A stretch of 64,000 bases of DNA from sequence record LR597660; one strand, written 5' to 3'. The position numbers were made by a program, and so were the translations under genes. Below the pieces are notes generated by a model. The model did not search any database. It saw nothing but the letters and a program-made list of their open reading frames with translations, and was not told where the DNA came from. This DNA is from Escherichia phage T4_ev151. Positions within the stretch are counted from its first letter, which is position 1. Every line of letters starts with the position of its first letter. Shown here in pieces: positions 1-64,000 of this stretch.

Positions 1-2
1 AA

Positions 3-104
3 GAGCTTCAGGATATGAGCGACGACTACGCGCCAGTTATATTTGTGGATTCGGTTCATTCTGCTGAGTATGTTCCAGTATCTCATGGTATGTCAATGGT
101 ATAA
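3..104 (+). CDS. 17: 3' end of upstream late gene, probably terminase large subunit; 5' part lies outside the window
   Basis: Open frame from window edge to TAA at 102-104, ending ...DYAPVIFVDSVHSAEYVPVSHGMSMV; sits directly upstream of gene 18 as gene 17 does in T4. Identity is by position only. Confidence 0.45.
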   Translation, partial: ELQDMSDDYAPVIFVDSVHSAEYVPVSHGMSMV

Positions 105-107
105 ATA
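100..107 (+). promoter_or_regulatory. T4-type late promoter box TATAAATA upstream of gene 18
   Basis: Exact TATAAATA 29 nt upstream of the gene 18 ATG; overlaps the stop of the upstream gene. Confidence 0.7.
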
Positions 108-135
108 TATTAAAGCATATTAAAGAGGATTAAAA

Positions 136-2115
136 ATGACTTTATTATCTCCGGGCATTGAGCTCAAAGAAACTACGGTTCAAAGCACCGTGGTTAATAA
201 CTCTACTGGTACAGCAGCTTTGGCCGGTAAATTCCAGTGGGGTCCTGCTTTTCAGATTAAACAGGTTACAAATGAAGTAGATTTAGTTAATACTTTTGGT
301 CAACCAACCGCTGAAACTGCTGACTATTTTATGTCTGCGATGAATTTCTTACAATACGGAAATGACTTACGAGTAGTTCGTGCTGTTGATAGAGATACCG
401 CTAAAAACTCATCACCAATCGCTGGTAATATTGAATATACAATTTCTACCCCAGGTAGTAACTATGCGGTTGGAGATAAAATCACGGTCAAATATGTTTC
501 AGATGATATTGAAACTGAAGGTAAAATTACTGAAGTAGACGCAGATGGAAAAATTAAGAAAATTAATATTCCTACTGCAAAAATTATCGCTAAAGCTAAA
601 GAAGTCGGTGAATACCCAACATTAGGTTCTAACTGGACTGCAGAAATTTCTTCGTCTTCCTCTGGTTTAGCCGCAGTAATAACTCTTGGAAAAATTATTA
701 CTGATTCTGGTATTTTATTAGCTGAAATTGAAAATGCTGAAGCTGCTATGACAGCGGTTGACTTTCAAGCAAATCTCAAAAAATACGGAATTCCAGGAGT
801 AGTAGCTCTTTATCCAGGCGAATTAGGCGATAAAATTGAAATTGAAATCGTATCTAAAGCTGACTATGCAAAAGGAGCTTCTGCATTACTCCCAATTTAT
901 CCAGGTGGTGGTACTCGTGCATCTACTGCCAAAGCAGTGTTTGGATATGGACCGCAAACTGATTCACAATACGCTATTATAGTTCGTCGCAATGATGCTA
1001 TTGTTCAAAGCGTTGTTCTTTCAACTAAGCGTGGTGAAAAAGATATTTACGATAGTAACATCTATATCGATGACTTTTTCGCAAAAGGTGGTTCAGAATA
1101 TATTTTTGCAACTGCACAAAACTGGCCAGAAGGCTTCTCTGGAATTTTAACTCTGTCTGGTGGATTATCATCAAATGCTGAAGTAACAGCAGGAGATTTG
1201 ATGGAAGCTTGGGACTTCTTTGCTGACCGTGAATCTGTTGACGTTCAACTGTTTATTGCAGGTTCTTGTGCCGGTGAATCTTTAGAAACAGCATCTACTG
1301 TCCAAAAACACGTCGTTTCAATTGGGGATGCTCGCCAAGATTGCTTAGTATTGTGCTCTCCTCCGCGTGAAACTGTAGTTGGAATTCCTGTAACTCGTGC
1401 AGTAGATAATTTAGTTAACTGGAGAACTGCGGCAGGTTCATACACTGATAATAACTTTAATATCAGTTCAACCTATGCAGCAATTGATGGTAACTATAAG
1501 TATCAGTATGACAAATATAATGATGTGAATCGTTGGGTTCCATTAGCAGCTGATATTGCTGGTTTATGCGCAAGAACTGATAACGTATCTCAGACTTGGA
1601 TGTCTCCAGCTGGTTATAATCGTGGCCAAATTTTGAACGTTATTAAACTGGCTATTGAAACTCGCCAGGCTCAGCGCGACCGTTTATACCAAGAAGCTAT
1701 CAACCCAGTGACTGGTACAGGTGGCGATGGTTACGTATTGTATGGTGATAAAACAGCTACTTCTGTTCCTTCTCCATTTGATCGTATTAACGTTCGTCGT
1801 CTGTTTAATATGTTGAAAACGAATATCGGACGTAGTTCAAAATATCGTTTGTTCGAATTAAACAACGCGTTTACTCGTTCATCATTCCGCACAGAAACTG
1901 CCCAGTACTTACAGGGAATTAAAGCTCTCGGTGGAATTTATGAATATCGTGTAGTTTGCGATACAACAAATAACACTCCGTCAGTAATTGATAGAAATGA
2001 GTTTGTTGCAACATTCTACATCCAACCTGCACGCAGTATAAATTATATCCAACTTAACTTCGTTGCGACTGCTACTGGTGCAGATTTCGATGAGTTGACT
2101 GGTCTTGCAGGTTAA
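136..2115 (+). CDS. 18: Contractile tail sheath protein gp18
   Basis: 659 aa, same length as T4 gp18; N-terminus MTLLSPGIELKETTVQSTVVNN; RBS AAAGAGGA upstream; followed by gene 19. Confidence 0.95.
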   Translation: MTLLSPGIELKETTVQSTVVNNSTGTAALAGKFQWGPAFQIKQVTNEVDLVNTFGQPTAETADYFMSAMNFLQYGNDLRVVRAVDRDTAKNSSPIAGNIEYTISTPGSNYAVGDKITVKYVSDDIETEGKITEVDADGKIKKINIPTAKIIAKAKEVGEYPTLGSNWTAEISSSSSGLAAVITLGKIITDSGILLAEIENAEAAMTAVDFQANLKKYGIPGVVALYPGELGDKIEIEIVSKADYAKGASALLPIYPGGGTRASTAKAVFGYGPQTDSQYAIIVRRNDAIVQSVVLSTKRGEKDIYDSNIYIDDFFAKGGSEYIFATAQNWPEGFSGILTLSGGLSSNAEVTAGDLMEAWDFFADRESVDVQLFIAGSCAGESLETASTVQKHVVSIGDARQDCLVLCSPPRETVVGIPVTRAVDNLVNWRTAAGSYTDNNFNISSTYAAIDGNYKYQYDKYNDVNRWVPLAADIAGLCARTDNVSQTWMSPAGYNRGQILNVIKLAIETRQAQRDRLYQEAINPVTGTGGDGYVLYGDKTATSVPSPFDRINVRRLFNMLKTNIGRSSKYRLFELNNAFTRSSFRTETAQYLQGIKALGGIYEYRVVCDTTNNTPSVIDRNEFVATFYIQPARSINYIQLNFVATATGADFDELTGLAG

Positions 2116-2131
2116 TACGGTGCATTCTAAA

Positions 2132-2149
2132 GGCCTGTTTCGGCAGGCC
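2132..2149 (+). other. GC-rich hairpin after gene 18 (GGCCTG-TTTCGG-CAGGCC)
   Basis: Inverted repeat 2132-2137/2144-2149 immediately 3' of the gene 18 stop; no T-run, so more likely an RNA stability or processing hairpin than a terminator. Confidence 0.5.
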
Positions 2150-2150
2150 A

Positions 2151-2158
2151 TATAAATA
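2151..2158 (+). promoter_or_regulatory. T4-type late promoter box TATAAATA
   Basis: Exact TATAAATA in the 18-19 intergenic region. Confidence 0.6.
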
Positions 2159-2209
2159 CACTATATCCTTAATTCTTTAATTCTATATGCCCTAGGTTAA
2201 ACATAGGGA

Positions 2210-2217
2210 TATAAATA
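2210..2217 (+). promoter_or_regulatory. T4-type late promoter box TATAAATA upstream of gene 19
   Basis: Exact TATAAATA 15 nt upstream of the gene 19 ATG. Confidence 0.65.
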
Positions 2218-2231
2218 CTACAGAGGCTAAT

Positions 2232-2723
2232 ATGTTTGTAGATGATGTAACACGAGCGTTTGAATCTGGTGATTTTGCTCGACCTAACTTATTCCAAGTA
2301 GAAATTTCTTATCTTGGACAAAATTTTACGTTTCAATGTAAAGCCACTGCTTTACCAGCTGGTATTGTAGAAAAAATTCCAGTCGGATTTATGAACCGTA
2401 AAATTAACGTAGCAGGCGATCGTACATTCGATGACTGGACTGTTACAGTAATGAACGATGAAGCTCATGATGCTCGCCAGAAGTTCGTTGATTGGCAAAG
2501 CATTGCTGCGGGGCAAGGAAACGAAATTACTGGTGGAAAACCTGCCGAGTATAAAAAGAGCGCTATCGTTCGTCAATACGCTCGTGACGCTAAAACAGTA
2601 ACAAAAGAAATTGAAATTAAAGGTCTGTGGCCTACTAACGTGGGTGAACTTCAATTAGATTGGGATTCAAACAATGAAATCCAAACCTTTGAAGTAACTC
2701 TTGCTCTCGATTATTGGGAATAA
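2232..2723 (+). CDS. 19: Tail tube protein gp19
   Basis: 163 aa; MFVDDVTRAFESGDFARPNLFQVEISYLGQNF...; length and position match T4 gp19. Confidence 0.95.
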   Translation: MFVDDVTRAFESGDFARPNLFQVEISYLGQNFTFQCKATALPAGIVEKIPVGFMNRKINVAGDRTFDDWTVTVMNDEAHDARQKFVDWQSIAAGQGNEITGGKPAEYKKSAIVRQYARDAKTVTKEIEIKGLWPTNVGELQLDWDSNNEIQTFEVTLALDYWE

Positions 2724-2730
2724 AATGAAT

Positions 2731-2744
2731 GGGGAGAAATCCCC
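2731..2744 (+). other. Hairpin GGGGA-GAAA-TCCCC after gene 19
   Basis: 5-bp GC stem with GAAA tetraloop, 8 nt after the gene 19 stop. Confidence 0.45.
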
Positions 2745-2755
2745 ATCCTGCTTAA

Positions 2756-4380
<1,625 letters not shown>

Positions 4381-4381
<1 letters not shown>

Positions 4382-4620
4382 TGGAAGGTTTAATTGAAGC
4401 TATTAAATCAAACGACCTCGTAGCCGCTCGTAAATTATTTGCTGAAGCCATGGCTGCAAGAACGATTGATTTAATTAAAGAAGAAAAAATCGCTATCGCT
4501 CGTAATTTCTTAATCGAAGGTGAAGAACCTGATGACGAGGATGATGACGAAGACGAAGATAGTGATGATAAAGACGACAAAAAAGACAAAGACTCTGACG
4601 AAGACGAGGATGATGAATAA
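4381..4620 (+). CDS. 67: Prohead core protein gp67 with acidic C-terminal tail
   Basis: 79 aa; [20 protein letters not shown]... followed by a D/E-rich tail; start overlaps the gene 20 stop. Confidence 0.8.
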
Positions 4621-5045
4621 TGCTTCTGATCCCTGAAACTCATGAATTAGTTCTCGAGAATGTCGAAGCACTTATTCCTGAAGCACAGGGTCGCTTTGAC
4701 GAATTGTCTTCTGCTTTAAATAAAGACGATATAAATACAATTGTCGAGAATATGCTTGATGATGAAACTGATTTAGCGGTTGCATTAGCTTCTATTAATG
4801 AAAATATGCCGTTAAATGAATTCATCGTTAAACATGTTTCCGCCCGTGGTGAAATTACTCGCACTAAAGACCGCAAAACGCGTGAACGTAATGCATTTCA
4901 AACCACTGGGCTGTCTAAAGCAAAACGTAGACAAATTGCTCGTAAAGCTACCAAAACGAAGATTGCCAATCCAGCAGGTCAATCTCGTGCTCAGCGTAAG
5001 CGTAAAAAAGCTCTTAAACGCCGTAAAGCATTAGGATTAAGCTAA
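4620..5045 (+). CDS. 68: Prohead core protein gp68
   Basis: 141 aa, basic C-terminus; ATG overlaps the gp67 stop (TAATG); position between 67 and 21 as in T4. Confidence 0.75.
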
Positions 5046-5683
5046 TGAATGAACCCCAATTACTAATTGAAACTTGGGGTCAACCTGGCGAAATTATTGA
5101 TGGCGTGCCAATGCTTGAATCTCACGATGGAAAAGACTTAGGTTTAAAACCGGGTTTATACATCGAAGGAATATTCATGCAAGCGGAAGTCGTCAATAGA
5201 AATAAACGTCTTTATCCAAAACGTATATTAGAAAAAGCGGTAAAAGACTATATTAATGAGCAAGTTTTAACTAAACAAGCTCTCGGAGAATTAAATCATC
5301 CTCCACGCGCTAATGTTGACCCGATGCAAGCCGCTATCATTATAGAAGATATGTGGTGGAAAGGAAATGACGTATACGGACGAGCTCGTGTTATTGAAGG
5401 TGACCATGGTCCTGGAGATAAATTAGCAGCTAATATTCGTGCCGGATGGATTCCAGGAGTTTCTTCTCGTGGATTAGGTTCATTGACTGACACAAATAAA
5501 GGTTATCGTATCGTAAACGAAGGATTCAAATTAACTGTAGGTGTTGATGCAGTATGGGGTCCAAGTGCTCCAGATGCATGGGTAACTCCTAAGGAAATTA
5601 CCGAATCACAGACGGCGGAAGCCGATACAAGTGCCGATGACGCCTATATGGCTCTCGCAGAGGCCATGAAAAAAGCGTTATAA
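5045..5683 (+). CDS. 21: Prohead core scaffold protease gp21
   Basis: 212 aa, same length as T4 gp21; start overlaps the gp68 stop. Confidence 0.9.
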   Translation: MNEPQLLIETWGQPGEIIDGVPMLESHDGKDLGLKPGLYIEGIFMQAEVVNRNKRLYPKRILEKAVKDYINEQVLTKQALGELNHPPRANVDPMQAAIIIEDMWWKGNDVYGRARVIEGDHGPGDKLAANIRAGWIPGVSSRGLGSLTDTNKGYRIVNEGFKLTVGVDAVWGPSAPDAWVTPKEITESQTAEADTSADDAYMALAEAMKKAL

Positions 5684-5686
5684 ATA
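5679..5686 (+). promoter_or_regulatory. T4-type late promoter box TATAAATA upstream of gene 22
   Basis: Exact TATAAATA overlapping the gene 21 stop codon, 28 nt upstream of the gene 22 ATG. Confidence 0.7.
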
Positions 5687-5713
5687 TTATTATCTAAACA
5701 ACAGGACTACAAA

Positions 5714-6523
5714 ATGCTTAAAGAACAACTGATTGCCGAAGCGCAGAAAATTGATGCTTCCGTTGCTCTTGATAGTATTTTCGAATCAGTTAATATTTCT
5801 CCGGAAGCAAAAGAAACTTTCGGCACTGTATTCGAAGCTACCGTCAAGCAGCACGCCGTTAAATTAGCTGAATCTCATATCGCTAAAATTGCTGAAAAAG
5901 CAGAAGAAGAAGTAGAAAAAAATAAAGAAGAAGCAGAAGAAAAAGCTGAGAAGAAAATCGCTGAGCAAGCTTCTAAATTCCTTGACCATCTTGCAAAAGA
6001 ATGGCTCACTGAAAATAAATTAGCAGTAGATAAAGGTATCAAAGCCGAACTGTTTGAATCCATGCTTGGTGGATTGAAAGAGCTCTTCGTTGAACACAAC
6101 GTTGTTGTTCCAGAAGAATCAGTTGATGTTGTAGCTGAAATGGAAGAAGAACTGCAAGAACATAAAGAAGAATCAGCTCGTCTGTTCGAAGAACTCAATA
6201 AGCGTGACGCATATATCAATTATGTGCAGCGTGAAGTGGCATTGAGCGAAAGTACTAAAGATCTGACTGAGTCTCAAAAAGAAAAAGTCTCTGCTCTGGT
6301 CGAAGGTATGGATTATTCAGATGCATTCTCAAGTAAATTGAGTGCAATCGTAGAAATGGTGAAGAAATCTAATAAAGATGAAAGCACTATTACTGAGAGT
6401 ATAAATACTCCTGATACTGAAGCAGCCGGACTGAATTTCGTCACTGAAGCTGTAGAAGATAAATCTGCACAAGGTGCAGAAGATATTGTAAGTGTATATG
6501 CGAAAGTCGCATCTCGTTTCTAA
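5714..6523 (+). CDS. 22: Prohead core scaffold protein gp22
   Basis: 269 aa, highly acidic coiled-coil-like; same length as T4 gp22. Confidence 0.9.
   Translation: MLKEQLIAEAQKIDASVALDSIFESVNISPEAKETFGTVFEATVKQHAVKLAESHIAKIAEKAEEEVEKNKEEAEEKAEKKIAEQASKFLDHLAKEWLTENKLAVDKGIKAELFESMLGGLKELFVEHNVVVPEESVDVVAEMEEELQEHKEESARLFEELNKRDAYINYVQREVALSESTKDLTESQKEKVSALVEGMDYSDAFSSKLSAIVEMVKKSNKDESTITESINTPDTEAAGLNFVTEAVEDKSAQGAEDIVSVYAKVASRF
6400..6407 (+). promoter_or_regulatory. T4-type late promoter box TATAAATA inside the gene 22 3' region, upstream of gene 23
   Basis: Exact TATAAATA (codons S-I-N-T of gp22), about 135 nt upstream of the gene 23 ATG. Confidence 0.6.
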
Positions 6524-6541
6524 TTTTAAAGGTTAACACAA

Positions 6542-8107
6542 ATGACTATCAAAACTAAAGCTGAACTTTTGAACAAATGGAAGCCATTACTGGAAGGTGA
6601 AGGTTTACCGGAAATTGCTAATAGCAAACAAGCGATTATCGCTAAAATCTTTGAAAACCAGGAAAAAGATTTCCAGACAGCTCCGGAATATAAAGACGAA
6701 AAAATTGCTCAGGCATTCGGTTCTTTCTTAACAGAAGCTGAAATCGGTGGTGACCACGGTTACAATGCTACCAACATCGCTGCAGGTCAGACTTCTGGAG
6801 CAGTAACTCAGATTGGCCCAGCTGTTATGGGTATGGTACGTCGTGCTATTCCTAACCTGATTGCTTTCGATATTTGTGGTGTTCAGCCAATGAACAGCCC
6901 GACTGGCCAGGTATTCGCACTGCGCGCAGTATATGGTAAAGACCCAATCGCTTCCGGTGCTAAAGAAGCATTCCACCCAATGTATGGTCCAGATGCAATG
7001 TTCTCTGGTCAGGGTGCTGCTAAGAAATTCGCTGCTTTGAAAGCAAGTGATACTCTTGAAGTCGGAACTATTTACACTCACTTCTTCCAGGAAACTGGTA
7101 CAGTATATCTGCAAGCTACAGAAGTTAAACAAATTGATTCAGGCGCATCTGACGCAGACAAATTAGATGCTGAAATTAAGAAACAAATGGAAGCTGGTGT
7201 ACTGGTAGAAATCGCTGAAGGTATGGCTACTTCTATCGCTGAACTTCAGGAAGGTTTTAACGGTTCTACCGATAACCCATGGAATGAAATGGGCTTCCGT
7301 ATCGATAAGCAAGTTATCGAAGCTAAATCTCGTCAGCTGAAAGCTGCTTACTCTATTGAATTAGCACAAGACCTTCGCGCTGTTCACGGTATGGATGCTG
7401 ATGCTGAACTGTCTGGTATTCTGGCTACCGAAATTATGCTGGAAATCAACCGCGAAGTTGTTGATTGGATTAACTACTCCGCTCAGGTTGGTAAATCTGG
7501 TATGACCCTGACTCCGGGTTCTAAAGCTGGTGTATTTGACTTCCAGGATCCAATTGATATTCGTGGTGCTCGCTGGGCGGGTGAATCCTTTAAAGCTCTG
7601 TTGTTCCAGATTGACAAAGAAGCAGTTGAAATTGCTCGTCAGACTGGTCGTGGTGAAGGTAACTTCATTATCGCTTCCCGTAACGTAGTTAACGTTCTGG
7701 CTTCAGTTGATACCGGCATTTCTTATGCTGCACAGGGTCTGGCTACCGGCTTTAACACTGATACTACCAAGTCAGTATTTGCTGGTGTTCTGGGTGGTAA
7801 ATACCGTGTATATATCGACCAGTATGCTAAACAGGATTATTTCACTGTAGGTTATAAAGGTCCGAACGAAATGGATGCTGGTATTTACTATGCTCCATAT
7901 GTAGCTCTGACTCCGCTGCGTGGTTCCGATCCGAAGAACTTCCAACCGGTAATGGGATTCAAAACTCGTTACGGTATCGGTATCAACCCATTTGCAGAAT
8001 CCGCTGCTCAGGCTCCGGCTTCTCGCATCCAGAGCGGTATGCCTTCTATTCTGAATAGCCTTGGTAAGAACGCTTACTTTAGACGTGTATATGTTAAAGG
8101 TATCTAA
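6542..8107 (+). CDS. 23: Major capsid protein gp23
   Basis: 521 aa, same length as T4 gp23; MTIKTKAELLNKWKPLLEGEGLPEIANSKQAIIAKIF... Confidence 0.97.
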   Translation: MTIKTKAELLNKWKPLLEGEGLPEIANSKQAIIAKIFENQEKDFQTAPEYKDEKIAQAFGSFLTEAEIGGDHGYNATNIAAGQTSGAVTQIGPAVMGMVRRAIPNLIAFDICGVQPMNSPTGQVFALRAVYGKDPIASGAKEAFHPMYGPDAMFSGQGAAKKFAALKASDTLEVGTIYTHFFQETGTVYLQATEVKQIDSGASDADKLDAEIKKQMEAGVLVEIAEGMATSIAELQEGFNGSTDNPWNEMGFRIDKQVIEAKSRQLKAAYSIELAQDLRAVHGMDADAELSGILATEIMLEINREVVDWINYSAQVGKSGMTLTPGSKAGVFDFQDPIDIRGARWAGESFKALLFQIDKEAVEIARQTGRGEGNFIIASRNVVNVLASVDTGISYAAQGLATGFNTDTTKSVFAGVLGGKYRVYIDQYAKQDYFTVGYKGPNEMDAGIYYAPYVALTPLRGSDPKNFQPVMGFKTRYGIGINPFAESAAQAPASRIQSGMPSILNSLGKNAYFRRVYVKGI

Positions 8108-8122
8108 TCTTTGACGATTTAA

Positions 8123-8147
8123 GGGACCTTCGGGTCCCTTTAGTTGT
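8123..8147 (+). terminator. Rho-independent terminator after gene 23
   Basis: GGGACC-TTCG-GGTCCC hairpin (8123-8138) followed by a T-rich tract. Confidence 0.75.
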
Positions 8148-8155
8148 TTTTATGG

Positions 8156-8163
8156 TATAAATA
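8156..8163 (+). promoter_or_regulatory. T4-type late promoter box TATAAATA upstream of gene 24
   Basis: Exact TATAAATA 28 nt upstream of the gene 24 ATG. Confidence 0.7.
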
Positions 8164-8190
8164 AATCATATAAACCAAAAGGAAAGCGCA

Positions 8191-9474
8191 ATGGCTAAAA
8201 TCAACGAACTTCTGCGCGAATCAACCACAACGAATAGCAACTCAATCGGTCGCCCAAATCTCGTTGCTTTGACTCGCGCTACCACTAAATTAATATATTC
8301 TGACATTGTAGCAACGCAAAGAACTAATCAACCTGTTGCTGCTTTTTATGGTATCAAATACCTTAACCCAGACAATGAATTTACATTTAAAACTGGTGCT
8401 ACTTATGCTGGCGAAGCTGGATATGTAGACCGAGAACAAATCACAGAATTAACAGAAGAGTCTAAATTAACTCTCAATAAAGGCGATTTATTCAAATATA
8501 ATAATATCGTTTATAAAGTATTAGAAGATACACCATTTGCTGATATTGAAGAAAGCGATTTAGAATTGGCTCTTCAGATTGCAATTGTTCTTTTAAAGGT
8601 TCGTCTATTTTCTGACGCAGCGTCAACAAGCAAATTTGAAAGCTCTGATAGTGAAATTGCGGATGCTAGATTCCAGATTAATAAATGGCAAACCGCAGTT
8701 AAATCTCGCAAACTTAAAACTGGTATCACAGTTGAATTAGCACAAGATTTAGAAGCAAATGGATTCGATGCTCCTAATTTCTTGGAAGATTTGCTTGCAA
8801 CTGAAATGGCAGATGAAATCAATAAAGATATTCTGCAGTCTTTGATTACAGTGTCAAAACGCTATAAAGTTACAGGAATTACTGATACTGGATTCATCGA
8901 TTTGAGTTATGCATCTGCACCTGAAGCTGGTCGTTCATTATACCGAATGGTATGTGAAATGGTTTCGCATATCCAAAAAGAATCAACTTATACAGCAACG
9001 TTCTGTGTTGCTTCTGCTCGTGCCGCTGCGATTCTTGCTGCTTCAGGTTGGTTAAAACATAAACCAGAAGATGACAAATATCTTTCACAAAATGCCTATG
9101 GGTTTTTAGCTAATGGTTTACCACTTTATTGCGATACTAACAGCCCATTAGATTATGTAATCGTTGGCGTAGTAGAAAATATCGGTGAAAAAGAAATTGT
9201 TGGATCAATTTTCTATGCTCCGTATACAGAAGGTCTCGACTTAGATGACCCTGAACATGTAGGTGCATTTAAAGTTGTTGTTGATCCAGAAAGCTTGCAA
9301 CCGTCTATCGGTTTATTAGTTAGATATGCTTTATCTGCAAATCCTTACACCGTAGCAAAAGATGAAAAAGAAGCAAGAGTAATTGATGGTGGAGACATGG
9401 ATAAAATGGCGGGTCGTTCAGATTTGTCTGTTTTATTAGGTGTTAAGCTACCAAAAATTATCATTGATGAATAA
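8191..9474 (+). CDS. 24: Capsid vertex protein gp24
   Basis: 427 aa, same length as T4 gp24; gp23 paralogue by position. Confidence 0.93.
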   Translation: MAKINELLRESTTTNSNSIGRPNLVALTRATTKLIYSDIVATQRTNQPVAAFYGIKYLNPDNEFTFKTGATYAGEAGYVDREQITELTEESKLTLNKGDLFKYNNIVYKVLEDTPFADIEESDLELALQIAIVLLKVRLFSDAASTSKFESSDSEIADARFQINKWQTAVKSRKLKTGITVELAQDLEANGFDAPNFLEDLLATEMADEINKDILQSLITVSKRYKVTGITDTGFIDLSYASAPEAGRSLYRMVCEMVSHIQKESTYTATFCVASARAAAILAASGWLKHKPEDDKYLSQNAYGFLANGLPLYCDTNSPLDYVIVGVVENIGEKEIVGSIFYAPYTEGLDLDDPEHVGAFKVVVDPESLQPSIGLLVRYALSANPYTVAKDEKEARVIDGGDMDKMAGRSDLSVLLGVKLPKIIIDE

Positions 9475-9480
9475 AACAAA

Positions 9481-9505
9481 GGGACCGAAAGGTCCCTTTT
9501 TATTT
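9481..9505. terminator. Bidirectional terminator between convergent gene 24 (+) and rnlB (-)
   Basis: GGGACC-GAAA-GGTCCC hairpin (9481-9496) flanked by an A-run on one side and a T-run on the other. Confidence 0.75.
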
Positions 9506-10508
9506 AACTTACCAATTCAATCCAAGCCGGACGAAGTACATCTTGTACCATTTTAACTAATTCCTTTTTAACTAAAGAAGGATTATCTGCTTGAGTTAGA
9601 GTAATACCTTCACGAGAAGTTTCTTCCAAAATATCTTGAACAGTTAGTCCCATCACCTTTCCAAAATCTTTTGGACCAATTTCGCCAATTTTAGAAATAA
9701 CGTTATTTACTCGGTTTAGTGTAACGTAACAAGCTAAAATCCCCACCAATTTGTTATCAGCTTCTGACAGTTCAACTTTAGCTTTAATAAGCTTATCAGA
9801 CTTTTTCTTTTCACTAAATTTAGAATTCTTGCATTTGATGGCTACACGATTTCCATTATGAAGCCAAGAAGGATAACAAGGTTTCAATACATATCCTTCA
9901 GCGGTAAATACTTCGCCTTTGGCTTCAGCTTTCCAAACGCATTTATTTGCATCAACTAATCCAGCATGGTCTACTGTAAAATTATAATCTTGGACGACAG
10001 AATCTAAATCATTTGGCAATTTAATAAGCTCTTCAAATTTACCGCGACCTAAAAGTGGAGCCATTTTAAATTTAAATGTATTGCAGAATGATTCCATCAT
10101 ATAATCGTCGACATAAGTCACATCACCACTTTCTGTAGTGACAATAATGTCAAATACATAAAAATCTTTATCACCATAATCAACATTCTTCTGAATGCCA
10201 GGTCCAGCGAATTCGCCAAAGACTTGATAAGATACAACCGCTGAGGTTTCCATAATATTTTGTACTGCTTTAATGGAATCAGCGTAATTCTTTAAAATAA
10301 TTTCATAACCGAAGAAATCTTCAGCAGGAAGAATCGGTCCAGTACGTTTAGCACAAGTTACTTTATCACGCTCAATAATCAATGAGAAATTTGTGCCGTG
10401 AATCTTTTCACGAGCTACCCATTCGCCGCCAGTCAATCCTAAGCTATAAAGTTTTTCAATAAATTTAGAGTTGTAATGATTTTCAAGACTGCTATACTTT
10501 TTAAACAT
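9504..10508 (-). CDS. rnlB: RNA ligase 2
   Basis: 334 aa, same length as T4 Rnl2; nucleotidyltransferase lysine motif in ...[13 protein letters not shown]... Confidence 0.9.
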
Positions 10509-10517
10509 AATTAATCC

Positions 10518-10796
10518 TCAAAATGTAATTTCTAACCAATCACCATCACGCTGATCACTATTGACTTTAAAGCTGAATCCTTCTTTTCTCAGCCAATCAC
10601 CAATTTCTTCAGTAATCAATTTATCACGAGCAATACAATAATAATTAAAATGTGTTTTACCTTGTTCAGCTGCTTTATTAGCAAGTTCCGAAAAATCTTT
10701 AATAAAACACTCTAGTTTAAACTGTTTACTTTTTAATGCTTTTTCACGTAATTGATTAGCAAAAGATTCATTTTCATAAAAATCATACTGTTCCAT
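10518..10796 (-). CDS. Hypothetical protein, 92 aa (T4 24.2 position)
   Basis: ORF with RBS, tightly packed between rnlB and the next ORF. Confidence 0.6.
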   Translation of the reverse strand: MEQYDFYENESFANQLREKALKSKQFKLECFIKDFSELANKAAEQGKTHFNYYCIARDKLITEEIGDWLRKEGFSFKVNSDQRDGDWLEITF

Positions 10797-10998
10797 TTTT
10801 CACCTTTTTATTAATATGTCTTTTTCTATAGACAACTTTTTCTCGAGTTTCAAATTTATTCTTAGCAGTCATAGCTCGAGCCCATAATACAGCCACTTCT
10901 TTTGCCTGTAAGTTCAATTCACGAGCAATTTCAATGAATGACTTTCCAGACTCATGAAGAGTAAACACCACAACCTCAGTTCTCATAATCAATCTCAT
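10783..10998 (-). CDS. Hypothetical protein, 71 aa (T4 24.3 position)
   Basis: ORF overlapping the start of the downstream ORF. Confidence 0.55.
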   Translation of the reverse strand: MRLIMRTEVVVFTLHESGKSFIEIARELNLQAKEVAVLWARAMTAKNKFETREKVVYRKRHINKKVKNGTV

Positions 10999-11054
10999 GT
11001 TATCGAGTTGGTGCCATTATATACATCATTTTCTGAGTGTGTTTTGTGTGCTTT

Positions 11055-11081
11055 CAAAATGAAGAAAGGGGCCGAAGCCCC
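11055..11081 (-). terminator. Terminator after hoc on the minus strand
   Basis: GGGGC-TTCG-GCCCC hairpin (11068-11081) followed on the minus strand by a U-rich tract. Confidence 0.6.
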
Positions 11082-11087
11082 TTATGA

Positions 11088-12794
11088 TTATGGATAGGTA
11101 TAGATGATACCAGTTTCTAAAGCAGTTTTATGAATGATGTATCCATTACGCGATTCTTGGACATCAACTTCTGGATAATCTTTCATCATCTTCTGGAGAG
11201 TGTAACGATGCAAGTAGTACTTACTATCTGGATCGTCAGTTTTCCAATCTTTACCTTCTTCGGTCATTTTTTGGATTTCATCCATAACCCACCAACCGCA
11301 CCAGATATAAGCCGAAGTACGATGTGGAAGAGGATGAACATAAGGCAATTCACCTTCTGGTTCTGGAGCAACTTTATCAGTTACCTGAACTTGACCTTCT
11401 GCTGTGATAGTTTTGCTATCATAATCAGTAGCAGTAACAGTTGCAGTAACTTCAATAGTTTGACTTCCAATAGATGATGTATCAACAGTGTATACATTAG
11501 TTGACCCTTCTACTGGAGAAGAATCTTTCTTCCATGAATATTCGATTTGTGCTTCTTCTGGAGCATCCGTAACATTAGCAGTAAATGTAGCCGAAGCATC
11601 TTGCTGAACGTTAATAGAAGGAGGAGTCAATGTAACCCGTGGATTCATTGTTTTCTTATTAACAGTCAATGATACTTCATTAGAAGTAACTTCCTTTTCA
11701 TTGTAATTTTCTGCAGTTACTTGCGCTACACACTTAACTGTTTTAGCTCCAACTGTGGTAGGAGTATAGTTAAATGTAGTAGTAGTTTCTCCATCGACCA
11801 GAGAACCGTCAACATACCACTGATACGTAGCAGACGCTCCTGGTGGCTGTGAAGCCAAGGCAGCAGTAAATTGAACTGGGGTTCCAATTACTGCTGCAGC
11901 AGGATTAGCAGGAGTTACGGCTAACGTAGTTGTCTGTGTTTTCTTATTAACTGTTAATGATACTTCATTAGAAGTAACTGTTTTTGCGTCATAATCTGTT
12001 GCTGTTACTTGGGCTACGCATTTAATTCTTTTAACCCCACTTGTAGTTGGAGTGTAATTGAACGTAGCATTAGTTTCTCCACCAACTTGTGAATCATCTA
12101 CATACCACTGATACGTAGCAGATGCTCCTAGCGGCTGCGAAGCTAAGGCAGCAGTAAATTGAACTGGGGTTCCAATTACTCCTGCTGGAGGACTATCAGG
12201 AGTTACTGCCAAAGTAGTTGTCTGCTCCTTTTTATTAACAGTCAGTGATACTTCATTAGAAGTAACGCTTAGTGCATCATAATCTGTCGCAGTTACTTGA
12301 GCTACACACTTGATTTTTTTAACTCCGCTTGTGTCAGGAGTGTAATTGAATGTAGCGTCAGTTGCTTCGTCTACAGGAGAACCGTCAACGTACCACTGAT
12401 ATGTGGCGTTTGCGCCAGATGGCTGCGAAGCTAAGGCAGCGGTAAATTCAATTGGAGTTCCAATCACTCCAGCATCAGGGCTACCAGGAGTTACAGCTAA
12501 AGTAGTTGTTTGTGTCTTATTTTGAACTGTGATAGTTGTACTAATTTCAGCTGTTTCAGCTTCACTGTCAGGAACTGGATTTGTTGCAACTACTTTAATA
12601 GTTTTCTGGCCTGCAGGCCCCTTTAATACATAACTAAAAGTTGCTGACGTTTCTTCCTGTGGAGCACCGTCTACAGTCCAAGCATATGTAATAGGTCCAT
12701 CTCCAGTTTGACCACTGGGTGTAGCAGTAAACTGCTGAGTCTGATCTATAACTCCAGTAGGTGTTTTAGGAGTTATATCAACTGTAAAAGTCAT
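11088..12794 (-). CDS. hoc: Outer capsid decoration protein Hoc with five tandem Ig-like domains plus C-terminal capsid-binding domain
   Basis: 568 aa; five ~95-aa repeats (three nearly identical, starting TTTLAVTP...) then a C-terminal block ...YIWCGWWVMDEIQKMTEEGKDWKTDDPDSKYY; positioned between 24.x and inh as in T4. Confidence 0.88.
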   Translation of the reverse strand: MTFTVDITPKTPTGVIDQTQQFTATPSGQTGDGPITYAWTVDGAPQEETSATFSYVLKGPAGQKTIKVVATNPVPDSEAETAEISTTITVQNKTQTTTLAVTPGSPDAGVIGTPIEFTAALASQPSGANATYQWYVDGSPVDEATDATFNYTPDTSGVKKIKCVAQVTATDYDALSVTSNEVSLTVNKKEQTTTLAVTPDSPPAGVIGTPVQFTAALASQPLGASATYQWYVDDSQVGGETNATFNYTPTTSGVKRIKCVAQVTATDYDAKTVTSNEVSLTVNKKTQTTTLAVTPANPAAAVIGTPVQFTAALASQPPGASATYQWYVDGSLVDGETTTTFNYTPTTVGAKTVKCVAQVTAENYNEKEVTSNEVSLTVNKKTMNPRVTLTPPSINVQQDASATFTANVTDAPEEAQIEYSWKKDSSPVEGSTNVYTVDTSSIGSQTIEVTATVTATDYDSKTITAEGQVQVTDKVAPEPEGELPYVHPLPHRTSAYIWCGWWVMDEIQKMTEEGKDWKTDDPDSKYYLHRYTLQKMMKDYPEVDVQESRNGYIIHKTALETGIIYTYP

Positions 12795-12803
12795 AAGTTA
12801 TCC

Positions 12804-13484
12804 TTATTTTAATGTTACGAAAGAAGAATTGCGTGTTTCACGAATTAAAACTGATCCGTCACGGTTAATGTAATAAATTAAGCTAAATAAAGTTTGGTGT
12901 GCTGACGCGTGTTCAAAACTAGTTGGGTGAGATTTCCAATCCGGAGTTTCAGCTATCCATTGATAAATCCACCAAGGAACGGTGCAGAATCCTGGATTTT
13001 TTCCAATCAACTGAAGATTCGGGCTAAAGTTTTCCGGAAGAGTAAATACAGACGGCTTTTCAGATTCAATAATCTCAGCTACAGCCTGTTCAAATTTTTC
13101 TTCAACAAAAGGAGTATCTTCAATCAAAACATCGGCATTTTCGGGAATTTTATCCGTTTCTACTACTTCAATTTTAATGTCAGATTTAACCGGAGAATCA
13201 ATCAGAAGTGCTGCTTCTGGATTGACTTCTTCATCGTCATATTTTAATCCCTCTGCAGCATCAGCAGCATCAATTAAGTCTTTAATAGATAACCCATCAG
13301 TCTCTGGCATAGGTTCACTAGCGAGCTTCTGGAGGGCTTCTTCAATATCAACAACGATATTATCAAAAGATTTATTCTTTTTGACCTTTATACCAAACTG
13401 TTCAGCATATTCAGCTAATTTAGCTTTAGCTTCTTTGTTATCATCAAGAGCCTTCAGCTCTGCAATATAATCTTTATCTATCAT
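12804..13484 (-). CDS. inh: Inhibitor of prohead protease, Inh
   Basis: 226 aa, same length as T4 Inh; position after hoc; RBS GAGGA. Confidence 0.8.
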   Translation of the reverse strand: MIDKDYIAELKALDDNKEAKAKLAEYAEQFGIKVKKNKSFDNIVVDIEEALQKLASEPMPETDGLSIKDLIDAADAAEGLKYDDEEVNPEAALLIDSPVKSDIKIEVVETDKIPENADVLIEDTPFVEEKFEQAVAEIIESEKPSVFTLPENFSPNLQLIGKNPGFCTVPWWIYQWIAETPDWKSHPTSFEHASAHQTLFSLIYYINRDGSVLIRETRNSSFVTLK

Positions 13485-13497
13485 AATATTTCCTCAG

Positions 13498-13505
13498 TAT
13501 AAATA
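13498..13505 (+). promoter_or_regulatory. T4-type late promoter box TATAAATA upstream of the GIY-YIG endonuclease gene
   Basis: Exact TATAAATA 29 nt upstream of the ATG at 13534. Confidence 0.6.
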
Positions 13506-13533
13506 TAGATATATTTATTACTCGGAAAATAGT

Positions 13534-14151
13534 ATGTACCACTTTGTATATGAAACAACAAATCTAATAAACGGTAAAAAGTATATAGGAAAACACTCTA
13601 CTGATGACTTGAATGATGGTTACCTTGGTTCCGGTAAGGCAATTCAGCAGGCTATAAAGAAATATGGTGAAAACAATTTCTCTAGAACAATATTAAAAGA
13701 GTTTAAAACTTCTGAAGAAGCGTACATGTATGAAGAAGAAATTATAACTCCTGAAATAATAAAAAGCAAAAATTATTATAATATGAAACCTGGTGGAATT
13801 GGTGGAATTGTTATGACTACAGAGGTTATAGCAAAGATGAAAGAATCTTCCGCTAAGAGATTTGAAAACTCACCGGGCACGGTATTAGGTACAACTTGTT
13901 ACACCAATGGAACTAAAAATATTTTTATTAAACCTGGAGAACTTGTTCCAGAAGGATTTGTAAAAGGAATGGTTCATCCTAATAGAAAGTCCAGAAAAGG
14001 ATGTAAAGTCAAACCGACTACCACAGGAACTTTTTGGGTCAATAACGGTGCAATAAATAAATTAATACAACCAGACGGTATTATTCCCGACGGATTTATT
14101 AAAGGTCGTCTCATGAAAAGAGATTCTAAAGGCAAATTTAGTAAGGCATAA
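13534..14151 (+). CDS. Free-standing GIY-YIG homing endonuclease (Seg family-like)
   Basis: 205 aa; N-terminal GIY-YIG module (HFVYETTNLINGKKYIGKH ... Y..EEEI ... YYNMKPGG); sits in the inh-uvsW interval, where I recall T4 carrying a seg gene, but I cannot say which one. Confidence 0.8.
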   Translation: MYHFVYETTNLINGKKYIGKHSTDDLNDGYLGSGKAIQQAIKKYGENNFSRTILKEFKTSEEAYMYEEEIITPEIIKSKNYYNMKPGGIGGIVMTTEVIAKMKESSAKRFENSPGTVLGTTCYTNGTKNIFIKPGELVPEGFVKGMVHPNRKSRKGCKVKPTTTGTFWVNNGAINKLIQPDGIIPDGFIKGRLMKRDSKGKFSKA

Positions 14152-14153
14152 TT

Positions 14154-15662
14154 ATGGATATTAAAGTACATTTTCACGACTTCAGCCATGTACGCATCGA
14201 TTGTGAAGAGAGCACGTTCCACGAATTAAGAGATTTCTTTTCGTTTGAGGCCGATGGATATAGGTTTAATCCTCGCTTCAGATATGGCAACTGGGATGGA
14301 CGAATCCGTCTTTTAGATTATAATCGTCTTCTTCCATTTGGCTTGGTCGGGCAAATTAAAAAGTTCTGTGATAACTTTGGCTATAAAGCCTGGATTGACC
14401 CACAAATTAACGAAAAAGAAGAATTATCAAGAAAAGATTTTGATGAATGGCTTTCTAAATTAGAAATCTATTCAGGAAATAAAAGAATTGAACCACACTG
14501 GTATCAAAAAGATGCAGTGTTCGAAGGATTAGTTAATCGTCGTAGAATTCTTAATCTTCCAACATCTGCAGGTAAATCGTTAATTCAAGCTCTGCTTGCT
14601 CGGTATTATTTGGAAAATTATGAAGGTAAAATTCTTATCATTGTTCCAACAACTGCTCTAACAACTCAGATGGCTGATGACTTCGTTGACTATCGTTTAT
14701 TCAGTCATGCAATGATAAAGAAAATTGGTGGCGGAGCATCAAAAGATGATAAATATAAAAATGATGCACCAGTCGTTGTTGGTACATGGCAAACTGTAGT
14801 AAAACAACCGAAAGAATGGTTCTCACAGTTTGGAATGATGATGAATGATGAATGCCATCTTGCTACAGGAAAAAGTATTTCATCTATCATATCAGGTTTA
14901 AATAACTGCATGTTCAAATTTGGTCTATCTGGTTCATTACGTGATGGCAAAGCCAATATCATGCAGTATGTTGGAATGTTTGGTGAAATATTTAAGCCAG
15001 TAACGACTTCTAAGTTAATGGAAGATGGACAAGTAACTGAGCTAAAAATTAATAGTATTTTTCTTCGCTATCCCGATGAGTTCACTACTAAATTAAAGGG
15101 AAAAACTTATCAAGAAGAAATAAAAATTATTACTGGGCTCAGTAAAAGAAATAAATGGATCGCTAAATTAGCTATTAAGCTTGCGCAAAAAGATGAAAAC
15201 GCTTTTGTCATGTTTAAACATGTATCGCACGGTAAAGCTATTTTCGATTTAATTAAAAATGAATACGATAAAGTTTATTACGTATCAGGGGAAGTTGATA
15301 CCGAAACCCGCAATATAATGAAAACTTTAGCTGAAAATGGTAAAGGAATAATTATAGTAGCTAGTTATGGTGTATTTTCTACTGGTATTTCAGTTAAAAA
15401 TCTACATCACGTTGTTTTAGCGCACGGTGTTAAATCAAAAATCATTGTATTACAAACAATCGGTCGTGTATTACGTAAGCATGGTTCTAAGACAATAGCA
15501 ACAGTCTGGGACCTCATAGATGATTGTGGTGTTAAGCCAAAATCTGCTAATACGAAAAAGAAATATGTTCATTTGAACTATCTTTTAAAACACGGCATTG
15601 ATCGTATTCAGCGCTACGCAGATGAAAAATTTAATTACGTAATGAAAACAGTTAATTTATAA
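14154..15662 (+). CDS. uvsW: UvsW DNA helicase (SF2)
   Basis: 502 aa; MDIKVHFHDFSHVRIDCEESTFHELRDFF...; Walker A ...LPTSAGKSL... and DECH box (MMMNDECHLATG). Confidence 0.9.
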   Translation: MDIKVHFHDFSHVRIDCEESTFHELRDFFSFEADGYRFNPRFRYGNWDGRIRLLDYNRLLPFGLVGQIKKFCDNFGYKAWIDPQINEKEELSRKDFDEWLSKLEIYSGNKRIEPHWYQKDAVFEGLVNRRRILNLPTSAGKSLIQALLARYYLENYEGKILIIVPTTALTTQMADDFVDYRLFSHAMIKKIGGGASKDDKYKNDAPVVVGTWQTVVKQPKEWFSQFGMMMNDECHLATGKSISSIISGLNNCMFKFGLSGSLRDGKANIMQYVGMFGEIFKPVTTSKLMEDGQVTELKINSIFLRYPDEFTTKLKGKTYQEEIKIITGLSKRNKWIAKLAIKLAQKDENAFVMFKHVSHGKAIFDLIKNEYDKVYYVSGEVDTETRNIMKTLAENGKGIIIVASYGVFSTGISVKNLHHVVLAHGVKSKIIVLQTIGRVLRKHGSKTIATVWDLIDDCGVKPKSANTKKKYVHLNYLLKHGIDRIQRYADEKFNYVMKTVNL

Positions 15663-15675
15663 GGGCTTCGGCCCT
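15662..15675 (+). other. Hairpin AGGGC-TTCG-GCCCT between uvsW and uvsW.1
   Basis: Begins at the last base of the uvsW stop codon; GGAG RBS and ATG of uvsW.1 follow. Confidence 0.5.
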
Positions 15676-15687
15676 TTGGAGAAAAAG

Positions 15688-15921
15688 ATGTTACTAGAAT
15701 TTAAACAATTTCTTTATGAAGCTTCTATTGATGAATTTATGGGTAAAATTGCCTCTTGTCAAACATTAGAAGGTTTAGAAGAACTTGAAGCTTATTATAA
15801 GAAAAGAGTTAAAGAAACTGAATTAAAAGATACTGATGACATCTCTGTGAGAGATGCTTTGGCAGGAAAAAGAGCTGAATTAGAAGATTCAGACGATGAT
15901 GAAGTAGAAGAAAGTTTTTAA
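15688..15921 (+). CDS. uvsW.1: UvsW.1, small acidic protein (possibly the C-terminal domain of UvsW)
   Basis: 77 aa from ATG 15688 with GGAG RBS; track ORF starts at TTG 15676; lies in the +1 frame relative to uvsW. Confidence 0.7.
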   Translation: MLLEFKQFLYEASIDEFMGKIASCQTLEGLEELEAYYKKRVKETELKDTDDISVRDALAGKRAELEDSDDDEVEESF

Positions 15922-15975
15922 ATAAAAAAGGCCCAACCAAAAAGGAAGGGCCAAAACTATAGACTAAAGGTCACA

Positions 15976-16143
15976 CTATAGCAAAAGTTGTGTTTCATTT
16001 AATTGTTCTTCCGAACTTTCTGAAACTGGTAGTTCTTTAATGTAATTATAGCAAGGCCCAGGATGTACAGGACCTTTGTCTGTTTCAACAACCAATGCAG
16101 AATCGATTGGAGTTTTACAGACAACACAAATCTTATCTGACAT
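15976..16143 (-). CDS. Hypothetical small Cys-containing protein, 55 aa
   Basis: MSDKICVVCKTPIDSALVVETDKGPVHPGPCYNY...; strong RBS GAGGAG 5 nt upstream; late promoter box 26 nt upstream; below the 60-aa cutoff of the ORF track. Confidence 0.45.
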   Translation of the reverse strand: MSDKICVVCKTPIDSALVVETDKGPVHPGPCYNYIKELPVSESSEEQLNETQLLL

Positions 16144-16168
16144 GATTGTCTCCTCTGAATTATATATC

Positions 16169-16176
16169 TATTTATA
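16169..16176 (-). promoter_or_regulatory. T4-type late promoter box TATAAATA on the minus strand
   Basis: Plus-strand TATTTATA, i.e. TATAAATA on the minus strand, upstream of the 55-aa ORF. Confidence 0.55.
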
Positions 16177-16266
16177 ACCCCATCTTAAAACGCATTTCTT
16201 GTACACGCTTTAAACATGCTTCCATTTCTGCTAAAAGTCTAAATACTTCTTTATAATTTGTCATAT

Positions 16267-16494
16267 TTACCCCATATCTCTCATATGCATATCAATGCCC
16301 ATATCTTTAGAATAAAAATATTCATCAAGATATCCGGCAAATTTTCCTTTAATATAAAGGACATCTTCACCACACGGGTGGTCGGCCAGGATACGAATAT
16401 CCTGACGCTTAATATTATGCTTTTTCATTAAGAATTGAATTTCCGTTTCAAATTCTTCTTCATAATTAAAAGCATCATCAATGTTATATCTCAT
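16267..16494 (-). CDS. Hypothetical protein, 75 aa (uvsY.-1 position)
   Basis: ORF whose ATG overlaps the uvsY stop; translationally coupled. Confidence 0.65.
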   Translation of the reverse strand: MRYNIDDAFNYEEEFETEIQFLMKKHNIKRQDIRILADHPCGEDVLYIKGKFAGYLDEYFYSKDMGIDMHMRDMG

Positions 16495-16907
16495 TATTTT
16501 CCAGCCTCAAATGCTCGCATGTCTTGAATATGCTTAATAGCAAATCCACGTGATTTAATAGCATCAAGAGCTCCGCTACAGAAATCTAATAAAATCCCCC
16601 AATACTGTAACGAGGTATCAACCTTTAAAACATCCTTATCAGCTGATAGAACTGTCTTCATTTCTGATTTCTCGTAACGATCCATACTAAATTCATCACC
16701 ATCTCCTCGTCCCGAGTAGTAGTCTAATTTAGCTTTAAGAGCAACTTTTTTCTGTGCGTCAATTCTAAGCATTTCCTTTTTAATACTTGAATGCTTATTA
16801 AGCCATTTACTATATAACATCACATTATTAGCTGCTTCATACTGTAATTTAGTCGAATCTATAAACACATCTTTCTTCAATTCTTCTTGAAGATCTTCTA
16901 ATCTCAT
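16494..16907 (-). CDS. uvsY: Recombination mediator protein UvsY
   Basis: 137 aa, same length as T4 UvsY; MRLEDLQEELKKDVFIDSTKLQYEAANNVMLYSKWL... Confidence 0.92.
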   Translation of the reverse strand: MRLEDLQEELKKDVFIDSTKLQYEAANNVMLYSKWLNKHSSIKKEMLRIDAQKKVALKAKLDYYSGRGDGDEFSMDRYEKSEMKTVLSADKDVLKVDTSLQYWGILLDFCSGALDAIKSRGFAIKHIQDMRAFEAGK

Positions 16908-16947
16908 ATTGTTCTCTATTCAATTGTTATTGGATGGACTTAGATTC

Positions 16948-16974
16948 ATTATACCACGTTTTAACGTGAAGCAT
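16948..16974 (-). promoter_or_regulatory. Middle (MotA-dependent) promoter of uvsY
   Basis: Minus strand reads ATGCTTCA (MotA box, 16974-16967), 13-nt spacer, TATAAT (16953-16948), 41 nt upstream of the uvsY ATG. Confidence 0.65.
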
Positions 16975-17372
16975 TATACTCTATTACTGGAAGCCAGTTG
17001 CAGTTTTATCTGCTCAATATCATCGGGGTTATCGATGACCGAAAAGCGTATTTCTACTATCAGAGTATAATCATCATAAACCGGTATTACATTAACTGCT
17101 AATTTATCAATACGTGGCTCATAGTTTCTTACTGCGCTTTCGATGTTACGCTCAACCGTATCAGCAGTAAGAGGAGTCATATTTTCAAAAAGCTGATCTG
17201 ATAAATCACATCCAAATTCAGGGTCAAATGGTCTTGAACCTTTTCTTGTTGTAATAATTCCTAAAAGACTGTTTTTAATTGACCTTAATCCAAGCGATCT
17301 GGAAACGTCTTTGTTCCAATCCATTTTCATTTCCGGGTCAATGTCAGAATAAAGCTTATTAATATTTGACAT
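16974..17372 (-). CDS. 25: Baseplate wedge protein gp25
   Basis: 132 aa, same length as T4 gp25; [28 protein letters not shown]... Confidence 0.93.
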   Translation of the reverse strand: MSNINKLYSDIDPEMKMDWNKDVSRSLGLRSIKNSLLGIITTRKGSRPFDPEFGCDLSDQLFENMTPLTADTVERNIESAVRNYEPRIDKLAVNVIPVYDDYTLIVEIRFSVIDNPDDIEQIKLQLASSNRV

Positions 17373-17998
17373 TATAGTAACTCAAAGAACTCTTTGAGGC
17401 CTCTTATTACGTGAGCATGGGTTTTTCCACACTCTGGACACTTAATTGGAACAGCCAAATAAACGGTAGGTTTTAAAAGCATATCTTTTATAGCTACAAT
17501 ATCTGACTCTGTGATGATAGAATATAAATCTTCTAGTTCCTTTTCATTTAAGTCTTCAACTGGAATGCTTTCCCCGTTAGCATGAATCGTTTCTATGCAT
17601 GATACTATCATGTGGGCTATATTTTTATCATCAAAAATTTTAGGGTATCGGAATTTAATTTTAATGTCACCCAGTGTATACCAGAGGTCTTCTGGTGCAT
17701 CTATTTGTGTATGTAATAGATTTATATGGGTTGGTATTTCAGTTCCACAGGTGCACTTCCAGGAGTTTTCGTGATTAACTTCACCGAGAGAATGTGCCCA
17801 TAAATGAATCAACAATAGTTCTGATTCTTGGCGGTTTAAATCTTTTGCATTTGTGCAGTCTTTGATTAGCTTTTTAACAATTACTTCTACGGAACCATTA
17901 TTTTTGGCAGTAATAAGTTCTAGATATTCTTTAAGCGTGAATGCGCGACAATTGATTATTTTAGAACCAACTCTCACATCAAATTTGTATTCATACAT
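17372..17998 (-). CDS. 26: Baseplate hub protein gp26
   Basis: 208 aa, same length as T4 gp26; stop overlaps the gp25 start. Confidence 0.88.
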
Positions 17999-18019
17999 AT
18001 TTAGCTCCTTTATTTATCA

Positions 18020-18027
18020 TATTTATA
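18020..18027 (-). promoter_or_regulatory. Late promoter box TATAAATA on the minus strand for genes 26-25
   Basis: Plus TATTTATA at 18020-18027, 22 nt upstream of the gene 26 ATG. Confidence 0.6.
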
Positions 18028-18031
18028 AATA
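18024..18031 (+). promoter_or_regulatory. Late promoter box TATAAATA on the plus strand for gene 51
   Basis: Exact TATAAATA 17 nt upstream of the gene 51 ATG; overlaps the minus-strand box by 4 bp. Confidence 0.6.
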
Positions 18032-18048
18032 GAATAAAAGGAGCATCT

Positions 18049-18798
18049 ATGGCAAACATTATTCGTTGTAAATTACCAGATGGTGTTCATCGTTTTAAAC
18101 CATTTACGGTAGAAGATTATCGAGATTTTTTGTTAGTTCGAAACGATATAGAACATCGGTCACCGCAAGAACAAAAAGAAATAATTACTGATTTAATTGA
18201 TGATTATTTTGGAGACTATCCGAAGACTTGGCAACCATTTATATTTTTGCAGGTATTTGTAGGGTCGATAGGTAAAACTAAAGTACCGGTCACATTTGTA
18301 TGTCCAAAATGTAAAAAAGAAAAGACAGTTCCATTTGAAATATACCAAAAAGAATTAAAGGAACCTGTTTTTGATGTAGCTAATGTTAAAATTAAATTAA
18401 AGTTTCCTTCTGAGTTTTATGAAAATAAAGCAAAGATGATTACTGAAAATATTCATTCTGTTCAAGTAGATGAAATTTGGTATGATTGGAAGGAAATTAG
18501 CGAATCCAGTCAAATAGAACTCGTTGACGCCATCGAGATAGAAACATTAGAAAAAATTCTCGATGCAATGAATCCTATTAATTTAACTCTACATATGTCA
18601 TGCTGTAATAAGTACATTAAAAAATACACTGATATAGTAGATGTGTTTAAGCTATTAGTTAACCCAGATGAGATATTTACTTTTTATCAAATTAACCACA
18701 CACTTGTAAAAAGCAATTATAGCTTAAATTCAATAATGAAAATGATTCCTGCCGAGCGCGGATTCGTATTAAAACTGATTGAGAAGGATAAACAATAA
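18049..18798 (+). CDS. 51: Baseplate hub assembly catalyst gp51
   Basis: 249 aa, same length as T4 gp51; RBS AAAGGAG. Confidence 0.88.
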
Positions 18799-19973
18799 TG
18801 AGTATGTTGCAACGCCCCGGATATCCAAATCTCAGCGTTAAATTATTTGATAGCTACGACGCTTGGAGTAATAATAGATTTGTTGAATTAGCTGCTACTA
18901 TTACCACATTAACTATGCGGGATTCTCTTTATGGCCGAAATGAAGGAATGCTGCAGTTTTATGATTCTAAAAACATCCATACAAAAATGGATGGAAATGA
19001 AATAATTCAGATTTCTGTAGCTAATGCAAATGATATTAATAATGTTAAAACACGAATTTATGGATGTAAGCATTTTTCCGTGTCAGTAGATTCAAAAGGT
19101 GATAACATCATTGCTATTGAATTGGGAACTATTCATTCTATAGAAAATCTTAAATTCGGTAGACCATTTTTCCCTGATGCAGGTGAATCTATAAAAGAAA
19201 TGCTTGGTGTCATTTATCAGGATCGCACATTATTAACTCCAGCAATAAATGCTATAAATGCTTATGTTCCTGATATTCCGTGGACTAGCACATTTGAAAA
19301 CTATTTGTCATATGTAAGAGAAGTTGCTCTAGCTGTAGGAAGCGACAAATTTGTATTTGTATGGCAAGACATCATGGGAGTTAACATGATGGACTATGAT
19401 ATGATGATAAATCAAGAACCATATCCAATGATTGTCGGTGAGCCATCTTTAATAGGTCAATTTGTCCAAGAATTAAAATATCCATTAGCATATGATTTCG
19501 TTTGGTTGACTAAATCGAATCCTCACAAACGTGACCCAATGAAAAATGCTACTATCTATGCTCATTCATTTTTAGATTCTTCACTGCCAATGATTACTAC
19601 AGGAAAGGGCGAAAACTCTATTGTAGTGTCAAGGTCAGGTGCTTATTCTGAAATGACTTATAGGAATGGATATGAAGAAGCCATTCGTCTTCAAACTATG
19701 GCACAATATGACGGTTATGCTAAATGTTCTACTGTCGGTAATTTTAACTTGACTCCTGGTGTTAAAATTATTTTTAATGATAGTAAAAACCAATTTAAAA
19801 CAGAATTTTACGTTGATGAAGTCATCCATGAATTATCAAATAATAATTCGGTAACTCATCTATATATGTTCACTAATGCAACGAAACTGGAAACAATAGA
19901 CCCAGTTAAGGTTAAAAATGAATTTAAATCTGATACTACCACTGAAGAAAGTAGTTCTTCCAATAAGCAATAA
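18798..19973 (+). CDS. 27: Baseplate hub protein gp27
   Basis: 391 aa, same length as T4 gp27. Confidence 0.92.
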
Positions 19974-20451
19974 AGAAGTTTCTATTCCTAAAATGGGTCT
20001 TAAACATTATAACATTTTAAAAGATGTTAAAGGTCCTGATGAAAATTTAAAACTTCTTATTGATTCTATTTGCCCGAATTTGTCACCAGCAGAAGTTGAT
20101 TTCGTTTCTATTCATTTATTGGAATTTAATGGAAAGATTAAATCTCGTAAAGAAATAGATGGTTATACTTATGACATTAATGATGTTTATGTATGCCAAA
20201 GATTAGAATTTCAATACCAAGGAAATACATTTTATTTTAGACCTCCTGGAAAATTTGAACAATTTTTAACGGTGAGCGATATGTTATCCAAATGCTTGCT
20301 TAAGGTCAATGATGAAGTTAAAGAAATTAATTTTCTTGAGATGCCAGCATTCGTTTTAAAATGGGCAAATGATATTTTTACAACTTTAGCAATTCCTGGC
20401 CCTAATGGTCCAATAACTGGAATTGGCAATATTATTGGATTATTTGAATGA
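19918..20451 (+). CDS. 28: Baseplate hub distal subunit gp28
   Basis: 177 aa, same length as T4 gp28; overlaps the gp27 3' end in another frame. Confidence 0.8.
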
Positions 20452-22220
20452 AAAAGCCACAAGAAATGCAAACGATGCGTAGAAAAGTTATTTCAGATAA
20501 TAAACCAACACAGGAAGCGGCTAAATCCGCTTCTAATACTTTATCTGGGCTTAATGACATTTCTACGAAATTGGATGATGCTCAAGCTGCTTCTGAATTA
20601 ATAGCTCAAACTGTCGAAGAAAAATCGAATGAAATAGTTGGAGCAATTGGTAACGTAGAAAGCGCAGTGAGTGATACTACTGCCGGTTCTGAGTTAATTG
20701 CTGAAACTGTCGAAATTGGCAACAATATTAATAAAGAAATCGGTGAATCACTCGGAAGCAAATTAGATAAATTAACAAGTTTACTAGAGCAAAAAATTCA
20801 GACAGCTGGAATTCAACAGACTGGAACTAGTTTAGCTACAGTTGAAAGCGCTATTCCTGTTAAAGTCGTTGAGGATGATACTGCTGAATCTGTGGGTCCT
20901 TTATTACCAGCTCCCGAAGCAGTTAATAATGATCCTGACGCTGATTTTTTCCCTACTCCTCAGCCAGTTGAACCCAAGCAAGAATCGCCAGAAGAAAAAC
21001 AGAAAAAAGAAGCATTTAACTTAAAATTATCTCAAGCTTTAGATAAATTAACGAAGACTGTTGATTTTGGATTTAAGAAATCCATTTCAATTACTGATAA
21101 AATATCAAGCATGCTATTTAAGTACACCGTCAGTGCTGCTATTGAAGCTGCTAAAATGACTGCAATGATATTGGCTGTTGTTGTTGGAATAGACCTGTTG
21201 ATGGTTCATTTTAAATACTGGTCAGATAAATTTTCAAAAGCCTGGGATTTATTTAATACTGACTTTACTAAATTCTCTAGCGAAACCGGAACATGGGGTC
21301 CTTTATTACAGAGCATCTTTGATTCTATTGATAAAATTAAACAACTTTGGGAAGCGGGAGATTGGGGTGGATTGACAACAGCTATCATAGAAGGACTTGG
21401 AAGTGTTCTTTTTAATTTAGGAGAGCTTATTCAATTAGGTATGGCTAAATTATCTGCAGCAATTCTTCGAGTCATTCCTGGTATGAAGGATACTGCTGAT
21501 GAAGTAGAAGGAAGAGCATTGGAAAATTTCCAAAATTCTACTGGAGCATCTCTCAATAAAGAAGACCAAGAAAAAGTTGCAAATTATCAAGATAAACGAA
21601 TGAACGGAGACCTTGGTCCGATAGCAAAAGGATTAGATAAAATTGCTAATTGGAAAACTCGTGCATCTAATTGGATTCGTGGAGTTGATAATAAAGAAGC
21701 ACTAACTACCGACGAAGAACGCGCAGCAGAAGAAGAAAAATTAAAGCAACTTTCACCTGAAGAAAGAAAAAATGCTTTAATGAAGGCTAATGAAGCCCGT
21801 GCCGCAATGATTCGCTTTGAAAAATATGCTGATTCAGCTGATATGAGTAAAGACTCAACGGTTAAATCTGTTGAATCTGCCTATGAAGACCTTAAAAAAC
21901 GGATGGATGACCCGGATTTAAACAATTCACCGGCAGTTAAAAAAGAACTTGCTGCTAGATTTTCTAAAATTGATGCTACTTATCAAGAGCTCAAGAAAAA
22001 TCAGCCTAATGCCAAACCTGAAACTTCTGCTAAATCGCCAGAAGCGAAACAGGTCCAGGTTATTGAAAAGAACAAAGCACAGCAAGCTCCTGTTCAGCAA
22101 GCATCTCCTTCAATCAATAATACTAATAATGTTATTAAGAAAAATACTGTCGTTCATAATATGACACCCGTAACGAGCACGACTGCTCCTGGTGTATTTG
22201 ATGCGACTGGAGTTAATTAA
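20448..22220 (+). CDS. 29: Baseplate hub / tail length determining protein gp29
   Basis: 590 aa, same length as T4 gp29; ATGA overlap with gp28. Confidence 0.9.
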   Translation: MKKPQEMQTMRRKVISDNKPTQEAAKSASNTLSGLNDISTKLDDAQAASELIAQTVEEKSNEIVGAIGNVESAVSDTTAGSELIAETVEIGNNINKEIGESLGSKLDKLTSLLEQKIQTAGIQQTGTSLATVESAIPVKVVEDDTAESVGPLLPAPEAVNNDPDADFFPTPQPVEPKQESPEEKQKKEAFNLKLSQALDKLTKTVDFGFKKSISITDKISSMLFKYTVSAAIEAAKMTAMILAVVVGIDLLMVHFKYWSDKFSKAWDLFNTDFTKFSSETGTWGPLLQSIFDSIDKIKQLWEAGDWGGLTTAIIEGLGSVLFNLGELIQLGMAKLSAAILRVIPGMKDTADEVEGRALENFQNSTGASLNKEDQEKVANYQDKRMNGDLGPIAKGLDKIANWKTRASNWIRGVDNKEALTTDEERAAEEEKLKQLSPEERKNALMKANEARAAMIRFEKYADSADMSKDSTVKSVESAYEDLKKRMDDPDLNNSPAVKKELAARFSKIDATYQELKKNQPNAKPETSAKSPEAKQVQVIEKNKAQQAPVQQASPSINNTNNVIKKNTVVHNMTPVTSTTAPGVFDATGVN

Positions 22221-22228
22221 GGAATAAT

Positions 22229-23323
22229 ATGGCAATTGTTAAAGAAATAACTACTGATTTAATTAAAAAGTCCGGTGAGAAAATTTCAGCCGGACAGAGC
22301 ACTAAATCAGAAGTAGTAACTAAAACATACACTGCCCAGTTTCCAACTGGGCGTGCTAGTGGTAATGACACTACAGGGGACTTCCAGGTAACAGATCTAT
22401 ATAAGAATGGATTATTATTTACTGCATACAATATGTCATCTAGGGATTCTGGAAGTCTTAGAACGATGAGATCTAACTACTCTTCTTCATCTTCGAGTAT
22501 TTTACGTACAGCCAGAAACACTATCAGTAGTACAGTATCAAAACTATCAAATGGATTAATATCAAATAATAATTCAGGAACAATAAGTAAAGCTCCTGTC
22601 GCAAACATTCTTTTACCGAGATCTAAATCTGATGTTGACACATCATCACATAGATTTAATGATGTTCAAGAAAGTCTTATCAGCAGAGGCGGAGGTACTG
22701 CTACTGGTGTGCTAAGTAATGTTGCTTCAACCGCAGTATTTGGGGCACTGGAAAGTATAACACAAGGTATAATGGCTGATAATAATGAACAGATTTATAC
22801 GACAGCCAGAAGTATGTATGGTGGTGCTGAAAATAGAACTAAAGTGTTTACATGGGATTTGACTCCACGTTCAACAGAAGATTTAATGGCTATTATTAAT
22901 ATCTATCAATATTTTAACTATTTTTCTTATGGTGAAACAGGTAAATCTCAACACACTGCTGAAATAAAGGGGTATTTAGATGATTGGTATCGTTCTACGT
23001 TAATTGAACCTTTATCTCCGGAAGACGCAGCTAAAAATAAAACACTATTTGAGAAAATGACAGCAAGTTTAACGAACGTTCTTGTAGTTTCAAACCCGAC
23101 AGTTTGGATGGTGAAAAACTTTGGTGCAACATCTAAGTTTGATGGAAAAACGGAAATATTTGGTCCATGCCAAATACAGAGCATTAGATTTGATAAAACA
23201 CCTAATGGTAACTTTAACGGATTAGCTATTGCTCCAAACCTCCCTAGTACATTTACTCTCGAGATTACTATGAGAGAAATTATCACGTTAAACCGTGCTT
23301 CTTTATATGCGGGGACTTTTTAA
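22229..23323 (+). CDS. 48: Baseplate tail tube cap gp48
   Basis: 364 aa, same length as T4 gp48. Confidence 0.9.
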   Translation: MAIVKEITTDLIKKSGEKISAGQSTKSEVVTKTYTAQFPTGRASGNDTTGDFQVTDLYKNGLLFTAYNMSSRDSGSLRTMRSNYSSSSSSILRTARNTISSTVSKLSNGLISNNNSGTISKAPVANILLPRSKSDVDTSSHRFNDVQESLISRGGGTATGVLSNVASTAVFGALESITQGIMADNNEQIYTTARSMYGGAENRTKVFTWDLTPRSTEDLMAIINIYQYFNYFSYGETGKSQHTAEIKGYLDDWYRSTLIEPLSPEDAAKNKTLFEKMTASLTNVLVVSNPTVWMVKNFGATSKFDGKTEIFGPCQIQSIRFDKTPNGNFNGLAIAPNLPSTFTLEITMREIITLNRASLYAGTF

Positions 23324-24288
23324 TGTATTCTTTAGAGGAATTTAATAATCAAGCAATAAACGCAGATTTCCAACGTAATAATATGTTTAGCTGCGTTTTT
23401 GCAACAACTCCATCAACTAAAAGCTCTTCGTTGATAAGTTCAATTAGCAACTTTTCTTATAATAACTTGGGCCTAAATTCAGATTGGTTAGGATTAACTC
23501 AAGGCGATATTAATCAGGGAATTACCACGCTAATTACAGCTGGCACACAAAAACTGATAAGAAAATCAGGGGTTAGTAAATATCTTATTGGTGCCATGAG
23601 TCAACGTACAGTTCAAAGTTTATTAGGCTCATTTACAGTTGGTACATATTTAATTGACTTCTTTAACATGGCATATAACTCATCTGGATTGATGATATAC
23701 TCTGTAAAAATGCCAGAGAATAGATTATCCTATGAAACTGACTGGAACTATAATTCTCCTAATATTCGTATAACTGGGAGAGAATTAGACCCTTTGGTTA
23801 TTTCATTTAGAATGGATTCAGAAGCTTGTAACTATCGTGCAATGCAAGACTGGGTTAACTCTGTTCAAGACCCAGTAACTGGATTGCGTGCTTTGCCACA
23901 AGATGTCGAGGCAGATATTCAGGTTAATCTTCATTCTCGCAATGGATTACCTCATACTGCGGTGATGTTCACTGGATGCATTCCAGTGTCAGTGAGCGCT
24001 CCTGAGTTATCATATGATGGAGATAACCAAATAACTACATTTGATGTTACTTTTGCGTATAGAGTGATGCAGGCTGGAGCAGTTGATAGGCAAGCTGCGC
24101 TTGAATGGCTTGAATCTGCTGCTATAAATGGTATTCAAAGCGTTCTTGGAAATAGTGGAGGTGTTACTGGACTATCTAATTCGCTTTCACGACTTAGTAG
24201 ATTAGGAGGGACTGCAGGAAGCATTTCAAACATTAATACTATGACAGGGATTGTCAATTCGCAAAGTAAAATATTAGGAGCAATATAA
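23323..24288 (+). CDS. 54: Baseplate tail tube initiator gp54
   Basis: 321 aa (T4 gp54 is about 320 aa); start overlaps the gp48 stop. Confidence 0.9.
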   Translation: MYSLEEFNNQAINADFQRNNMFSCVFATTPSTKSSSLISSISNFSYNNLGLNSDWLGLTQGDINQGITTLITAGTQKLIRKSGVSKYLIGAMSQRTVQSLLGSFTVGTYLIDFFNMAYNSSGLMIYSVKMPENRLSYETDWNYNSPNIRITGRELDPLVISFRMDSEACNYRAMQDWVNSVQDPVTGLRALPQDVEADIQVNLHSRNGLPHTAVMFTGCIPVSVSAPELSYDGDNQITTFDVTFAYRVMQAGAVDRQAALEWLESAAINGIQSVLGNSGGVTGLSNSLSRLSRLGGTAGSISNINTMTGIVNSQSKILGAI

Positions 24289-24292
24289 CAAT

Positions 24293-24321
24293 GGGGACCT
24301 TTCGGTCCCCATATTTTTATT
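24293..24321 (+). terminator. Rho-independent terminator after gene 54
   Basis: GGGGACC-TTTC-GGTCCCC hairpin (24293-24310) followed by ATATTTTTATTT. Confidence 0.8.
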
Positions 24322-24607
24322 TACGGAATGAAATGAAAGCAGAAACTGAAGCAACTAAACTGTCTTCAATATAAACTTCAATTTTTACCGGAGCTTCTGA
24401 CTCAAATTTACCTGTTACTACACCCTGAAAAATACTTTCAGTTTGTTCTGGCTTTGAAAAATTTTCAGAAGGAAAAATTCCGAACTTTTTATCTGTTCCA
24501 AAAATTTTAATAAATTCATCGTAAACTGCTTCATTAAAAGCATTATCAGCAGGAATAACGCCTTCAACTACAAGTTCTTGACCCAAAAAGCGCAAAGAAG
24601 ATTTCAT
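24317..24607 (-). CDS. Hypothetical protein, 96 aa (alt.-3 position)
   Basis: ORF with GAGGA RBS supplied by the 54-bp promoter cassette; MKSSLRFLGQELVVEGVIPADNAF... Confidence 0.6.
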   Translation of the reverse strand: MKSSLRFLGQELVVEGVIPADNAFNEAVYDEFIKIFGTDKKFGIFPSENFSKPEQTESIFQGVVTGKFESEAPVKIEVYIEDSLVASVSAFISFRK

Positions 24608-24614
24608 TTTGTGT

Positions 24615-24668
24615 TCCTCATGTTATGTCAGTAAGACTACTATAACACAACACGAGGGACTTGTAAAC
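24615..24668 (-). repeat. 54-bp exact repeat, copy A: early promoter, leader and Shine-Dalgarno cassette
   Basis: Identical to 38248-38301. Minus strand: GTTTACA (-35), 17-nt spacer, TGtTATAGT (extended -10), leader, GAGGA. Confidence 0.85.
24639..24668 (-). promoter_or_regulatory. Sigma70-type T4 early promoter inside repeat copy A
   Basis: -35 TTTACA (24667-24662), 17-nt spacer, -10 TATAGT (24644-24639) with upstream TG. Confidence 0.65.
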
Positions 24669-24843
24669 TACATTTTGAACTTTTTAGTACGCGTAATAGG
24701 CATGCGTCGATTTTATACTGTTTCATTGTTTGAAGAGCAGTATCAAAAACAGCATTAATGACACCAATTGGATTTCCACCCAAGTTTTTAAGCTTAACTA
24801 ATGATAGTTTCTCATTAACACCTATCATTACGATATGCATCAT
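24640..24843 (-). CDS. Alt N-terminal domain paralogue, distal fragment (alt.-2 position)
   Basis: 67 aa; MMHIVMIGVNEKLSLVKLKNLGGNPIGVINAVFDTALQTMKQYKIDACLLRVLKS aligns with Alt residues ~63-118. Confidence 0.55.
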   Translation of the reverse strand: MMHIVMIGVNEKLSLVKLKNLGGNPIGVINAVFDTALQTMKQYKIDACLLRVLKSSKCSLQVPRVVL

Positions 24844-25025
24844 TTTGTCGCCTGGTTTAACGTTTTATCTGTATCACCGCCAGAGGTGTATGTACAAAAT
24901 CTAAATCCAGGAAGCACGCTTTCTTCGCCGGCTTGAATAGCAAAAATTTGTGGTATTTTATGCTTAGGATTTAAGTTAACAACCGGCGCCGAAGCGCCGT
25001 CAAATAATTCTGTAATAAGTTCCAT
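24840..25025 (-). CDS. Alt N-terminal domain paralogue, proximal fragment (alt.-1 position)
   Basis: 61 aa; MELITELFDGASAPVVNLNPKHKIPQIF...CTYTSGGDT aligns with Alt residues 1-55; RBS AAGGA; stop overlaps the next ATG (ATGA). Confidence 0.6.
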   Translation of the reverse strand: MELITELFDGASAPVVNLNPKHKIPQIFAIQAGEESVLPGFRFCTYTSGGDTDKTLNQATK

Positions 25026-25028
25026 GAT

Positions 25029-27116
25029 TTATCCTTGAACGAACTTGTAAGGCATATTTGTAATATCTATGCAAGACGCAATAATTCCAAGAGATGATTC
25101 TACTTTCTGTTTAACATTTGACGAAACAAATGATGCAAAGTCAACTCTATTTTCTATATAGCCTGTCATTGTAACCAATTCACCAGTTTCCATTAAACGG
25201 TCTCCGTCATAGATTACCGATTCGGTGAGTTCTTCTGTGGTCATAACTTCAGCTTGAATGAGTTTTGTATTATTAGATGTTGTTCCGTCATTATTAGAAG
25301 CATCAGTTATTTTATTAACTTTGACCATCAATCCACGCGGTAGAATAACTTCAGCTTCAGTTGCTATTCCGAGATTTCCTGGATATACAACATTAACTTT
25401 ATGTGCGCCGTCAATAGCCCATCCTATTTGAACTTTAACGTATTCAGGATTTTCTTTATACGCTCTTATTTCGTTTGGATTAATAGTTATTCCTTCTTCA
25501 TTTTTATCAACTGTTAATTCATTGCGAGCTTCTGGTTCTAAAAGACCAATACCAGCATGTGTAATTCCAAAACGTCCAAAAATGATAGGAGTTAAAGAAG
25601 TAGATACAAAATTTCTGAAATAGAATACTTTATTTTTAACTAGTGCTTCGTATATAGGAGCAGTCATACTTTGAGCACGATAAACTGTAATGCCTTCTGG
25701 TATACGATCACCATTTTCAAAAGCATAATCTAAATTAGTTATAGCAGCTTCAATTTCTTTTTCACTCATTACTTCATAACGTTCTGGATCATAACGACCC
25801 AAAAGAAGATTATTGATGTCAGTATACCCTGAACCACAATACTCTCTAATGCCGCGCTTTTGTGATGGAGTATATTTAGAACCATCACGGGCAATAGTAA
25901 TATCAATCATTGGACCTGCACCAATTCCAGAAAAACTATAAATCATTCTTTTGAGGAATTTAGTTTTTGCTGCGTTCCAGGAATTTTTAGTCATTTCTTC
26001 CCAGACTTCATCTGGCTGCCCTTTACGAGTTTTATTATGTTTATCAAGCCAATTATCTTTATATTCTTCAAAGAGTTGATTAACAGCTGCTGCGTATTTC
26101 TCTAAACATTTTATTGAAGTAGTTGGTTCATTTTTAATTGCATTAAAAATTACTTCTTTAATTTTTTCTGAAACTTCACCGACTTGACTCATTGGAAAGA
26201 ATTTATAATCATAGTGAAGTTCATCTGCCGTTCCTTCAGCAATAATTTTTGCTGCCTTTGTTTTAGAAGCTAATGAATTAATTCCAATTTTCATTTCTTC
26301 TGCTTCGGGAATTAAAGGTGCAGTAGCTGGTTTATTAAAATTAGCTGCTGTAGATTCATACTTCTGGAATAATTCACTTTCAAATCTAGAAGATTCCAAT
26401 GATTGACTTTGCGCAATTGCTCTACGGGAAATTTTAACTTTAACGATTACAGCTTGGTCAGAACGTTTATCATTTTCTTGTGCAATAGATGCTGCAATTG
26501 CCTCATTTTTAGTTACTTGAGCTCCAGTATCTTTATTGATGTAAACATCGCCGACTTTCGATTCAACTTTAGTAAAGAGCTCGGTACTAATTTCCGGAAC
26601 TCCTGGAATGTCTTCTAGTGATACATTTTTGCGATGTATAAGAATATATGCATACTTTTTATCATAATCCCAGAGTTCCTTAAGAAGGACGTATCTGCCA
26701 CCTGAACGGCTACGGATAAGTCTATCAGCAATAACTTGAATTTGTCGAGCTTGACCAGCGGTTTTAGACTTAAGAATACGAAGCATACAAGCATCAATTT
26801 TATACTGACGCATTGTTTGCATTGCAACAGTAAAAACTGAATTGATATAATTAATTGGGCTTGGACCAAGACCTTTTAATTTAGCAATTGAACCTTTAGC
26901 AGTTAATGTAAAAGGAACAATGTGCATCATTTTATCGCCCATCTTTAAATCGCGATTAGTATCACCTCCAGATGTATAGGTACATAAACGAAAGCCTGGT
27001 TGTTCAATTGCATCATCAACATGAACTGAAAAAATTTGCGGTATTTTCTTCTTTGGATTTAAGTTTGTAATCGGAAGAGTAGTATCTTCGTCAAATAATT
27101 CTGTAATGAGTTCCAT
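25029..27116 (-). CDS. alt: Alt, virion-packaged ADP-ribosyltransferase
   Basis: 695 aa (T4 Alt is about 682 aa); MELITELFDEDTTLPITNLNPKKKIPQIF... Confidence 0.9.
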   Translation of the reverse strand: MELITELFDEDTTLPITNLNPKKKIPQIFSVHVDDAIEQPGFRLCTYTSGGDTNRDLKMGDKMMHIVPFTLTAKGSIAKLKGLGPSPINYINSVFTVAMQTMRQYKIDACMLRILKSKTAGQARQIQVIADRLIRSRSGGRYVLLKELWDYDKKYAYILIHRKNVSLEDIPGVPEISTELFTKVESKVGDVYINKDTGAQVTKNEAIAASIAQENDKRSDQAVIVKVKISRRAIAQSQSLESSRFESELFQKYESTAANFNKPATAPLIPEAEEMKIGINSLASKTKAAKIIAEGTADELHYDYKFFPMSQVGEVSEKIKEVIFNAIKNEPTTSIKCLEKYAAAVNQLFEEYKDNWLDKHNKTRKGQPDEVWEEMTKNSWNAAKTKFLKRMIYSFSGIGAGPMIDITIARDGSKYTPSQKRGIREYCGSGYTDINNLLLGRYDPERYEVMSEKEIEAAITNLDYAFENGDRIPEGITVYRAQSMTAPIYEALVKNKVFYFRNFVSTSLTPIIFGRFGITHAGIGLLEPEARNELTVDKNEEGITINPNEIRAYKENPEYVKVQIGWAIDGAHKVNVVYPGNLGIATEAEVILPRGLMVKVNKITDASNNDGTTSNNTKLIQAEVMTTEELTESVIYDGDRLMETGELVTMTGYIENRVDFASFVSSNVKQKVESSLGIIASCIDITNMPYKFVQG

Positions 27117-27139
27117 TATATCCTCTCTAGTGTTTATTC

Positions 27140-27147
27140 TATTTATA
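27140..27147 (-). promoter_or_regulatory. Late promoter box TATAAATA on the minus strand upstream of alt
   Basis: Plus TATTTATA at 27140-27147, 24 nt upstream of the alt ATG. Confidence 0.6.
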
Positions 27148-27152
27148 AAATT

Positions 27153-27170
27153 AAAGGCCCGAAGGCCTTT
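27153..27170 (-). terminator. Hairpin terminator between gene 30 region and alt
   Basis: AAAGGCC-CGAA-GGCCTTT palindrome; on the minus strand it is followed by AAUUUUAU. Confidence 0.55.
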
Positions 27171-27357
27171 AATAATCTATTGGTAAGAGAGTACGATATA
27201 TTTCAAACTTTGGACCTTTTTCATAAGCATCAAAAGTTTCTGTGAATTTATTATAAGCATATGCATCTATAAATTCAATCATGATTTGTGATACAGAAGT
27301 AGAAACATCTCCACCTTCTTTTTGAGCCACGACAATTGTTTCTAAGTAAGCTTTCAT
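27169..27357 (-). CDS. Hypothetical protein, 62 aa
   Basis: ATG overlaps the DNA ligase stop (ATGA), suggesting translational coupling. Confidence 0.5.
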   Translation of the reverse strand: MKAYLETIVVAQKEGGDVSTSVSQIMIEFIDAYAYNKFTETFDAYEKGPKFEIYRTLLPIDY

Positions 27358-28817
27358 AGACCAGTTACCTCATGAAAATCACCAAATACATCTTCGAATG
27401 TATTAGCTTTAGTTTTATCTTCACGTAAACGAATCGCAATCGGAAGAAATAATTTAACGTAATCAGTGCGGCCATCAGATTTTAACCAACCGTTGCATTC
27501 GCACTCTAGAATTTTTCCAATATAATAATTTTGGTTTTCCATAATGCGAGTACGGTCAAGTTCATGTGATTTTACACCGGCTTTATCTTTTAAGCCTGAA
27601 CCAGCATTCACCTTAATTTTTCCACACTCTGACTCAAGAATAAATCCACCTGCTTTAGTAGGGTCTTTACGGTGAGGATAAATTCCTACAATTTTTAAAT
27701 CAACATCAATTACTTCTTTAAATTTATAGAGATTTTTTGAACGAGCATTTTCCCATAATCCATCGATATTTTTGAGAATAATACCTTCAAGACCTTGGTC
27801 AATATACTTTTTATAAATTACCTTAGCTTCATCTAGGTTATTTACTACTTGGTTTTCAATTAAAATTACTTTATCATAACCTGATGTCATTTGTTCTAAT
27901 TTAGAAAAACGGACATCATATTTCAAACGAAATGTAGGAAGACCGTATATTTCTATCAACGGTACATAATCCCAGACCTGAAACTTCATGCATTGTGCTT
28001 CTTTTTCAGAAATTGTTCCCTTTAAAGATTTATTGGCGATGCCATTAGAAGCAGTACGTGATTCAGCTACTTCGGCGAATTCTTTAGCTTTACTATTTTC
28101 AGGATAAGCATCAAAAAGAAAATCTAGGCCTTCTGGCTCCTTTTTAACTTGCTCATGGTATACCAATTCGCCATCAATTAACACACCTTCTGGATGAATC
28201 TGGCGGGCTTCAGCGGTCATTTTGATTAACTCTTCCTTAAGAAGATCTAATCCTAGGTATTCATTACCAGCTCGTGATAAAAGACGAACATCATCTAATT
28301 CATCACCTCTGACTTCAGCAAAGCACCGAGCCCCATCAGCTTTTAACTGGGCAAAGGCTGGAAATTTGATATTCTTATTAATGCCTTTTTCATCATAAGA
28401 ACTTGCAAGCATTTGAGGTTGTTCAGGAATTAAACCTGGCCAAACTTTGTTTGCAATAGATACTGAAGCACCACATTCAAGGTCTCGCATCATCACTCGA
28501 CGCAAAACTTCAACATCATCTTTTTTACCATCGGTGATATATCCAGTTAATTCCTCAATTGCTGCATTTCCAGTCAATTTCCGAGTAGCTAACGTGAATT
28601 CAATAAAATCAAGCATATCGGTAAGAGTCAACATTCCAAAACTCTGGGTAGCAATACCAGGTTTAGGCCATTTCTTGATATAATACTGTAACCCACGAGA
28701 ATAAGTCAGACGATATACTCGTTTAAGCAATTCATTATCTTTATTCTTTTCAAGAATTGCTTGCTTCTGCTTAGTTGAACCAATAGATGCTATTTCGTTC
28801 AGAATTTTAAGAATCAT
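27354..28817 (-). CDS. 30: ATP-dependent DNA ligase gp30
   Basis: 487 aa, same length as T4 DNA ligase; adenylation lysine motif in ...FAQLKADGARCF... Confidence 0.95.
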   Translation of the reverse strand: MILKILNEIASIGSTKQKQAILEKNKDNELLKRVYRLTYSRGLQYYIKKWPKPGIATQSFGMLTLTDMLDFIEFTLATRKLTGNAAIEELTGYITDGKKDDVEVLRRVMMRDLECGASVSIANKVWPGLIPEQPQMLASSYDEKGINKNIKFPAFAQLKADGARCFAEVRGDELDDVRLLSRAGNEYLGLDLLKEELIKMTAEARQIHPEGVLIDGELVYHEQVKKEPEGLDFLFDAYPENSKAKEFAEVAESRTASNGIANKSLKGTISEKEAQCMKFQVWDYVPLIEIYGLPTFRLKYDVRFSKLEQMTSGYDKVILIENQVVNNLDEAKVIYKKYIDQGLEGIILKNIDGLWENARSKNLYKFKEVIDVDLKIVGIYPHRKDPTKAGGFILESECGKIKVNAGSGLKDKAGVKSHELDRTRIMENQNYYIGKILECECNGWLKSDGRTDYVKLFLPIAIRLREDKTKANTFEDVFGDFHEVTGL

Positions 28818-29083
28818 TGTTCATCCTTTAGAGTTTGGTTTACAGCTCTATTATAAATCAATTCATCATTAAGCTCAGTCAAAGACCTGTGGTACGTTGT
28901 TCTAACTTTATTTCCTTGCATCCAGTGCTTGACGTAAATGAAACCTTGCTCTACACATTTTTTAAAAATTCGTTCGTCTTTTTGAGCTCGGAATTCTGGA
29001 TTGCATCTAAAAAATTGATTTACGTGACCGTAATCACGTGTAGTATTACCTTCATTTTCATAAATAGTGTGAACAACAAACAT
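28814..29083 (-). CDS. Hypothetical protein, 89 aa (30.1 position)
   Basis: ORF coupled to its neighbours on both sides (TAATG upstream, ATGA with gene 30). Confidence 0.6.
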   Translation of the reverse strand: MFVVHTIYENEGNTTRDYGHVNQFFRCNPEFRAQKDERIFKKCVEQGFIYVKHWMQGNKVRTTYHRSLTELNDELIYNRAVNQTLKDEQ

Positions 29084-29919
29084 TAGAATGCTCCTTGGAA
29101 AATATTATCACCACTAGTAGGTCTATTATACAAATACTCTATGCCACCGGGTTTAATATAATTCCATGTCTGAAACGGATGCGTCTGATATGGATGATAT
29201 GGATTATAAGGATTAAATCCAGGAGTTCTCCAGGTAGTGTTCCAAGGAAAAGAATCGTTTTTAATCATCTTCTCGATTGCATCTTTTATAGCTTTTTCAC
29301 TATCAAAACTTTCTTTATTTTCCTTCGGTGAAAAAAGCTTATTTTCTACATCATTCCATGTATAAACTCGCTGTGCAGTTTTTGGAATACTGTCACGCTC
29401 CCCTCGAGCCATCCAATAAACAGGAACATTTAATATTTCACTCGCGTGATCGCAGTGGTGAGCGAGATCGTCAATATAACAAATTACGTTATATTTTTCT
29501 TTTGCCTTTTTGAACAGCTCTTCTTTTGAAGAATCATGACCACACATCATTACTTCTGAGAAGGCACCAGGAAAAAGAGCATTCAAATTAAATTGACGAT
29601 TCAGCAGAGCGTCAATAGAATCACCCAATGCTGTAACAGCTACAAAATTATAATCTTCTTTTAATTTGTTAATTACACACAGAGCATCTTTATATGGAGA
29701 CAAGTAACGAATAAAATCTGAACGATTGTATTTTTCAATTAACTTGACGCCAAGTTCTTCATCACAATTAAAGAGTTTACCAGGAGAAATAAATTTCTCA
29801 TCTTGGATCATTTTTAAAATATGTTCTAACGGAAGATTATATTTCTGAGCAAAATAAGGAAGACCTGATTGCCAGCTTAAACATACTCCATCAATATCAG
29901 TTAAAATAGTAGGCTTCAT
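29083..29919 (-). CDS. HAD-superfamily hydrolase-like protein with Pro/Tyr-rich C-terminal tail (30.2 position)
   Basis: 278 aa; N-terminal DIDGV motif (HAD motif I) and downstream YIDDL; C-terminus has NPYNPYHPYQTHPFQTW repeats. Confidence 0.65.
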   Translation of the reverse strand: MKPTILTDIDGVCLSWQSGLPYFAQKYNLPLEHILKMIQDEKFISPGKLFNCDEELGVKLIEKYNRSDFIRYLSPYKDALCVINKLKEDYNFVAVTALGDSIDALLNRQFNLNALFPGAFSEVMMCGHDSSKEELFKKAKEKYNVICYIDDLAHHCDHASEILNVPVYWMARGERDSIPKTAQRVYTWNDVENKLFSPKENKESFDSEKAIKDAIEKMIKNDSFPWNTTWRTPGFNPYNPYHPYQTHPFQTWNYIKPGGIEYLYNRPTSGDNIFQGAF

Positions 29920-30380
29920 AGAGAGTCTCTTAATAGGTTTAACACATCAATAAATTCAGCTTCGGTTAGTATTGTATCATCTTTTGTTAGACCACTAGCC
30001 ATGCTGTGCTTCAAAACTTTTCCTTTCGAGGCTAGTAATGCATCACGAAAGCCCTTGTTTTGGATTGCTGCTTCAAAATATGCATTTGTGTATAATTCTT
30101 TCCACGCTGGGGAGTATCTTGAAAACGGAACTCCAAGCCAGAAGAGGGTCCCACGGTCCTGAGCTCTAGCATAAGACCTTCCAGCTTGTTGGGCGGCAAG
30201 CCCGGATAACCCAAATATACGTCTTTGCTGTTCAACATTTTTCACCTTACATCCTTGGAGGAATCCTTCAAGACCTCCAAATTGAATGCCATCCATAACG
30301 AAAGGCCATTGGGCAAAATTACTTAATGCACATGATGGCCATTTAAAATTGCTTCTAATCTCTAACTCAGACATTTTCAA
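29916..30380 (-). CDS. YbiA/NADAR-like domain protein (30.3 position)
   Basis: 154 aa; family assignment is from recollection of the conserved pattern (WPFVMDGIQFGGLEGFLQGCK...), not a search. Confidence 0.5.
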   Translation of the reverse strand: MKMSELEIRSNFKWPSCALSNFAQWPFVMDGIQFGGLEGFLQGCKVKNVEQQRRIFGLSGLAAQQAGRSYARAQDRGTLFWLGVPFSRYSPAWKELYTNAYFEAAIQNKGFRDALLASKGKVLKHSMASGLTKDDTILTEAEFIDVLNLLRDSL

Positions 30381-30573
30381 TACTTATAATTTCAACATCA
30401 GCCCAATGACCATAGTTTGGTAGACGAAATTCAACTGGCCAGTCACTGCCTTTTTCTAATATAATAGACTTAACTTGTGGTTCTTCGTGTTCATCAGTAT
30501 ACGGATTTTTATCTGTTACTTTATATGTTACCTTAATGTACTGAATTCCAAAAATCTTATTAATTATATTCAT
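30367..30573 (-). CDS. Hypothetical protein, 68 aa
   Basis: ORF in the tightly packed 30.x cluster, overlapping neighbours. Confidence 0.5.
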   Translation of the reverse strand: MNIINKIFGIQYIKVTYKVTDKNPYTDEHEEPQVKSIILEKGSDWPVEFRLPNYGHWADVEIISIENV

Positions 30574-30767
30574 ACTAATTCCTTTAATCCGTAGATAGGA
30601 GATAATTCATCACCCATACGAAGGTCTTCATTCCCATCTACCCAAGAAACAATATAAGCCTCTTTTACTTGAACATCTCCCAATTTAAATGCGGGTAAAA
30701 CCTTAGAAATTAATCCAGGTATACCAACTCCCTTTAATTCAACAGTTTGGCCTAAAAAGAATTTCAT
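30570..30767 (-). CDS. Hypothetical protein, 65 aa
   Basis: ORF in the 30.x cluster; ATGA overlap with the upstream ORF. Confidence 0.5.
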   Translation of the reverse strand: MKFFLGQTVELKGVGIPGLISKVLPAFKLGDVQVKEAYIVSWVDGNEDLRMGDELSPIYGLKELV

Positions 30768-31054
30768 TAAAACCTCATCTGAAAACCATGCGATTTAACA
30801 TTACCGCCATTAATATCAGAACTATTAATTTCACGTGCAATTGAGGGATCAATGTCAATTTCGCCATTAAGTTTAATGATAGACAAAGTATCACGCCCAT
30901 TTACTGTGCGGAACTCTAAAGGGCAGACTGCATTAACATAGTTTTTAATCGATTCACTGGTAGGCTGCAAATGAGCAGGAAGGTCTTTAGGCGCCTTTGA
31001 GAAAACTACTTCACAGAAATTTTTGCGGGTGTCAAAATAAGTAGTCATAAACAT
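30767..31054 (-). CDS. Hypothetical protein, 95 aa
   Basis: ATG at 31054 with GAGGA RBS; the track ORF start at 31105 would run through the hairpin at 31072-31085. Confidence 0.55.
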   Translation of the reverse strand: MFMTTYFDTRKNFCEVVFSKAPKDLPAHLQPTSESIKNYVNAVCPLEFRTVNGRDTLSIIKLNGEIDIDPSIAREINSSDINGGNVKSHGFQMRF

Positions 31055-31094
31055 AATATTTTCCTCAGTAAGGGGCCGAAGCCCCTGTTTTATT

Positions 31095-31472
31095 TTAAAT
31101 ATCAAATTCGTTAAGAACTACATCAAAGATTGCTTCAAGATGCTCAGGTTTAGCTTTGTTACTCAGAATATGACGAATCCAAGTTTTAACCAGAAGCTTA
31201 CGATTGACGCCATTCCAGCAAGGATGAGTCCCTAAATCACGTTGACGAAAATCATCATCCAAAGCGATTTTAAAAGAAGAACCTTCTTTCGTGATTGAAA
31301 CCGTGATGCCATTTTCAAATCGCATATAAACGTAATTAGGAGTCATATACTGTTCAATTTCGCATACTGATCCATTTTGATGTTTCCAAAGGCAGATAGT
31401 ATCAATAGAACCTGCAATACCATTAGAAACATATTTACGTTCAAAGTTGATGTAGTTCATTTTATTCTCCAA
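31095..31472 (-). CDS. Hypothetical protein, 125 aa
   Basis: ORF with an intergenic spacer upstream; MENKMNYINFERKYVSNG... Confidence 0.6.
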   Translation of the reverse strand: MENKMNYINFERKYVSNGIAGSIDTICLWKHQNGSVCEIEQYMTPNYVYMRFENGITVSITKEGSSFKIALDDDFRQRDLGTHPCWNGVNRKLLVKTWIRHILSNKAKPEHLEAIFDVVLNEFDI

Positions 31473-31527
31473 GATGTTTAATTGCGGTACAGGTATATAA
31501 TATCATATCCTGTACCAAAGTAAACAA

Positions 31528-31860
31528 TTATTTTACTACTTTCCAATGTTGCATGTCAAGTTTACCAACTTTTTTCATCTTCTCAATTAAGCGTTCTGCA
31601 CGTTGGCGAGCTGTAACATAATGCCATTCGCCTAATTCATTTTGTTCAATTTTTCCAACGATTACTGTATTCAATTCATAAATCCAACCAGTAAAGAAAT
31701 TATGAACTTGAATTGTAAAGGTGAAATCTGTTCCCATACCTTCTGTTGTTTCTACTTCAATAATATCACCTTCAACTGCCATTAAGAACCACATAGTTTC
31801 ATTATATTTACCATTGAAGCATTTAGTTTTAACTGTAGCGTTCAGATTAATCGTTTTCAT
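31528..31860 (-). CDS. Hypothetical protein, 110 aa
   Basis: ORF with RBS AAAGGAG; candidate early promoter upstream. Confidence 0.6.
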   Translation of the reverse strand: MKTINLNATVKTKCFNGKYNETMWFLMAVEGDIIEVETTEGMGTDFTFTIQVHNFFTGWIYELNTVIVGKIEQNELGEWHYVTARQRAERLIEKMKKVGKLDMQHWKVVK

Positions 31861-31887
31861 TTTATTCTCCTTTGTTTGTGTAAGATA

Positions 31888-31917
31888 ATACTATCACAAA
31901 GGAGCTATACTGTAAAC
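31888..31917 (-). promoter_or_regulatory. Candidate early promoter
   Basis: Minus strand GTTTACA, 17-nt spacer, TAGTAT; lies just downstream of the terminator at 31941-31965. Confidence 0.4.
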
Positions 31918-31940
31918 AACTTTGTGCAATCTTTGGAAAA

Positions 31941-31965
31941 TAAAAAAGGACTCCCGAAGGAGTCC
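31941..31965 (-). terminator. Strong rho-independent terminator on the minus strand
   Basis: GGACTCC-TTCG-GGAGTCC hairpin (31948-31965) followed on the minus strand by TTTTTTATTTTCC. Confidence 0.8.
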
Positions 31966-31970
31966 TCAAC

Positions 31971-32147
31971 TTATGCTTTCTGCTTACCAAAACGAGAAGC
32001 ATCATCTCGAAGAACCGCACGTGCTCGGCGCATGATCTTCTCAACAGTTTGATTGATACGAGAGTTCGACCCACGCTTGTAACCAGCGCGTTTAGAATCA
32101 CCAACTTTCTTTTCAACTGCTTTCTTTGCTTTAGCTTGTTTTGCCAT
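31971..32147 (-). CDS. Small highly basic protein, 58 aa
   Basis: MAKQAKAKKAVEKKVGDSKRAGYKRGSNSRINQTVEKIMRRARAVLRDDASRFGKQKA from ATG 32147; track ORF extends to an upstream non-ATG start; terminator follows. Confidence 0.5.
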   Translation of the reverse strand: MAKQAKAKKAVEKKVGDSKRAGYKRGSNSRINQTVEKIMRRARAVLRDDASRFGKQKA

Positions 32148-32435
32148 TATAAATTCTCTTTTAAATGAAAATGCAGGACTTATTGGCATTGCCTGCGCAA
32201 GCCCTCAAGGGGAACATAGGTTTTGAATATTTACCGACAGGATAACCATAAACCTCGTCATCATACCACCAAGACTTACACAGATAACACTTTTCTGACG
32301 CATGATAGTAACATTCAAGAGGTACACCATAAAACTGCCGGGGTCTTAAAACTATAATGATTCGCAAATCATTAATCAGACAGTTCGATGGCTCCTCGAT
32401 TTTAGCTCACACTAAGGCAGTGAATCTCCAATAAA

Positions 32436-32684
32436 TTACTTCAGTGTTACCACAAAGTGACGAACTGCTTTTCGTGCAGCAGAAGCCAAAGGCTTAGCAT
32501 ATTTAAGTTCATCTTTTTCCTGAAGCTCAGCAGCTAATGCAGTTTGAGCAGGATTCAGATGTTTGAAATAACGCAGGATTTCAAGAGCTTCGGCTTCAAC
32601 ATCAATAGATGCGCCATAGTTTTCGTGACCATTATTCCATGCGTTTCGTTGCAGTTCAAGAGCGTGTTGTAATTGTTTAATCAT
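32436..32684 (-). CDS. rIII: Probable lysis inhibition accessory protein RIII
   Basis: 82 aa, same length as T4 RIII; positioned just downstream of gene 31 as in T4; a late promoter box lies between them. Confidence 0.6.
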   Translation of the reverse strand: MIKQLQHALELQRNAWNNGHENYGASIDVEAEALEILRYFKHLNPAQTALAAELQEKDELKYAKPLASAARKAVRHFVVTLK

Positions 32685-32823
32685 TTAAAAATTCTCGTTA
32701 GAGATTAAAACTCGGTAGTCACGTTCTTCTGAATTTCATCTTCTTTCGACAGATCTCTCAGTTGTAGACTACCACATAGAATTGTTCGGTTAACTTATTA
32801 TTCCGACACCCAATTCATATTAT

Positions 32824-32831
32824 TATTTATA
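32824..32831 (-). promoter_or_regulatory. Late promoter box TATAAATA on the minus strand between gene 31 and rIII
   Basis: Plus TATTTATA at 32824-32831, abutting the gene 31 stop codon. Confidence 0.5.
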
Positions 32832-33167
32832 TCACTTATAAAGACACGGAATAGCTTTATAGTGACAAGTGACGAATTTTTGTTTAATTTCTTTTGGCTG
32901 CTTAAGACCCAGAGCTACAAAAGGATGTGGAACATTTCGAATTTGACCAACTGGAAGAGAAGTCAAATCACCAACTTCGCAGAAACCTTCAGGAACATCA
33001 GGACCGACAGAGTGAACTACACATAGTTCAGGAACTTCACCTTGAACACGTTTACCGATAATAAGTCCTGATTCTGTAACTTCTTCATCACCAGCCTGTG
33101 CAGGTTCAGAAACTAAAATAACATATTCACCGACAGCACGAATTGGTAGCTGTTGTACTTCAGACAT
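32832..33167 (-). CDS. 31: Co-chaperonin gp31 (GroES analogue for capsid protein folding)
   Basis: 111 aa, same length as T4 gp31; [30 protein letters not shown]... Confidence 0.92.
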
Positions 33168-33223
33168 CGTTTTTCCTTTTTGTTAACAGATGAATTAATA
33201 ATAACAAATAATTCTTAAAGCAT

Positions 33224-33532
33224 TTATTTACCAATAATTTGAAGCAAATGCTCAACTTTCATACCATTAACAGAAATCAATTTGTCAATAGAAAAACCTC
33301 GCCATGCGCCAAGTTCAACATCAAATACTGGAATCATGTCAGTAGATTCTTTCCGAGTAGATTCAGTCAATTTACCAGTTTGCATGGTTGGCATAAAGTC
33401 TGCATCACGAGTACCTTTCATAATACGAATAGTACCATCAGATTTTTCAAAAACTACGTTTGAAACACCCATGGACAGTTTAGTTTTCAAAATTTCGCGA
33501 ATTGCTACTTTCTGCTCAGTTGTCAGTTTCAT
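33224..33532 (-). CDS. Hypothetical protein, 102 aa (31.1 position)
   Basis: ORF with RBS, downstream of gene 31. Confidence 0.6.
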   Translation of the reverse strand: MKLTTEQKVAIREILKTKLSMGVSNVVFEKSDGTIRIMKGTRDADFMPTMQTGKLTESTRKESTDMIPVFDVELGAWRGFSIDKLISVNGMKVEHLLQIIGK

Positions 33533-33769
33533 TTATTTACCTATTACAGTTTTAATATGAGTTGTTCCACGTTCTTTAAGGGTGGAAAGTAATTTTTGGC
33601 ATTTTTCTAAATCAGATTTCCAACTATATGGTCTATCAATACTAGTCCAATCAGTTTTATAATACTGTTTCCATTTAGAGAAAAAATATTTCTTATACTC
33701 TACAGCAAACGAGATGTTCTCATTAGAATAAGAACTAATTGCTGTGAGCTTTACCAAACGAAATTTCAT
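33533..33769 (-). CDS. Hypothetical protein, 78 aa (31.2 position)
   Basis: ORF whose ATG overlaps the cd stop. Confidence 0.55.
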   Translation of the reverse strand: MKFRLVKLTAISSYSNENISFAVEYKKYFFSKWKQYYKTDWTSIDRPYSWKSDLEKCQKLLSTLKERGTTHIKTVIGK

Positions 33770-34350
33770 TATTCACCACAGAATTCGTTGATATTTTCCC
33801 AGTTTAACTTATTCAAGTTTTTCTTAGGAACATTAAACACTTCAATACCTGCATTTCGCAGAATATCATCCCAGCCAGGTTTATTTTTATCGTATGTTTC
33901 GCAATAAACCAGCTTTTTAATACCAGATTGAGCTATTGCTTTTGCACAATCTGGACAGGGAGAAAGTGTTACATACATAGTAGCACCTTCAATAGAAGAA
34001 CCATTTCGTGCAGCAAACAAAATTGCATTTAGTTCAGCATGAATTTCATTTTTAGACGACCATTCAGAGTGAGCGCTACGGTGTTCTTTCGCCAAGACAA
34101 AACGATCAGTTGAACCAAATGATACACATTCAGGCTTATGACCTTGGATGATAGTGTGTTTAGGCTTATTCAACAACCATCCTTGCTCAGCAGCATAATC
34201 ACAACAGTTCACACCCCCTGCGGGGGAACCATTATACCCAGTAGAAATAATACGTCCATTCTTTTCAATTACTGCTCCTACCTTCCAGGAGCAACATTTT
34301 GATTCTTGTGATACTAAATATGCAATTTGAAGTACTGTACTCGCTTTCAT
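33769..34350 (-). CDS. cd: dCMP deaminase
   Basis: 193 aa, same length as T4 Cd; zinc deaminase motifs HAELNAI and SPCPDCAKAI. Confidence 0.93.
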   Translation of the reverse strand: MKASTVLQIAYLVSQESKCCSWKVGAVIEKNGRIISTGYNGSPAGGVNCCDYAAEQGWLLNKPKHTIIQGHKPECVSFGSTDRFVLAKEHRSAHSEWSSKNEIHAELNAILFAARNGSSIEGATMYVTLSPCPDCAKAIAQSGIKKLVYCETYDKNKPGWDDILRNAGIEVFNVPKKNLNKLNWENINEFCGE

Positions 34351-34685
34351 TTCATAATCACCAGATAAGCAGATTTAGCAGTTTCAACACGATAAATTTC
34401 GTGACGAAGTTTAGTTATACTTTTAATAACAGAACTAATTATATTCTGCCCATCTTTAAAGCGGTTTTTCTTATCAATAAAAATTGCGCCAACCATCTTT
34501 TTGTGAAGCTCAACTGGATACTTCGTCACAATAATAGCATCATATACAGAAGGATGAATACTATTTACTAGAGTGTCATTCATTAAAGTTATTCTAATAA
34601 ACTGTGCTGTTTCAGAGTCAAGCGCTCTATGATCGCCAGTATCATTTTCAAGACAATTATCAATTATATCAGTTAAATTCATCAT
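34347..34685 (-). CDS. Hypothetical protein, 112 aa (cd.x cluster)
   Basis: ORF with ATGA overlap to cd. Confidence 0.55.
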   Translation of the reverse strand: MMNLTDIIDNCLENDTGDHRALDSETAQFIRITLMNDTLVNSIHPSVYDAIIVTKYPVELHKKMVGAIFIDKKNRFKDGQNIISSVIKSITKLRHEIYRVETAKSAYLVIMK

Positions 34686-34921
34686 AGTACGCCATACACC
34701 CTTTGTGCTTCAACTAATCCATCAAAATCCAGTTTAAGATGCGATATTTGATCGCCATCACCTGGATTCACAATTACTAATACTGAACGAGGAGTTTCGG
34801 TAATAACACGAACCGATGTTTCAGGAAATCGTTCAGAAACCTTATTTACCAATTCCTGAGCAAATAGTTTAACTTTTTCTTGGAATTCTTTAACAGTAAT
34901 TGGTTTTTCACTTAGCAGCAT
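34682..34921 (-). CDS. Hypothetical protein, 79 aa (cd.x cluster)
   Basis: ORF overlapping its neighbour by 4 bp. Confidence 0.55.
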   Translation of the reverse strand: MLLSEKPITVKEFQEKVKLFAQELVNKVSERFPETSVRVITETPRSVLVIVNPGDGDQISHLKLDFDGLVEAQRVYGVL

Positions 34922-34982
34922 TTTGTTTTCCTCATTTATTTGGTAGAGCTATAATATCACAACTCTACCGTAAAGTAAACCA

Positions 34983-35258
34983 TTAAATCGCTTTGAATTC
35001 CGCAGTTTGAGATTCAAAGCGAATGTCGCCTTTGATAACTAACTCAGCATCAAGACCGAATACGACAATGATATGCGCGGAACCTGGATACAGCGTAATG
35101 GCAACAGAATCCACCTGGTCTGGAAGCAAAGTGTTTAATACATGAGTCACTTGAGCATGGATTCGAAGTTCGGCTGCGTTATCAAGTTTTTCAAACATAT
35201 TATTAGCGATAATTTGGCTAAACACTACTTCTACGATTTTAGAATAAGTCGGAAACAT
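34983..35258 (-). CDS. Hypothetical protein, 91 aa (cd.x cluster)
   Basis: ORF with RBS. Confidence 0.55.
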   Translation of the reverse strand: MFPTYSKIVEVVFSQIIANNMFEKLDNAAELRIHAQVTHVLNTLLPDQVDSVAITLYPGSAHIIVVFGLDAELVIKGDIRFESQTAEFKAI

Positions 35259-35260
35259 AT

Positions 35261-35461
35261 TTACCTCACATAATTTTCTTCAAGCCAATCGATAACATCC
35301 AAAGCGTTATCAAAAGTTGAACCATCTACTTTGTCTTCTGTTTCATAATCAAGAACATCTAAACCTACTCTTCCATCAACAATAGGCCATAAACAAAATA
35401 GATATTTCTTTTCTTTTTCAATTTTATCACAAAGACGATAAATCTTTTCTAGATTATTCAT
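35261..35461 (-). CDS. Hypothetical protein, 66 aa (cd.x cluster)
   Basis: ORF tightly packed with neighbours. Confidence 0.5.
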   Translation of the reverse strand: MNNLEKIYRLCDKIEKEKKYLFCLWPIVDGRVGLDVLDYETEDKVDGSTFDNALDVIDWLEENYVR

Positions 35462-35650
35462 AAGTTTTCCATGGTAAAGGCAGTTTAGTTTTCTTTACTG
35501 TTAGTTCAACATCAGGATTCTTTTCTCTCAATTTAAGACATTCCTCCCAAGCTCTGATTTCACTAGTGAATACACAAAATTGCCCATTACTAGTACCGAC
35601 TAAACCACTATTTACAATAATAATAGCCCAAGTTTCATGATGCCACGCCA

Positions 35651-35651
<1 letters not shown>
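35454..35651 (-). CDS. Hypothetical protein, 65 aa (cd.x cluster)
   Basis: ORF whose ATG overlaps the pseT stop. Confidence 0.5.
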
Positions 35652-36869
<1,218 letters not shown>

Positions 36870-36873
<4 letters not shown>

Positions 36874-37106
36874 TTATTTTTCTCAACTAATGATTGAATA
36901 TAATCATGCAGATCTTTAGATGCCTTACCCCACTTATTTTGATATTCATTTTTAAGATTAGCACGTGATTGAGCTAATAAAACATCATTAGTTGGAGGTA
37001 AAGATTCTAATCGTTGAATCTGTCGTCCATAAATCATTGCAGCCATCTCGGATTCATAAATTAATCCTTTTAAATGTTCAAATTGATACCAAGAAATCAT
37101 TTGCAT
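36870..37106 (-). CDS. Hypothetical protein, 78 aa (pseT.x cluster)
   Basis: ORF overlapping its neighbour. Confidence 0.5.
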
Positions 37107-37396
37107 TTATCCTCTTTTAACTCTTGACGATAATAACATATCATAGTTTTCTGGTCGTGTACATATCGTTTTACATCATTAAGCCAAATACGAAATTCCT
37201 GAGAATCTTCAAATGGCATACCGACCCAAGCTTTACCATCAATAACTTTAACTTGCCAAGATAATTTAGCTTCGTCATATGACTTTATTTGTACAGGCCA
37301 ATTAGGATGAACTGTTTCTTTCTTTACTTCTAGAGGCTTTGTCGAACAACCAACTAGAAGACCAATAGATAATATTACTGCTGATAGTTTAATCAT
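37097..37396 (-). CDS. pseT.2: Outer-membrane spanin (o-spanin) lipoprotein
   Basis: 99 aa; signal peptide with lipobox LVGC (MIKLSAVILSIGLLVGCSTKP); adjacent to the i-spanin as in T4. Confidence 0.75.
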   Translation of the reverse strand: MIKLSAVILSIGLLVGCSTKPLEVKKETVHPNWPVQIKSYDEAKLSWQVKVIDGKAWVGMPFEDSQEFRIWLNDVKRYVHDQKTMICYYRQELKEDKCK

Positions 37397-37746
37397 TTAG
37401 AAAGGTCCTGGATGTCTTCTGCGAACTTGTTGAAGGAGTTGTTGATTTGTTTTTCAACCAATCCTGGCTTATGAGCCACCACATCCGCCTTCTTTGCGTC
37501 TTTGCGCAGTTTTTCATTTTCACGCTCAATAGCAGCAATTGCCTCACGATTTTTATTATTCATCGCGTCAATATAATTATACTGAATTCGCAAATTATTT
37601 AATGCTAAGGCGTTTTCATTGGCCGTTTTTGTAATTTCTACAACAGACGTTTCTAATCTTTCAATTTTATTTTTTAAAATTAAAGAAGTTCCGCCCAATG
37701 CAATTACAATTAATAGCAAGCCTGTTGTCGTATTACTTAATTGCAT
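37393..37746 (-). CDS. pseT.3: Inner-membrane spanin (i-spanin)
   Basis: 117 aa; N-terminal transmembrane helix (GLLLIVIALGGTSLIL) then a coiled-coil region; overlaps the o-spanin by 4 bp. Confidence 0.75.
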   Translation of the reverse strand: MQLSNTTTGLLLIVIALGGTSLILKNKIERLETSVVEITKTANENALALNNLRIQYNYIDAMNNKNREAIAAIERENEKLRKDAKKADVVAHKPGLVEKQINNSFNKFAEDIQDLSK

Positions 37747-38243
37747 AAAGTTTTAATAACCTCTATAATATCGTCTTGAGAAAGACCGTTAATTAAAATA
37801 TGATGTTCAGCCGGAGATTTAGAAATTTTAAAGCACGCCGCAACATCTTCTGCCATATCCGATGCGCTACGATTTGGATTACTAATTCCAAGACGATGCT
37901 TTCCTGTCAAAGGATTAACGATGATATAGCATTTGCAGCTATTGATATGAACATTAGGTTGAGTCTGATTAATAAACACTTCACAATCATACTTAGCGAG
38001 TTGATTTTCTAAAAAGACTTTCATCTCCTCAACCGCATCAGGAAGCATATCACGGGCTTGCTCAAGACGACGATTTCGATATTCTTTAATGGTCGTTTTC
38101 CGCTTGACTTGCTTAGCTAAATCTTTCTTAAGATCGGTGATATATCCAACTCGACGATTTCCTTTGAATACAGAAATCCCATCTGTAGTATCACCGTATG
38201 CTTCAACGACCATTTCAGTAGTAATAAGCTGCAAATCCATCAT
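37737..38243 (-). CDS. alc: Alc, inhibitor of host transcription on cytosine-containing DNA
   Basis: 168 aa (T4 Alc is about 167 aa); positioned between rnlA and the spanins as in T4; RBS supplied by repeat copy B. Confidence 0.75.
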   Translation of the reverse strand: MMDLQLITTEMVVEAYGDTTDGISVFKGNRRVGYITDLKKDLAKQVKRKTTIKEYRNRRLEQARDMLPDAVEEMKVFLENQLAKYDCEVFINQTQPNVHINSCKCYIIVNPLTGKHRLGISNPNRSASDMAEDVAACFKISKSPAEHHILINGLSQDDIIEVIKTLCN

Positions 38244-38247
38244 AAAG

Positions 38248-38301
38248 TCCTCATGTTATGTCAGTAAGACTACTATAACACAACACGAGGGACTTGTAAA
38301 C
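38248..38301 (-). repeat. 54-bp exact repeat, copy B: early promoter, leader and Shine-Dalgarno cassette upstream of alc
   Basis: Identical to 24615-24668; lies between the rnlA stop (38305) and the alc ATG (38243). Confidence 0.85.
38272..38301 (-). promoter_or_regulatory. Sigma70-type T4 early promoter inside repeat copy B
   Basis: -35 TTTACA (38300-38295), 17-nt spacer, -10 TATAGT (38277-38272). Confidence 0.65.
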
Positions 38302-38304
38302 AGC

Positions 38305-39892
<1,588 letters not shown>

Positions 39893-39900
39893 AATAAAAT

Positions 39901-39914
39901 GGGCCTTGCGGCCC
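39901..39914 (-). other. Hairpin GGGCC-TTGC-GGCCC between nrdB and denA
   Basis: 5-bp GC stem directly after the nrdB stop; followed on the minus strand by AUUUUAUUAUG (includes the denA start). Confidence 0.5.
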
Positions 39915-39919
39915 ACTCC

Positions 39920-41098
39920 TTAAAAGTATTTTTTAAAACTCATCATAACTTTATCATCAACATCATTATCAATCTGTGCAACAAGATAAGATGACAGTTC
40001 TACTTCTTGCGGCGCGGATTGAACATTATCAGAATTAAGGTATTCACGAATCCAAGGATATGGATGTTTAACCGGAGCATCGGTAATCGGGCATGGAAGA
40101 CCACACTGTTTCATACGAGATACAGTTAAGTAATCAATAAAGCTCCACATGCTATTTGTATTTAATCCAGGAACATCGCCATCTTTAAATAAATGAACTG
40201 CCCAATCTTTTTCTTGGCGGTTAACTTCCATGAAAATATCAACTGCTTCTTGTTCACACTCTTTGGCAATTTTAACCCATTCATCGCCATCAGTACCGGA
40301 TTGAAGTTGACGAATAATATATTGTGTACCTTTAAGATGAAGCTGCTCATCACGTGCAATAAATTTCATAATCTTCGCATTACCTTCCATGATTTCCATG
40401 TTCTTATGGAAGTTGAAAGTACATGCAAAGGATACATAAAAACGAATAGCTTCCAGAGCATTGATAACGTGCAGACAGAGATAAAGCGACTTCATCAGGT
40501 CTCGTTTACATTCTTCCAAATGAGTGAGACTGTTTGAATATGCTTCTAAATCATATTCATTTTCAGCAAAATAACTAAAGTTTTCTTTGGCGTTTTCCCA
40601 AATACGTGTCTTGTCCAGAACATCATCATAATAACGACCAATAGATTCAGCACGTTTCATGATAGCTTTATCTAATACAATCTCATCAAATACCTTTGAC
40701 GGATCAGTATAAAGATTTCGCATAATATGAGTGTATGAACGACTGTGAATGGTTTCACTAAAAGTCCATGTAGCAACCCATGTATCAAGGCTTGGGTCTG
40801 AAATCAATGACATAAGTACAGCAGACGGTGCACGACCCTGAATGCTATCCAGAAGTGATTGATACTTCAGATTATTAGTAAAAATATTCTGCTGATATTG
40901 AGGAAGCTTATTAAACTGTGCAGCATCCATCATTAAGTTTACTTCTTCAGGACGCCAGAAAAATGACAACTGCTTTTCGGTTAAATCTTCAAAAACTTTA
41001 TGACGTTGAATATCATAACGCGCAATACCAAGACCTGAACCAAAAAACATAGGTTCTTTTAAAACATCAACTGGATTTGTATTAAAAACTGTAGACAT
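39920..41098 (-). CDS. nrdB: Ribonucleotide reductase small subunit; continuous, no intron
   Basis: 392 aa from ATG 41098 (MSTVFNTNPVDVLKEPMFFGSG...); uninterrupted reading frame; track ORF starts 12 codons upstream. Confidence 0.92.
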   Translation of the reverse strand: MSTVFNTNPVDVLKEPMFFGSGLGIARYDIQRHKVFEDLTEKQLSFFWRPEEVNLMMDAAQFNKLPQYQQNIFTNNLKYQSLLDSIQGRAPSAVLMSLISDPSLDTWVATWTFSETIHSRSYTHIMRNLYTDPSKVFDEIVLDKAIMKRAESIGRYYDDVLDKTRIWENAKENFSYFAENEYDLEAYSNSLTHLEECKRDLMKSLYLCLHVINALEAIRFYVSFACTFNFHKNMEIMEGNAKIMKFIARDEQLHLKGTQYIIRQLQSGTDGDEWVKIAKECEQEAVDIFMEVNRQEKDWAVHLFKDGDVPGLNTNSMWSFIDYLTVSRMKQCGLPCPITDAPVKHPYPWIREYLNSDNVQSAPQEVELSSYLVAQIDNDVDDKVMMSFKKYF

Positions 41099-41829
41099 TA
41101 ATTTTTCCTCTTTAAAATTCTGCCGCGTTTCCAACCTGGCGGTATAATATCATCTTTACCTATAAGCGTGCATTCACTTCCATTATTAATCCATTTCTTA
41201 CCGCGGATTCCTTTATAATCTCTTGGTTGTATTTTATCAAACTTTGCATCAAGTTGATATGACCATCTAAATCCATAGGCATATTGAAATTTACCCTCAG
41301 CACAATATTTGATATTTGACCCGTTTCCATTAACTGACCTGGACGCTGCCGCAATAGAGTGAAAGGTTTCTATGAAATCCCCATCTAATGAGAATTTATG
41401 TATTTCGATAGATGGGCATGCATACCTATTCACGTTTGATACATGTTGTTTAGTTTCGTTTTTATGATGCTTGCCTAACATTCCTCTAGGATGAGGATTA
41501 TTTTTCCAATATTTCTTAAAGAAATCAGAATTAGCTTTAGCAAATAATTTTCTGTGCAAGCTATACAATCTGTTATTAATTCTATTACCAGCTTTATCTG
41601 TTACCATTAACGTTAACGCAGAGGCAAGCCCAAAATGGCCTTCATTTATCTTACATAGTAATAGATGCGCTATAAAATGTTCTCTAGCTGTTAATTCAAC
41701 TAAATTTTCTTTATCATCAGAACCTCCCATGCATTTAGGGACTATATGATGTGTCTCTTTATATTCAGATAAAGGTTCCCGAGCCTGAGCTCGGGAAATT
41801 AGGTCATTATAGATTTTTTGATAATTCAT
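41098..41829 (-). CDS. Free-standing HNH homing endonuclease (mobE-like position between nrdA and nrdB)
   Basis: 243 aa; HNH motif HHIVPKCMGGSDDKENLVELTAREHFIAH; ATG overlaps the nrdA stop and stop overlaps the nrdB ATG. Confidence 0.8.
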   Translation of the reverse strand: MNYQKIYNDLISRAQAREPLSEYKETHHIVPKCMGGSDDKENLVELTAREHFIAHLLLCKINEGHFGLASALTLMVTDKAGNRINNRLYSLHRKLFAKANSDFFKKYWKNNPHPRGMLGKHHKNETKQHVSNVNRYACPSIEIHKFSLDGDFIETFHSIAAASRSVNGNGSNIKYCAEGKFQYAYGFRWSYQLDAKFDKIQPRDYKGIRGKKWINNGSECTLIGKDDIIPPGWKRGRILKRKN

Positions 41830-44093
41830 TACAATTTACACGCTGCACAATCGTCGGCTTTAGGAGTTTCTATTTCATAATCATCAGTACCAGAACCATC
41901 ACGGGTATTATGATAATAGAAATTTTTAATGCCATAATACCATCCGTATAGCATGTCATCAATCATTATTGACATTGGAACCTTGCCTTTAGGGAAGATT
42001 TGGGGGTCATAGTATGTATTCGCTGAAGCTGATTGACATACCCATTTCAGCATAATAGCTACCTGCGTAAGATAAGGTTTATTACCTTTCTTAGCTAATT
42101 TCCATGTATAATCATATAGGTCTATGTTATGTTCAATATTGGGCACGACTTGATTAAAGGAACCCTCTTTTGATTCTTTAACAGAGACTGGTCCACGTGG
42201 AGGCTCGATACCGTTTGTACTGTTAGAAACTTGGGAAGATGACTCACATGGCATAAGTGCTGATAGTGTGCTATTACGGATGCCAAAGAGCTTAAGGTCT
42301 TCCCGCAGCGACGACCAGTCACAAACGTATTTTGGAGCTGCGATTTGGTCAATCTTTTTATTGTACCAGTCGATAGGTAATTCGCCTCGAGACCAACGAG
42401 TGTCTGAATAATATTCGCAAGGTCCTTTTTCTTTGGCGAGCTTAATGGATGCTTTAATGAGTCCATACTGTAATCTCTCAAATAGTTCATGTGTTAAATC
42501 GTTAGCATCTTCATAAGAAGCAAAGTTACTTGCCAACCAAGCTGCATAGTTAGTAACACCTACACCGAGGTTACGACGCTTTTTAGCTTTTTCTGCTTCA
42601 GGAACCGGATATCCTTGGTAATCCAAAAGATTATCAAGAGCACGAACCTGGACTTCTGCCAATTCATTAATTTTATCTTGGTCTTGCCAGTCAAAATTAT
42701 CCAGTACGAATGCAGAGAGAGTACACAATCCAATTTCAGCATCAGGACTATTCACATCATTTGTTGGAATAGCAATTTCACAACACAAGTTACTCTGACG
42801 AATAGGTGCCTTTTCACGAATAAACGGAGTATAGTTATTCGTATTATCAATGAACTGCACATAAATCCTTGCGGTTCCTGAACGTTCAGTCATGAGCAAT
42901 TCAAATAGTTCACGGGCTTTAATACGCTTTTTACGAATATTAGGGTCTTTTTCTGCTGCTTCGTATAATTCACGGAAACGGTTTTGGTCTTTAAAATAAG
43001 AATAATAAAGCTCGCCACCCATTTCATGTGGACTGAACAAAGTAATGTAATCGTTCTTTCCGAATCGTTCCATCATCAAATCATTCAGTTGAACACCATA
43101 ATCCATATGACGAATGCGGTTTTCTTCTACGCCTTTGTTATTTTTCAAAACAAGAAGATTTTCAACTTCCAAATGCCAAATAGGATAATAAGCAGTAGCA
43201 GCGCCGCCACGAATTCCACCCTGTGAGCATGATTTAACAGCAGTCTGAAAATGTTTCCAAAAAGGAATAACACCAGTATGGCGTACTTCACCCATGCCAA
43301 TCTTAGAACCTTCAGCACGAATCATACCAACGTTAATACCAATTCCAGCACGTTTAGAGATATATTCAACAATTGAAGCGGAAGCCTTATTGATAGACTT
43401 CAATGAATCTCCTGCCTCAATAACAACGCATGAACTAAACTGTCGAGTCGGAGTACGACAACCAGCCATAATAGGAGTTGGCAGTGAAATCTGTCGAGTA
43501 GATACTGCTTCATAAAAACGAATAACATGTTTTAATCTGTCAACAGGTTCATCTTGATGCAATGCCATTCCAATAGTCATAAATGCAAACTGTGGAGTTT
43601 CATAAATTTGACCAGTGGTTTTATCTTTAACGAGATATTTTTCTTTTAATTGCATCGCCCCGGAATAAGTAAATTCCATATCCCGCTCGTGCTTAATTTT
43701 TGATTCTAAAAATGTAATTTCTTCTGCAGAATATTTTGACAACAATTCAGGGTCGTATTTACCTTCATTTACACAGTAAGAAATATGGTCAATAAATGAA
43801 CGTGGTTCATATTGTCCGTAAACATGCTTACGAAGAGCAAACATTAAACAGCGTGCAGCTACGTATTGATAATCAGGCTCTTCAACTGAAATAGAATTCG
43901 CAGCAGCCTTAATTACAATGGTTTGAATGTCATCAGTGGTCATTCCATCACGGAGATATGATTTAATATTTTCATATAATTCATAAGGATCTACAGATGT
44001 TCCTTCAGCTGCCCAAGATAAAACTTTAATAATTTTTTGCGGGTCAAAGCTCTGAGAAACACCACTACTTTTGATAACATTAATTAATTGCAT
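41829..44093 (-). CDS. nrdA: Ribonucleotide reductase large subunit
   Basis: 754 aa, same length as T4 NrdA; N-terminal ATP-cone, catalytic region including NLCCEI. Confidence 0.95.
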   Translation of the reverse strand: MQLINVIKSSGVSQSFDPQKIIKVLSWAAEGTSVDPYELYENIKSYLRDGMTTDDIQTIVIKAAANSISVEEPDYQYVAARCLMFALRKHVYGQYEPRSFIDHISYCVNEGKYDPELLSKYSAEEITFLESKIKHERDMEFTYSGAMQLKEKYLVKDKTTGQIYETPQFAFMTIGMALHQDEPVDRLKHVIRFYEAVSTRQISLPTPIMAGCRTPTRQFSSCVVIEAGDSLKSINKASASIVEYISKRAGIGINVGMIRAEGSKIGMGEVRHTGVIPFWKHFQTAVKSCSQGGIRGGAATAYYPIWHLEVENLLVLKNNKGVEENRIRHMDYGVQLNDLMMERFGKNDYITLFSPHEMGGELYYSYFKDQNRFRELYEAAEKDPNIRKKRIKARELFELLMTERSGTARIYVQFIDNTNNYTPFIREKAPIRQSNLCCEIAIPTNDVNSPDAEIGLCTLSAFVLDNFDWQDQDKINELAEVQVRALDNLLDYQGYPVPEAEKAKKRRNLGVGVTNYAAWLASNFASYEDANDLTHELFERLQYGLIKASIKLAKEKGPCEYYSDTRWSRGELPIDWYNKKIDQIAAPKYVCDWSSLREDLKLFGIRNSTLSALMPCESSSQVSNSTNGIEPPRGPVSVKESKEGSFNQVVPNIEHNIDLYDYTWKLAKKGNKPYLTQVAIMLKWVCQSASANTYYDPQIFPKGKVPMSIMIDDMLYGWYYGIKNFYYHNTRDGSGTDDYEIETPKADDCAACKL

Positions 44094-44410
44094 AAGTCCT
44101 CAACTTGAAAATCGTCTTTAAACAATCGGTTAACTATATGAGCTATTATATCACCATGACACGGCTTTGGTTTACATGTGCATCCTAGCCTCATTCCACG
44201 TAAAGGCTCTAAATGTGCTTTAGTTATTTCTCCGGATTTAATTCGACGTATAAAATCTTTTTTGAATAATTCAATGGCAGCCGGAAGGCTGCCAGCATCT
44301 TTACCGACGTAATTTCCCCAAAATGTACCGCGGTGAATATTAACATCAAAGTCGGATTTATATTTATTCACTACCCGGCATAGACGGCCCGCGCGGTGAT
44401 AATTCGGCAT
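44084..44410 (-). CDS. Hypothetical protein, 108 aa (nrdA.1 position)
   Basis: ORF overlapping the nrdA start; C-x-C...C-H cluster. Confidence 0.55.
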
Positions 44411-44627
44411 ATTGTTTTTCCGTTAAAACAGTAATATCATAATAACAATCAGAAGAAGTTTTAACTGTAGAAATTTTATTATCAAAATACTCACGAGTCA
44501 TTTTATGAGTATAATATTTTTTGCCATAAATGATAATAGGCTGATTTGGTCCTGGAACTTCTAACTCACTTGGGTTAGGAAGTGTAAAAAGAACTACACC
44601 AGAAGTATCTTTAAATCGTAAAATCAT
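44364..44627 (-). CDS. Hypothetical protein, 87 aa (nrdA.2 position)
   Basis: ORF downstream of td exon 2. Confidence 0.5.
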
Positions 44628-44650
44628 AAATCCTCACAATTAAATTAAAA

Positions 44651-44962
44651 TTACACCGCCATTTTTCCTTTCAAGACGCCGTGGGACTGATAATCTTTGA
44701 GAACGAAATCTTTAGGCCTGAGTTTAAGAATGTATTCCAATTGTTCTTTAGTAGAAAGATAGCGGAATTTATAAGGCAATCCGCCTATTACCAGTTCACA
44801 AAGCTCTTTAGGTTCACGACGCAAAATTTCTTTACATTGTTCTACGTGATTCATATAGATATGAGTATTACCGCCAGAAAATATCAAATCTCCAGGAATA
44901 AGATTACACATCTTAGCTACAATATGAACTAACGCAGCATATGATGCAATATTAAATGGAAG
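44651..44962 (-). CDS. td: Thymidylate synthase, exon 2 (C-terminal 103 aa)
   Basis: Begins CTTCCATTTAAT (LPFNIASYAAL...) directly after the intron terminal G at 44963; the track ORF Met is the last intron codon. Confidence 0.88.
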   Translation of the reverse strand, partial: LPFNIASYAALVHIVAKMCNLIPGDLIFSGGNTHIYMNHVEQCKEILRREPKELCELVIGGLPYKFRYLSTKEQLEYILKLRPKDFVLKDYQSHGVLKGKMAV

Positions 44963-45978
44963 CATTATGTTCAGATAAGGTCGTTAATCTTACCCCGGAA
45001 TTATATCCAGCTGCATGTCACCATGCAGATCAGACTATATCTCCAACTTGTTAAAGCAAGTTGTCTATCGTTTCGAGTCACTTGACCCTACTCCCCAAAG
45101 GGATAGTCGTTAGGCATTTATGTAGAACCAATTCCATTTATCAGATTTTACACGATAAGTAACTAATCCAGACGAAATTTTAAAATGTCTAGCTGCATCT
45201 GCTGCACAATCAAAAATAACCCCATCACATGAAATCTTTTTAATATTACTAGGCTTTTTACCTTTCATCTTTTCTGATATTTTAGATTTAGTTATGTCTG
45301 AATGCTTATGATTAAAGAATGAATTATTTTCACCTGAACGATTTCTGCATTTACTACAAGTATAAGCAGAAGTTTGTATGCGAACACCGCACTTACAAAA
45401 CTTATGGGTTTCTGGATTCCAACGCCCGTTTTTACTTCCGGGTTTACTGTAAAGAGCTTTCCGACCATCAGGTCCAAGTTTAAGCATCTTAGCTTTAACA
45501 GTTTCAGAACGTTTCTTAATAATTTCTTCTTTTAATGGATGCGTAGAACATGTATCACCAAACGTTGCATCAGCAATATTGTATCCATTAATTTTAGAAT
45601 TAAGCTCTTTAATCCAAAAATTTTCTCGTTCAATAATCAAATCTTTCTCATATGGAATTTCTTCCAAAATAGAACATTCAAACACATTACCATGTTTGTT
45701 AAAAGACCTCTGAAGCTTTATAGAAGAATGGCATCCTTTTTCTAAATCTTTAAAATGCCTCTTCCATCTCTTTTCAAAATCTTTAGCACTTCCTACATAT
45801 ACTTTATTGTTTAAAGTATTTTTAATCTGATAAATTCCGCTTTTCATAAATACCTCTTTAAATATAGAAGTATTTATTAAAGGGCAGTCCTACAATTTAG
45901 CACGGGATTGTCTACTAGAGAGGTTCCCCGTTTAGATAGATTACAAGTATAAGTCACCTTATACTCAGGCCTCAATTA
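44963..45978 (-). mobile_element. Group I self-splicing intron in td (1016 bp) carrying the I-TevI ORF
   Basis: 5' end TAATTGAGGCCTGAGTATAAGGTGACTTATACTTGTAATC after exon 1 ...GATGTTTTCTTGGGT; 3' end ...CATAATG; length 1016 bp as I recall for the T4 td intron. Confidence 0.88.
45110..45847 (-). CDS. I-TevI: Intron-encoded GIY-YIG homing endonuclease I-TevI
   Basis: 245 aa; MKSGIYQIKNTLNNKVYVGSAKDFEKRWKRHFKDLEKG...; lies inside the td intron. Confidence 0.93.
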   Translation of the reverse strand: MKSGIYQIKNTLNNKVYVGSAKDFEKRWKRHFKDLEKGCHSSIKLQRSFNKHGNVFECSILEEIPYEKDLIIERENFWIKELNSKINGYNIADATFGDTCSTHPLKEEIIKKRSETVKAKMLKLGPDGRKALYSKPGSKNGRWNPETHKFCKCGVRIQTSAYTCSKCRNRSGENNSFFNHKHSDITKSKISEKMKGKKPSNIKKISCDGVIFDCAADAARHFKISSGLVTYRVKSDKWNWFYINA

Positions 45979-46527
45979 ACCCAAGAAAACATCTACTGAT
46001 CGTTGATACCACTGCAAATCCAAATAGCCATTACGCACATTAAACTGATAGAACATATGACAAGGCGGTAATGCCATCTGCTTGAGTTCAGCTGGATTCC
46101 ATGCTGAAACAATTTGACGCCTATCATTTGGCAATTTTTTAATACGATCAACAACTTCTATAATTTGGTCTACACCGCCAAAATCGCGCCATTGTTTTCC
46201 ATAAATTGGACCAAGTTCACCGCTATGGTATCCTAAATCTTTTGCTTGATTTTCGTAATTTTCATCCCAGACTGTTTTGCCTTGGATTAACGAATCATGC
46301 TGAATTACTCGTAAATCATTGACATTTGTGCTTCCCGATAAAAACCATATTAGCTCAGCAATGCAAGCTTTCCAGGCGAGCTTTTTAGTTGTTACTGCAG
46401 GAAAACCTTTACTTAAATCCCAGCGTAATTTAGTACCGAACAAAGCAATTGTTCCTGTGCCCGTTCGGTCATCGGTTTCATAGCCATTTTCAAAAATGTC
46501 TTTAATTAAATCTTGGTATTGTTTCAT
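45979..46527 (-). CDS. td: Thymidylate synthase, exon 1 (N-terminal 183 aa)
   Basis: MKQYQDLIKDIFENGYETDDRTGTGTIALFG...; ends ...DVFLG at the 5' splice site; exon 1 + exon 2 = 286 aa. Confidence 0.9.
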
Positions 46528-46572
46528 TTAGTACCTTATATAAATTATAATACATTTTATGAAGCTAAATAA

Positions 46573-46920
46573 TCAATACGGTTTAGCATCAAATTTTCTC
46601 TCAATTTCAGGCGTGAAATATAATTCTTTACCGCGTTTGGAAAAGCGACCAATAATATGATAATTATTCTCATCAAACGCGATATTACCAATATCCATAG
46701 CTTTCAACCAAATATCGATATTTCTATCCAGCTTTATATCAAAATTCCAATACGGAGAACTATTACCGAAAATACTACAAGCGGATTCAGTGAAACAGCT
46801 ACTATAAATCTTGTCTTTAGGAACTACTAATTGATAGACACCTTTAATAAACTGAGGACCTTGCCATTTTGGCTGTTTCACGTCTTTTTCTAATAGAATA
46901 GGGTAATAATTAAAATTCAT
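46573..46920 (-). CDS. Hypothetical protein, 115 aa, inserted between frd and td
   Basis: ATG at 46920 (MNFNYYPILLEKDVKQPKWQGPQFIKGVY...); track ORF starts at an upstream GTG. Confidence 0.6.
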   Translation of the reverse strand: MNFNYYPILLEKDVKQPKWQGPQFIKGVYQLVVPKDKIYSSCFTESACSIFGNSSPYWNFDIKLDRNIDIWLKAMDIGNIAFDENNYHIIGRFSKRGKELYFTPEIERKFDAKPY

Positions 46921-46940
46921 ATTTTCCGCCACGCGTTATT

Positions 46941-47761
<821 letters not shown>

Positions 47762-47770
47762 TATATTTCC

Positions 47771-48013
47771 TCAAACAGACTTTTTCACAATTTTCCAATC
47801 AGCTTTAAACTGATCGACGTCAGAGTGATAAATCCAAAATCCTGCGCTTTCACCGTCTTCATAAAGCGGACACCCATCACATTCATCTTCCCATCCCATG
47901 CCACGTAAAAGGTGTTCAGCTTTTTCAACAAGTTCAGAATCTTTACCGATGATATTAAAATACCATTTACCTTTAACTTCTGAATCTTTGATGCTCTGGC
48001 GTTGTAATCTCAT
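47771..48013 (-). CDS. Hypothetical protein, 80 aa (frd.x cluster)
   Basis: ORF with RBS AAGGAG; contains C..C.....C.GC pair. Confidence 0.55.
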   Translation of the reverse strand: MRLQRQSIKDSEVKGKWYFNIIGKDSELVEKAEHLLRGMGWEDECDGCPLYEDGESAGFWIYHSDVDQFKADWKIVKKSV

Positions 48014-48122
48014 TTTATTCTCCTTAGCAAGCTTTAATCAAAAGATATAAACAGACCAACATAACTGCTGCCATAATATAAGGTGCGAACATTTTCTTTT
48101 CTCCATTAGTTTTGATAGGGTA

Positions 48123-48152
48123 ATAGTATCACACTACTACCCTTCTGTAAAC
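48123..48152 (-). promoter_or_regulatory. Sigma70-type T4 early promoter
   Basis: Minus strand GTTTACA, 17-nt spacer, TGaTACTAT (extended -10). Confidence 0.55.
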
Positions 48153-48547
48153 TACTTTTTGAAAGTTTTTCGCAAAAGTTCAATGATTTCATCTACATTG
48201 TTTTCGTCAACAATGCAGTGAATTTTTGTTACGCCAGAAACTGGGGTCTTATTAATGAAATCTATGGGTTGAAATGATTCTGGAGATACTTCAACAAAGT
48301 ATTTGAATTCGTCTTCATATATTTCAAAAAATGAACCCGGTTTGCCGGCAGCATAAAATTTACTGCCGTCTTGCATAGTAACTCCTGTTACGAATGATAT
48401 GTTGTCATCATCAACAACCATATCATTGACAGTAAAACTAGGACCATGAATCTCAATCAAAGATACCATATCAGCATTTTGTGGGCATTCATCAGCAAAA
48501 GTAGCTTTGCATATAGGATTAATGATATAAGTTTTTCCGATTTTCAT
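48152..48547 (-). CDS. Hypothetical protein, 131 aa (frd.x cluster)
   Basis: ORF preceded by a hairpin and RBS. Confidence 0.6.
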   Translation of the reverse strand: MKIGKTYIINPICKATFADECPQNADMVSLIEIHGPSFTVNDMVVDDDNISFVTGVTMQDGSKFYAAGKPGSFFEIYEDEFKYFVEVSPESFQPIDFINKTPVSGVTKIHCIVDENNVDEIIELLRKTFKK

Positions 48548-48591
48548 TTATTTTCTCTCATTTTAATAGGGGCTTGATAGCCCCTTGATAA

Positions 48592-48819
48592 TTACTGCTC
48601 AATAAATCCTGTGTAAAATTCTACATCTTCATCATCCATACCGTCACAGTATTCATTAACCATAAACTGTTTAAGACGATTTAAAGGACCTTCAATAACA
48701 ACTGAAACATTGCAATTAGGATCATTTAGTGCGCTTATGATATTAAGTTCAGGATAACGATTACGAATAATTTCTTCAAAATATTCAAAATCAATAACAT
48801 CAATATCAACTTTAGCCAT
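48592..48819 (-). CDS. Hypothetical protein, 75 aa
   Basis: ATG at 48819 ([16 protein letters not shown]...) with RBS AGAGGA 8 nt upstream; track ORF starts 7 codons earlier without an RBS. Confidence 0.55.
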
Positions 48820-48862
48820 ATTGTTTTCCTCTTTAATCATCAGCAGTATTGCCGATAGTTGT

Positions 48863-48892
48863 ATAGTACCATAAAGCTTTATGCTTGTAAAC
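48863..48892 (-). promoter_or_regulatory. Sigma70-type T4 early promoter downstream of the gene 32 terminator
   Basis: Minus strand GTTTACA (48892-48886), 17-nt spacer, TACTAT (48868-48863); A/T-rich upstream element. Confidence 0.55.
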
Positions 48893-48914
48893 CGTTTTGT
48901 GAAAAATTTTTGAA

Positions 48915-48941
48915 ATAAAAAAGGGGACCTCTAGGGTCCCC
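48915..48941 (-). terminator. Rho-independent terminator after gene 32
   Basis: GGGGACC-CTAGA-GGTCCCC hairpin (48923-48941) followed on the minus strand by TTTTTTATTTC. Confidence 0.8.
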
Positions 48942-48963
48942 AATTAATTAGTAATATAATCTA

Positions 48964-49872
48964 TTAAAGGTCATTCAAAAGGTCATCCAGGTCCGTGTCA
49001 TCAGCACTAGATGAACTGCCAGAGCTTGAGCTCATAAAATCATCTTCAGTTTTTGTATTGAAGTCATCAACATTGAATGCATCCAAATCATCAGCAACTT
49101 TATCAGCTTTCTTAGCGGCAGTTGCTGCGGCACCGCCCATAGCAGCAGTTCCCATAACTTGACTGAACTTAGTGCTCAGTTCTTCAAACGATTTGAATTT
49201 ATCTTTAGAAGTCATTTCAGAAAGGTCAACCATTTGTTCGAACAGTTCTTTCTGGAAAGATTCATCATCAATGTTTGGAATCGCAGATTGATTCAGGAAT
49301 TTAGATTCGTCGTAGTTACTAAAACCAGAAACTTGTTTAACTTTCAGTACAAAGTTAGCACCTTCCCACGGGCAAGTTACATCAACCGGAGTTTCACCCA
49401 TTTCAACATCAACTGCAATCATTGCATTGATTTTATCCCAGATTTTCTTACCGAAACGATATTTAAATACTTTACCTTCATTTTCTGGAGCAGCTGGGTC
49501 TTTTACTACAAGAATGTTAGCCCAGTAAGAAGTTTTACGTTTAACAAGACTATACTCTTTATTGTCAGTGTTGTACAGATCATTTTTACTGATATACTGA
49601 CATACTGGACAAGAATCGTAATCACCGTGGGTAGATGAACATGTTTCAATATACCATTTACCATTTTTCTTGAAACCGTGATTTACAAGAATTGCGAATG
49701 GTGCTTGTTCATCATTTTTAGACGGAAGAAAACGAATTACTGCTTGACCGTTACCCGCATTATCGAGTTTCAGTTTCCACTCGCCTTTATCTTCAGAAGA
49801 AAAACCACCTTTATTGCCATTCAGTTTAGCCATTTGTGCAGCGAGTTCAGCAGTAGATTTACGTTTAAACAT
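48964..49872 (-). CDS. 32: Single-stranded DNA-binding protein gp32
   Basis: 302 aa (T4 gp32 is 301 aa); [37 protein letters not shown]...; zinc ligands ...[14 protein letters not shown]... Confidence 0.95.
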
Positions 49873-49955
49873 TTTTATTTCCTTTTTAATTTAATTAACA
49901 GTTGGTGCTATGACGATGTATGACCTCATAGCTGGTCAGTGAGATAATTATAATC

Positions 49956-49963
49956 TATTTATA
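49956..49963 (-). promoter_or_regulatory. Late promoter box TATAAATA on the minus strand upstream of gene 32
   Basis: Plus TATTTATA at 49956-49963 in the 59-32 intergenic region. Confidence 0.55.
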
Positions 49964-49971
49964 ATAAGCAA

Positions 49972-50625
49972 TTAATACTTGCAAGATTTCACAGTTTCAA
50001 TGAAAACACTTTTAGCTTTCTGTGAATCAATATTTAAAATTTTTCTATAAGCCTTTAACTTTATAGAATAATTATTCCAGACTAAATTATCAGTCTGTTC
50101 ATCATGTTTATCGATTATATTTAAAAACGAATCAAGCAAGATAAACGTCTCAAACGAAATTATATTCGATTGTAGAAGTTTAAAAATATAACTTGACTGA
50201 ACCTTTGGATTATATTCAAAGATTTCTTTAAAAGCAGAAACTTCAACTTTTTTACTAAAATAATAAATGTTGCGAATATCTTCTTCAAACTTAAATTTAA
50301 TTTGCTTTAAGCGTCCGATATATTCACGATAAAACACAAGTGCATCAGCGTCAGAGATGTCACCAATCCAAGCATCTTGGTTAGCAACCAGATTGCTTAT
50401 AAAGATTAAAGCAAGTTCCTTTAATTTATATTTTTCTGATAACTTCTGGAAAAAATACTTATCCCTTCGCTTTTGATAAGCGGCATCAGACACCCGCATG
50501 CACCAATTATACTTAATTACATCATACTTTCCGTTCATATGTTGTTTTATCATTAAGTATAATTTATAAACTGATTTACCATCAATGTATCTTTCACCAC
50601 CAGCAGGCATGCGGAGTTTAATCAT
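49972..50625 (-). CDS. 59: Helicase loader gp59
   Basis: 217 aa, same length as T4 gp59; directly upstream of gene 32 with no seg gene between them. Confidence 0.9.
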   Translation of the reverse strand: MIKLRMPAGGERYIDGKSVYKLYLMIKQHMNGKYDVIKYNWCMRVSDAAYQKRRDKYFFQKLSEKYKLKELALIFISNLVANQDAWIGDISDADALVFYREYIGRLKQIKFKFEEDIRNIYYFSKKVEVSAFKEIFEYNPKVQSSYIFKLLQSNIISFETFILLDSFLNIIDKHDEQTDNLVWNNYSIKLKAYRKILNIDSQKAKSVFIETVKSCKY

Positions 50626-50960
50626 AGCAGAAAATCTAATGTATTAGTTTTTTCACAACGAACAACAGAAGGACGTAAAAGATTTTCGTCAATAGCTTCT
50701 GATTGAATTTTTTCAATTATACCCGAAGGAATAAATTTAGCAAATTGAGTTTCAGGAATAGAGTTTTCTTCCAAGAATGCTGTTGTAGCTTCAAGATAAC
50801 TCATTCCAAACTCTTCTACCATTTTTTCAATAATAAATCCATTTTCTTGACGATCAAGAAGCTTTGCTATTTCATCCTTTTCTTTCTTTATTGAAAGTTC
50901 TTTTTCTGAAAGACCGGTCTCATCGACCGGACGAATATCATTTAGAGAAAACTGTGTCAT
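50622..50960 (-). CDS. 33: Late transcription co-activator gp33
   Basis: 112 aa from ATG 50960 (MTQFSLNDIRPVDETGLSEKELSIKKEK...), same length as T4 gp33; track ORF starts at an upstream TTG. Confidence 0.88.
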   Translation of the reverse strand: MTQFSLNDIRPVDETGLSEKELSIKKEKDEIAKLLDRQENGFIIEKMVEEFGMSYLEATTAFLEENSIPETQFAKFIPSGIIEKIQSEAIDENLLRPSVVRCEKTNTLDFLL

Positions 50961-51207
50961 AAAGTTCAACTACCTCTTCAGTTTCAGCTTCAAACACATC
51001 ACGGTTATCTTTATGATACAGAGCTAATAGACGATTAAACATCTTACCATCAACGCCAAGTTCATCTTTAGCACGAATTCGAATATCTTTAATCAGTTCA
51101 TTATAACCGGAAATTTTCAGTTTATGATCAGATGCTTCTTTAATAAATTTAGCCAAGTCTTCACCGTGGATAGCTTCATCAAATTCAACCATTTCTTTTT
51201 TAGCCAT
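50938..51207 (-). CDS. dsbA: Double-stranded DNA-binding protein DsbA (late transcription accessory)
   Basis: 89 aa, same length as T4 DsbA; MAKKEMVEFDEAIHGEDLAKFIKEASDHKLKISGY... Confidence 0.88.
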   Translation of the reverse strand: MAKKEMVEFDEAIHGEDLAKFIKEASDHKLKISGYNELIKDIRIRAKDELGVDGKMFNRLLALYHKDNRDVFEAETEEVVELYDTVFSK

Positions 51208-51215
51208 TATTCACC

Positions 51216-52133
51216 TCAAAATTCATTAATGCTATTAGTTAATTTAGAAAGACCCGCTTTTACAAAATATGAATAAATTTTGCCACGCGGTGGTAATTTA
51301 TATGAATTATAGTAATTCACAATGTTTGAAGCAATATTATCAGGAATATAATCAAAATCAATTAGAACTAAATTTTCTTTATAACGATTATACTCAGATT
51401 CTGAGAGAAGCACCTTAGCTTGCTCACGGTCATTAGCAATAGCTTCAACGATTGAAGTTTTCATTGAAGGAGTTCGTTCACCTTCAACTCTGGTAAACCA
51501 AAAGTCAGATCGTACTTTAACTGAAGCAACGTTATCCTTTTTGTCGCCTTTAAGGATTTTAGTCATACAGTCAATTTCAGCAGAACCGCTTTTAATTTTA
51601 ACCCATTTCTTATGCATCGGTGACCATTGCTTAACATTTGGATATTTGTGAAGCTGTGTAAAGTCACCATCCGACGAAATGATTAAAATCTTGTGTCCTT
51701 CTAAAGAGAACTTTTTAACAAGAACAGCAATATGGTCATCTGCTTCATACTTATCAATATCCATAACAATGTATGGCATATAAGCTTTCAATTCATCTAT
51801 AACTTTATGGCTGGATTCAAAATAACCTTCCCAGTCCCAAGTAGATTCTTCTCGTGCTTTTCCACGGTTTTTCTTATAATAATAAGCAAAATCACGACGC
51901 CAGTATCCAGATTTCGCGTTATCAATACACAGTACAATTTTAGTGTATCCAAGCATTTTTGCTTTTTTGACATTAAACTTAATTGAGTTCAATATCAAAT
52001 GACGAACCATTGATAAATTAATTTTTTCTTTATCTGGGAAGTTTACCAAAGCAGTTGAAAGCGCAATTTGACTAAAGTCAATTAAGCAGATTCCTTCTTT
52101 GTAATCTTCATCCAGCATCATTTCTAAATCCAT
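51216..52133 (-). CDS. rnh: RNase H / 5'-3' exonuclease (FEN-like)
   Basis: 305 aa from ATG 52133 (MDLEMMLDEDYKEGICLIDFSQIAL...), same length as T4 RNase H; track ORF extends 5 codons upstream. Confidence 0.9.
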   Translation of the reverse strand: MDLEMMLDEDYKEGICLIDFSQIALSTALVNFPDKEKINLSMVRHLILNSIKFNVKKAKMLGYTKIVLCIDNAKSGYWRRDFAYYYKKNRGKAREESTWDWEGYFESSHKVIDELKAYMPYIVMDIDKYEADDHIAVLVKKFSLEGHKILIISSDGDFTQLHKYPNVKQWSPMHKKWVKIKSGSAEIDCMTKILKGDKKDNVASVKVRSDFWFTRVEGERTPSMKTSIVEAIANDREQAKVLLSESEYNRYKENLVLIDFDYIPDNIASNIVNYYNSYKLPPRGKIYSYFVKAGLSKLTNSINEF

Positions 52134-52195
52134 ATGAACCTCGTTCAATTAGTGAGATTTCTATTATATACCATCCAAATCTTAAAGTAAACAGG

Positions 52196-52203
52196 TATAA
52201 ATA
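52196..52203 (+). promoter_or_regulatory. T4-type late promoter box TATAAATA upstream of gene 34
   Basis: Exact TATAAATA 35 nt upstream of the gene 34 ATG; RBS AGGAG. Confidence 0.7.
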
Positions 52204-52237
52204 CTTATTATTGAAAACACAATAGGAGCCCGGGAGA

Positions 52238-55200
52238 ATGGCCGAGATTAAAAGAAAGTTCAGAGCAGAAGATGGTCTGGACGCAGGTGGCGATAAAATA
52301 ATCAACGTAGCTTTAGCTGATCGTACCGTAGGAACTGACGGTGTTAACGTTGATTACTTAATTCAAGAAAACACAGTTCAGCAATATGACCCAACTCGTG
52401 GATATTTAAAAGATTTTGTAATCATTTATGATAACCGCTTTTGGGCTGCTATAAATGATATTCCAAAACCGGCAGGAGCTTTTAATAGCGGACGCTGGAG
52501 AGCATTACGTACCGACGCAAACTGGATCACAGTTTCATCCGGTTCGTATCAATTAAAATCTGGCGAAGCAATTTCGGTTAATACTGCAGCTGGAAATGAC
52601 ATCACATTTACTTTACCATCTACTCCAATTGATGGTGATACTATCGTTCTCCAAGATATTGGAGGAAAACCTGGAGTTAACCAAGTTTTAATTGTAGCTC
52701 CAGTGCAAAGTATTGTAAACTTTAGAGGTGAACAGGTACGTTCAGTACTAATGACTCATCCAAAGTCACAGCTAGTTTTAATTTTTAGTAATCGTCTGTG
52801 GCAAATGTATGTTGCTGATTATAGTAGAGAAGCTGTAATTGTAACACCAGCAAGTCTCTATCAGGCGCAATCTAATGATTTTATCGTACGTAGATTTACT
52901 TCTGCTGCACCAATTAATATTAAACTTCCAAGATTTGCTAATCATGGCGATATTATTAATTTCGTCGATTTGGATAAATTAAATCCACTTTATCATACAA
53001 TTGTTACTACATACGATGAAACGACTTCAGTACAAGAAGTTGGAACTCATTCCATTGAAGGCCGTACATCGATTGACGGTTTCTTGATGTTTGATGATAA
53101 TGAGAAATTGTGGAGATTGTTTGACGGGGATAGTAAAGCACGTTTACGCATTATAACGACTAATTCTAATATTCGTCCAAACGAAGAAGTTATGGTATTT
53201 GGTGCGAATAACGGAACAACTCAGACAATTGAACTTCAGCTTCCGACTGATATTTCTGTTGGTGATACTGTTAAAATTTCCATGAATTACATGAGAAAAG
53301 GACAAACAGTTAAAATCAAAGCTGCCGGTGAAGATAAAATTGCTTCTTCAGTTCAATTGCTGCAATTCCCAAAACGTTCAGAGTATCCGCCTGAAACTAA
53401 ATGGGTTACAGTCCAAGAATTAGTTTTTAATGGTGAAACTAATTATGTTCCAGTTTTACAGCTTGCTTATATAGAAGATTCTGATGGAAAATACTGGGTT
53501 GTACAACAAAACGTTCCAACTGTAGAAAGAGTTGATTCTTTAAATGATTCTACTAGAGCAAGATTAGGCGTAATTGCTTTAGCTACACAAGCTCAAGCTA
53601 ATGTCGATTTAGAAAATTCTCCACAAAAAGAATTAGCAATTACTCCAGAAACGTTAGCTAATCGTACTGCTACTGAAACTCGCAGAGGTATTGCAAGAAT
53701 AGCAACTACTGCTCAAGTGAATCAGAACACCACATTCTCTTTTGCAGATGACCTTATCATTACTCCTAAAAAGCTGAATGAAAGAACTGCTACAGAAACT
53801 CGCAGAGGTGTCGCAGAAATTGCTACGCAGCAGGAAACTAATACAGGTACTGATGATACTACAATCATTACTCCTAAAAAGCTTCAAGCTCGTCAAGGTT
53901 CTGAGTCATTATCTGGTATTGTAACTTTTGTATCTACTGCAGGTGCTACTCCAGCTTCTAGCCGTGAATTAAATGGTACGAATGTTTATAATAAAAACAC
54001 TAATAATTTAGTTGTTTCACCTAAAGCTTTGGATCAGTATAAAGCTACTCCAACACAGCAAGGTGCAGTAATTTTAGCAGTTGAAAGTGAAGTAATTGCT
54101 GGACAAAGTCAAGAAGGATGGGCAAATGCGGTTGTAACACCAGAAACATTACATAAAAAGACATCAACTGATGACAGAATTGGTTTAATTGAAATTGCTA
54201 CGCAAAGTGAAGTTAATACAGGAACTGATTATACTCGTGCAGTTACTCCTAAAACTTTAAATGACCGTAAAGCAACCGAAAGTTTAAGTGGTATAGCTGA
54301 AATTGCTACACAAGTTGAATTCGACGCAGGCGTCGACGATACTCGTATCTCTACACCATTAAAAATTAAAACCAGATTTAATAGTACTGATCGTACTTCT
54401 GTTGTTGCTTTATCTGGATTAGTTGAATCAGGAACTCTCTGGGACCATTATACCCTTGATATTCTTGAAGCAAATGAGACACAGCGTGGTACACTTCGTG
54501 TGGCTACACAAGTTGAAGCTGCTGCAGGAACATTAGATAATGTTTTAATAACTCCTAAAAAGCTTTTAGGTACTAAATCTACTGAAGCACAGGAAGGTGT
54601 TATTAAAGTTGCAACTCAGTCTGAAACTGTGACTGGAACGTCAGCAAATACTGCTGTATCTCCAAAAAATTTAAAATGGATTGTGCAGAGTGAACCTACT
54701 TGGGCAGCTACTACTTCGATAAGAGGTTTTGTTAAAACTTCATCTGGTTCAATTACATTCGTTGGTAATGATACAGCTGGTTCCACGCAGGACTTAGAAC
54801 TATACGAGAAAAATAGCTATGCAGTATCACCATATGAATTAAACCGTGTATTAGCAAATTATTTACCATTAAAAGCAAAAGCTGCTGATACAAATTTATT
54901 GGATGGTCTAGATTCATCTCAGTTCATTCGTAGGGATATTGCACAGACGGTTAATGGTTCACTAACCTTAACCCAACAAACGAATCTGAGTGCCCCTCTT
55001 GTATCATCTAGTACTGCTACGTTTGGTGGTTCAGTTTCGGCAAATAGTACATTAACTATTTCTAATACTGGAACAGCAACTCGATTGATTTTTGAGAAAG
55101 GACCTCAAACTGGAACAAACCCGGCTCAAACGATGACTGTCAGAGTATGGGGAAATCAATATAGTGGGGAATCAGACACAACACGTTCTACCGTATTTGA

Positions 55201-56107
55201 AGTTAGCGATGAAACATCTAGTCATTTTTATTCTCAGCGCAATAAAGCTGGAAATATAACATTTAATATCAACGGTACAGTAACTCCGATAAATGTTAAT
55301 GCTTCAGGAACATTGAATGCAAATGGTGTAGCAACATTTGGTAATTCAGTTACTGCTAATGGCGAATTTATCGGCAAGTCTGCAAATGCTTTCAGAGCAA
55401 TAAACGGTGATTATGGATTCTTTATCAGGAATGATGGCGGCAGCACATATTTTATGCTCACTGCATCGGGTGATCAGAGTGGCGGATTTAATGGATTACG
55501 TCCATTAGCTATTAATAATGCATCTGGTCAAGTAACGATTGGTGAAAGCTTAATCATCGCCAAAGGTGCTACTATAAATTCAGGTGGTTTGACTGTTAAC
55601 TCGAGAATTCGTTCTCAGGGTACTAAAACCTCTGATTTATATACCCGTGCGCCAACATCTGATACAGTAGGATTCTGGTCAATCGATATTAATGATTCAG
55701 CCACTTATAACCAGTTCCCGGGTTATTTTAAAATGGTTGAAAAAACTAATGAAGTGACTGGACTTCCATACTTAGAACGTGGTGAAGAAGTTAAATCTCC
55801 TGGTACATTGACTCAGTTTGGTAACACACTTGATTCACTTTACCAAGATTGGATTACTTATCCAACGACCCCAGAAGCACGTACCACTCGCTGGACACGT
55901 ACATGGCAGAAAACCAAAAACTCTTGGTCAAGTTTTGTTCAGGTATTTGACGGAGGTAACCCTCCTCAACCTTCAGATATAGGAGCGATCCCATCTGATA
56001 ATGGAATAATAGGTAATCTTACTATTCGCGATTTCTTGCGAATTGGTAATGTTCGCATTATTCCTGACCCAGTGAATAAAACTGTTAAATTTGAGTGGAT
56101 TGAATAA
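52238..56107 (+). CDS. 34: Long tail fibre proximal subunit gp34
   Basis: 1289 aa, same length as T4 gp34; MAEIKRKFRAEDGLDAGGDKIINVALADRTVGTDGVN... Confidence 0.95.
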   Translation: MAEIKRKFRAEDGLDAGGDKIINVALADRTVGTDGVNVDYLIQENTVQQYDPTRGYLKDFVIIYDNRFWAAINDIPKPAGAFNSGRWRALRTDANWITVSSGSYQLKSGEAISVNTAAGNDITFTLPSTPIDGDTIVLQDIGGKPGVNQVLIVAPVQSIVNFRGEQVRSVLMTHPKSQLVLIFSNRLWQMYVADYSREAVIVTPASLYQAQSNDFIVRRFTSAAPINIKLPRFANHGDIINFVDLDKLNPLYHTIVTTYDETTSVQEVGTHSIEGRTSIDGFLMFDDNEKLWRLFDGDSKARLRIITTNSNIRPNEEVMVFGANNGTTQTIELQLPTDISVGDTVKISMNYMRKGQTVKIKAAGEDKIASSVQLLQFPKRSEYPPETKWVTVQELVFNGETNYVPVLQLAYIEDSDGKYWVVQQNVPTVERVDSLNDSTRARLGVIALATQAQANVDLENSPQKELAITPETLANRTATETRRGIARIATTAQVNQNTTFSFADDLIITPKKLNERTATETRRGVAEIATQQETNTGTDDTTIITPKKLQARQGSESLSGIVTFVSTAGATPASSRELNGTNVYNKNTNNLVVSPKALDQYKATPTQQGAVILAVESEVIAGQSQEGWANAVVTPETLHKKTSTDDRIGLIEIATQSEVNTGTDYTRAVTPKTLNDRKATESLSGIAEIATQVEFDAGVDDTRISTPLKIKTRFNSTDRTSVVALSGLVESGTLWDHYTLDILEANETQRGTLRVATQVEAAAGTLDNVLITPKKLLGTKSTEAQEGVIKVATQSETVTGTSANTAVSPKNLKWIVQSEPTWAATTSIRGFVKTSSGSITFVGNDTAGSTQDLELYEKNSYAVSPYELNRVLANYLPLKAKAADTNLLDGLDSSQFIRRDIAQTVNGSLTLTQQTNLSAPLVSSSTATFGGSVSANSTLTISNTGTATRLIFEKGPQTGTNPAQTMTVRVWGNQYSGESDTTRSTVFEVSDETSSHFYSQRNKAGNITFNINGTVTPINVNASGTLNANGVATFGNSVTANGEFIGKSANAFRAINGDYGFFIRNDGGSTYFMLTASGDQSGGFNGLRPLAINNASGQVTIGESLIIAKGATINSGGLTVNSRIRSQGTKTSDLYTRAPTSDTVGFWSIDINDSATYNQFPGYFKMVEKTNEVTGLPYLERGEEVKSPGTLTQFGNTLDSLYQDWITYPTTPEARTTRWTRTWQKTKNSWSSFVQVFDGGNPPQPSDIGAIPSDNGIIGNLTIRDFLRIGNVRIIPDPVNKTVKFEWIE

Positions 56108-56115
56108 GAGGTATT

Positions 56116-57231
56116 ATGGAAAAATTTATGGCAGAGTTTGGACAAGGATATGTCCAAACGCCATTTTTATCGGAAAGCAATTCAGTAAGATATAAAATAA
56201 GCATAGCGGGTTCTTGCCCGCTTTCTACTGCGGGGCCATATGTTAAATTTCAGGATAATCCCGTTGGAAATCAAACATTTAGTGCAGGTCTTCATTTAAG
56301 AGTTTTTGACCCTTCTACGGGAGCATTAGTTGATAGCAAGTCATATGCTTTTTCTGCTTCAAACAATACAACATCTGCCGCTTTTGTCAGTTTCATGAAT
56401 TCTTTGTCAAACAATAGACTTGTTGCTATATTAACTAGCGGAAAGGTTAATTTTCCTCCTGAAGTGGTATCTTGGTTAAGAACCGCCGGAACGTCTGCTT
56501 TTCCATCTGACTCTATATTGTCAAGATTTGATGTATCATATGCTGCTTTTTATACTTCTTCTAAAAGAGCTATTGCATTAGAGCATGTTAAATTAAGTAA
56601 TAGAAAAAGCACAGATGATTATCAAACTATTTTAGATGTTGTATTTGACAGTTTAGAAGACGTTGGAGCTACCGGGTTTCCAAGAAGAACATATGAAAGC
56701 GTTGAGCAGTTTATGTCAGCGGTTGGTGGAACTAATAACGAAATTGCACGTCTACCAACTTCATCCGCGATAAGTAAACTTTCTGACTACAATTTAATTC
56801 CTGGCGATGTTCTTTATCTTAAAGCACAACTATATGCTGATGCCGATTTACTTGCTCTTGGAACTACGAATATATCCATTAGATTTTATAATGAATCGGA
56901 TGGATATATTTCTTCAACACATGCTGAGTTTACTGGTCAAGCTGGGTCATGGGAATTAAAGGAAGACTATGTAGTTGTTCCTGAAAATGCGGTAGGATTT
57001 ACGATATATGCACAAAGAACTGCCCAAGCAGGTCAAGGAGGCATGAGAAATTTAAGTTTTTCTGAAGTATCAAGAAATGGCGGCATTTCAAAACCTGCTG
57101 AATTCGGCGTCAATGGTATTCGTGTTAATTATATCTGTGAATCTGCTTCACCTCCGGATATAATGGTACTTCCTACACAAGCATCGTCTAAAACTGGTAA
57201 AGTGTTTGGGCAAGAATTTAGAGAAGTTTAA
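56116..57231 (+). CDS. 35: Long tail fibre hinge connector gp35
   Basis: 371 aa (T4 gp35 is about 372 aa); follows gene 34. Confidence 0.88.
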   Translation: MEKFMAEFGQGYVQTPFLSESNSVRYKISIAGSCPLSTAGPYVKFQDNPVGNQTFSAGLHLRVFDPSTGALVDSKSYAFSASNNTTSAAFVSFMNSLSNNRLVAILTSGKVNFPPEVVSWLRTAGTSAFPSDSILSRFDVSYAAFYTSSKRAIALEHVKLSNRKSTDDYQTILDVVFDSLEDVGATGFPRRTYESVEQFMSAVGGTNNEIARLPTSSAISKLSDYNLIPGDVLYLKAQLYADADLLALGTTNISIRFYNESDGYISSTHAEFTGQAGSWELKEDYVVVPENAVGFTIYAQRTAQAGQGGMRNLSFSEVSRNGGISKPAEFGVNGIRVNYICESASPPDIMVLPTQASSKTGKVFGQEFREV

Positions 57232-57236
57232 ATTGA

Positions 57237-57262
57237 GGGAGCCTTCGGGTTCCCTTTTTCTT
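57237..57262 (+). terminator. Rho-independent terminator after gene 35
   Basis: GGGAGCC-TTCG-GGTTCCC hairpin followed by TTTTTCTTT. Confidence 0.7.
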
Positions 57263-57270
57263 TATAAATA
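57263..57270 (+). promoter_or_regulatory. T4-type late promoter box TATAAATA upstream of gene 36
   Basis: Exact TATAAATA 24 nt upstream of the gene 36 ATG. Confidence 0.7.
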
Positions 57271-57293
57271 CTATTAAAATAAAGGGGCATACA

Positions 57294-57950
57294 ATGGCTG
57301 ATTTAAAAGTAGGTTCAACAACCGGAGGCTCTGTCATTTGGCATCAAGGAAATTTTCCATTGAATCCAGCCGGTGACGATGTACTCTATAAATCATTTAA
57401 AATATATTCAGAATATAATAAACCACAAGCTGCTGATAACGATTTCGTTTCTAAAGCTAATGGCGGTACTTATTTAAATAAAGTAATTTTTAATAAAGGA
57501 ATGACTGTTCCTGGCGCAGGGTCAGGTGATAATGGTATTTTTGCTGGTCCTGGTGATAGTGCCACGTATGATACTACAAATATGGATATTGTTTCGTGGT
57601 ATGGTATTGGTTTTAAATCATCACAAGGAACAGCAGGTAGAACTGTAGTAATTAACACACGAAATGGAGATATTAGCTCAAAGGGCGTAATTGAAGCATC
57701 ACAAATCCGTGTAACTTCGTTATCACCAGTAAATAATTATGACCTTACGCGGAAAGATTATGTTGATGGAGCAATAAATATTGTTACAGCAAACGCAAAC
57801 TCTAGGGTATTACGCTCTGGAGACACTATGACAGGAAATTTAACTGCGCCAAACCTTTTTTCACAGAATCCTGCATCTCAACCCTCGCATGTTCCACGAT
57901 TTGACCAAATTGTTATTAAGGATTCTGTTCAAGATTTCGGCTATTATTAA
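57294..57950 (+). CDS. 36: Long tail fibre distal connector gp36
   Basis: 218 aa (T4 gp36 is about 221 aa); MADLKVGSTTGGSVIWHQGNFPLNPAGDDVLYKS... Confidence 0.88.
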   Translation: MADLKVGSTTGGSVIWHQGNFPLNPAGDDVLYKSFKIYSEYNKPQAADNDFVSKANGGTYLNKVIFNKGMTVPGAGSGDNGIFAGPGDSATYDTTNMDIVSWYGIGFKSSQGTAGRTVVINTRNGDISSKGVIEASQIRVTSLSPVNNYDLTRKDYVDGAINIVTANANSRVLRSGDTMTGNLTAPNLFSQNPASQPSHVPRFDQIVIKDSVQDFGYY

Positions 57951-57958
57951 GAGGACTT

Positions 57959-60900
57959 ATGGCTACTTTAAAACAAATACAATTTAAAAGAAGCAAAACT
58001 GCAGGAGCACGTCCTGCCGCTTCAGTATTAGCCGAAGGTGAATTGGCTATAAACTTAAAAGACCGTGTACTTTTTACTAAAGATGACCAAGGAAATATTA
58101 TTGATCTGGGTTTTGCTAAAGGCGGTAGTATTGACGGGAATGTTATTCATACAGGCAATTATAACCAAACTGGCGATTATATTTTAAATGGTGTCTTCAC
58201 TCAGACTGGTAATTTTAATTTAACCGGTATTGCTCGAGTAACTCGCGATATTATTGCCGCTGGGCAGATTATGACTGAAGGCGGAGAACTTATTACAAAA
58301 AGTTCAGGTACAGCGCATGTTCGTTTTTTCGATAACAATAGTCGCGAACGCGGAATCATTTATGCCCCGGCTAATGATGGTTTAACTACACAAGTACTTA
58401 ATATCAGGGTTCAAGACTACGCCGCTGGTAGCGAAAGCACTTATGCATTTTCAGGCAGTGGACTATTTACTTCACCTGAAGTATCAGCATGGAAATCTAT
58501 TTCGTCTCCACAAATTCTAACCAACAAAGTCATTACTAATAATAAATCTACGGGTGATTATGACATCTATTCGATGGCAGACAATGTTCCATTGTCTGAA
58601 AGCACTACTGCTATTAATCATCTTCGTGTCATGCGTAATGCCGTTGGTTCTGGTATTTTCCATGAAGTTAAAGATAATGATGGAATAACTTGGTATGCAG
58701 GTGATGGACTTGACACCTATCTTTGGTCATTTACTTGGAGCGGCGGAATTAAATCAAGTCACTCAATTTCTATTGGTTTAACACCTGGTAATAAAGATTA
58801 TTCAATATTAGGACCATCTAGTATTGCTTTAGGAGATAATGATACTGGATTTAAATGGCATCAAGATGGATATTATTTTAGCGTTAATAATGGAACAAAA
58901 ACGTTTTTATTTAGTCCTAGCGAAACAACTAGCCTAAGAAAATTTGTAGCTGGATATTCTACTAACGGAACCGATTTAACTACTCCTCCAACTGAAAACT
59001 ATGCTCTCGCTACTGTCGTGACATATCACGATAATAACGCGTTTGGAGATGGTCAGACTCTTTTAGGATATTATCAAGGCGGTAACTATCATCATTATTT
59101 CCGCGGCAAGGGTACCACAAACATTAATACTCACGGCGGTTTGTTAGTTACTCCTGGTAATATTGACGTTATTGGTGGTTCTGTTAATATCGATGGTAGA
59201 AATAATGCTTCTACACTGATGTTTAGAGGTAACACAACTGGTAGCAGTTCAGTTGATAATATGACAATTTCCGTGTGGGGTAATACCTTTACTAATCCTA
59301 GCGAAGGCACCCGTAAAAATGTCATGGAAATTTCTGACGCAACTAGTTGGATGAGCTATATTCAACGAACAACTGCAGGTAAAGTCGAATCGGTTATAAA
59401 TGGCACCCAGATTGTTAATGAAAACTTGACAGTAGTAAAAAATGCTACATTTGACGGTACAATCAGCGCAGCCGGTGAAATCGCGACAAATGCTGTAAAT
59501 GGTCTTCGCATTTGGAACGCAGATTATGGAGCTATTTTTAGACGTTCAGAAGGAAGTCTTCATATTATTCCAACTGCTTACGGTGAAGGTAAATATGGCG
59601 ATATCGGTCCACTTCGCCCGTTTAGTATGGCTTTAGATACTGGTAAAGTTACTATTCCAGATTTACAATCAAGTTACAATACGTTCGCTGCTAACGGTTA
59701 TATTAAATTTGTTGGTCATGGAGCGGGTGCCGGCGGTTATGACATTCAATATGTTCAAGCGGCTCCTATTTTCCAGGAAATCGATGATGATGCTGTAAGC
59801 AAATATTATCCTATTGTTAAACAGAAGTTTCTAAACGGTAAATCCGTTTGGTCTTTAGGTACTGAAATTAATTCGGGTACATTGGTTATTCATCATCTGA
59901 AAGAAGATGGATCACAAGGCCATACGTCTCGTTTTAATCAAGACGGTACTGTTAACTTCCCTGATAACGTTCAGGTCGGCGGCGGTGAAGCTACTATTGC
60001 TCGTAATGGTAATATTTTCTCGGATATTTGGAAATCGTTCACTTCAGCAGGAGACACTACAAATATTCGTGACGCAATAGCTACCCGTGTTGCCAAAGAA
60101 GGTGATACGATGACCGGCAAGTTGATTATTAGAAGAGATTCTGACGCTATTAACTTAGCTGCGCCTTCAGCAACTGATGCAAGTTACCTTCTTTCTACTG
60201 GCGGTGGAGAAAATCAATGGTATATTGGTAAAGGCGGCGCTGATAATACTGTATCATTCTACAACTATAAAACCAACGGGGCTGTGCAAATTAACTCTAT
60301 TGGTGAAATCGCGCTGATTCCACAAGGTGCTGCAACATTTAACTTTAACCGCGATCGTCTCCATATAAATGGGACTCAATGGACTGCACATCAAGCTGGT
60401 GACTGGGGTAACCAATGGCGTCAAGAAGCTCCTATATTTGTGGATTTTGGTAGTGTCGGTAATGATAGTTATTATCCTATTATTAAAGGAAAATCTGTTA
60501 TTACGAATGAAGGATACGTATCTGGTGTTGATTTCGGTATGCGACGCATTCCTAATAACTGGGCTCAGGCTATTATCCGTGTTGGTAACCAGGAAAATGC
60601 TAGCGATCCGCAAGCTATCTTCGAATTCCACTATAATGGAAACATGTACGTTCCTGACATGGTTAAAGCTGGAGTAAGAATATCAGCTGGTGGAGGTGAC
60701 CCTGTATGGACAGGCGCATGTGTTGTTATTGGTGATAATGATACCGGATTAGTTCATGGTGGTGACGGCCGAATCAATATGGTTGCAAATGGAATGCATA
60801 TTGCTTCATGGTCGTCCGCTTACCATCTCCATGAAGGTCTTTGGGATACCACTGGTGCTTTGTGGACTGAACAAGGAAGAGCTATTATTTCTTTTGGTCA

Positions 60901-61291
60901 TTTAGTCCAACAGAGCGATGCCTATTCCACATTTGTTCGAGATGTTTATGTCCGTTCTGATATTCGTGTTAAAAAAGACCTTGTTAAATTTGAAAATGCT
61001 TCTGAGAAGCTTTCCAAAATTAACGGTTACACTTATATGCAGAAGCGAGGCCTAGATGAAGAAGGCAATCAGAAATGGGAACCTAACGCCGGTTTAATTG
61101 CTCAAGAAGTTCAAGCTATTTTACCAGAATTAGTTGAAGGTGACCCTGATGGCGAAGCTTTACTTCGTTTGAACTATAACGGTATAATTGGTTTAAATAC
61201 AGCTGCAATCAATGAGCATACTGCAGAAATTGCAGAACTTAAATCAGAAATCGAAGAACTTAAAGCATTAGTTAAATCATTGTTAAAATAA
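57959..61291 (+). CDS. 37: Long tail fibre distal subunit gp37, T2-type, with C-terminal intramolecular chaperone domain
   Basis: 1110 aa; [39 protein letters not shown]...; C-terminal ~110 aa begin at an SDIRVKK motif and end in a coiled coil. Confidence 0.9.
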
Positions 61292-61296
61292 TAAGA

Positions 61297-61310
61297 GGGG
61301 CTTCGGCCCC
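61297..61310 (+). other. Hairpin GGGGC-TTCG-GCCCC between genes 37 and 38
   Basis: Sits 5 nt after the gene 37 stop and 2 nt before the gene 38 RBS (GGAGG 61313-61317); no T-run. Confidence 0.5.
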
Positions 61311-61322
61311 TTGGAGGTTTAT

Positions 61323-62099
61323 ATGGCAGTAGCAGGACCGTGGATAGGAACTTCTGCATTGGCACAGACTGGAGACCATTGGATGGCAGGAGCAGCCGCA
61401 AGATTAAGAATGGGCGTTCCGTTTTGGATGAGTAATATGATAGGTCGATCTGTTGAAGTAATTCACACGCTTGGAGCAGACCATAACTTCAATGGTCAAT
61501 GGTTCCGAGATAGATGTTTTGAGGCAGGTAGTGCACCTATAGTGTTTAATATCACTGGAGATTTAGTATCATATTCTAAAGATGTTCCTTTATTCTTCAT
61601 GTATGGAGATACACCGAATGAATATGTTCAGTTGAATATACACGGCGTAACGATGTATGGACGTGGCGGTAATGGCGGTAGCAATAGTCCTGGCTCAGCT
61701 GGAGGTCATTGTATTCAAAACGATATTGGTGGGAGACTAAGAATCAATAATGGCGGAGCTATTGCAGGCGGCGGTGGCGGCGGTGGCGGCGGATATTATT
61801 CTCCTTTTTCACAAATGAGATTGACCTTTGGTGGTGGTGGCGGTCGTCCTTTTGGTGCGCCAGGCGGATCTATTGATATGCAATCAGGCGCAACTGCTGG
61901 TACTATTTCTGCGCCTGGCGCAGGGTCTGTGAACGGTATCTATAATGGCGGGAATGGTGGTGAAGTTGGCTCCGCAGGAGGTAGATGCAATATTCGCGGT
62001 CAAGGATCTGAATATAATGGCGGCGATGCTGGTTATGCTGTTATAGGGTCTGCTCCAACGTGGATAAATGTTGGAGCAATATATGGTCCAAGAGTATAA
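61323..62099 (+). CDS. 38: T2-type gp38 receptor-binding adhesin with glycine-rich motifs
   Basis: 258 aa from ATG 61323 ([31 protein letters not shown]...); poly-Gly segments ([27 protein letters not shown]); track ORF starts at TTG 61311 inside the hairpin. Confidence 0.85.
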
Positions 62100-62129
62100 T
62101 TTGAATAAATATCCTTAAAAGGAGGGTCT

Positions 62130-62786
62130 ATGGCAGCACCTAGAATATCATTTTCGCCCTCTGATATTCTATTTGGTGTTCTAGATCGCTTGTTCAAAGA
62201 TAACGCTACCGGGAAAGTTCTTGCTTCCCGGGTAGCTGTCGTAATTCTTTTATTTATGATGGCGATTGTTTGGTATAGGGGAGATAGTTTCTTTGAGTAC
62301 TATAAGCAATCAAAGTATGAAACATACAGTGAAATTATTGAAAAGGAAAGAAATGCACGCTTTGAATCTGTCGCCCTGGAACAACTCCAGATAGTTCATA
62401 TATCATCTGAGGCAGACTTTAGTGCGGTGTATTCTTTCCGCCCTAAAAACTTAAACTATTTTGTTGATATTATAGCATATGAAGGAAAATTACCTTCAAC
62501 AATAAGTGAAAAATCACTTGGAGGATATCCTGTTGATAAAACTATGGATGAATATGCAGTTCATTTAAATGGACGTCATTATTATTCCAACTCAAAATTT
62601 GCTTTTTTACCAACTAAAAAGCCTACTCCCGAAATAAACTACATGTACAGTTGTCCATATTTTAATTTGGATAATATCTATGCTGGAACGATAACCATGT
62701 ACTGGTATAGAAATGATCATATAAGTAATGACCGCCTTGAATCAATATGTGCTCAGGCGGCCAGAATATTAGGAAGGGCTAAATAA
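62130..62786 (+). CDS. t: Holin T
   Basis: 218 aa, same length as T4 holin; single transmembrane segment (VAVVILLFMMAIVWY) and large periplasmic domain; RBS AGGAGG. Confidence 0.92.
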   Translation: MAAPRISFSPSDILFGVLDRLFKDNATGKVLASRVAVVILLFMMAIVWYRGDSFFEYYKQSKYETYSEIIEKERNARFESVALEQLQIVHISSEADFSAVYSFRPKNLNYFVDIIAYEGKLPSTISEKSLGGYPVDKTMDEYAVHLNGRHYYSNSKFAFLPTKKPTPEINYMYSCPYFNLDNIYAGTITMYWYRNDHISNDRLESICAQAARILGRAK

Positions 62787-63059
62787 TTATTTGTTCGTAT
62801 ACATCTCTAGATATCGATATACACCCTCAAAACCCTCGTTGAATTCGTCGATGAGGGTTTTCTTATCTTCTTGGGTTAATTCAGAAACAATTTTACGGAA
62901 TGAATTCTGATTTAACTTTCTACCTTCATGCGTTACTCCAATCTCATTCAGAAATGCAATAAAATTAGCACGATTCTCAACAATATCTTCTCTGGAAAAT
63001 TTAATCAAAATAGACGCAACAGTAATAATTTCACGAACTGTATCAATATTTTTATTCAT
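62787..63059 (-). CDS. asiA: Anti-sigma70 factor AsiA
   Basis: 90 aa, same length as T4 AsiA; MNKNIDTVREIITVASILIKFSREDIVENRANFIAFLNEIG...; stop abuts the t stop. Confidence 0.93.
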   Translation of the reverse strand: MNKNIDTVREIITVASILIKFSREDIVENRANFIAFLNEIGVTHEGRKLNQNSFRKIVSELTQEDKKTLIDEFNEGFEGVYRYLEMYTNK

Positions 63060-63220
63060 TAACTATACCACTCAATTAGTTGACTTTGTTATAATATCAT
63101 CAGACGCTTGATTTGTAAACTGGTCTGTGGTATTTTCTTCAAAAATTTTTTCTACGAATTCCTTGAACGACTTACGTTCCTGAGCTACATTATGCTCGAT
63201 TACTTTTTCAAGATTATGAC

Positions 63221-63499
63221 TCATTCGAAATAATCTTCAATTTCATAATCAAGAACATAAATCATTATAGTTTTTAATACATCATCAATACTTTTTCCAG
63301 GAGCTGGAATTACGTAAAAATATCCTGCTTTTGAGAGGTCTTTATAAGTTCCAACCAAGAAATCATTATTCTCAAGATGCAGTTCTTCAACTAATTCATT
63401 AACAATTGAGTGGTATAAATTTGGTAGAAACTTATATAGCTTTTCTAGAATATCAATTTTGATTGTGTATTGAACCACAGACTGAGAATCAATAATCAT
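63221..63499 (-). CDS. arn: Arn, anti-restriction protein (inhibitor of McrBC)
   Basis: 92 aa, same length as T4 Arn; acidic; positioned upstream of asiA as in T4. Confidence 0.8.
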   Translation of the reverse strand: MIIDSQSVVQYTIKIDILEKLYKFLPNLYHSIVNELVEELHLENNDFLVGTYKDLSKAGYFYVIPAPGKSIDDVLKTIMIYVLDYEIEDYFE

Positions 63500-63665
63500 A
63501 GACCTTCCCCTTATGTTTCTGTTTGCGATTAGATTCTTTAAACGCTTTCTTCTTATCTTTGTGGACAGAAGCTTTATTAAAATTATGTTTTGCGACTAAA
63601 TTGTTCATAGTGCTGAATTACCTCTCTCAAACATTTGCATGTGAATGAAAACTTTTTAATATTCA

Positions 63666-64000
63666 TTAGTAAAGGTCCTCAGAGTAAAGTTCTTTTTCAT
63701 TACCACCACGTTCAATACGTACTTGTCCAGCGTAAGTTGCAATAATCATTGCTTCTTCACGTGTCCAATAATTACTATATTGGTCAATAAACCCTTGGTC
63801 ATCATCACAAACTTGTTGAGTAACTAATTGAGGTTTAACTACATCTAAAACTTCTGCCATATCTTTAGAATAATGACGAGCACCTGGAATAATAAGAGTT
63901 TGTCCATCTTTTAATTTAAAACGGTTGGCTGCACAGACAATTCGTCGTTGATACTTTTGGTTTTCATCCCAATACGCAGTCTGCCAACAGATTTCAGGAA
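63666..64000 (-). CDS. Hypothetical protein, 5' end beyond the window
   Basis: The minus-strand frame of the 64-aa track ORF stays open upstream to the window edge (...[34 protein letters not shown]...); at least 111 codons are visible. Confidence 0.5.

Follow-up and report, generated by a model that had tools for sequence, protein, structure and literature searches.

The hoc gene and its locus

We analyzed a 64,000-nucleotide stretch of the genome of Escherichia phage T4_ev151 (sequence record LR597660), hereafter called the window, to which all coordinates refer. In the list of open reading frames, a single intact frame of 568 amino acids occupies positions 11088-12794 on the minus strand. 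The 568-aa protein matched PHROG 1149 ("Hoc-like head decoration") with an E value of 1e-174, and it matched the T4 Hoc chain 5vf3_Z and other capsid structures (376 aa) with an E value of 3e-206. The protein is in the public record, with identical sequence, as VUF55740.1, where it is called a "hypothetical protein" of Escherichia phage T4_ev151. Despite this label in the source record, the gene is an intact, full-length hoc. The gene and the hairpin that follows it are located as follows.

11088..12794, minus strand: hoc coding sequence, 568 aa plus stop codon (open reading frame list; PHROG 1149; T4 Hoc chain 5vf3_Z; VUF55740.1)
11056..11083, minus strand: hairpin resembling an intrinsic terminator, AAGGGGC-TTCG-GCCCCTT followed by a T-run, 5 nt past the hoc stop codon (sequence)

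The gene order rnlB, 24.2, 24.3, hoc, inh, a segE-like GIY-YIG gene and uvsW is the same in the window and in T4, and the position of hoc between inh and 24.3/24.2/rnlB agrees among the window, T4, FriedrichMiescher, ESh36 and RB69. The 24-kb surroundings of hoc are 95 to 99% identical to more than 500 Tequatrovirus records, the closest backbone being that of FriedrichMiescher with 97.6% identity over this region. A search of the minus-strand sequence preceding inh and hoc for the T4 late-promoter motif TATAAATA gave zero copies. In Yersinia phage fPS-90, the place homologous to the hairpin behind hoc carries the annotation "terminator."

Domain organization and Ig-like fold of the protein

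When the 376-aa T4 Hoc was aligned with the window protein, T4 residues 1-189 fell on window residues 1-189, and T4 residues 177-376 fell on window residues 369-568 with very few substitutions in the latter block. Since T4 Hoc aligns to these two blocks, the excess of the window protein is exactly 192 aa, or two units of 96 aa corresponding to domain 2 (D2). The domain order is domain 1 (D1), D2 units A, B and C, domain 3 (D3) and a C-terminal capsid-binding domain.

12510..12794, minus strand: Ig-like domain 1, aa 1-95 (aligns to T4 Hoc 1-95; beta strands, pLDDT 81-92)
12222..12509, minus strand: domain-2 unit A, aa 96-191, the first 288-bp repeat (Tandem Repeats Finder; unit alignment; the Pfam BiPBP_C and Ig_2 matches are located here)
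11934..12221, minus strand: domain-2 unit B, aa 192-287, the second repeat (unit alignment)
11646..11933, minus strand: domain-2 unit C, aa 288-383, the third repeat (unit alignment; best Pfam PKD stretch at aa 292-361)
11370..11645, minus strand: Ig-like domain 3, aa 384-475 (aligns to T4 Hoc 192-283; Pfam Ig_3 and I-set at aa 385-469)
11091..11369, minus strand: C-terminal capsid-binding domain, aa 476-568 (near-identical to T4 Hoc 284-376; PHROG 21694)

The match to PHROG 21694 covers aa 504-568 (E value, 1e-41), and the C-terminal domain is 98 to 99% identical to its counterparts in RB69, SG1 and P0090.

The fold of the repeated units was examined with Pfam, AlphaFold2 and Foldseek. The Pfam PKD profile (PF00801) matched three stretches of the window Hoc with 54.9 bits against a cut-off of 23.5 (E value, 9e-15), BiPBP_C reached 50.3 bits against a cut-off of 26.8, Ig_2 reached 36.1 bits against a cut-off of 27, and Ig_3 was also above its cut-off. 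The repeat units themselves gave a profile match above the gathering threshold for a PKD/Ig-like beta-sandwich. The AlphaFold2 model, which was built on an alignment of 39 sequences and had a mean pLDDT of 83, contained five consecutive all-beta modules with a pLDDT of about 85 to 95; the three D2 units were the best-predicted part, and the C-terminal domain alone was predicted poorly. A Foldseek search against the PDB returned multi-Ig chains, including CEA, five-domain ICAM-1, E-cadherin EC1-5 and Dscam, with TM-scores of 0.14 to 0.25. These scores are low because the inter-domain geometry of the five-domain model is arbitrary, and the search with the whole model supports the predicted fold class only. 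In agreement with the original prediction, which had allowed that the repeats might turn out not to be Ig-like, all three approaches placed them among Ig-like domains.

The open reading frame, the T4 alignment, Pfam and AlphaFold2 also bore out the predicted Hoc of 568 aa with five Ig-like domains, and the 376 aa and three Ig-like domains that had been given for T4 Hoc were correct as well, the difference of 192 aa being two D2 units. Taken side by side, the two proteins support the view that the window Hoc has five Ig-like domains versus three in T4, the two extra ones being tandem paralogues of domain 2.

Divergence of the repeat units

Tandem Repeats Finder reported 3.0 copies of a 288-bp period at positions 11649-12515, with 80% matches and a score of 1064. 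A repeat of such length and score cannot be chance. The array had been predicted at 11649-12509, and this location was confirmed, the unit boundaries being 11646-12509. As had also been predicted, each of the three 96-aa units opens with TTTLAVTP (at aa 96, 192 and 288) and contains SNEVSLTVNKK (at aa 179, 275 and 371).

On the other hand, the repeats had been described as nearly identical at the protein level, closely similar at the DNA level and recently expanded, and here the measurements disagreed. Identity between units was 82% (A-B), 73% (A-C) and 79% (B-C) for the protein and 78% (A-B), 76% (A-C) and 82% (B-C) for the DNA. The longest in-register exact DNA match was 36 bp for the B-C pair and 21 bp for both pairs that involve unit A. 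By the Nei-Gojobori method, the synonymous divergence between units was 1.00, 0.70 and 0.56, and dN/dS was 0.12 to 0.27; every D2 unit is under purifying selection. Between the window hoc and the T4 hoc, the synonymous divergence was 0.39 in D1, 0.37 in D3 and 0.21 in the C-terminal domain. The D2 units differ more among themselves than the flanking domains of the window hoc differ from those of T4 hoc, which speaks against a recent expansion.

We then compared the units by position among eight 568-aa Hocs, the window's own included. The first unit was 89 to 97% identical to window unit A and the second unit was 89 to 95% identical to window unit B, while the third unit was nearest to unit C in five of the eight proteins and to unit B in three. 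Since the first and second units, and mostly the third, are matched by position across these proteins, the array predates the divergence of these alleles. Among 37 multi-unit Hoc clusters, none had units more than 84% identical within one protein. The high divergence between units could come partly from the joining of already diverged alleles instead of from a great age of the array.

Length polymorphism of hoc among Tequatrovirus phages

The hoc gene occurs in three length classes of 1131, 1419 and 1707 bp, which encode proteins of 376, 472 and 568 aa with one, two and three D2 units, respectively. Among the best 120 protein clusters, 73 were at 376 aa, 29 at 472 aa and 7 at 568 aa. When 60 of the 656 matching phage records were sampled evenly, 2 had a hoc span of 1707 bp, 14 had one of about 1419 bp and 37 had one of about 1131 bp; the remaining 7 matched partially. 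By this 60-record sample, a few percent of the records fall in the five-Ig class, about a quarter in the four-Ig class and about 60% in the T4-like three-Ig class.

Besides the window, no fewer than 12 Tequatrovirus phages in GenBank have the five-domain architecture. A hoc of 1707 or 1713 bp with 92 to 95% DNA identity to that of the window is carried by 13 GenBank records, which stem from 12 phages sequenced in several laboratories, and the protein database held eight further clusters of 567 to 570 aa, with ENA, Logan and NCBI as sources. The five-Ig hoc allele is an old and uncommon one that public databases already contain.

When 155 D2 units were painted according to which window unit they matched at variable sites, A/B/C mosaicism was pervasive and many units were hybrids. 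Single-unit (three-Ig) Hocs with an essentially pure D2 were also present, of the A type in 6 clusters, the B type in 15 and the C type in 2.

Recombination between units and between alleles

An identical 8-nt tract, CAAGTAAC, is present in each of the three units.

12004..12011, minus strand: CAAGTAAC in unit B (unit alignment)
11716-11723, minus strand: the same tract in unit C (unit alignment)
12292-12299, minus strand: the same tract in unit A (unit alignment)

The tract codes for part of CVAQVT. Together with the invariant stretch coding for VTSNEVSLT, the CVAQVT tract flanks a short variable patch, which reads TDYDALS in unit A, TDYDAKT in unit B and ENYNEKE in unit C.

The hoc of FriedrichMiescher is 1420 bp long, and a 1-nt insertion breaks its annotation into two parts. 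Its unit 2 had 1 mismatch to window unit B and 39 to unit C in alignment columns 1-211, and it had 1 mismatch to unit C and 16 to unit B in columns 220-289; the switch from B to C is located in the CAAGTAAC interval. This B/C hybrid bears the signature of an in-register unequal crossover between B and C, which alters the unit number by one. The hybrid fits one deletion from a window-like five-Ig allele, yet window unit B itself changes partner at the same tract: columns 1-211 of window unit B had 1 mismatch to FriedrichMiescher unit 2 and 30 to ESh36, and columns 212-289 (the last 77 nt) had 1 mismatch to ESh36 unit B, so that unit B passes from FriedrichMiescher-like to ESh36-like at this point. 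Window unit C differed from ESh36 unit C by 3 mismatches. The single D2 of T4 switches from B-like to A-like at the CAAGTAAC tract as well, in an alignment judged by eye.

The recombinational length variation that had been foreseen for this site is found on an evolutionary timescale, as the 1131-, 1419- and 1707-bp classes and the FriedrichMiescher hybrid unit indicate.

The polarity of the hybrid units from A to B to C was considered as a sign that T4-type alleles had collapsed from longer arrays and was rejected as reference-dependent. With the window as reference, the counts were 56:6 for the three-Ig Hocs and 95:25 for all units; with five other five-Ig alleles as reference, they were 87:51, 52:16, 25:30, 27:10 and 11:26. 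Since the signal vanishes or reverses when another reference allele is used, we did not rely on it.

Origin of the five-domain allele

It was proposed in the original prediction that domain 2 had been duplicated in tandem recently and that the near-identical units would make hoc a likely site of assembly collapse. The perfect 288-bp register and the shared TTTLAVTP and SNEVSLTVNKK ends would suit a recent duplication within this phage lineage that left young and unstable repeats. However, the units are only 76 to 82% identical in DNA with a synonymous divergence of 0.56 to 1.0, no exact match between them exceeds 36 bp, position-matched units of other phages resemble each other more than the units inside the window gene do, and the architecture is identical in at least 12 other phages, all of which makes such a young array very unlikely. 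An inflated repeat number or a wrong join made by the assembler is still harder to credit, to the point of being hardly worth entertaining. Tandem repeats can be misassembled, and the source of T4_ev151 is an ENA assembly of the unannotated style in which Hoc is labelled "hypothetical protein"; but about 20% of the bases differ per unit, so that reads are placed uniquely, the frame is unbroken over 1707 bp, every unit has been kept under purifying selection, and 1707-bp hoc genes at 92 to 95% identity come from independent genomes of different laboratories, to which the eight further clusters of 567 to 570 aa from ENA, Logan and NCBI are added. Collapse during assembly is likewise unlikely because the longest exact repeat is only 36 bp; with about 1 base in five differing between units and at least 12 independently sequenced phages alike, the predicted fragility of the site was not borne out. 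The earlier reading is right on what the feature is and wrong on its age and its fragility.

The array could also have been built fairly recently by unequal recombination between alleles during co-infection, in which case the units would already have differed when they were joined, and the age of the array could not be read from their divergence. The three-Ig Hocs whose D2 is of nearly pure A, B or C type (6, 15 and 2 clusters, respectively) would supply the parts for such a process, the in-register chimera P0090 shows domain number growing by the joining of heterologous alleles, window unit B switches from a FriedrichMiescher-like to an ESh36-like sequence at the 8-nt tract, and near-identical units are absent from all the Hocs sampled (37 multi-unit clusters). 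We nevertheless regard a recent build-up as improbable, since the A-B-C order and the positional similarity are common to most five-Ig alleles, which differ by 5 to 10%, so that the array is older than their divergence, and since the outgroup RB69 already has two domain-2-like units. A more tentative place, rather doubtful but less so than a recent build-up, is given to the idea that D2 copy number switches frequently, that the three-unit array is the older state, and that the four-Ig alleles and the classical three-Ig allele of T4 collapsed from it by in-register unequal crossover at the CVAQVT-coding tract. If frequent switching were true, populations could tune the fibre length and the valency and variety of the glycan-binding pockets on the capsid.

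The reading that we prefer, with a probability of roughly 0.85, is that the window carries an intact hoc allele encoding five tandem Ig-like (PKD-type) domains and a conserved capsid-binding domain, with D2 units that are old, diverged and constrained, and that this allele belongs to the longest class of a recombining D2 copy-number polymorphism in Tequatrovirus. Under this reading, the two extra domains would be paralogues of T4 Hoc domain 2 that owe nothing to a recent duplication in T4_ev151. A D2 copy number of one, two or three would segregate among Tequatrovirus phages, the window carrying the longest class, and in-register homologous recombination between units and between alleles would reshuffle the polymorphism, with crossovers probably resolved in short conserved stretches of the D2 unit.

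Predicted properties of the longer fibre

T4 Hoc is present in 155 copies per capsid, one monomer per gp23 hexamer, and is dispensable for growth; it is used as a T4 display platform for vaccines. It sits as one copy at the centre of the gp23 hexamer and projects as an 18-nm fibre of four domains (PMC10385173). On the virion, the window Hoc would be expected to bind the centre of the gp23 hexamer as T4 Hoc does. At about 4.5 nm per domain, as calculated from the 18-nm T4 fibre, we infer a fibre about 9 nm longer than that of T4. As the original prediction put forward, a longer fibre could alter adherence or immunogenicity. The computed pI of the window Hoc was 4.48 and its net charge at pH 7 was -28, compared with 4.74 and -14 for T4 Hoc. 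If the electrostatic-dispersion idea of PMC10385173 applies, the doubled negative charge would give stronger repulsion between particles.

In the Hoc of PNJ-9, residues S183, L184 and T185 of domain 2 are needed for binding to MUC2, and the pocket segment A165-Y172 was mutated in the same study (PMC11853027). The three residues are found at the same numbering in the window Hoc and are repeated at 279-281 and 375-377, within three copies of the motif NEVSLT.

12240..12257, minus strand: NEVSLT copy 1, aa 180-185 (sequence motif)
11952..11969, minus strand: NEVSLT copy 2, aa 276-281 (sequence motif)
11664..11681, minus strand: NEVSLT copy 3, aa 372-377 (sequence motif)

The variable patch that precedes each NEVSLT copy differs by unit and overlaps the A165-Y172 segment. 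Because each copy of the motif follows a different patch, three non-identical glycan-binding pockets per fibre are possible. By analogy with PNJ-9, three NEVSLT copies beside different patches could raise or broaden the binding of mucin glycans. The natural alleles with one, two or three D2 units offer a ready series for the effects of fibre length and motif valency on mucus adherence, aggregation and antigenicity.

Comparison with known Hoc proteins

Hoc domain number is variable according to the literature (PMC10385173, PMC11853027, PMC13435897). Most of 650 Hoc homologues retain Ig-like domains strung together ahead of a conserved C-terminal domain, with the Hoc of Serratia phage Muldoon (1174 aa, 10 Ig domains) at the upper end (PMC10385173); PNJ-9 Hoc has 2 Ig domains, and Klebsiella phage PMBT63 has a Hoc with an additional Ig domain. 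In the literature searched, which left most subscription journals uncovered, we found general statements of variability and no explicit description of the 376/472/568-aa Tequatrovirus series. With the five-domain architecture present in GenBank beforehand and Hoc known from publications to vary in domain number, the present analysis adds little as discovery; it does add an annotation point, as the source record gives "hypothetical" for a full-length Hoc.

T4 Hoc (376 aa; 5vf3_Z, 8t1x, 8t9r) is the product of the same gene at the same locus and is likewise acidic, and it differs by having one D2 unit versus three in the window (+192 aa). Its D2 is nearest to window unit B, with 87.8% DNA identity, and carries an A-type 3' patch. 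The five-Ig Hocs of ESh36, ESh16, YUEEL01, TOPO13, OMNI12, KMB26, EC101 and UGKSEcP1 are encoded by a 1707-bp hoc with the same order of D1, A, B, C, D3 and C terminus at 92 to 95% DNA identity, and the five-Ig hoc of UGKSEcP2 (1713 bp) also has the domain order of the window. The window allele is a different mosaic from that of ESh36, with 3 mismatches in unit C and 30 over the initial 211 nt of unit B. The four-Ig Hocs of 472 aa (FriedrichMiescher, ime09, pSs-1 and fPS-90) belong to the same family and locus and have an A-type first unit, but they have one D2 unit fewer than the window, the second one being of the B type, of the C type or a hybrid of both.

In Hocs with other domain counts, the Ig domains are only 26 to 60% identical to those of the window, and other domains have been duplicated or lost. 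RB69 Hoc (471 aa, 4 Ig) consists of a D1, a pair of domain-2-like units with 55% and 40% identity to those of the window, a D3-like domain and a C-terminal domain with 99% identity. In cluster P0090 (567 aa), a T4-type D1-D2 is joined in register to RB69-type D2, D2' and D3. Unlike the window Hoc, in which D2 is the repeated domain, the Hoc of Salmonella phage SG1 (470 aa) has two units of the D3 type.

Divergence of tandem domain-2 units within Hoc

Among the 37 Hoc protein clusters with multiple domain-2 units (P0001-P0038), we found no pair of units that was more than 84% identical within one Hoc. This is consistent with the idea that near-identical tandem repeats are rapidly lost in the highly recombinogenic T4-like phages, with diverged units alone persisting.

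In phage FriedrichMiescher, the hoc gene (MZ501066.1, locus 1501-2920) carries an extra single G in a G-run at position 2257 of the locus (L001:2257; GTGGGGGTT versus GTGGGGTT), 27 nt upstream of the junction of its B/C hybrid unit. Because of this extra G, the gene is annotated as two pieces, "Hoc part 1" and "Hoc part 2". The extra G could represent either a true pseudogene or a homopolymer sequencing error. In the public Escherichia phage T4_ev151 record (167,097 bp), the full-length Hoc (VUF55740.1; window 11088-12794, minus strand) is labelled only "hypothetical protein".

Mosaic structure of hoc and its neighborhood

We compared the C-terminal region of the window hoc (11091-11369, minus strand) with the homologues in Salmonella phage SG1 (L005) and a further locus (L004). 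The DNA identity was 94-96% across the final 270-290 nt. The Ig domains encoded by these genes shared only 26-60% identity, and there is an abrupt mosaic boundary in Hoc near aa 475. Two open reading frames lie near or over hoc:

13534-14151, plus strand, gene for a segE-like homing endonuclease of the GIY-YIG type (Pfam SegE_GIY-YIG, E 3e-9)
11130-11477, plus strand, 115-aa ORF in antisense orientation to the 3' portion of hoc, with hydrophobic, low-complexity content

The segE-like gene is located between inh and uvsW, some 740 bp away from the start of hoc, and has the same placement in T4. Homing-associated co-conversion could have contributed to the mosaicism of hoc. The antisense ORF is most likely spurious.

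Other routes to additional Ig domains

Cluster P0090, a 567-aa protein with 24 members from Logan assemblies, is an in-register chimera in which T4-type D1 and D2 (sharing 79% and 84% identity with the window domains, respectively) are joined to RB69-type D2, D2' and D3. It is a second route to a five-Ig Hoc, unrelated to that of the window.

In the 470-aa Hoc of SG1 (NC_054936.1, L005:1377-2789), the D3-type domain is duplicated in tandem, and its two units share 58% and 55% identity with the window D3. Since SG1 has duplicated this domain and not domain 2, the duplicated Hoc domain differs between lineages.

Follow-up and report, generated by a model that had tools for sequence, protein, structure and literature searches.

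The locus lies in a 64,000-nucleotide window and comprises two adjacent genes read from the plus strand. The first, uvsW (14154-15662), encodes an SF2 DNA helicase of 502 amino acids, as judged from its open reading frame and from the Pfam profiles UvsW_N (PF21241), ResIII/DEAD (PF04851/PF00270) and Helicase_C (PF00271). As in SF2 helicases of this kind, a UvsW_N domain accompanies two RecA-like domains and the protein ends at about residue 502; over residues 1-502 it matches the same stretch of PDB 2OCA, and both the window sequence and the ORF listing place its stop codon, TAA, at 15660-15662. The second gene, uvsW.1 (15688-15921), begins with an ATG at 15688 and encodes a helical protein of 77 amino acids with an acidic C-terminal tail whose last residue is Phe. 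It matches Pfam family PF11637 at 100.6 bits (cut-off 25, E=5e-29), PHROG 1143 (E=1e-39) and the NMR structure of T4 UvsW.1 (PDB 2JPN, E=1.5e-42), with which it agrees in sequence and in its helical-bundle fold. It also has the layout of the PF11637 family, namely a small stand-alone protein of ~75 amino acids, with its own start, encoded directly 3' of uvsW on the same strand. Immediately 5' of uvsW lies segE (13534-14151, plus strand), a GIY-YIG homing endonuclease gene recognized by the Pfam SegE_GIY-YIG profile and by its T4 position, and downstream there are three convergent ORFs that agree in position and length with uvsY.-2, uvsY.-1 and uvsY of T4. The best full-length matches to this 1.8-kb region are 98.7% identical, and the window belongs to a T4-type (Tequatrovirus) phage other than T4 itself.

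Between the stop codon of uvsW and the ATG of uvsW.1 there is a spacer of 25 nt, which holds a GGAG Shine-Dalgarno motif (15678-15681, plus strand) 6 nt 5' of the ATG. An earlier note on this DNA had pointed out that the two genes are a single nucleotide away from forming one gene, and its coordinates (uvsW stop, A4 run, opening of the +1 frame at 15646, GGAG and ATG) agree exactly with the sequence and the ORF listing. The A4 run (15645-15648, plus strand), which it regarded as the site of a possible indel or slippage, spans the Lys-Thr codons AAA-ACA. A TGA at 15643-15645 is the final stop of the +1 frame, which is open from 15646 over the 14 codons that precede the uvsW.1 start (15646-15687). 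When one A is removed from the run in silico, a product of 588 amino acids results (...NYVMK-QLIYKGFGPLEKK-MLLEFKQ...), which reproduces the fusion of the earlier note together with its junction. A fused product would contain a junction-spanning peptide such as ...NYVMKQLIYKGFGPLEK, and a +1 shift on the same run would give ...FNYVMKQLIYKGFGPLEKKMLLEFK....

Such a near-fusion is no commoner than expected by chance. At the base composition of the window (36% G+C) ~6.8% of random codons should be stops, and the probability of finding none in the nine spacer codons is ~0.53. When adjacent same-strand ORFs separated by -10 to 60 nt were compared across the window with crude ORF calling, the downstream frame was open into the upstream gene in 38 of the 44 out-of-frame pairs, including, under the same crude calling, 5 of the 10 pairs with spacers of 10-60 nt. 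With 38 of 44 neighbouring pairs sharing it, the property is ordinary and is what adjacent genes of this compact genome normally show.

The sequence of the window could in principle be at fault, through a homopolymer or assembly error that conceals a single uvsW gene of ~588 amino acids, all the more as the RefSeq record of T4 does have a single uvsW of 587 amino acids and one changed base suffices to join the frames. We compared a 120-nt junction query (15611-15730) with phage sequence records, 498 of which matched. At least 99% identity was found in 470 of these 498, so that the Tequatrovirus junction is near-invariant, constraint and recent common ancestry being inseparable within the clade. 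Full-length identity of 100% was found in all of the best 60 of the 498 records and in 39 of 60 taken at evenly spaced ranks, which corresponds to ~320 records with the same junction. They include the T4 resequencings HM137666 (T4T), KJ477684-6 and OZ209023/57; HM137666 and OZ209023, which we inspected, each have two annotated CDSs. Within the genus the A4 run recurs unchanged in hundreds of relatives, and most other genera lack it. An exact scan of IMG/VR for A3, A4 and A5 versions of the junction returned two contigs only, both with A4, a number too small to bear on homopolymer variation. Since the 120-nt junction is identical in ~320 records obtained independently, by many laboratories and on many sequencing platforms, the homopolymer error that the earlier note had listed is very unlikely. 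Resequenced T4 sides with the window against its own legacy record, the discrepancy in that record lies in a hairpin stem and leaves the A-run unaffected, and distant relatives are all split, each by a junction of its own. An error in the window is not credible, and we give it a negligible probability.

The legacy T4 record deserves attention in itself. NC_000866.4 (= AF158101) contains a single uvsW of 1764 nt coding for 587 amino acids, a form restricted to NC_000866.4/AF158101 among 1339 phage records with UvsW.1, and a note in NC_000866.4 flags 'sequence discrepancies' in the uvsW section. In the alignment, resequenced T4 and the window read TTATAAGGGCTTCGGCCC where the legacy record has TTA-ATAAGCTTCGGCCC; over a shorter span, TTATAAGGGC elsewhere becomes TTA-ATAAGC there. 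The legacy record thus has two G's fewer and one A more in the 5' arm of the junction hairpin, its A-run being the same; the stretch that calls for correction is 114183-114190 of that record. As a result the stop codon and one half of the stem are missing and the frame is shifted, which generates the fused linker ...TVNL-ISFGPLEKK-MLLEF. The historical discrepancy sits in the G-run of the 5' arm and not in the A4 run. Its cause was likely band compression, a gel-reading error, at the stable GC/UUCG hairpin. The earlier note was correct in saying that doubts had been raised about the T4 annotation here, but it had the direction inverted: the fused 587-amino-acid form is the older one and was split later on the strength of comparative genomics, crystallography and resequencing (PMC1524935, PMC6486255). 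Nolan et al. 2006 (PMC1524935) found two ORFs in all five T4-like genomes that they analysed, confirmed them by resequencing and noted that the crystallised T4 UvsW is devoid of the UvsW.1 region; the Mineola genome note of 2019 (PMC6486255), citing Kerr et al. 2007, holds that a sequencing error is the likely reason for the single gene in the T4 record. In the PDB, UvsW 1-502 (2OCA) and UvsW.1 (2JPN) are separate molecules. The two-gene arrangement was already known, publications of some twenty years ago having settled the matter.

The alignment of orthologous uvsW regions, proposed earlier as a check, gave the same answer well beyond the T4 group. We surveyed 41 uvsW/uvsW.1 junctions (that of the window and 40 IMG/VR loci, with UvsW identities of 53-99%), and the genes were split in all 41: the end of UvsW aligned to residue 502 and was followed by a stop codon in 41/41, uvsW.1 had its own ATG in 41/41, and an SD-like motif preceded it in 39/41. 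The way in which the two genes meet is variable, with 11 distinct layouts among the 41 junctions. The genes overlap by ATGA in ten and by TAATG in seven; seven others have an in-frame spacer of 6 or 9 nt in which the stop codon is kept, six a 7-nt spacer, four the T4-group spacer of 25 nt with its hairpin, four a spacer of 43-48 nt with unrelated hairpins, and three a whole gene inside the spacer. A 230-amino-acid HNH/NUMOD3 homing endonuclease separates uvsW from uvsW.1 in the loci L002 and L005 and in T6, and a 119-amino-acid DUF3307 membrane protein does so in L040. In addition, for ~49 of the 498 Tequatrovirus records the match is confined to the stretch of the junction 3' of the endonuclease insertion point; several of the partial-match records listed annotate a homing endonuclease there, which suggests that the ~49 may carry the same insertion. 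The two-protein arrangement, one of the alternatives that had been listed for this locus, is thus supported by the survey, by the sequence records and by the literature.

These junctions also bear on low-level +1 frameshifting on A-AAA-C (15645-15649), which would produce a minor isoform of 588 amino acids beside the two separate proteins. Some properties of the site would suit it: tRNA-Lys can pair again without mismatch once it has slipped by +1 on AAA-A, no stop interrupts the +1 frame between 15646 and the ATG of uvsW.1, and 13 nt 3' of the run there is a stable hairpin. However, the A site does not hold a slow or stop codon, the next codon being ACA, and an upstream SD-like stimulator is absent. 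Nor is the frame relation conserved, as it would be at a programmed +1 site, since the 41 junctions have offsets of 0 (n=10), +1 (n=13) and +2 (n=18). AAAA occurs in the terminal 18 nt of uvsW at just 17/41 junctions, the +1 frame of the spacer contains a TAG in L007, which is closely related and shares the hairpin, and ECP52 has one A more in the spacer and hence another frame offset. A whole gene parts the ORFs in L040 and probably in ~10% of the genus, and the T4 UvsW that was crystallised has 502 amino acids. Furthermore, the downstream ORF does not lack initiation signals of its own, as it has GGAG and ATG here, its own ATG in every surveyed junction and an SD-like motif in 39/41. Frame relation, A-run and spacer all vary among relatives while the uvsW.1 start is always present, and frameshifting, another of the listed alternatives, is left unsupported and highly improbable. 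One may speculate that, in Tequatrovirus only, the invariant A-AAA-C and the UUCG hairpin allow rare +1 slippage and a minor 588-amino-acid fusion isoform with a role of its own; if this were true, the isoform might, for example, be a tethered helicase-accessory module. We consider this extremely improbable.

The two separate proteins could instead derive from a recent gene fission, in which a frameshift split an ancestral helicase that ended in an accessory domain, as RecQ does in HRDC. The synteny of the two genes is tight and universal, and the overlaps that may couple their translation suggest a stoichiometric partnership. The fold of UvsW.1 was reportedly likened in 2007, by Kerr, to a RecQ accessory module. 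UvsW.1 has also been considered a potential DNA-binding partner (Iyer et al. 2021). We searched for natural fusions in two ways. Among word-indexed UvsW.1 homologues, 75/75 measure 52-96 amino acids. An exhaustive HMM profile search of 1.84 billion (1.84e9) representative proteins gave 36 hits, of which those with E<=1e-10 are all 48-145 amino acids long. A second class of hits consists of proteins of 260-301 amino acids with an N-terminal UvsW.1 domain, exemplified by a gene of Vibrio phage EniLVp02 located between genes for a DnaB-like helicase and a primase. A helicase of ~580 amino acids with a C-terminal UvsW.1 domain was found neither among the 36 hits in the 1.84e9 representatives nor among the 75 homologues, contrary to the suggestion in the earlier note that UvsW.1 may be a C-terminal domain of the helicase.

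These results speak against fission in several respects. No fused form was found in the 1.84e9 representatives or, the legacy T4 record apart, in the 1339 phage records with UvsW.1, and the sole 'fusion' is an erroneous record rather than a contiguous orthologue. The only natural fusion of the domain found is N-terminal and involves an unrelated protein of ~290 amino acids, and the fold search was non-specific. The split is common to phages of Escherichia, Klebsiella, Aeromonas, Serratia and Yersinia and to other phages, and any fission must therefore be ancient and not recent. Recent fission has, in our opinion, only a slim chance of being correct. The lack of any helicase-UvsW.1 fusion in the profile search argues that UvsW.1 is, on the sequence evidence, an ancient separate partner protein and not a C-terminal domain lately detached.

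The spacer of the window contains a C(UUCG)G tetraloop hairpin (15661-15676, plus strand; AAGGGC-UUCG-GCCCUU, 6 bp, -9.3 kcal/mol), which overlaps two bases of the uvsW stop codon. The presence of a hairpin at this junction, remarked on earlier, is thus borne out by folding. Its complementary arms and its sense-strand position, after the stop of uvsW and before the SD of uvsW.1, are traits of the CUUCGG class, and this class is over-represented in the window, where 13 C(UUCG)G hairpins with a stem of at least 4 bp occur versus 2.2 expected. Eight GC-rich ones, including that of the junction, lie on the sense strand 0-30 nt 3' of a stop codon, and at 61296-61311 the order hairpin-U-GGAG(G)-ATG is found again. 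CUUCGG hairpins are abundant in T4 intergenic regions, according to the account of Tuerk et al. 1988 given in PMC7165471 and PMC8948821. The junction hairpin supports a true gene boundary at 15662, and it may serve in mRNA punctuation or stabilisation. Since 30 of the 41 surveyed junctions have no hairpin, the two genes do not depend on one. Two other roles were considered and rejected. As an attenuating terminator it has no U-tract, its tail being UUUGGAGA with 3 U, fewer than the at least 5 U in 8 that accompany the GC stem of an intrinsic terminator, and the terminator scan was silent; as a translational block on uvsW.1 it leaves the SD outside the stem in the minimum-free-energy fold. An Rfam scan of 15000-16500 found no family at the junction; its sole match was sub-threshold, attributable to chance, and located at the downstream terminator.

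Regarding transcription, an exact copy of the T4 late-promoter consensus, TATAAATA, is found upstream of segE (13498-13505, plus strand). It is the only exact plus-strand copy upstream of uvsW.1 in this block, the next being at 18024, and sequences with one mismatch occur at chance level. Because no other exact late-promoter consensus lies upstream, segE, uvsW and uvsW.1 are probably co-transcribed as a late transcript from the 13498 promoter. Between the convergent uvsW.1 and uvsY.-2 there is a GC hairpin (15930-15952) with folding energies of -12.6 kcal/mol on the plus strand and -14.8 on the minus strand (z about -3), and with a U-tract on the minus-strand transcript only. Nolan et al. 2006 (PMC1524935) described a conserved 'bidirectional terminator' 3' of uvsW.1, to which this hairpin corresponds.

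All these observations lead us to regard uvsW (502 amino acids) and uvsW.1 (77 amino acids), with near certainty, as two distinct cistrons, probably of one late transcript, of a T4-type phage. Ribosomes translating uvsW would terminate at the UAA at 15660-62, and a C(UUCG)G hairpin, stable and of the kind that usually punctuates the space between cistrons in T4-type genomes, would fold just after this stop. Translation of uvsW.1 would start independently from its own GGAG SD and ATG, 25 nt downstream, yielding a separate small helical protein that would act as a partner of the helicase in trans; in other genera, its initiation would be coupled to uvsW via overlaps. Nelson and Benkovic reportedly found in 2007 that UvsW.1 binds UvsW and modulates the annealing activity of the helicase. 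The open +1 frame of 14 codons would be a functionless, chance outcome of a short AT-rich spacer. As for the idea of a single UvsW of ~587 amino acids, it would go back to a misread sequencing gel behind the legacy T4 record, an error since corrected by resequencing. The near-fusion itself adds nothing new on the biology of the locus, and its importance is mainly one of curation: the fused uvsW of NC_000866.4 propagates, so that UvsW.1 is labelled 'DNA helicase' across many annotations. What can now be stated is that the legacy discrepancy is placed in the G-run of the UUCG hairpin and that the two-gene layout is universal across T4-like phages.

Several known systems resemble this junction to different degrees. 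It shares with +1 sites of the prfB/RF2 type a downstream ORF in the +1 frame and a run that permits P-site tRNA re-pairing; it differs from them in having neither a rare codon nor an in-frame stop where the shift would occur, nor an upstream SD stimulator, in the lack of conservation of frame and site, and in the independent start of its downstream gene. The legacy T4 record NC_000866.4 represents the same locus, and its fused protein holds both the UvsW and the UvsW.1 sequences, but there the fusion arises through the change in the hairpin stem and not through the A-run, as the earlier note had imagined. With the CUUCGG hairpins of T4 the junction hairpin has in common the C(UUCG)G loop, the GC stem, the sense-strand orientation and the intergenic position directly after a stop codon. 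The closest system is the uvsW/uvsW.1 pair of T4 itself (HM137666). The window differs from it by one additional Asp in the UvsW.1 tail (DSDDDEVEESF versus DSDDEVEESF in T4) and has best matches of 98.7% identity over the 1.8 kb, whereas the 120-nt junction is identical, UvsW 1-502 matches 2OCA and the neighbouring genes are the same.

A homing endonuclease gene of the HNH/NUMOD3 type (230 aa) separates uvsW from uvsW.1 in the loci L002 (1783-2475) and L005 of other phages, as well as in phage T6 (L051:826-1518). At these loci, the original uvsW 3' end, with its final codons ...RKTVNL* and the hairpin, is now used by the endonuclease ORF, and uvsW has gained a recoded terminus, ...MKEVKL*, as expected for the disruption of a homing site. 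In about 49 of the 498 records matching the 120-nt uvsW/uvsW.1 junction, in Tequatrovirus, the only matched part is the downstream side of the insertion point, which suggests that they carry the same insertion. A Yersinia fHe-Yen9-01-like phage presents at the same place a gene for a DUF3307 membrane protein of 119 aa (L040:2145-2504; PHROG 2470, category 'moron'), sharing a 4-nt overlap with each of its two neighbours.

In phage ECP52 (L050:368-378), the spacer reads GGAGAAAAAAGATG, with six A, in place of GGAGAAAAAGATG, with five; it is therefore 26 nt long and places uvsW.1 at an offset of +2 instead of +1, both genes being intact. The T6 record MH550421 contains a split uvsW, annotated as 'uvsW' and 'uvsW-B' (L051:380-500), because an AAA run has lost one base where the codon aligns with K355 (TTTAACATG versus TTTAAACATG), either by sequencing error or in a genuine pseudogene. 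A second discrepancy between the legacy T4 record (NC_000866.4) and the resequenced T4T lies within uvsW, at nt 1369-1370 (L001:4046-4047), where the former has AG and the latter GA, changing LIDDAG to LIDSAG in legacy T4. In the record of phage BYEP02 (L045, OR757454), uvsW and uvsW.1 are both fragmented into short CDSs, several in number, in what looks like an error-rich assembly.

Hairpins with a TTCG loop and a stem of at least 4 bp occur 13 times in the window, against 2.2 expected. The GC-rich C(UUCG)G hairpins lie on the sense strand, 0-30 nt 3' of stop codons, at seven sites besides the uvsW junction: 8121-8140, 11066-11083(-), 24984-24999(-), 27150-27173(-), 31071-31086(-), 31947-31966(-) and 61296-61311, the last with the same hairpin-T-GGAGG-ATG layout as that junction.

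The UvsW.1 domain also exists in a second, fused architecture that has no relation to UvsW, namely proteins of 260-301 aa (P0094-P0109) with this domain at the N-terminus (PF11637, E=8e-19) and a C-terminal part matching PHROGs labelled 'cytidyltransferase'. In one of them, from Vibrio phage EniLVp02 (L043:2450-3337), the gene is flanked by those of a DnaB-like helicase and a primase. The UvsW.1 of phage vB_EcoM_IME339 (P0001, 96 aa) contains an internal tandem duplication of 20 aa (CQTLEGLEELEAYYKKRVK repeated). Every UvsW.1 homologue finishes with an acidic tail whose last residue is an invariant Phe (alignment A2); in the window, this tail reads ...DSDDDEVEESF (15883-15918). It is similar to the tails at the C-termini of SSB and gp32, and, speculatively, it might compete with that of gp32 for UvsW.

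Follow-up and report, generated by a model that had tools for sequence, protein, structure and literature searches.

The question raised by this locus is why a phage genome should carry the same 54 nucleotides in front of two different genes, and why the shared unit spans exactly the stretch from the -35 element to the Shine-Dalgarno (SD) sequence. Studies of timed gene expression in phages take T4 as their reference system, and the window, that is, the whole stretch of 64,000 nucleotides analysed here, comes from a Tequatrovirus. The answer proposed, which taken as a whole is probable although far from secure, is that the repeat consists of two paralogous early-promoter cassettes with a hairpin that would mask the SD, which arose at alc and were copied to alt.-3. 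The repeat, the relationship between its copies, the fold, the covariation and the distribution among genera were computed in this work, and the early class of the genes was taken from published data. The positions of the features are collected in Table 1.

Table 1. Elements of the two cassette copies and the genes around them, in positions of the window
Feature	Position	Strand	Basis or remark
Copy A, in front of alt.-3	24615..24668	-	exact 54-nt repeat; holds -35, spacer, TGn/-10, leader and SD
Copy A -35, GTTTACA	24662..24668	-	base-by-base reading; GTTTAC at -36..-31 is the T4 early-promoter motif (PMC1524935)
Copy A extended -10, TGT-TATAGT	24639..24647	-	TGT 24647-24645, TATAGT 24644-24639
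Copy A predicted transcription start, A, cassette nt 37	24632	-	promoter geometry
Copy A hairpin (predicted)	24616..24657	-	5' arm in spacer; loop GTCT between -10 and +1; 3' arm is leader + GAGG
Copy A Shine-Dalgarno GAGGA	24615..24619	-	GAGG paired in predicted hairpin
Copy B, in front of alc, probable donor	38248..38301	-	exact repeat; architecture common to the alc promoters of other genera
Copy B -35, GTTTACA	38295..38301	-	base-by-base reading
Copy B extended -10, TGT-TATAGT	38272..38280	-	-10 proper 38277-38272
Copy B predicted transcription start, A	38265	-	promoter geometry
Copy B hairpin (predicted)	38245..38295	-	unique downstream CTT adds four pairs (AAGTCC.../...GGACTT); predicted fold
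Copy B Shine-Dalgarno GAGGA	38248..38252	-	base-by-base reading, fold
alt.-3, 96 aa, function unknown	24317..24607	-	T4 annotation; phrog_1739; ATG at 24607; fed by copy A
alc, host-transcription inhibitor	37737..38243	-	fed by copy B; ATG at 38243 and 38240, T4 annotates the second (38240)
rnlA (gene 63)	38305..39429	-	upstream of copy B; stop 4 nt before the cassette; source of read-through RNA
alt.-2, remnant of second Alt paralogue (residues ~64-120)	24640..24843	-	enters copy A, stops in -10
alt.-1, remnant of second Alt paralogue (residues ~2-61)	24840..25025	-	ORF; T4 annotation; repeat match
alt, 695 aa, late gene	25029..27116	-	mRNA can read through into copy A
Late-promoter motif TATAAATA	27140..27147	-	23 nt upstream of the alt ATG
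Bidirectional terminator-like hairpin, gene 54/alt.-3 gap	24291..24312	.	first terminator downstream of copy A

The identity of 54 bp had been claimed in an earlier note on this DNA, and the repeat search of the window gave the same result (100% over 54 nt, with two copies only). The borders of the repeat are sharp at both copies, from the G of GTTTACA to the final A of GAGGA, the flanks are unrelated, and from the base composition of the window about 3e-22 exact 54-mer pairs would be expected by chance. T4 holds the pair at 53/54, and a scan of its whole genome found only these two copies, with 0 and 1 mismatch. No third copy appeared in any genome examined, and in about 450 phage records plus the IMG/VR and metagenome matches the cassette stood in only two contexts, alt.-3 and alc. 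The metagenome scan used an anchored pattern of 20 bases and led to eight loci, with no third context among them, and the retrieval of IMG/VR loci was anchored on proteins and gave only five loci per gene. A shorter anchor of 14 nt was discarded in IMG/VR, where nearly all of its roughly 100 matches were due to chance. Genomes with a single copy, as listed in the megablast table (one place per record), were also discarded as a class, given that one such record carries both copies; the second was overlooked because the central T27C substitution leaves no exact word of 28 nt. The two copies are 13.6 kb apart, with DNA ligase and gene 31 in the interval, and no genome without this interval was seen among those examined. 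The cassette sequence was not found in the literature searched.

Concerning the genes, the module does precede two unrelated ones, as had been noted. In published T4 omics data, alt.-3 and alc are early both as RNA and as protein, while among the upstream genes alt.-1 and alt.-2 are middle with no protein detected, alt is late, and rnlA shows early RNA and late protein. Between either copy and the genes that precede it, neither a terminator nor a stable stem-loop was found. The overlap described earlier with the ORF of an alt paralogue was also found, since the repeat supplies the last 26 coding nucleotides of alt.-2 and its stop (the TAG inside TATAGT), which agrees with the nine codons given before if the first is counted as partial. 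Some genomes have this second Alt paralogue at full length and others only as alt.-1/alt.-2, and the deletion junction lies about 20 nt upstream of copy A, outside the cassette. The orders rnlA-alc-pseT.3 and alt-alt.-3-gene 54 are kept in every genus examined, except that in Gaprivervirus a small additional gene separates rnlA from alc.

Base-by-base reading of both copies agreed with the minus-strand layout proposed before, GTTTACA, 17 nt, TGT-TATAGT, a leader and GAGGA. These are the features of T4-type early promoters: the -35 GTTTACA, the spacer of 17 nt (17 +/- 1 in the class), a -10 of the form TAnnnT at -12..-7 and an extended -10 with TGT directly 5' of TATAGT. At positions -40 to -44, where such promoters have an A-rich, UP-like stretch, copy A reads TAAAA (5'-AAAAT-3') and copy B reads AATCA (5'-ACTAA-3'), with 3/5 A and an A/T-rich run further upstream. 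Judged by these motifs, the cassette is a sigma-70 early promoter joined to a leader and an SD, with the transcription start predicted from promoter geometry (GTTTAC at -36..-31, T at -7); no T4 transcription-start map was found in the literature searched.

Such a unit could be copied or could simply reflect the consensus. The other early promoters pointed out in the window (48152 and 48892) exist and share only the consensus with the cassette (26-27/54 positions), and the early-type promoters of the window in general share 17-34/54 with each other or with the cassette. In the whole T4 genome, pairs of promoters have a median of 25/54 positions in common and the next-best pair reaches 49/54. 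Because the other early promoters share a median of only 25/54, the cassette is a true copy rather than a case of convergence, as the earlier note had argued. The search for the same 54 bp at every early promoter was negative, so this reading stands.

The earlier note had overlooked a hairpin that spans nearly the whole 54-mer. In the sense strand, nucleotides 12-53 of the cassette are predicted to form a hairpin of 18 bp that pairs the promoter spacer with the SD, with the 5' arm in the spacer (nt 12-25), the loop at nt 32-35 and the predicted +1 at the apex (nt 37). Its energy is -22 to -23 kcal/mol in copy A (z -4.6 to -5.4) and -24.4 kcal/mol in copy B (z -4.9), and none of 200 shuffles was as stable. 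RNAs initiated at this +1 are practically unstructured (0 to -1.8 kcal/mol). The antisense strand of the cassette reaches -12.8 kcal/mol (z -2.3), a weaker fold because three of the sense-strand pairs are G.U. All 11 natural variants keep between -17 and -23 kcal/mol, and the four nucleotides of the SD core are paired in 10 of them (the alt.-3 copy of L004 keeps three). Within Tequatrovirus, a tally over variants found that 5/8 stem substitutions retain pairing, which is weak support. As modelled, this pairing of spacer and SD best explains why the unit runs exactly from the -35 to the SD.

Other identities were considered for the hairpin and rejected. An intrinsic terminator does not fit, since CUUUAUGAUGG (alc) or ACACAAAAUG (alt.-3) comes after the stem, with no U-run, and the terminator scan was negative. 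A protein operator was ruled out since the arms covary rather than stay conserved, and control by RegB was ruled out since GAGGA lacks the GGAG target. An Rfam covariance-model search of positions 24200-38600 gave no match on either copy at E <= 1.

The hairpin is not restricted to the window. A spacer-to-SD hairpin precedes alc in seven genera, Tequatrovirus and six others (Dhaka-, Gelderland-, Karam-, Jiaoda-, Winkler- and Kanagawavirus), in which the arms differ but are complementary. Examples outside Tequatrovirus are TCTCCTCAT/ATGAGGAGA, TCTCCGTTT/AAACGGAGA, TCTCCATTTGG/CCAAATGGAGA, TCCTCATCAG/CTGATGAGGA and TCCTCATTTCG/CGAAATGAGGA, and the folds of the six other genera have z values from -3.2 to -7.1. 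There are three exceptions: Kanagawavirus KLB31 has the hairpin at alc with the SD left free, in Mosigvirus alc carries a promoter of the alt.-3 type, and in Gaprivervirus alc has no promoter of its own. In per-sequence folds anchored on promoter geometry, each of the spacer positions 8-20 shows 2-4 types of pair. In a sequence-only alignment of four genera, 92.6% of the cells are paired versus 40-47% when the partners are slid, four pairs show double changes, and the covariation score was reached by none of 500 shuffles. No structure emerged for 10 alc cassettes from MAFFT followed by RNAalifold, as aligning them by sequence sets the 3' arms out of register. A covariance model of four genera matched both window copies, and pairs were not counted on it since it misplaces the bulged C of Tequatrovirus and mixes in antisense matches. 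At the alt.-3 site, six genera other than Tequatrovirus have a different promoter, with a small spacer hairpin that does not pair with the SD. By this comparison, the hairpin is far older than the duplication.

The cassette probably belonged first to alc, from which it would have reached alt.-3 by copying in the ancestor of Tequatrovirus, since the hairpin is found at alc in seven genera and six genera outside Tequatrovirus have a different promoter at alt.-3. The direction rests on this architecture and on a gapped match; ungapped spacer identity to the outgroup promoters (3-9/14 for alc vs 3-6/14 for alt.-3) does not discriminate the donor. The history that we infer, including the direction and the mechanism of copying, would be as follows. 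The design would be native to the alc locus, where at least seven genera retain it through compensating changes. Some 36-54 bp of the alc cassette would then, in the ancestor of Tequatrovirus, have overwritten the different promoter seen at alt.-3 in other genera, by short-patch recombination or a template switch, bounded by motifs that both promoters already had in common, GTTTACA(A) and (AAC)ATGAGGA. The copies would since have drifted independently, with neither of them changed in the window. What moved, on this account, is the inside of a promoter and not a gene.

Regarding the function, host RNA polymerase would start at about A37 of each copy during the first minutes after infection. The RNAs made in this way would hold the 3' arm only, which leaves the SD free, and alc or alt.-3 would be translated. 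RNA that enters from upstream would carry both arms, fold and hide the SD; at alc this could be early or middle transcripts through rnlA, and at alt.-3 the late alt mRNA through alt.-1/alt.-2. The outcome would be that each gene is translated only from its own early transcript. We infer the start site and the masking of translation from geometry and from folding, and according to the predicted fold the cassette should behave in this way. No literature on SD masking at early promoters was found.

The hairpin could also be real and selected with a job other than masking, which is rather doubtful but deserves attention. In read-through RNA it could be recognised for processing, for example by RNase III, cause pausing, stabilise the 3' end of the upstream message or trigger Rho-dependent polarity, or the inverted repeat could act in the DNA, helping a very strong promoter to melt. 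In fact, 16 of the 36 early-type promoters of T4 have hairpins with z <= -3, and about half of these 16 surround the -10 alone, with the SD unpaired, as do the inverted repeats of the promoters at 31525, 34980 and 48152 in the window. With so many repeats around the -10 alone, the class as a whole could owe its existence to some role that does not involve the SD. The hairpins enclosing the -10 are also nearly as stable in the antisense strand, as would be expected of a DNA palindrome, and the alc hairpin of KLB31 is present without covering the SD. However, in the cassette and at alc in six other genera the 3' arm ends exactly on the SD, and the 5' arm, which is the anti-SD strand, covaries with it. 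Moreover, the SD-masking class is more stable on the sense strand by 8-10 kcal/mol owing to G.U pairs, which points to sense RNA rather than duplex DNA, and the missing U-run means that the stem is not an intrinsic terminator. Masking of the SD is preferred for these reasons.

The history is open to other readings too. Ongoing gene conversion (concerted evolution) could hold the copies identical, and the 54/54 match in the window, the 53/54 match in T4 and the very active recombination of T4 would suit it. It is nevertheless extremely unlikely, since in the nine genomes or contig sets with both copies seen every variant is private to one copy and no derived state is shared: G40A of T4 occurs only at alt.-3, T27C only at alc, and the copies differ by 4 nt in ZN18-like genomes and by 3 in OBRH01000009. 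Within genomes the copies differ by 0-4 nt, about like the divergence of 2-5% of the flanking genes in the genus, so no special force is needed for the identity in the window. The same agreement would fit a neutral relic, in which one illegitimate recombination duplicated the promoter, the self-complementarity is incidental and the identity reflects only a short time. This reading is already disfavoured and is very improbable, because the hairpin predates the duplication and covaries across genera, its z is about -5 and the natural variants keep the fold. Finally, the earlier note had likened the 54-mer to promoter-containing cassettes proposed to mediate modular shuffling in T4-type phages. 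This would make it an element of the PeSL type, which would matter chiefly as portable homology for the exchange of genes between genomes. Look-alike early promoters do occur as families in T4 (49/54 and 46/54, with the shared leader TGGTACTATACAACTATCAACTACTGATACGGA), PeSLs are known from the PST/T4 pair (PMC4122927), a variable spot adjoins copy A (the second Alt paralogue, full-length or reduced to alt.-1/alt.-2), and the transfer to alt.-3 itself shows that recombination between promoters occurs. The comparison is not supported in this form, and a mobile cassette of this type is unlikely. Directly upstream of each copy, a stretch of 72 nt is no more stably folded than its shuffles (z +0.63 and -0.15), the terminator scan found no minus-strand terminator just upstream of either copy, and without such a stem-loop the cassette falls outside the PeSL definition. 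It also has only the two contexts already given, with the neighbours of alt.-3 and alc unchanged in all genera examined, and excision between the copies would probably be lethal, as the interval holds DNA ligase and gene 31 (established T4 genetics). Nor do the copies sit in a hyperplastic region, as the gene orders are constant and only copy A is near a variable spot. An alc promoter copied once onto alt.-3 is the preferred history.

If so, the locus would offer a dated and directional case of promoter replacement between distant loci, with junctions at shared motifs of 8-10 bp. The shut-off of early proteins despite continued upstream transcription is only partly explained in T4, where it cannot be attributed to AsiA and ModA (PMC2988021). 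If masking works, it would provide a cis-acting reason for the early-only presence of Alc and Alt.-3 downstream of rnlA and the late gene alt, and a spacer used as the anti-SD strand would couple translation to a single promoter very compactly. For annotation, it would mean that the spacer of a T4-type early promoter should not be treated as free filler. If masking is wrong, the finding shrinks to an old, harmless duplication of 54 bp in a well-studied genome.

A broader rule for T4-type phages can be put forward only tentatively: many early promoters may lie inside spacer hairpins, of which about a fifth to a third would mask the SD on RNA begun further upstream, with the alc/alt.-3 cassette perhaps the clearest case, and these would be swapped by short-patch recombination, spreading between loci at the shared -35 and Shine-Dalgarno motifs. 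The swaps that can be cited are the one onto alt.-3 in Tequatrovirus and possibly the reverse, onto alc, in Mosigvirus. If the rule were true, there would be a genome-wide translational insulation that helps to define 'immediate-early' expression, and the untranslated read-through RNA may feed Rho-dependent polarity.

Compared with known T4 early promoters (PMC2988021, PMC1524935), the cassette has the same -35 GTTTAC, extended -10 and early downstream genes, and an A-rich stretch upstream is clear at copy A. Both reviews describe consensus elements, whereas the cassette adds an inverted repeat that spans the promoter; no mention of such repeats was found in either, and the words hairpin, stem-loop and palindrome had 0 matches in PMC1524935.

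PeSLs (Arbiol et al. 2010, PMC2839356; Comeau et al. 2014, PMC4122927) are likewise compact early units of promoter, SD and ATG that recur in a T4-type genome and can recombine with their paralogues, and the cassette fits the T4/PST PeSL promoter pattern TTTACW-N17-TAYWAT. On the other hand, in PeSLs the promoter is preceded by a terminator stem-loop and by an AT-rich stretch, whereas the stem-loop of the cassette overlaps the promoter and reaches the SD, with none upstream. Furthermore, PeSLs sit among variable ORFs and are credited with gene insertion and deletion via mini-circles, unlike the cassette, whose two contexts are fixed and show no associated gene shuffling.

The closest known systems are the T4 genes e, soc, 49 and I-TevI, in which the ribosome-binding site is masked in long transcripts and free in RNA from an internal promoter (PMC3014915). 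That review does not mention alc, and alt.-3 is absent from its listed examples. The cassette resembles this set in that RNA initiated upstream puts the SD in a helix (GAGG is paired in the predicted fold), in that the promoter lies in the 5' strand or apex and short transcripts lack the 5' arm (given the predicted start), and in that the structure is conserved among relatives (here, covarying arms in seven genera). The timing differs. In the known cases the internal promoter is late (TATAAATA), the masked RNA is early and a late protein is delayed; no TATAAATA was found in or near the cassette, whose promoter is of the sigma-70 early type, so that the masked RNA would be the later, upstream-initiated one and the protein is predicted to be confined to the early period. 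Since its internal promoter is of the early sigma-70 type, the cassette is a variant of the e/soc/49/I-TevI set and not a further member. Masking of a ribosome-binding site with an internal promoter is already known in T4, and what the predicted fold adds is an early-promoter version of it rather than a new kind of element.

The repeat search of the window returned a two-copy family of 54 nt at 100% identity, so the identical pair claimed by the earlier note was borne out. On the minus strand both copies read GTTTACAAGTCCCTCGTGTTGTGTTATAGTAGTCTTACTGACATAACATGAGGA. Identity runs from the G of GTTTACA to the last A of GAGGA, with unrelated flanks on either side, and the number of exact 54-mer pairs expected by chance from the window base composition is 3e-22. 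The window belongs to a Tequatrovirus with 97-99% identity to many T4-like coliphages, and T4 itself presents both copies, 53/54 identical, with G40A (numbered along the minus strand of the cassette) in the alt.-3 copy. Copy B starts 4 nt after the rnlA stop. The end of alt.-2 overlaps copy A, its stop being the TAG within TATAGT, in agreement with the overlap with an upstream alt-paralogue ORF described previously.

Coordinates of the cassette copies, their downstream genes and other hairpin promoters of the window
Feature	Position	Strand	Remarks
Copy A	24615-24668	-	before alt.-3
Copy B	38248-38301	-	before alc
alt.-3	24317-24607	-	96 aa, function unknown; downstream of copy A (T4 annotation)
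alc	37737-38243	-	downstream of copy B (T4 annotation)
Promoter 31917	31858-31917	-	masking type; pairs CTCCTTTGTG with CACAAA(CA)AAGGAG, covers Shine-Dalgarno
Promoter 31525	31458-31525	-	hairpin fold enclosing the -10
Promoter 34980	34919-34980	-	hairpin fold enclosing the -10
Promoter 48152	48090-48152	-	hairpin fold enclosing the -10

Both copies contain GTTTACA, a 17-nt spacer, TGT-TATAGT, a leader of ~13 nt and GAGGA, followed by ATG 4-8 nt further on. This layout agrees with the T4 early promoter (PMC2988021, PMC1524935), and alt.-3 and alc are early both as RNA and as protein in the T4 transcriptome and proteome (PMC9697503). The element match and the early class of both downstream genes uphold the initial reading as early promoter, leader and Shine-Dalgarno sequence, and the cassette is an early promoter module. 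In the same T4 data, alt.-1 and alt.-2 are middle and neither protein was detected, alt is late, and rnlA, directly upstream of alc, is early as RNA and late as protein. With GTTTAC placed at -36..-31, the predicted +1 is A37 of the cassette (window 24632 and 38265); a T4 start-site map was sought in the literature and none was found, so this position is a prediction.

The repeat had been proposed to be a copied module and not a convergence on the consensus, which is what the comparison with other promoters indicates. The 7 other early-type promoters of the window have 17-29 of the 54 positions in common with the cassette, and 8-17 of 38 outside the consensus elements. Among 36 early-type promoters of the T4 genome (OZ035787.1), the median pair matches at 25/54 and the next-best pair at 49/54, and a search of the whole genome for the 54-mer gave just two sites within 12 mismatches (0 and 1 mismatch). 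Further look-alike families exist in T4, namely 143453/99842 (49/54), 126708/70679 (46/54) and cassettes with a common ~33-nt leader (TGGTACTATACAACTATCAACTACTGATACGGA); therefore, alc/alt.-3 is the closest pair within a wider phenomenon of look-alike promoters. The cassette-family positions on the minus strand of OZ035787.1 also include 130754/93375, 128148/50745, 70958 and 67544, and the stems of 130754/93375 differ by apparently compensating changes (GATTA/TAATC vs GACTA/TAGTC).

The 54-mer was matched in 448 phage records, all T4-like, with at most two places per record among the matches listed. The one apparent single-copy record that was checked carries both copies, the second having been missed by megablast because the central T27C in the alc copy leaves no 28-nt word. 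All instances from IMG/VR and metagenomes lie before alt.-3 or alc. The two copies could be compared in 9 genomes or contig sets; they differ by 0-4 nt, and all variants are private to one copy, with zero derived states in common. There was no sign of ongoing gene conversion in these 9 sets, nor of mobile-element behaviour among the phage records and the IMG/VR and metagenome instances. The private variants and the restriction to two contexts indicate a single copying event that predates the genus radiation, after which the copies drifted independently. Overall, the repeat is an early promoter cassette that has been copied; it is old, has stayed stable in the genus and also occurs in T4.

Of more interest than the duplication is a hairpin absent from the earlier note. 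Cassette nt 12-53 form a hairpin of 18 base pairs, 3 of them G.U, that has a 2-nt bulge and a GUCU loop (-22 kcal/mol, z -5.4), and 0/200 shuffles fold equally well. Its 5' arm corresponds to the promoter spacer immediately 3' of the -35, the apex holds the -10 and the predicted +1, and the 3' arm consists of the leader and GAGG of the Shine-Dalgarno sequence. In the alc copy, the unique next bases CTT add four pairs to the stem (-24.4 kcal/mol). RNAs from the predicted start are unstructured (0 and -1.8 kcal/mol), and the antisense strand is much weaker (-12.8 kcal/mol, z -2.3) because G.U pairs turn into A.C mismatches. This strand asymmetry points to sense RNA as the folding form over duplex DNA. 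All 11 natural variants fold at -17 to -23 kcal/mol, and the four Shine-Dalgarno core nucleotides are all paired in 10 of them and three in the alt.-3 variant of locus L004. T27C, found only in the alc copy, is recurrent in several Tequatroviruses (loci L010, L125, L147); with it, the -10 reads TACAGT in place of TATAGT and the hairpin is slightly stronger (-23.3 kcal/mol). A terminator scan rejected the reading of the cassette as an intrinsic terminator, and the cassette matched no Rfam family.

The upstream regions of alc and alt.-3 were also inspected in other genera. The alc arms differ in sequence between genera yet stay complementary, pairing the spacer with the Shine-Dalgarno sequence, and the hairpins of the tabulated genera have z between -3.2 and -7.1.

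Arms of the hairpin upstream of alc by genus
Genus	5' arm	3' arm
Tequatrovirus	AGTCC(C)TCGTG	CATGAGGACT
Dhakavirus	TCTCCTCAT	ATGAGGAGA
Gelderlandvirus	TCTCCGTTT	AAACGGAGA
Karamvirus	TCTCCATTTGG	CCAAATGGAGA
Jiaodavirus	TCCTCATCAG	CTGATGAGGA
Winklervirus	TCCTCATTTCG	CGAAATGAGGA
Kanagawavirus CIP9	ATCCC-ATTTTG	CAAAATGGGGAT

Pairing of spacer nt 8-20 is seen in nearly every alc sequence, each position showing 2-4 pair types, and all of them but Kanagawavirus CIP9 (3/4 nt) have the whole Shine-Dalgarno core paired. Covariation was counted on a MAFFT alignment that covers four genera and was built without structure information, where 92.6% of cells pair vs 40-47% with the partners slid; four pairs changed on both sides, and the covariation score was reached by 0/500 shuffles. 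The alc hairpin is conserved, with covariation, across Tevenvirinae. There are exceptions: the hairpin of Kanagawavirus KLB31 ends short of the Shine-Dalgarno sequence, Mosigvirus alc has a promoter of the alt.-3 type, and in Gaprivervirus a small additional gene precedes alc, which has no promoter directly at it. In Gaprivervirus VR25 and PSD2001 (L016, L139), a 77-aa ORF annotated, as is alc, 'inhibitor of host transcription' lies between rnlA and alc. This ORF is served by a promoter of its own that overlaps with a G4/C4 stem-loop, and alc follows after ~10 nt. Upstream of alc in Acinetobacter phage ZZ1 (L140), an 11-bp hairpin (AACCCATTATG/CATAATGGGTT) with a T-run overlaps the promoter, its 5' arm being the spacer and its 3' arm including the -10 CATAAT, a terminator superimposed on a promoter.

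Regarding alt.-3, six other genera present a different promoter, GTTTACA(A) followed by a small hairpin in the spacer, with stems of 4-6 bp that covary and the loop (A)AGGA(A) or TGGAA, and no Shine-Dalgarno pairing was seen in these six. On the simplest reading, the cassette belonged originally to alc and took the place of the alt.-3 promoter in the stem lineage of Tequatrovirus. To the left of copy A, the flanking sequence TTCAAAATGTAG remains the end of the Alt reading frame, like in Dhakavirus, and outgroup alt.-3 leaders already terminate in (A)ACATGAGGA; judging from both, the transferred unique core would span ~36 bp, and the motifs on either side of it, GTTTACA(A) and (AAC)ATGAGGA, probably acted as junction homologies. 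We infer the direction from alc to alt.-3 from promoter architecture, as ungapped identity to outgroup promoters left the donor unsettled. The alt.-3-type promoter (for instance ACCACA-AGGA-TGTGGT, with a conserved purine-rich loop) occurs upstream of alt.-3 in every genus inspected other than Tequatrovirus (Gapriver-, Dhaka-, Mosig-, Gelderland-, Karam- and Marfavirus loci L015, L017, L019, L130, L131 and L133) and at 123737, 75235 and 70958 of T4 OZ035787.1. In Mosigvirus LF82-5, the alc promoter (L020) lacks the Shine-Dalgarno-masking arm and resembles its own alt.-3 promoter (L019), with the common pattern GTTTACAAACAC..GGATG..TACTAT..ATCAACAACA(T/C)GAGGA; here promoter replacement between the two genes may have gone in the opposite direction.

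Beside copy A, the Alt profile (PHROG 802) matches alt.-1 at residues 2-61 and alt.-2 at residues 64-120. Together (window 24640-25025) they are what remains, some 120 residues from the N-terminus, of a second Alt paralogue, which is full-length in many Tequatrovirus relatives; the T4 annotation agrees on the remnant status. The deletion joins residue ~120 to ~20 nt before the paralogue stop (...GTACTAAAAAG vs ...GTCTAAAAAG), and a repeat (24998-25028 vs 27089-27119) was noted along with it. In genomes with the full-length paralogue, the G of GTTTACA lies within its TAG stop.

On the strand of alt, 23 nt before its ATG, there is a late-promoter motif (TATAAATA). Neither terminator-like sites nor stable stem-loops were found from alt through alt.-2 to copy A or from rnlA to copy B, and the first terminator past copy A is at 24291-24312. 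Considering these features and the late class of alt, read-through RNA would be expected into both cassettes. The start sites, the Shine-Dalgarno masking and the fate of this RNA are predictions.

Such folds are frequent in T4: z is <= -3 in 16 and <= -4.5 in 13 of the 36 early-type promoters of OZ035787.1, compared with 5% and 1.3% of random 62-nt windows. All three scored Shine-Dalgarno-core nucleotides pair with bases upstream of the predicted +1 in 11/36, 8 of them being strong masking cases, alc and alt.-3 included. In this masking class the sense strand gains 8-10 kcal/mol in stability over the antisense, the other hairpins enclose the -10 alone and are near-perfect palindromes, and RNAs from each promoter's own predicted start are unstructured throughout. 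About eight T4 promoters are predicted to mask the Shine-Dalgarno sequence only on upstream-started RNA. Hairpin promoters are found on the minus strand of OZ035787.1 (L142-L145) at 138170, 135562, 126708, 80981, 70679, 37204, 40209 and 26967. In the window, four other early-type promoters use the spacer as hairpin 5' arm on the minus strand (z -3.4 to -5.1). The promoter-embedded hairpin looks like a general T4 early-promoter architecture, a description of which was not found in the T4 reviews examined. Since many of these hairpins enclose the -10 alone, their common function may be another than the predicted masking on upstream-started RNA, or one added to it, for example in processing, pausing, promoter melting or polarity.

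Other repeats of the window are a 288-nt unit in three tandem copies (11649-12512; identity to the first 82% and 76%), probably corresponding to repeated protein domains within a gene of capsid-decoration type, and imperfect direct repeats of 30-68 nt in several families (53639-54564; ATTACTCC..AAAAAGCT, GAAATTGCTAC...), probably motifs inside a tail-fibre gene. Moreover, a strong terminator hairpin (GAGGACTCC-TTCG-GGAGTCCTT) with a T-run (31946-31967) lies directly upstream of early promoter 31917, a genuine layout of the promoter-early stem-loop (PeSL) kind; the stretch from T-run to -35 is 77% identical to that upstream of promoter 48892 (48886-48924 vs 31911-31949).

The near-identity of the alc and alt.-3 promoters was possibly noted already in Miller et al. 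2003, in tables of Wilkens & Rueger or in figures of Comeau et al. 2014. The likeness to shuffling cassettes suggested at the outset is not upheld in the form given. The cassette fits the T4/PST PeSL promoter consensus TTTACW-N17-TAYWAT, but it has neither an upstream terminator stem-loop nor attached gene shuffling. It is not a PeSL as defined, yet it shows that such promoters recombine. On the other hand, the cassette resembles the hairpins of T4 e, soc, 49 and I-TevI, where the ribosome-binding site is hidden in long early transcripts and a late promoter within the 5' strand yields translatable RNA (PMC3014915, a review with no mention of alc). The cassette is predicted to work alike, but its internal promoter is early, and therefore the time logic would be reversed.

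Follow-up and report, generated by a model that had tools for sequence, protein, structure and literature searches.

The alt.-1 and alt.-2 reading frames of a T4-type phage are very probably the 5' remnant of a second alt-type ADP-ribosyltransferase gene

The window analyzed here is a stretch of 64,000 nucleotides from Escherichia phage T4_ev151 (sequence record LR597660), in which two short minus-strand ORFs, alt.-1 and alt.-2, lie between alt and alt.-3 (Table 1). The alt gene encodes an intact packaged ADP-ribosyltransferase that served as the comparison reference, and alt.-3 is a functional neighbor outside the region under study. A megablast search with positions 24300-27400 retrieved 543 phage records, all T4-like, with a top identity of 97.7%. 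With a 695-aa Alt and no record above 97.7% identity over this 3.1-kb region, the window phage is distinct from T4; to judge from the sequence, the window is a Tequatrovirus (T4-type) segment from a relative of T4. Three plus-strand ORFs overlapping the two small genes (24609-24758, 24758-24904, and 24835-24936) were rejected as unsupported antisense by-products. The 62-aa ORF that lies between alt and gp30 bears only the label "hypothetical" in phages CM8 and Lutter.

Table 1. Genes and sequence features at the alt locus of the window (positions are those of the whole stretch).
Feature	Position	Strand	Evidence or remark
gp48	22229-23323	+	
gp54	23323-24288	+	
GC-rich hairpin, perfect 9-bp stem, T-runs on both sides, between convergent 54 and alt.-3	24291-24312		Annotated as terminator in Lutter
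alt.-3, 96 aa, DUF5498	24317-24607	-	Pfam PF17602, E 5e-64
alt.-3 early-type promoter: GTTTAC (24663-24668), 18-nt spacer, TATAGT (24639-24644)	24639-24668	-	10/12 match, TG-extended
alt.-2 ORF, 67 aa	24640-24843	-	PHROG 15247, E 8.8e-50, residues 1-67/67
Probable alt2 stump (whole), 358 nt	24668-25025	-	Alignment with full-length CM8 alt2; repeat mapping
Putative deletion junction, one remaining copy of the 9-bp direct repeat CTAAAAAGT	24679-24687	-	
ATGA overlap (TGA of alt.-1, ATG of alt.-2)	24840-24843	-	
alt.-1 ORF, 61 aa	24840-25025	-	PHROG 23015, E 3.9e-45, residues 1-61/61
A4 run (A5 in intact alt2); 1-nt loss gives the frameshift	24863-24866	-	
alt, 695 aa	25029-27116	-	PF03496 ADPrib_exo_Tox, E 1.3e-35; PHROG 802 Alt-like, E 1.8e-271
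Late promoter TATAAATA upstream of alt	27140-27147	-	Promoter annotated at the same place in Lutter
Terminator hairpin ahead of the alt late promoter	27153-27170		
62-aa ORF between alt and the DNA ligase gene	27169-27357	-	Pfam PF24647 'Phage_blade', E 7.5e-29; PHROG 1976 (unknown function)
DNA ligase gp30	27354-28817	-	

BLASTP against the adjacent Alt aligned the 61-aa ORF with Alt residues 1-62 (36/62 identical, 58%; E 3e-23) and the 67-aa ORF with residues 63-117 (34/55 identical, 62%; E 1e-21), far beyond chance and in the order reported by a preliminary description of the region. The pairwise comparison with alt that this description had proposed was significant at the protein level and colinear at the DNA level, where it is interrupted by one 1-nt gap immediately before AAAATGATG. 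It had also placed the two halves in different frames joined by an ATGA, where alt reads straight through (...GDKMMHIV...), and this arrangement was borne out. Both ORFs additionally match the N-terminal part of the PHROG 802 Alt-like ADP-ribosyltransferase, at positions 2-61 and 64-120. No Pfam domain was found in alt.-1, alt.-2, or the fused 128-aa form, and the catalytic ADPrib_exo_Tox domain with its Arg, Ser-Thr-Ser, and Glu-x-Glu motifs is absent from the region.

The same pair is present in T4 as alt.-1 (NP_049810, P39495) and alt.-2 (NP_049809, P39494), in the gene order gp54 - alt.-3 - alt.-2 - alt.-1 - alt and on the same strand as in NC_000866. The T4 products also have 61 and 67 aa, with the same junction, frameshift, and ATGA, and the 501-nt region is 98.2% identical; only a few substitutions separate the two, such as N17 (AAC) in the window and T17 (ACA) in T4. 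That alt.-1 and alt.-2 are homologous to the beginning of alt is already known and has been on record for about two decades, the T4 GenBank record NC_000866 and Nolan et al. 2006 describing the two together as a duplication of the start of alt. In phage RB32, a long gene at this place is annotated "alt.-2 ... apparent insertion in alt.-2; similar to alt". What is new here is minor: which way the event ran, where exactly the junction lies, in what order the lesions arose, and population evidence for neutrality. Searches of the accessible literature found no functional study of the full-length gene and, beyond Nolan et al. 2006, no description of it as a paralog or of alt.-1/alt.-2 as its deletion product.

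Many relatives carry a longer version of the locus, in which the 3.1-kb query aligned as two pieces spanning ~4.8 kb. Shigella phage CM8 has a second full-length alt-like gene of 685 aa, labeled alt2 hereafter (L001:1869-3926; YP_010076001), that is annotated "Alt-like RNA polymerase ADP-ribosyltransferase", begins 3 nt past the alt stop codon, and finishes just before the alt.-3 promoter. This gene, the RB32 'alt.-2' (YP_803136), and T2 alt2 are syntenic with the alt.-1/alt.-2 region and share its Shine-Dalgarno sequence and the downstream alt.-3 promoter. DNA identity is ~96-97% over the first 348 nt and the last 11 nt of alt2. Unlike alt2, the short region lacks codons 117-680, including the ADP-ribosyltransferase (ART) domain, is frameshifted, and evolves neutrally.

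The alt2 product aligns with Alt over its full length at 41% protein identity, matches Pfam PF03496, and retains the ART signature residues TLYRGQ, FVSTSL, and EAEVILPRG (YR / STS / EAEV). Its ART domain lies at residues ~416-620, within the segment missing from the short region. Alt of T4, the packaged enzyme that ADP-ribosylates RNA polymerase, is a paralog of that region, which covers the N-terminal sixth of Alt without the catalytic domain; over the N-terminal 117 residues the two are ~60% identical, including MELITELFD and DKMMHIV, far below the identity to alt2. Because the region is 96-97% identical to alt2 and ~60% identical in protein to Alt, the divergence from alt probably arose in a functional gene and not during decay.

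A 1551-nt probe from the missing part identified intact alt2 in ~402 records at ≥80% coverage, including T2 and RB32. A 501-nt probe spanning the alt.-1/alt.-2 region was contiguous in ~90 records, including T4 and the window phage, that are in the short state; the others matched its 5' 383 nt only. Intact alt2 is thus ~4.5-fold commoner, and it is also more diverse (pi 4.4% vs 1.7%). An IMG/VR protein-based scan for alt2 gave only three usable intact loci, and a scan of the same resource for the exact deletion junction gave just two contigs. Because these scans returned few loci, the survey was based on individual GenBank phage records, not all ~490. The comparison set comprised 24 short loci (the window, T4, 20 other GenBank phages, and the two IMG/VR contigs) and the 5' 351 nt of nine intact alt2 genes.

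The region is very probably a pseudogene, the 5' stump of the second alt-type ADP-ribosyltransferase gene alt2, with no function of its own. Three hallmarks of a pseudogene are found here: an intact syntenic ortholog in relatives, disabling lesions, and selection that is relaxed compared with the intact gene.

Alignment of the stump with CM8 alt2 gave near-identity over the first ~350 nt and then a jump to the last nucleotides of the gene and the sequence downstream. The stump is composed of alt2 codons 1-116 minus 1 nt, plus the last 11 nt of alt2 including its old TAG (24668-24670). CM8 alt2 contains CTAAAAAGT twice, in phase 0 at nt 340 (codons L-K-S 114-116) and in phase 1 at nt 2039; the stump contains it once. 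The segment between is 1699 bp long (length mod 3 = 1), so its loss puts the sequence beyond it out of frame. Deletion between short direct repeats classically leaves one repeat copy behind, as seen here, and the same junction is present in 24/24 stumps. The alt.-2 ORF consists of alt2 codons 61-116 and an 11-aa out-of-frame tail (SKCSLQVPRVV-L). Past the junction, its frame crosses the old TAG and ends at a TAG (24640-24642) inside the -10 hexamer of the alt.-3 promoter. This promoter thereby overlaps both the old alt2 stop and the present alt.-2 stop. The deletion ends only 11 nt before the -35 element, leaving the promoter intact.

These observations bear on the view taken in the original T4 annotation, in which the first ~350 nt of alt were duplicated and later diverged, acquiring a stop and a new start; the long gene of RB32-type phages would then be an insertion. 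Apart from the notes on alt.-1, alt.-2, and RB32 cited above and Nolan et al. 2006, which speak for it, this order of events is highly improbable. The "inserted" 1699 bp are colinear and homologous with the rest of Alt, including the ART domain, and lie between copies of a 9-bp direct repeat that the stump has once; the tail of the stump is the 3' end of the long gene, out of frame. The divergence from alt is shared with intact alt2, which is under strong purifying selection. The greater frequency and diversity of the intact copies and the nested derived lesions of the stumps also argue against duplication followed by insertion. The "partial duplication of alt" of the preliminary description therefore gives way to a deletion derivative of a full-length, long-diverged paralog.

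The split into two ORFs is located in a run of A's: AATAAAAAC in CM8, SYGD1, and AV119 corresponds to GAT-AAAAC in the window and T4. Intact alt2 reads GAT ACG AAT AAA AAC GTT AAA CCA GGC GAT AAA ATG ATG CAT, and the frame of the window and T4 after loss of an A is AAA ACG TTA AAC CAG GCG ACA AAA TGA. The alt.-1 ORF comprises alt2 codons 1-54 and seven out-of-frame codons, and the TGA of the overlap is created where the shifted frame crosses the ancestral AAA ATG ATG (K60-M61-M62 of alt2). The start ATG of alt.-2 is supplied by the ancestral Met61/Met62 codons (DKMMHIV, also in Alt), and no new start codon is needed. Loss of a single base therefore explains why the frame stops, why it seems to restart, and why the two ORFs overlap in ATGA. 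The frameshift is present in 21/24 independent records, including the T4 reference, and is thus no sequencing artifact of the window. The stumps of SYGD1, AV119, and SG1 have neither the 1-nt frameshift nor the ATGA.

A -1 shift at ...GAT AAA ACG... would exactly restore the ancestral frame, and the SYGD1 stump directly encodes the resulting 128-aa product. Programmed -1 frameshifting or transcriptional slippage at the A-run could in principle yield a functional fused Alt2 fragment, for example one competing with Alt for head incorporation, and the chance of this appears close to nil. There is no X XXY YYZ heptamer at 24860-24872, and U-AAA-A does not fit. Four A's are too few for RNA polymerase slippage. 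An Rfam scan of 24200-27450 (E ≤ 0.1) matched no RNA family or frameshift element, half of the stumps are stopped upstream at codon 6, and the state of the site varies among phages.

Another reading, which develops the two small proteins that the preliminary description had offered beside decay, is that two functional small proteins were retained from the packaging or targeting region of Alt, with Alt.-1 targeted to the head by the Alt propeptide and Alt.-2 made by termination-reinitiation at the ATGA. Both ORFs are open in the window, T4, and several other phages, and RNA from both is present in T4. alt.-1 keeps the alt2 Shine-Dalgarno AAGGA (25032-25036), 6 nt upstream of its ATG, and its N terminus, MELITELFD, is identical to that of Alt, which is processed during head maturation. 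The near-invariance of the N-terminal 117 aa in intact alt2 also implies that this domain matters, in the full-length protein. Even so, the two-protein reading is very unlikely given the lesions, the substitution pattern, and the proteomic data set out below. The ATGA is a by-product of one lost A over ancestral Met codons. A translationally coupled pair would conserve both ORFs and their overlap, but the overlap is absent in three phages and the upstream ORF is reduced to five codons in 15/24.

That reduction is caused by a nonsense allele, E6*, in which alt.-1 codon 6 (window positions 25008-25010) is TAA instead of GAA; it was found in 15/24 stumps. A 62-nt TAA probe matched exactly in at least 45 of ~90 stump records, so at least half of the stump-bearing records are unable to make Alt.-1. 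None of the matches appears to be an intact-alt2 phage, since the annotation under each shows no second Alt-like gene. Counts of the frameshift state from BLAST identity bins were dropped because they are confounded by nearby SNPs, and only E6* was counted by matching.

Further lesions are scattered among the stumps. The LH2 stump has a start codon changed from ATG to GTG, F25 has lost one A from the junction A-run, and the stop is altered in ACG-C40. Independent indels break the alt.-2 ORF in 4/24 stumps, namely a 7-bp tandem duplication in HY03 and an extra -1 in a T-run shared by IME537, CE1, and PD112; the ORF is still open in 19-20/24. Some of the indels lie in homopolymers and may be assembly errors in single records; against this, E6* is a substitution with at least 45 records behind it, and three records share the T-run deletion. 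The SYGD1 stump carries no lesion beyond the deletion and is a single 128-aa ORF. E6* and the frameshift, ~150 bp apart, occur in all four combinations among the 24 stumps (neither in SYGD1, the stop only in AV119 and SG1, the frameshift only in T4 and the window, both in Lutter), which points to recombination between stump alleles or to recurrent mutation.

The substitution pattern separates the stumps from the intact genes. Codons 1-116 of the nine intact alt2 copies carry 40 synonymous changes and one nonsynonymous change (K80R), and the N-terminal 117 aa are almost invariant despite up to 7% DNA divergence; on these counts, intact alt2 is under strong purifying selection. The variants private to stumps number 16 nonsynonymous (N), including nonsense and start-loss changes, to 3 synonymous (S), a fraction indistinguishable from the 78% nonsynonymous expected under neutrality. 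The difference in N/S between stump and intact copies is pronounced in this small sample of 24 versus 9 (Fisher p 1e-10; omega-like ratio ~1.5 vs 0.007). The signal is strong in the alt.-1 half (13 N to 3 S); the alt.-2 half has three private substitutions plus indels, and relaxed selection there rests on few events. The "decaying" copy of the preliminary description is thus upheld by E6*, the indels, and the 16 N to 3 S, but its "two small proteins" are left unsupported, the ORFs being broken across phages.

Expression of the region was considered in relation to its neighbors. A generic sigma-70 scan returned 15 promoter-like sites against 13 in shuffled controls, which is control level; only the alt.-3 promoter and the terminator at 24291-24312 were used from the scan because both coincide with features annotated in phage Lutter. 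The hairpin at 24291-24312 looks like a bidirectional terminator. The promoter/terminator scan found no terminator between alt and this hairpin, which places the stump within the alt transcript. Dual RNA-seq of T4 puts alt, alt.-1, and alt.-2 together in the "middle" RNA class (PMC9697503). Proteomics from the same study covered 85% of T4 proteins and assigned Alt.-1 and Alt.-2 a Class_P of NA (not detected) (PMC9697503 Tables S2, S3); the Alt.-1 (P39495) row has zero LFQ in 24/24 samples, with Alt and Alt.-3 clearly quantified. The preliminary description had suggested a search for the two peptides in such proteomes, and neither Alt.-1 nor Alt.-2 is detected in the published T4 data; proteins of 61-67 aa (6-7 kDa) are easily missed, so this result is supportive, not decisive. 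A peptide unique to Alt.-1 is IPQIFAIQAGEESVLPGFR, and one unique to Alt.-2 is NLGGNPIGVINAVFDTALQTMK. Alt.-3 is abundant in the T4 proteome and of early class for both RNA and protein (PMC9697503), and alt.-3 is the site of C-terminal-extension mutations by which T4 escapes the CmdTAC defense system (PMC11618068).

The N-terminal propeptide of Alt, its first 6-7 residues, is removed during head maturation (PMC9026906). Since the window retains AAGGA and the gp21-type MELITE|L site, a transient Alt.-1 peptide is plausible in the window phage; nothing indicates selection for it. It is quite unlikely that, in phages with an open alt.-1, Alt.-1 serves as a small internal peptide or as a competitor that adjusts the amount of Alt packaged, or that repeated spread of the alt2 deletion was adaptive and not a matter of drift. 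Under the first of these ideas, late expression from the alt transcript could supply Alt.-1, whose propeptide sequence would bring it into the prohead core, with processing by gp21 to follow; under the second, some host defense may sense the lost ADP-ribosyltransferase.

For the pseudogene, we envisage the following course of events. The whole of alt would have been duplicated in tandem long ago, giving alt and alt2, and purifying selection would have kept both copies as they diverged to 41% protein identity. In the T4-type lineage, slippage or illegitimate recombination between the CTAAAAAGT copies then removed 1699 bp, so that codons 117-680 with the whole catalytic domain were lost and codon 116 was fused out of frame to the last 11 nt. 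The 128-aa ORF of SYGD1 still represents this stage, before loss of the A. Loss of one A from the A5 at codons 54-55 then brought the frame onto TGA, with old Met codons mimicking an ATGA-coupled start. The stump is probably transcribed passively, as a part of the late transcript from alt that precedes the alt.-3 terminator. Since then it has drifted, and phages differ in the nonsense, start-loss, indel, and nonsynonymous changes that have accumulated. The duplication and the passive transcription are inferred; sequence comparison shows the deletion, the loss of the A, and the drift.

Beyond cleaner annotation, the finding is of little consequence. The event now runs the other way: most of a second Alt-type ADP-ribosyltransferase, kept by T2, RB32, and ~80% of sequenced Tequatroviruses, has been lost in T4. 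In annotation, "pseudogene fragment" is a better label for alt.-1 and alt.-2 (PHROG 23015 and 15247) than hypothetical protein or "ADP-ribosyltransferase". The model phage T4 is itself a natural knock-out of alt2, and the function of this putative fourth T-even ART-family protein, recognized as such from its motifs, is therefore to be studied in T2/RB32-type phages.

Two further observations concern variation at the locus. The 501-nt stump probe has a match in Yersinia phage PST (KF208315.1) on its alt.-3 side alone (query 1-128), so in some T4-like phages alt2 may be wholly absent or replaced instead of being reduced to a stump. The main alt gene is annotated as unusually short in HY03 (645 nt; L006 777-1108) and Pu-Krd-SF5 (885 nt; L022 520-601), and elsewhere its length is 2049, 2055, 2088, or 2094 nt, depending on the phage; assembly errors are one possible cause of the short and variable annotations, and decay with indel polymorphism in alt itself is another.

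What the first reader, a model, noticed from the sequence alone, without database searches (positions are those of the whole stretch)
29083..30380. Adjacent HAD-like hydrolase with an unusual Pro/Tyr-rich tail and a YbiA/NADAR-like protein in the 30.x accessory cluster
The 278-aa protein has an N-terminal HAD-type phosphatase signature (DIDGV...YIDDL) fused to a C-terminal low-complexity segment (NPYNPYHPYQTHPFQTW) that I cannot explain. The overlapping downstream 154-aa ORF looks like a YbiA/NADAR-type domain. NADAR proteins have been reported to remove ADP-ribose from modified guanine bases, which would be a plausible counter to ADP-ribosylating defence toxins; in the same minus-strand cluster is the phage's own ADP-ribosyltransferase Alt. 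The functional link is inference only.
Basis: inference. Interest (0 to 1): 0.5.

Follow-up and report, generated by a model that had tools for sequence, protein, structure and literature searches.

The report
T4 AdfN plus neighbouring HAD phosphatase
These are two ordinary genes of a T4-like phage: 30.3 is AdfN, an already published enzyme that strips ADP-ribose off phage DNA to defeat the bacterial DarTG1 defence, and 30.2 is an uncharacterised HAD-type phosphatase with a floppy repeat-derived tail that published transposon data show is not needed for that counter-defence.

Summary
The window is a Tequatrovirus (T4-like) genome, and the finding covers genes 30.2 and 30.3.

**Gene 30.3**
- The true start is the ATG at 30374, giving 152 aa. 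It is 149/152 identical to T4 gp30.3.
- T4 gp30.3 was published in 2023-2025 as AdfN, a NADAR ADP-ribosylglycohydrolase that reverses guanine ADP-ribosylation by DarT1.
- I confirmed the Pfam family, the NADAR fold, the catalytic E36/K43, the phage-type H123 and the intact C-terminal helix.

**Gene 30.2**
- Residues 1-197 form a confident C1-capped HAD fold with all four catalytic motifs. The closest relatives are 5'(3')-deoxyribonucleotidases.
- Residues 198-278 are mostly predicted disordered.
- The Pro/Tyr run is encoded by in-frame 9-nt and 15-nt tandem repeats.
- Tails are absent or unrelated in many homologues, but one lineage class keeps a short 'GIEYLxxQPT' motif.

**The pairing looks positional, not functional**
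- Across 77 related loci, 30.2 sits next to DNA ligase in 68. AdfN lies within 6 kb in only 33.
- T4 transposon data show 30.2 insertions are neutral under DarTG1 (log2FC -0.12), while 30.3 insertions are lost (-7.25).

Interest is low.

The parts
29916..30374 (-). Gene 30.3 = adfN (anti-DarT factor NADAR), 152 aa plus stop
   Evidence: 149/152 identical to T4 gp30.3. Pfam PF08010 4e-70. AF2 pLDDT 94, and the top Foldseek hits are YbiA 2b3w, PnNADAR 8bau and G. lovleyi NADAR 8bat. Function of the T4 protein: PMC11825919.
30240..30275 (-). Codons for the catalytic segment GLE36GFLQGCK43VK of AdfN
   Evidence: E36 and K43 are invariant in the 31-sequence family alignment. The E36A and K43A mutants of T4 AdfN lose most activity (PMC11825919). 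Coordinates checked.
30000..30014 (-). Codons for LKH123SM, the histidine that marks phage gp30.3-type NADARs
   Evidence: H123 is invariant in A2. PMC11125620 states that phage NADARs carry His where YbiA has Glu and DarT1-linked NADARs have Asp. That H123 is this residue is inferred from the alignment.
29919..29963 (-). Codons for the C-terminal helix of AdfN (residues 138-152), intact here
   Evidence: Helix 138-151 in the model. RB69 lacks the last 15 residues and is DarTG1-sensitive (PMC11825919).
29083..29919 (-). Gene 30.2, 278 aa plus stop: HAD-superfamily phosphatase-like protein with a disordered tail
   Evidence: 272/278 identical to T4 gp30.2. phrog_420 3e-93. Family alignment A1.
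29329..29919 (-). HAD core with C1 cap (residues 1-197)
29884..29901 (-). HAD motif I, T-D8-I-D10-G-V
   Evidence: D8 and D10 are invariant in 37 homologues. Coordinates checked.
29464..29478 (-). HAD motif IV, Y-I-D150-D151-L. Motif II T96 lies at 29626-29640 and motif III K132 at 29518-29532.
   Evidence: D150, D151 and K132 are invariant and T96 is nearly invariant. Coordinates checked.
29086..29328 (-). C-terminal tail (residues 198-278), mostly predicted disordered and variable between lineages
   Evidence: pLDDT is below 50 for 200-204, 223-237 and 239-278. One modest helix spans 207-220. Many homologues are 196-220 aa and lack the tail. In the tails of 51 homologue clusters, Pro is 3.2-fold and Trp 3.4-fold enriched.
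29168..29215 (-). In-frame tandem DNA repeats that encode the Pro/Tyr run: 9 nt x 3.1 = NPY-NPY-HPY, and 15 nt x 1.9 = HPYQT-HPFQT
   Evidence: Tandem Repeats Finder. A close relative carries one extra 15-nt unit at this spot.
29113..29148 (-). Short conserved island in the tail, G-G-I-E-Y-L-Y-N-R-P-T-S (residues 258-269)
   Evidence: The 'G-x-G-T-G-I-E-Y-L-x-x-Q-P-T' motif recurs in 16-17 homologue clusters that are otherwise only about 45-55% identical. It is replaced by 'DAGYFNRLT' in two close relatives.
29916..29919 (-). ATGA overlap between the 30.3 stop and the 30.2 start
   Evidence: Read directly from the sequence.
30367..30374 (-). ATGTCTGA overlap between the 30.4 stop and the 30.3 start
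   Evidence: Read directly from the sequence.

Best explanation
Two separate, already catalogued T4 early genes lie side by side.

Gene 30.3 is AdfN, a stand-alone NADAR ADP-ribosylglycohydrolase. It hydrolyses the N-glycosidic bond between guanine and ADP-ribose that the host DarT1 toxin places on phage DNA. This restores replication in DarTG1-carrying hosts. That function was shown experimentally for the 98%-identical T4 protein. Here I showed only sequence, fold and catalytic residues.

Gene 30.2 is a Mg-dependent HAD phosphatase of the C1-capped type. Its closest relatives are 5'(3')-deoxyribonucleotidases. It most likely dephosphorylates a small phosphorylated metabolite, with a (deoxy)nucleoside monophosphate as my best guess. 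This would be part of the phage's replication and nucleotide-metabolism module (inferred).

The C-terminal 80 residues of gp30.2 are a fast-evolving, mostly disordered Pro/Trp/Tyr-rich extension. It grew partly by slippage of 9-nt and 15-nt repeats. In one lineage class it ends in a short conserved motif (GIEYLxxQPT) that probably docks onto an unidentified partner (inferred).

The two genes are neighbours, and possibly translationally coupled, in T-even phages. They do not work together against DarTG1.
For: Identity of the window:
- Tequatrovirus, 98% identical to phages U115 and AR1.

AdfN:
- 149/152 identical to T4 gp30.3 and full length, with E36 and K43 present.
- PF08010 at 234 bits.
- The family profile hits YbiA at E=8e-4, and 5/31 members hit Pfam NADAR.
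- AF2 pLDDT is 94, and the only three meaningful PDB matches are NADAR structures.
- Published genetics and biochemistry of T4 AdfN (PMC11825919; PMC11125620).
- In HIDEN-SEQ, 30.3 has log2FC -7.25 under DarTG1.

gp30.2:
- D8, D10, K132, D150 and D151 are invariant and T96 is nearly invariant.
- The core is modelled with block pLDDT of 85-98 up to residue 190.
- Foldseek gave 114 hits at E<=1e-3, and every match listed is a HAD-superfamily structure or an engineered derivative. The best target coverage is on deoxyribonucleotidase-like 3bwv (TMt 0.70) and cdN 2i7d (0.66).
- The family profile hits mouse dNT 2jao at E=0.0085. Seven of 37 members hit Pfam NT5C and 11/37 hit PF00702.

Tail:
- Mostly pLDDT below 50, with tandem repeats and indel variation in close relatives.
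- Absent in many homologues, with several motif classes among the rest.

Independence from AdfN:
- In T4, 30.2 has 71 TA sites and log2FC -0.12 (p=0.61) under DarTG1. It is also neutral in M9 and on K-12.
- Ligase lies just downstream of 30.2 in 68/77 loci. 30.3 lies within 6 kb in only 33/77.
Against: - No substrate or activity has been measured for gp30.2, and I found no paper assigning it a function.
- The window protein itself does not reach any Pfam HAD or NT5C threshold.
- T4-like genomes are collinear, so adjacency to ligase may be inherited position rather than functional coupling.
- The ATGA overlap and the direct abutment of 30.3 and 30.2 in 21 loci leave room for some shared regulation.
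- The tail motif was mutated away in two close relatives, which weakens the claim that it is a required docking site.
Confidence: 0.72

Rival explanations
1. gp30.2 and AdfN form a functional pair. The HAD phosphatase would be the 'additional T-even factor' that AdfN(T4) needs in vivo, or it would process a product of de-ADP-ribosylation such as ADP-ribose or ribose-5-phosphate.
For: - The stop and start codons overlap (ATGA).
- The two genes abut in 21 of 77 related loci, including distant Acinetobacter-type phages.
- Both families are near-universal in Straboviridae with matching host distributions.
- AdfN(T4) works fully only during T-even infection, and the authors suggest an unknown phage co-factor (PMC11825919).
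Against: - T4 transposon insertions in 30.2 (71 TA sites) are not depleted on a DarTG1 host (log2FC -0.12, p=0.61). Insertions in 30.3 are lost (-7.25).
- 30.3 lies elsewhere in the genome in 44 of 77 loci, while 30.2 stays beside ligase.
- Co-occurrence is uninformative because both genes are near-core.
- Capped HAD enzymes have no known role in NADAR chemistry (my own knowledge).
Confidence: 0.07
2. The tail is a tether to the replisome. The 'G-I-E-Y-L-Y' island would be a sliding-clamp (gp45) interaction motif like [ST]-L-D-F-L-[FYL] at the C-termini of T4 gp43, gp55 and gp33. It would bring the phosphatase to nicks next to DNA ligase, for example to clean 3'-phosphate ends.
For: - T4 gp43 ends in SLDFLFG, gp55 in SLDFLYEAND and gp33 in TLDFLL. 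IEYLY is a conservative match at every position.
- As in gp55, the motif follows a disordered linker.
- 30.2 is adjacent to DNA ligase in 68/77 loci. In two distant contigs it lies near a different, T7-type ligase.
- HAD phosphatases include DNA 3'-phosphatases such as the T4 Pnk phosphatase domain (my own knowledge).
Against: - There is no covariation. Phages whose polymerase tail is SLEDMFDF or SLDNMFDF keep GTGIEYL unchanged. Two phages with SLDFLFG have lost the motif (DAGYF).
- The motif ends 15 residues from the C-terminus, unlike the known clamp binders.
- Other tail classes carry unrelated endings, and many homologues have no tail.
- A C1 cap usually restricts HAD enzymes to small substrates (my own knowledge).
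- A five-residue resemblance found after the fact is weak evidence.
Confidence: 0.08
3. The tail has no function. It would be a tolerated, drifting read-through extension created by repeat slippage and indels, and gp30.2 would act as a plain cytosolic phosphatase.
For: - The tail is absent in many homologues of 196-220 aa and unalignable between lineages.
- It contains slippage-prone repeats with indel variants.
- The motif is lost in L004 and L005.
- The tail profile found no other protein carrying the motif.
Against: - The same unusual Pro/Trp-rich composition recurs in independent tail classes.
- A 10-15 residue island is conserved across homologues that are only about 50% identical.
- The open frame is kept for about 80 codons in an AT-rich genome where stops arise easily.
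Confidence: 0.13

Closest known systems
T4 AdfN (gp30.3), anti-DarT factor NADAR (Johannesman et al., Nat Commun 2025, PMC11825919). Pfam PF08010 Phage_30_3 within the NADAR/YbiA superfamily.
   Same: - 98% identical and the same length.
- Same catalytic E36 and K43, same phage-type His, and an intact C-terminal helix.
- Same map position between 30.4 and 30.2.
   Different: Three conservative substitutions only (K11R, L114Q, M125I relative to T4). No functional difference is expected.
DarG1-type NADAR antitoxins (G. lovleyi NADAR, PDB 8bat) and E. coli YbiA (PDB 2b3w)
   Same: Same fold (Foldseek TMq 0.57-0.68) and the same SNF...E...K catalytic core. Both act on guanine-linked ADP-ribose (PMC11543638, PMC11125620).
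   Different: - AdfN is an orphan with no linked DarT.
- It has His in place of the Asp/Glu of the last strand.
- It does not neutralise DarT1 in uninfected cells (PMC11825919, PMC11125620).
5'(3')-deoxyribonucleotidases, NT5C family (cdN/mdN: PDB 2jao, 2i7d, 4yih; S. epidermidis 3bwv)
   Same: - Capped HAD fold.
- A DxDGV motif I and a DD motif IV.
- Similar core size of about 195 aa.
- The best sequence-level signal of any solved family.
   Different: - Only 15-21% identity, with marginal E-values.
- gp30.2 has its own invariant residues (W16, S18, Y64, S67, R108, N111, R172).
- gp30.2 carries an 80-residue disordered tail that these enzymes lack.
- The substrate is unknown.
T4 gp45 clamp-binding tails of gp43, gp55 and gp33
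   Same: A disordered linker followed by a hydrophobic-acidic-aromatic-Leu-aromatic pentapeptide.
   Different: The motif is not at the extreme C-terminus, shows no covariation with the polymerase tail, and is lost in close relatives.

Membership tests
gp30.3/AdfN phage NADAR (Pfam PF08010) | Scores above the curated Pfam gathering threshold | tested here: met
   234.4 bits against a cut-off of 36, with the full-length profile matched.
gp30.3/AdfN phage NADAR (Pfam PF08010) | YbiA/NADAR fold | tested here: met
   AF2 pLDDT 94. The top three Foldseek PDB hits are 2b3w, 8bau and 8bat, and nothing else falls below E=2. The family profile hits YbiA at E=8e-4.
gp30.3/AdfN phage NADAR (Pfam PF08010) | Catalytic Glu and Lys (E36 and K43 in T4 numbering) | tested here: met
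   Both are present and invariant in 31 homologues.
gp30.3/AdfN phage NADAR (Pfam PF08010) | Histidine in the last strand, which distinguishes phage NADARs from the YbiA (Glu) and DarT1-linked (Asp) types | tested here: met
   H123 is invariant and lies next to strand 120-122 of the model. The criterion comes from PMC11125620. The residue equivalence is inferred, not superposed.
gp30.3/AdfN phage NADAR (Pfam PF08010) | Full-length C-terminal helix, whose loss in RB69 gives DarTG1 sensitivity | tested here: met
   152 aa with helix 138-151 present.
gp30.3/AdfN phage NADAR (Pfam PF08010) | Removes ADP-ribose from guanine in DNA and rescues plating on DarTG1 hosts | not testable with these tools
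   Shown for the 98%-identical T4 protein (PMC11825919; HIDEN-SEQ). Not tested for this phage.
HAD superfamily phosphatase | Motif I DxDx(T/V), with the second Asp as general acid/base | tested here: met
   D8-I-D10-G-V, with both Asp invariant.
HAD superfamily phosphatase | Motif II Ser/Thr, motif III Lys, and motif IV acidic pair | tested here: met
   T96 is nearly invariant. K132, D150 and D151 are invariant.
HAD superfamily phosphatase | Rossmann-like core with a cap inserted after motif I (C1 cap) | tested here: met
HAD superfamily phosphatase | Reaches a curated Pfam or NCBIfam HAD model threshold | tested here: not met
   The window protein has no HAD hit at E<=1. Of 37 relatives, 11 give weak PF00702 hits (best 3.5e-4). 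Membership therefore rests on fold and motifs.
HAD superfamily phosphatase | Mg-dependent phosphomonoesterase activity | not testable with these tools
   No biochemical report was found.
NT5C 5'(3')-deoxyribonucleotidase family (PF06941) | Significant sequence match to the family model or its solved members | tested here: inconclusive
T4 gp45 sliding-clamp binding motif | [ST]-L-D-F-L-[FYL] at the extreme C-terminus, varying together with the clamp and polymerase tail | tested here: not met
   GIEYLY is a conservative look-alike, but it ends 15 residues from the C-terminus. It does not covary with the gp43 tail in 13 contigs and is lost in two T4-type contigs.

The most novel reading that the evidence does not exclude
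The Pro/Trp/Tyr-rich tails of the gp30.2 family could be interchangeable docking modules: a disordered linker plus a lineage-specific short motif such as GIEYLxxQPT, LRAYY or YxLLN. They would tether a nucleotide- or DNA-end phosphatase to a replication or repair partner such as DNA ligase, the clamp or a host protein. That would make gp30.2 a recruited clean-up enzyme of the T4-like replisome rather than a free metabolic phosphatase.
Probability: 0.12. Interest if true: 0.45.

Novelty: already known. Interest (0 to 1): 0.15.

Why it matters
The part of the finding that sounded exciting, a phage NADAR that undoes ADP-ribosylating defence toxins, is correct. It was established experimentally for T4 gp30.3 (AdfN) between 2023 and 2025, so it adds nothing new. 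It does show that the first-stage reader can infer function from raw sequence.

The remaining open item is small. gp30.2 is a near-core gene of T4-like phages that is dispensable in the laboratory. It has a clear HAD phosphatase fold and no known substrate. Finding its substrate and the partner of its tail would fill one of the many 'hypothetical protein' gaps in the T4 map. It might also reveal a nucleotide-pool or DNA-end clean-up step linked to ligase.

Tried and rejected
1. **30.2 as the missing T-even co-factor of AdfN.** Rejected. HIDEN-SEQ supplementary data show 30.2 insertions are neutral under DarTG1, and synteny is not conserved.

2. **Tail motif as a gp45 clamp-binding peptide.**
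   - I read the T4 gp43, gp55 and gp33 C-termini.
   - I then paired gp43 tails with 30.2 tails in 13 contigs.
   - There was no covariation, and the motif is lost in two T4-type contigs. The idea is unsupported.

3. **Search for other proteins with the tail motif.** I searched the 5.8-billion-protein set with a tail profile. It found only a fragment of the same tail. Only 4 candidates were collected, so this is a weak negative.

4. **Direct Pfam, NCBIfam and PDB sequence searches with gp30.2 alone**. These gave only noise-level hits: TPK_catalytic at 0.19, thi_PPkinase at 0.008 and RanGAP at 1.3. I disregarded them.

5. **Promoter and terminator scan of 28.7-32.5 kb**. Counts were no higher than in shuffled sequence, so it was uninformative.

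6. **Literature searches for gp30.2**. No functional study was found.

7. **Link to Alt.** Alt is present and in the same strand block, but nothing ties it to either gene. In HIDEN-SEQ, alt is neutral under DarTG1.

8. **Distant 30.2 homologues at 23-28% identity**. They sit in replication and nucleotide-metabolism modules of marine T4-like contigs and carry no tail. This is consistent with the nucleotide-metabolism guess but gives no decisive functional clue.
Full report
**What the window is.** The 1.8-kb stretch around the finding is 98% identical to Escherichia phages U115 and AR1, and 673 phage records match it, almost all T4-like. Comparison with an annotated T4 record shows the T4 gene order alt, alt.1, 30 (DNA ligase), 30.1, 30.2, 30.3, 30.4 and so on, all on the minus strand. 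The finding covers T4 genes 30.2 (29083-29919) and 30.3.

**Check of the observation.**
- Both ORFs are there and the quoted peptide strings are at the stated places.
- The 154-aa reading of 30.3 starts at a TTG. T4 annotates the ATG two codons downstream (window 30374), giving 152 aa. Only with that start does the published residue numbering fit.
- 30.3 is transcriptionally upstream of 30.2. Its TGA overlaps the 30.2 ATG (ATGA), and its own ATG overlaps the end of 30.4 (ATGTCTGA).

**Gene 30.3.**
- The protein is 149/152 identical to T4 gp30.3 and scores 234 bits on Pfam PF08010.
- A profile of 31 diverse homologues hits E. coli YbiA (PDB 2b3w) at E=8e-4 over the SNF...E...K core. Five of the 31 also hit Pfam NADAR PF08719.
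- An AlphaFold2 model has mean pLDDT 94. Against the PDB it finds YbiA (E=8e-5, TMq 0.68), the Phytophthora NADAR-ADP-ribose complex 8bau and the Geobacter lovleyi NADAR 8bat. The next match has E above 2.
- E36, K43 and H123 are invariant in the family.
- The literature settles the function for the T4 protein:
  - Schuller et al. 2023 (PMC11543638) defined NADARs as guanine de-ADP-ribosylating enzymes.
  - The 2024 Toxins study (PMC11125620) showed that the phage protein is active on G-ADPr DNA in vitro but is not an antitoxin in cells. It also notes the His that marks phage gp30.3 proteins.
  - Johannesman et al. 2025 (PMC11825919) named it AdfN. They showed it is necessary and sufficient for T-even resistance to DarTG1, that E36A and K43A weaken it, and that RB69 is sensitive because a frameshift removes the last 15 residues.
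  - A T4 transposon screen confirms it: 30.3 has log2FC -7.25 on a DarTG1 host (bioRxiv 10.1101/2025.11.20.689424).
- The window's allele is full length with all key residues, so it should be active.

**Gene 30.2, the core.**
- The protein is 272/278 identical to T4 gp30.2 and belongs to phrog_420, of unknown function.
- On its own it gives no meaningful Pfam, NCBIfam or PDB sequence hit.
- One hundred homologue clusters were found, all from T4-like phage contigs where the source is named.
- In a 37-sequence alignment the invariant residues include D8 and D10 (motif I, DxDGV), K132 (motif III) and D150-D151 (motif IV). T96 (motif II) is nearly invariant.
- AlphaFold2 models the core with block pLDDT of 85-98 up to residue 190 and 80 for 191-200. 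It is a Rossmann-like core with a helical cap inserted after strand 1.
- Foldseek returns 114 PDB matches at E<=1e-3. Every match listed in the output is a HAD-superfamily structure or an engineered derivative. The best target coverage is on deoxyribonucleotidase-like 3bwv (TMt 0.70) and human cdN 2i7d (0.66).
- The family profile hits mouse 5'(3')-deoxyribonucleotidase 2jao at E=0.0085. Seven of 37 members hit Pfam NT5C and 11/37 hit PF00702.
- The HAD assignment is therefore solid at fold and motif level. The nucleotidase subfamily is only the best guess.

**Gene 30.2, the tail.**
- Residues 198-278 are modelled with very low confidence, except for a helix at 207-220.
Nine nucleotides x 3.1 give NPY-NPY-HPY, and 15 nt x 1.9 give HPYQT-HPFQT. 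A close relative carries one more 15-nt unit there. The low complexity is thus a product of replication slippage.
- Across the family the tail is the variable part:
  - About a third of the clusters are only 196-220 aa and lack it.
  - The rest fall into unrelated classes ending in GIEYLxxQPT (16 clusters, including T4), LRAYY-like (12) or YxLLN-like (7) motifs.
  - All classes share a composition enriched in Pro (3.2-fold) and Trp (3.4-fold) relative to the core.
- The T4-class island 'G-x-G-T-G-I-E-Y-L-x-x-Q-P-T' is conserved among proteins only about 50% identical. That pattern suggests a short docking motif at the end of a flexible linker.
- I tested one concrete candidate partner:
  - T4 clamp binders end in SLDFLFG (gp43), SLDFLYEAND (gp55) and TLDFLL (gp33), and IEYLY is a conservative look-alike.
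  - In 13 contigs where I could pair both genes, the 30.2 motif stays the same where the polymerase tail is SLEDMFDF or SLDNMFDF. It is destroyed (DAGYF) in two contigs with the T4-type polymerase tail.
  - I therefore do not adopt the clamp idea.
- A profile of the tail found no other protein with the motif, but the search collected only four candidates.

**Are the two genes a pair?**
- In 77 IMG/VR loci carrying a 30.2 homologue, DNA ligase lies just downstream in 68, usually within 300 bp and sometimes with 30.1 between.
- A 30.3 homologue lies within 6 kb upstream in 33 of the 77, and directly abuts 30.2 in 21.
- In Klebsiella- and Enterobacter-type phages 30.3 is tens of kilobases away.
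- Two distant contigs place the HAD gene 600 bp from a small T7-type ligase. Other distant homologues sit among clamp-loader, MazG, dCMP-deaminase and UvsX genes.
- Both families are near-core in Straboviridae (1,439 and 1,510 phage records, with matching host profiles). Co-occurrence therefore says nothing.
- The decisive evidence is published genetics. On a DarTG1 host, T4 insertions in 30.2 (71 TA sites) are unchanged (log2FC -0.12, p=0.61), while 30.3 insertions vanish.
  - I assigned that supplementary part to the DarTG1 sheet from the 30.3 value and the sheet order, which one search confirmed.
- 30.2 is also dispensable on K-12 (72/72 sites hit) and neutral in minimal medium.
- The HAD protein is therefore not the unknown T-even factor that AdfN needs, and the adjacency is positional.

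**Verdict.** The suggested HAD-NADAR-Alt connection is not supported. What is left is an uncharacterised, dispensable, near-core HAD phosphatase. Its tail is now explained in origin (repeat slippage, disorder) but not in purpose. Interest is low.

Noticed in passing
window 30367-30573 (-), gene 30.4: In the published T4 transposon screen, 30.4 is also significantly depleted on the DarTG1 host (log2FC -1.79, adjusted p=0.014). Its stop overlaps the adfN start by 8 nt (ATGTCTGA). The simplest reading is a polar or translational-coupling effect on adfN, but an accessory role is not excluded.
   Followed up: partly
window 30032-30238 (-): There is an internal ORF in another frame inside 30.3. It starts at the same offset as T4's annotated 30.3' ('internal translation in a different reading frame'), but is 68 aa here against 75 aa in T4. 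I found no evidence for or against expression.
   Followed up: no
window 25029-27116 (-), alt: The Alt ADP-ribosyltransferase is 695 aa. It is nearly identical to T4 Alt over the first 245 or so residues and then diverges sharply (80% identity over the first 345 aa compared). This suggests a mosaic or swapped segment.
   Followed up: no
proteins P0104-P0107, P0113, P0117 (homologues of 30.3): Many database clusters of gp30.3 are truncated (126, 109, 91 and 89 aa) while 81-99% identical to the window protein over the aligned part. This suggests that loss or truncation of adfN, as described for RB69, recurs in T-even phages. Some may be assembly fragments.
   Followed up: no
L076 6004-6570 and 7170-8288; L077 likewise: A distant tail-less homologue of gp30.2 (24% identity) lies 600 bp upstream of a 372-aa T7-type ATP-dependent DNA ligase carrying the KxDG motif. 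The contigs do not look like T4 relatives. This is an independent HAD-ligase adjacency.
   Followed up: partly
protein P0015 (302 aa): One homologue cluster carries the gp30.2 core together with a Pfam DUF3045 (gp30.1) match in a single 302-aa product. It is either a natural 30.2-30.1 fusion or a frameshift or assembly artefact.
   Followed up: no
window 31946-31967 (-) and 31071-31086 (+): Two strong terminator-like hairpins (9 and 6 bp stems, GC-rich, followed by T-runs) lie upstream of the 30.x block near 30.8-30.9. The total count does not exceed that in shuffled sequence.
   Followed up: no
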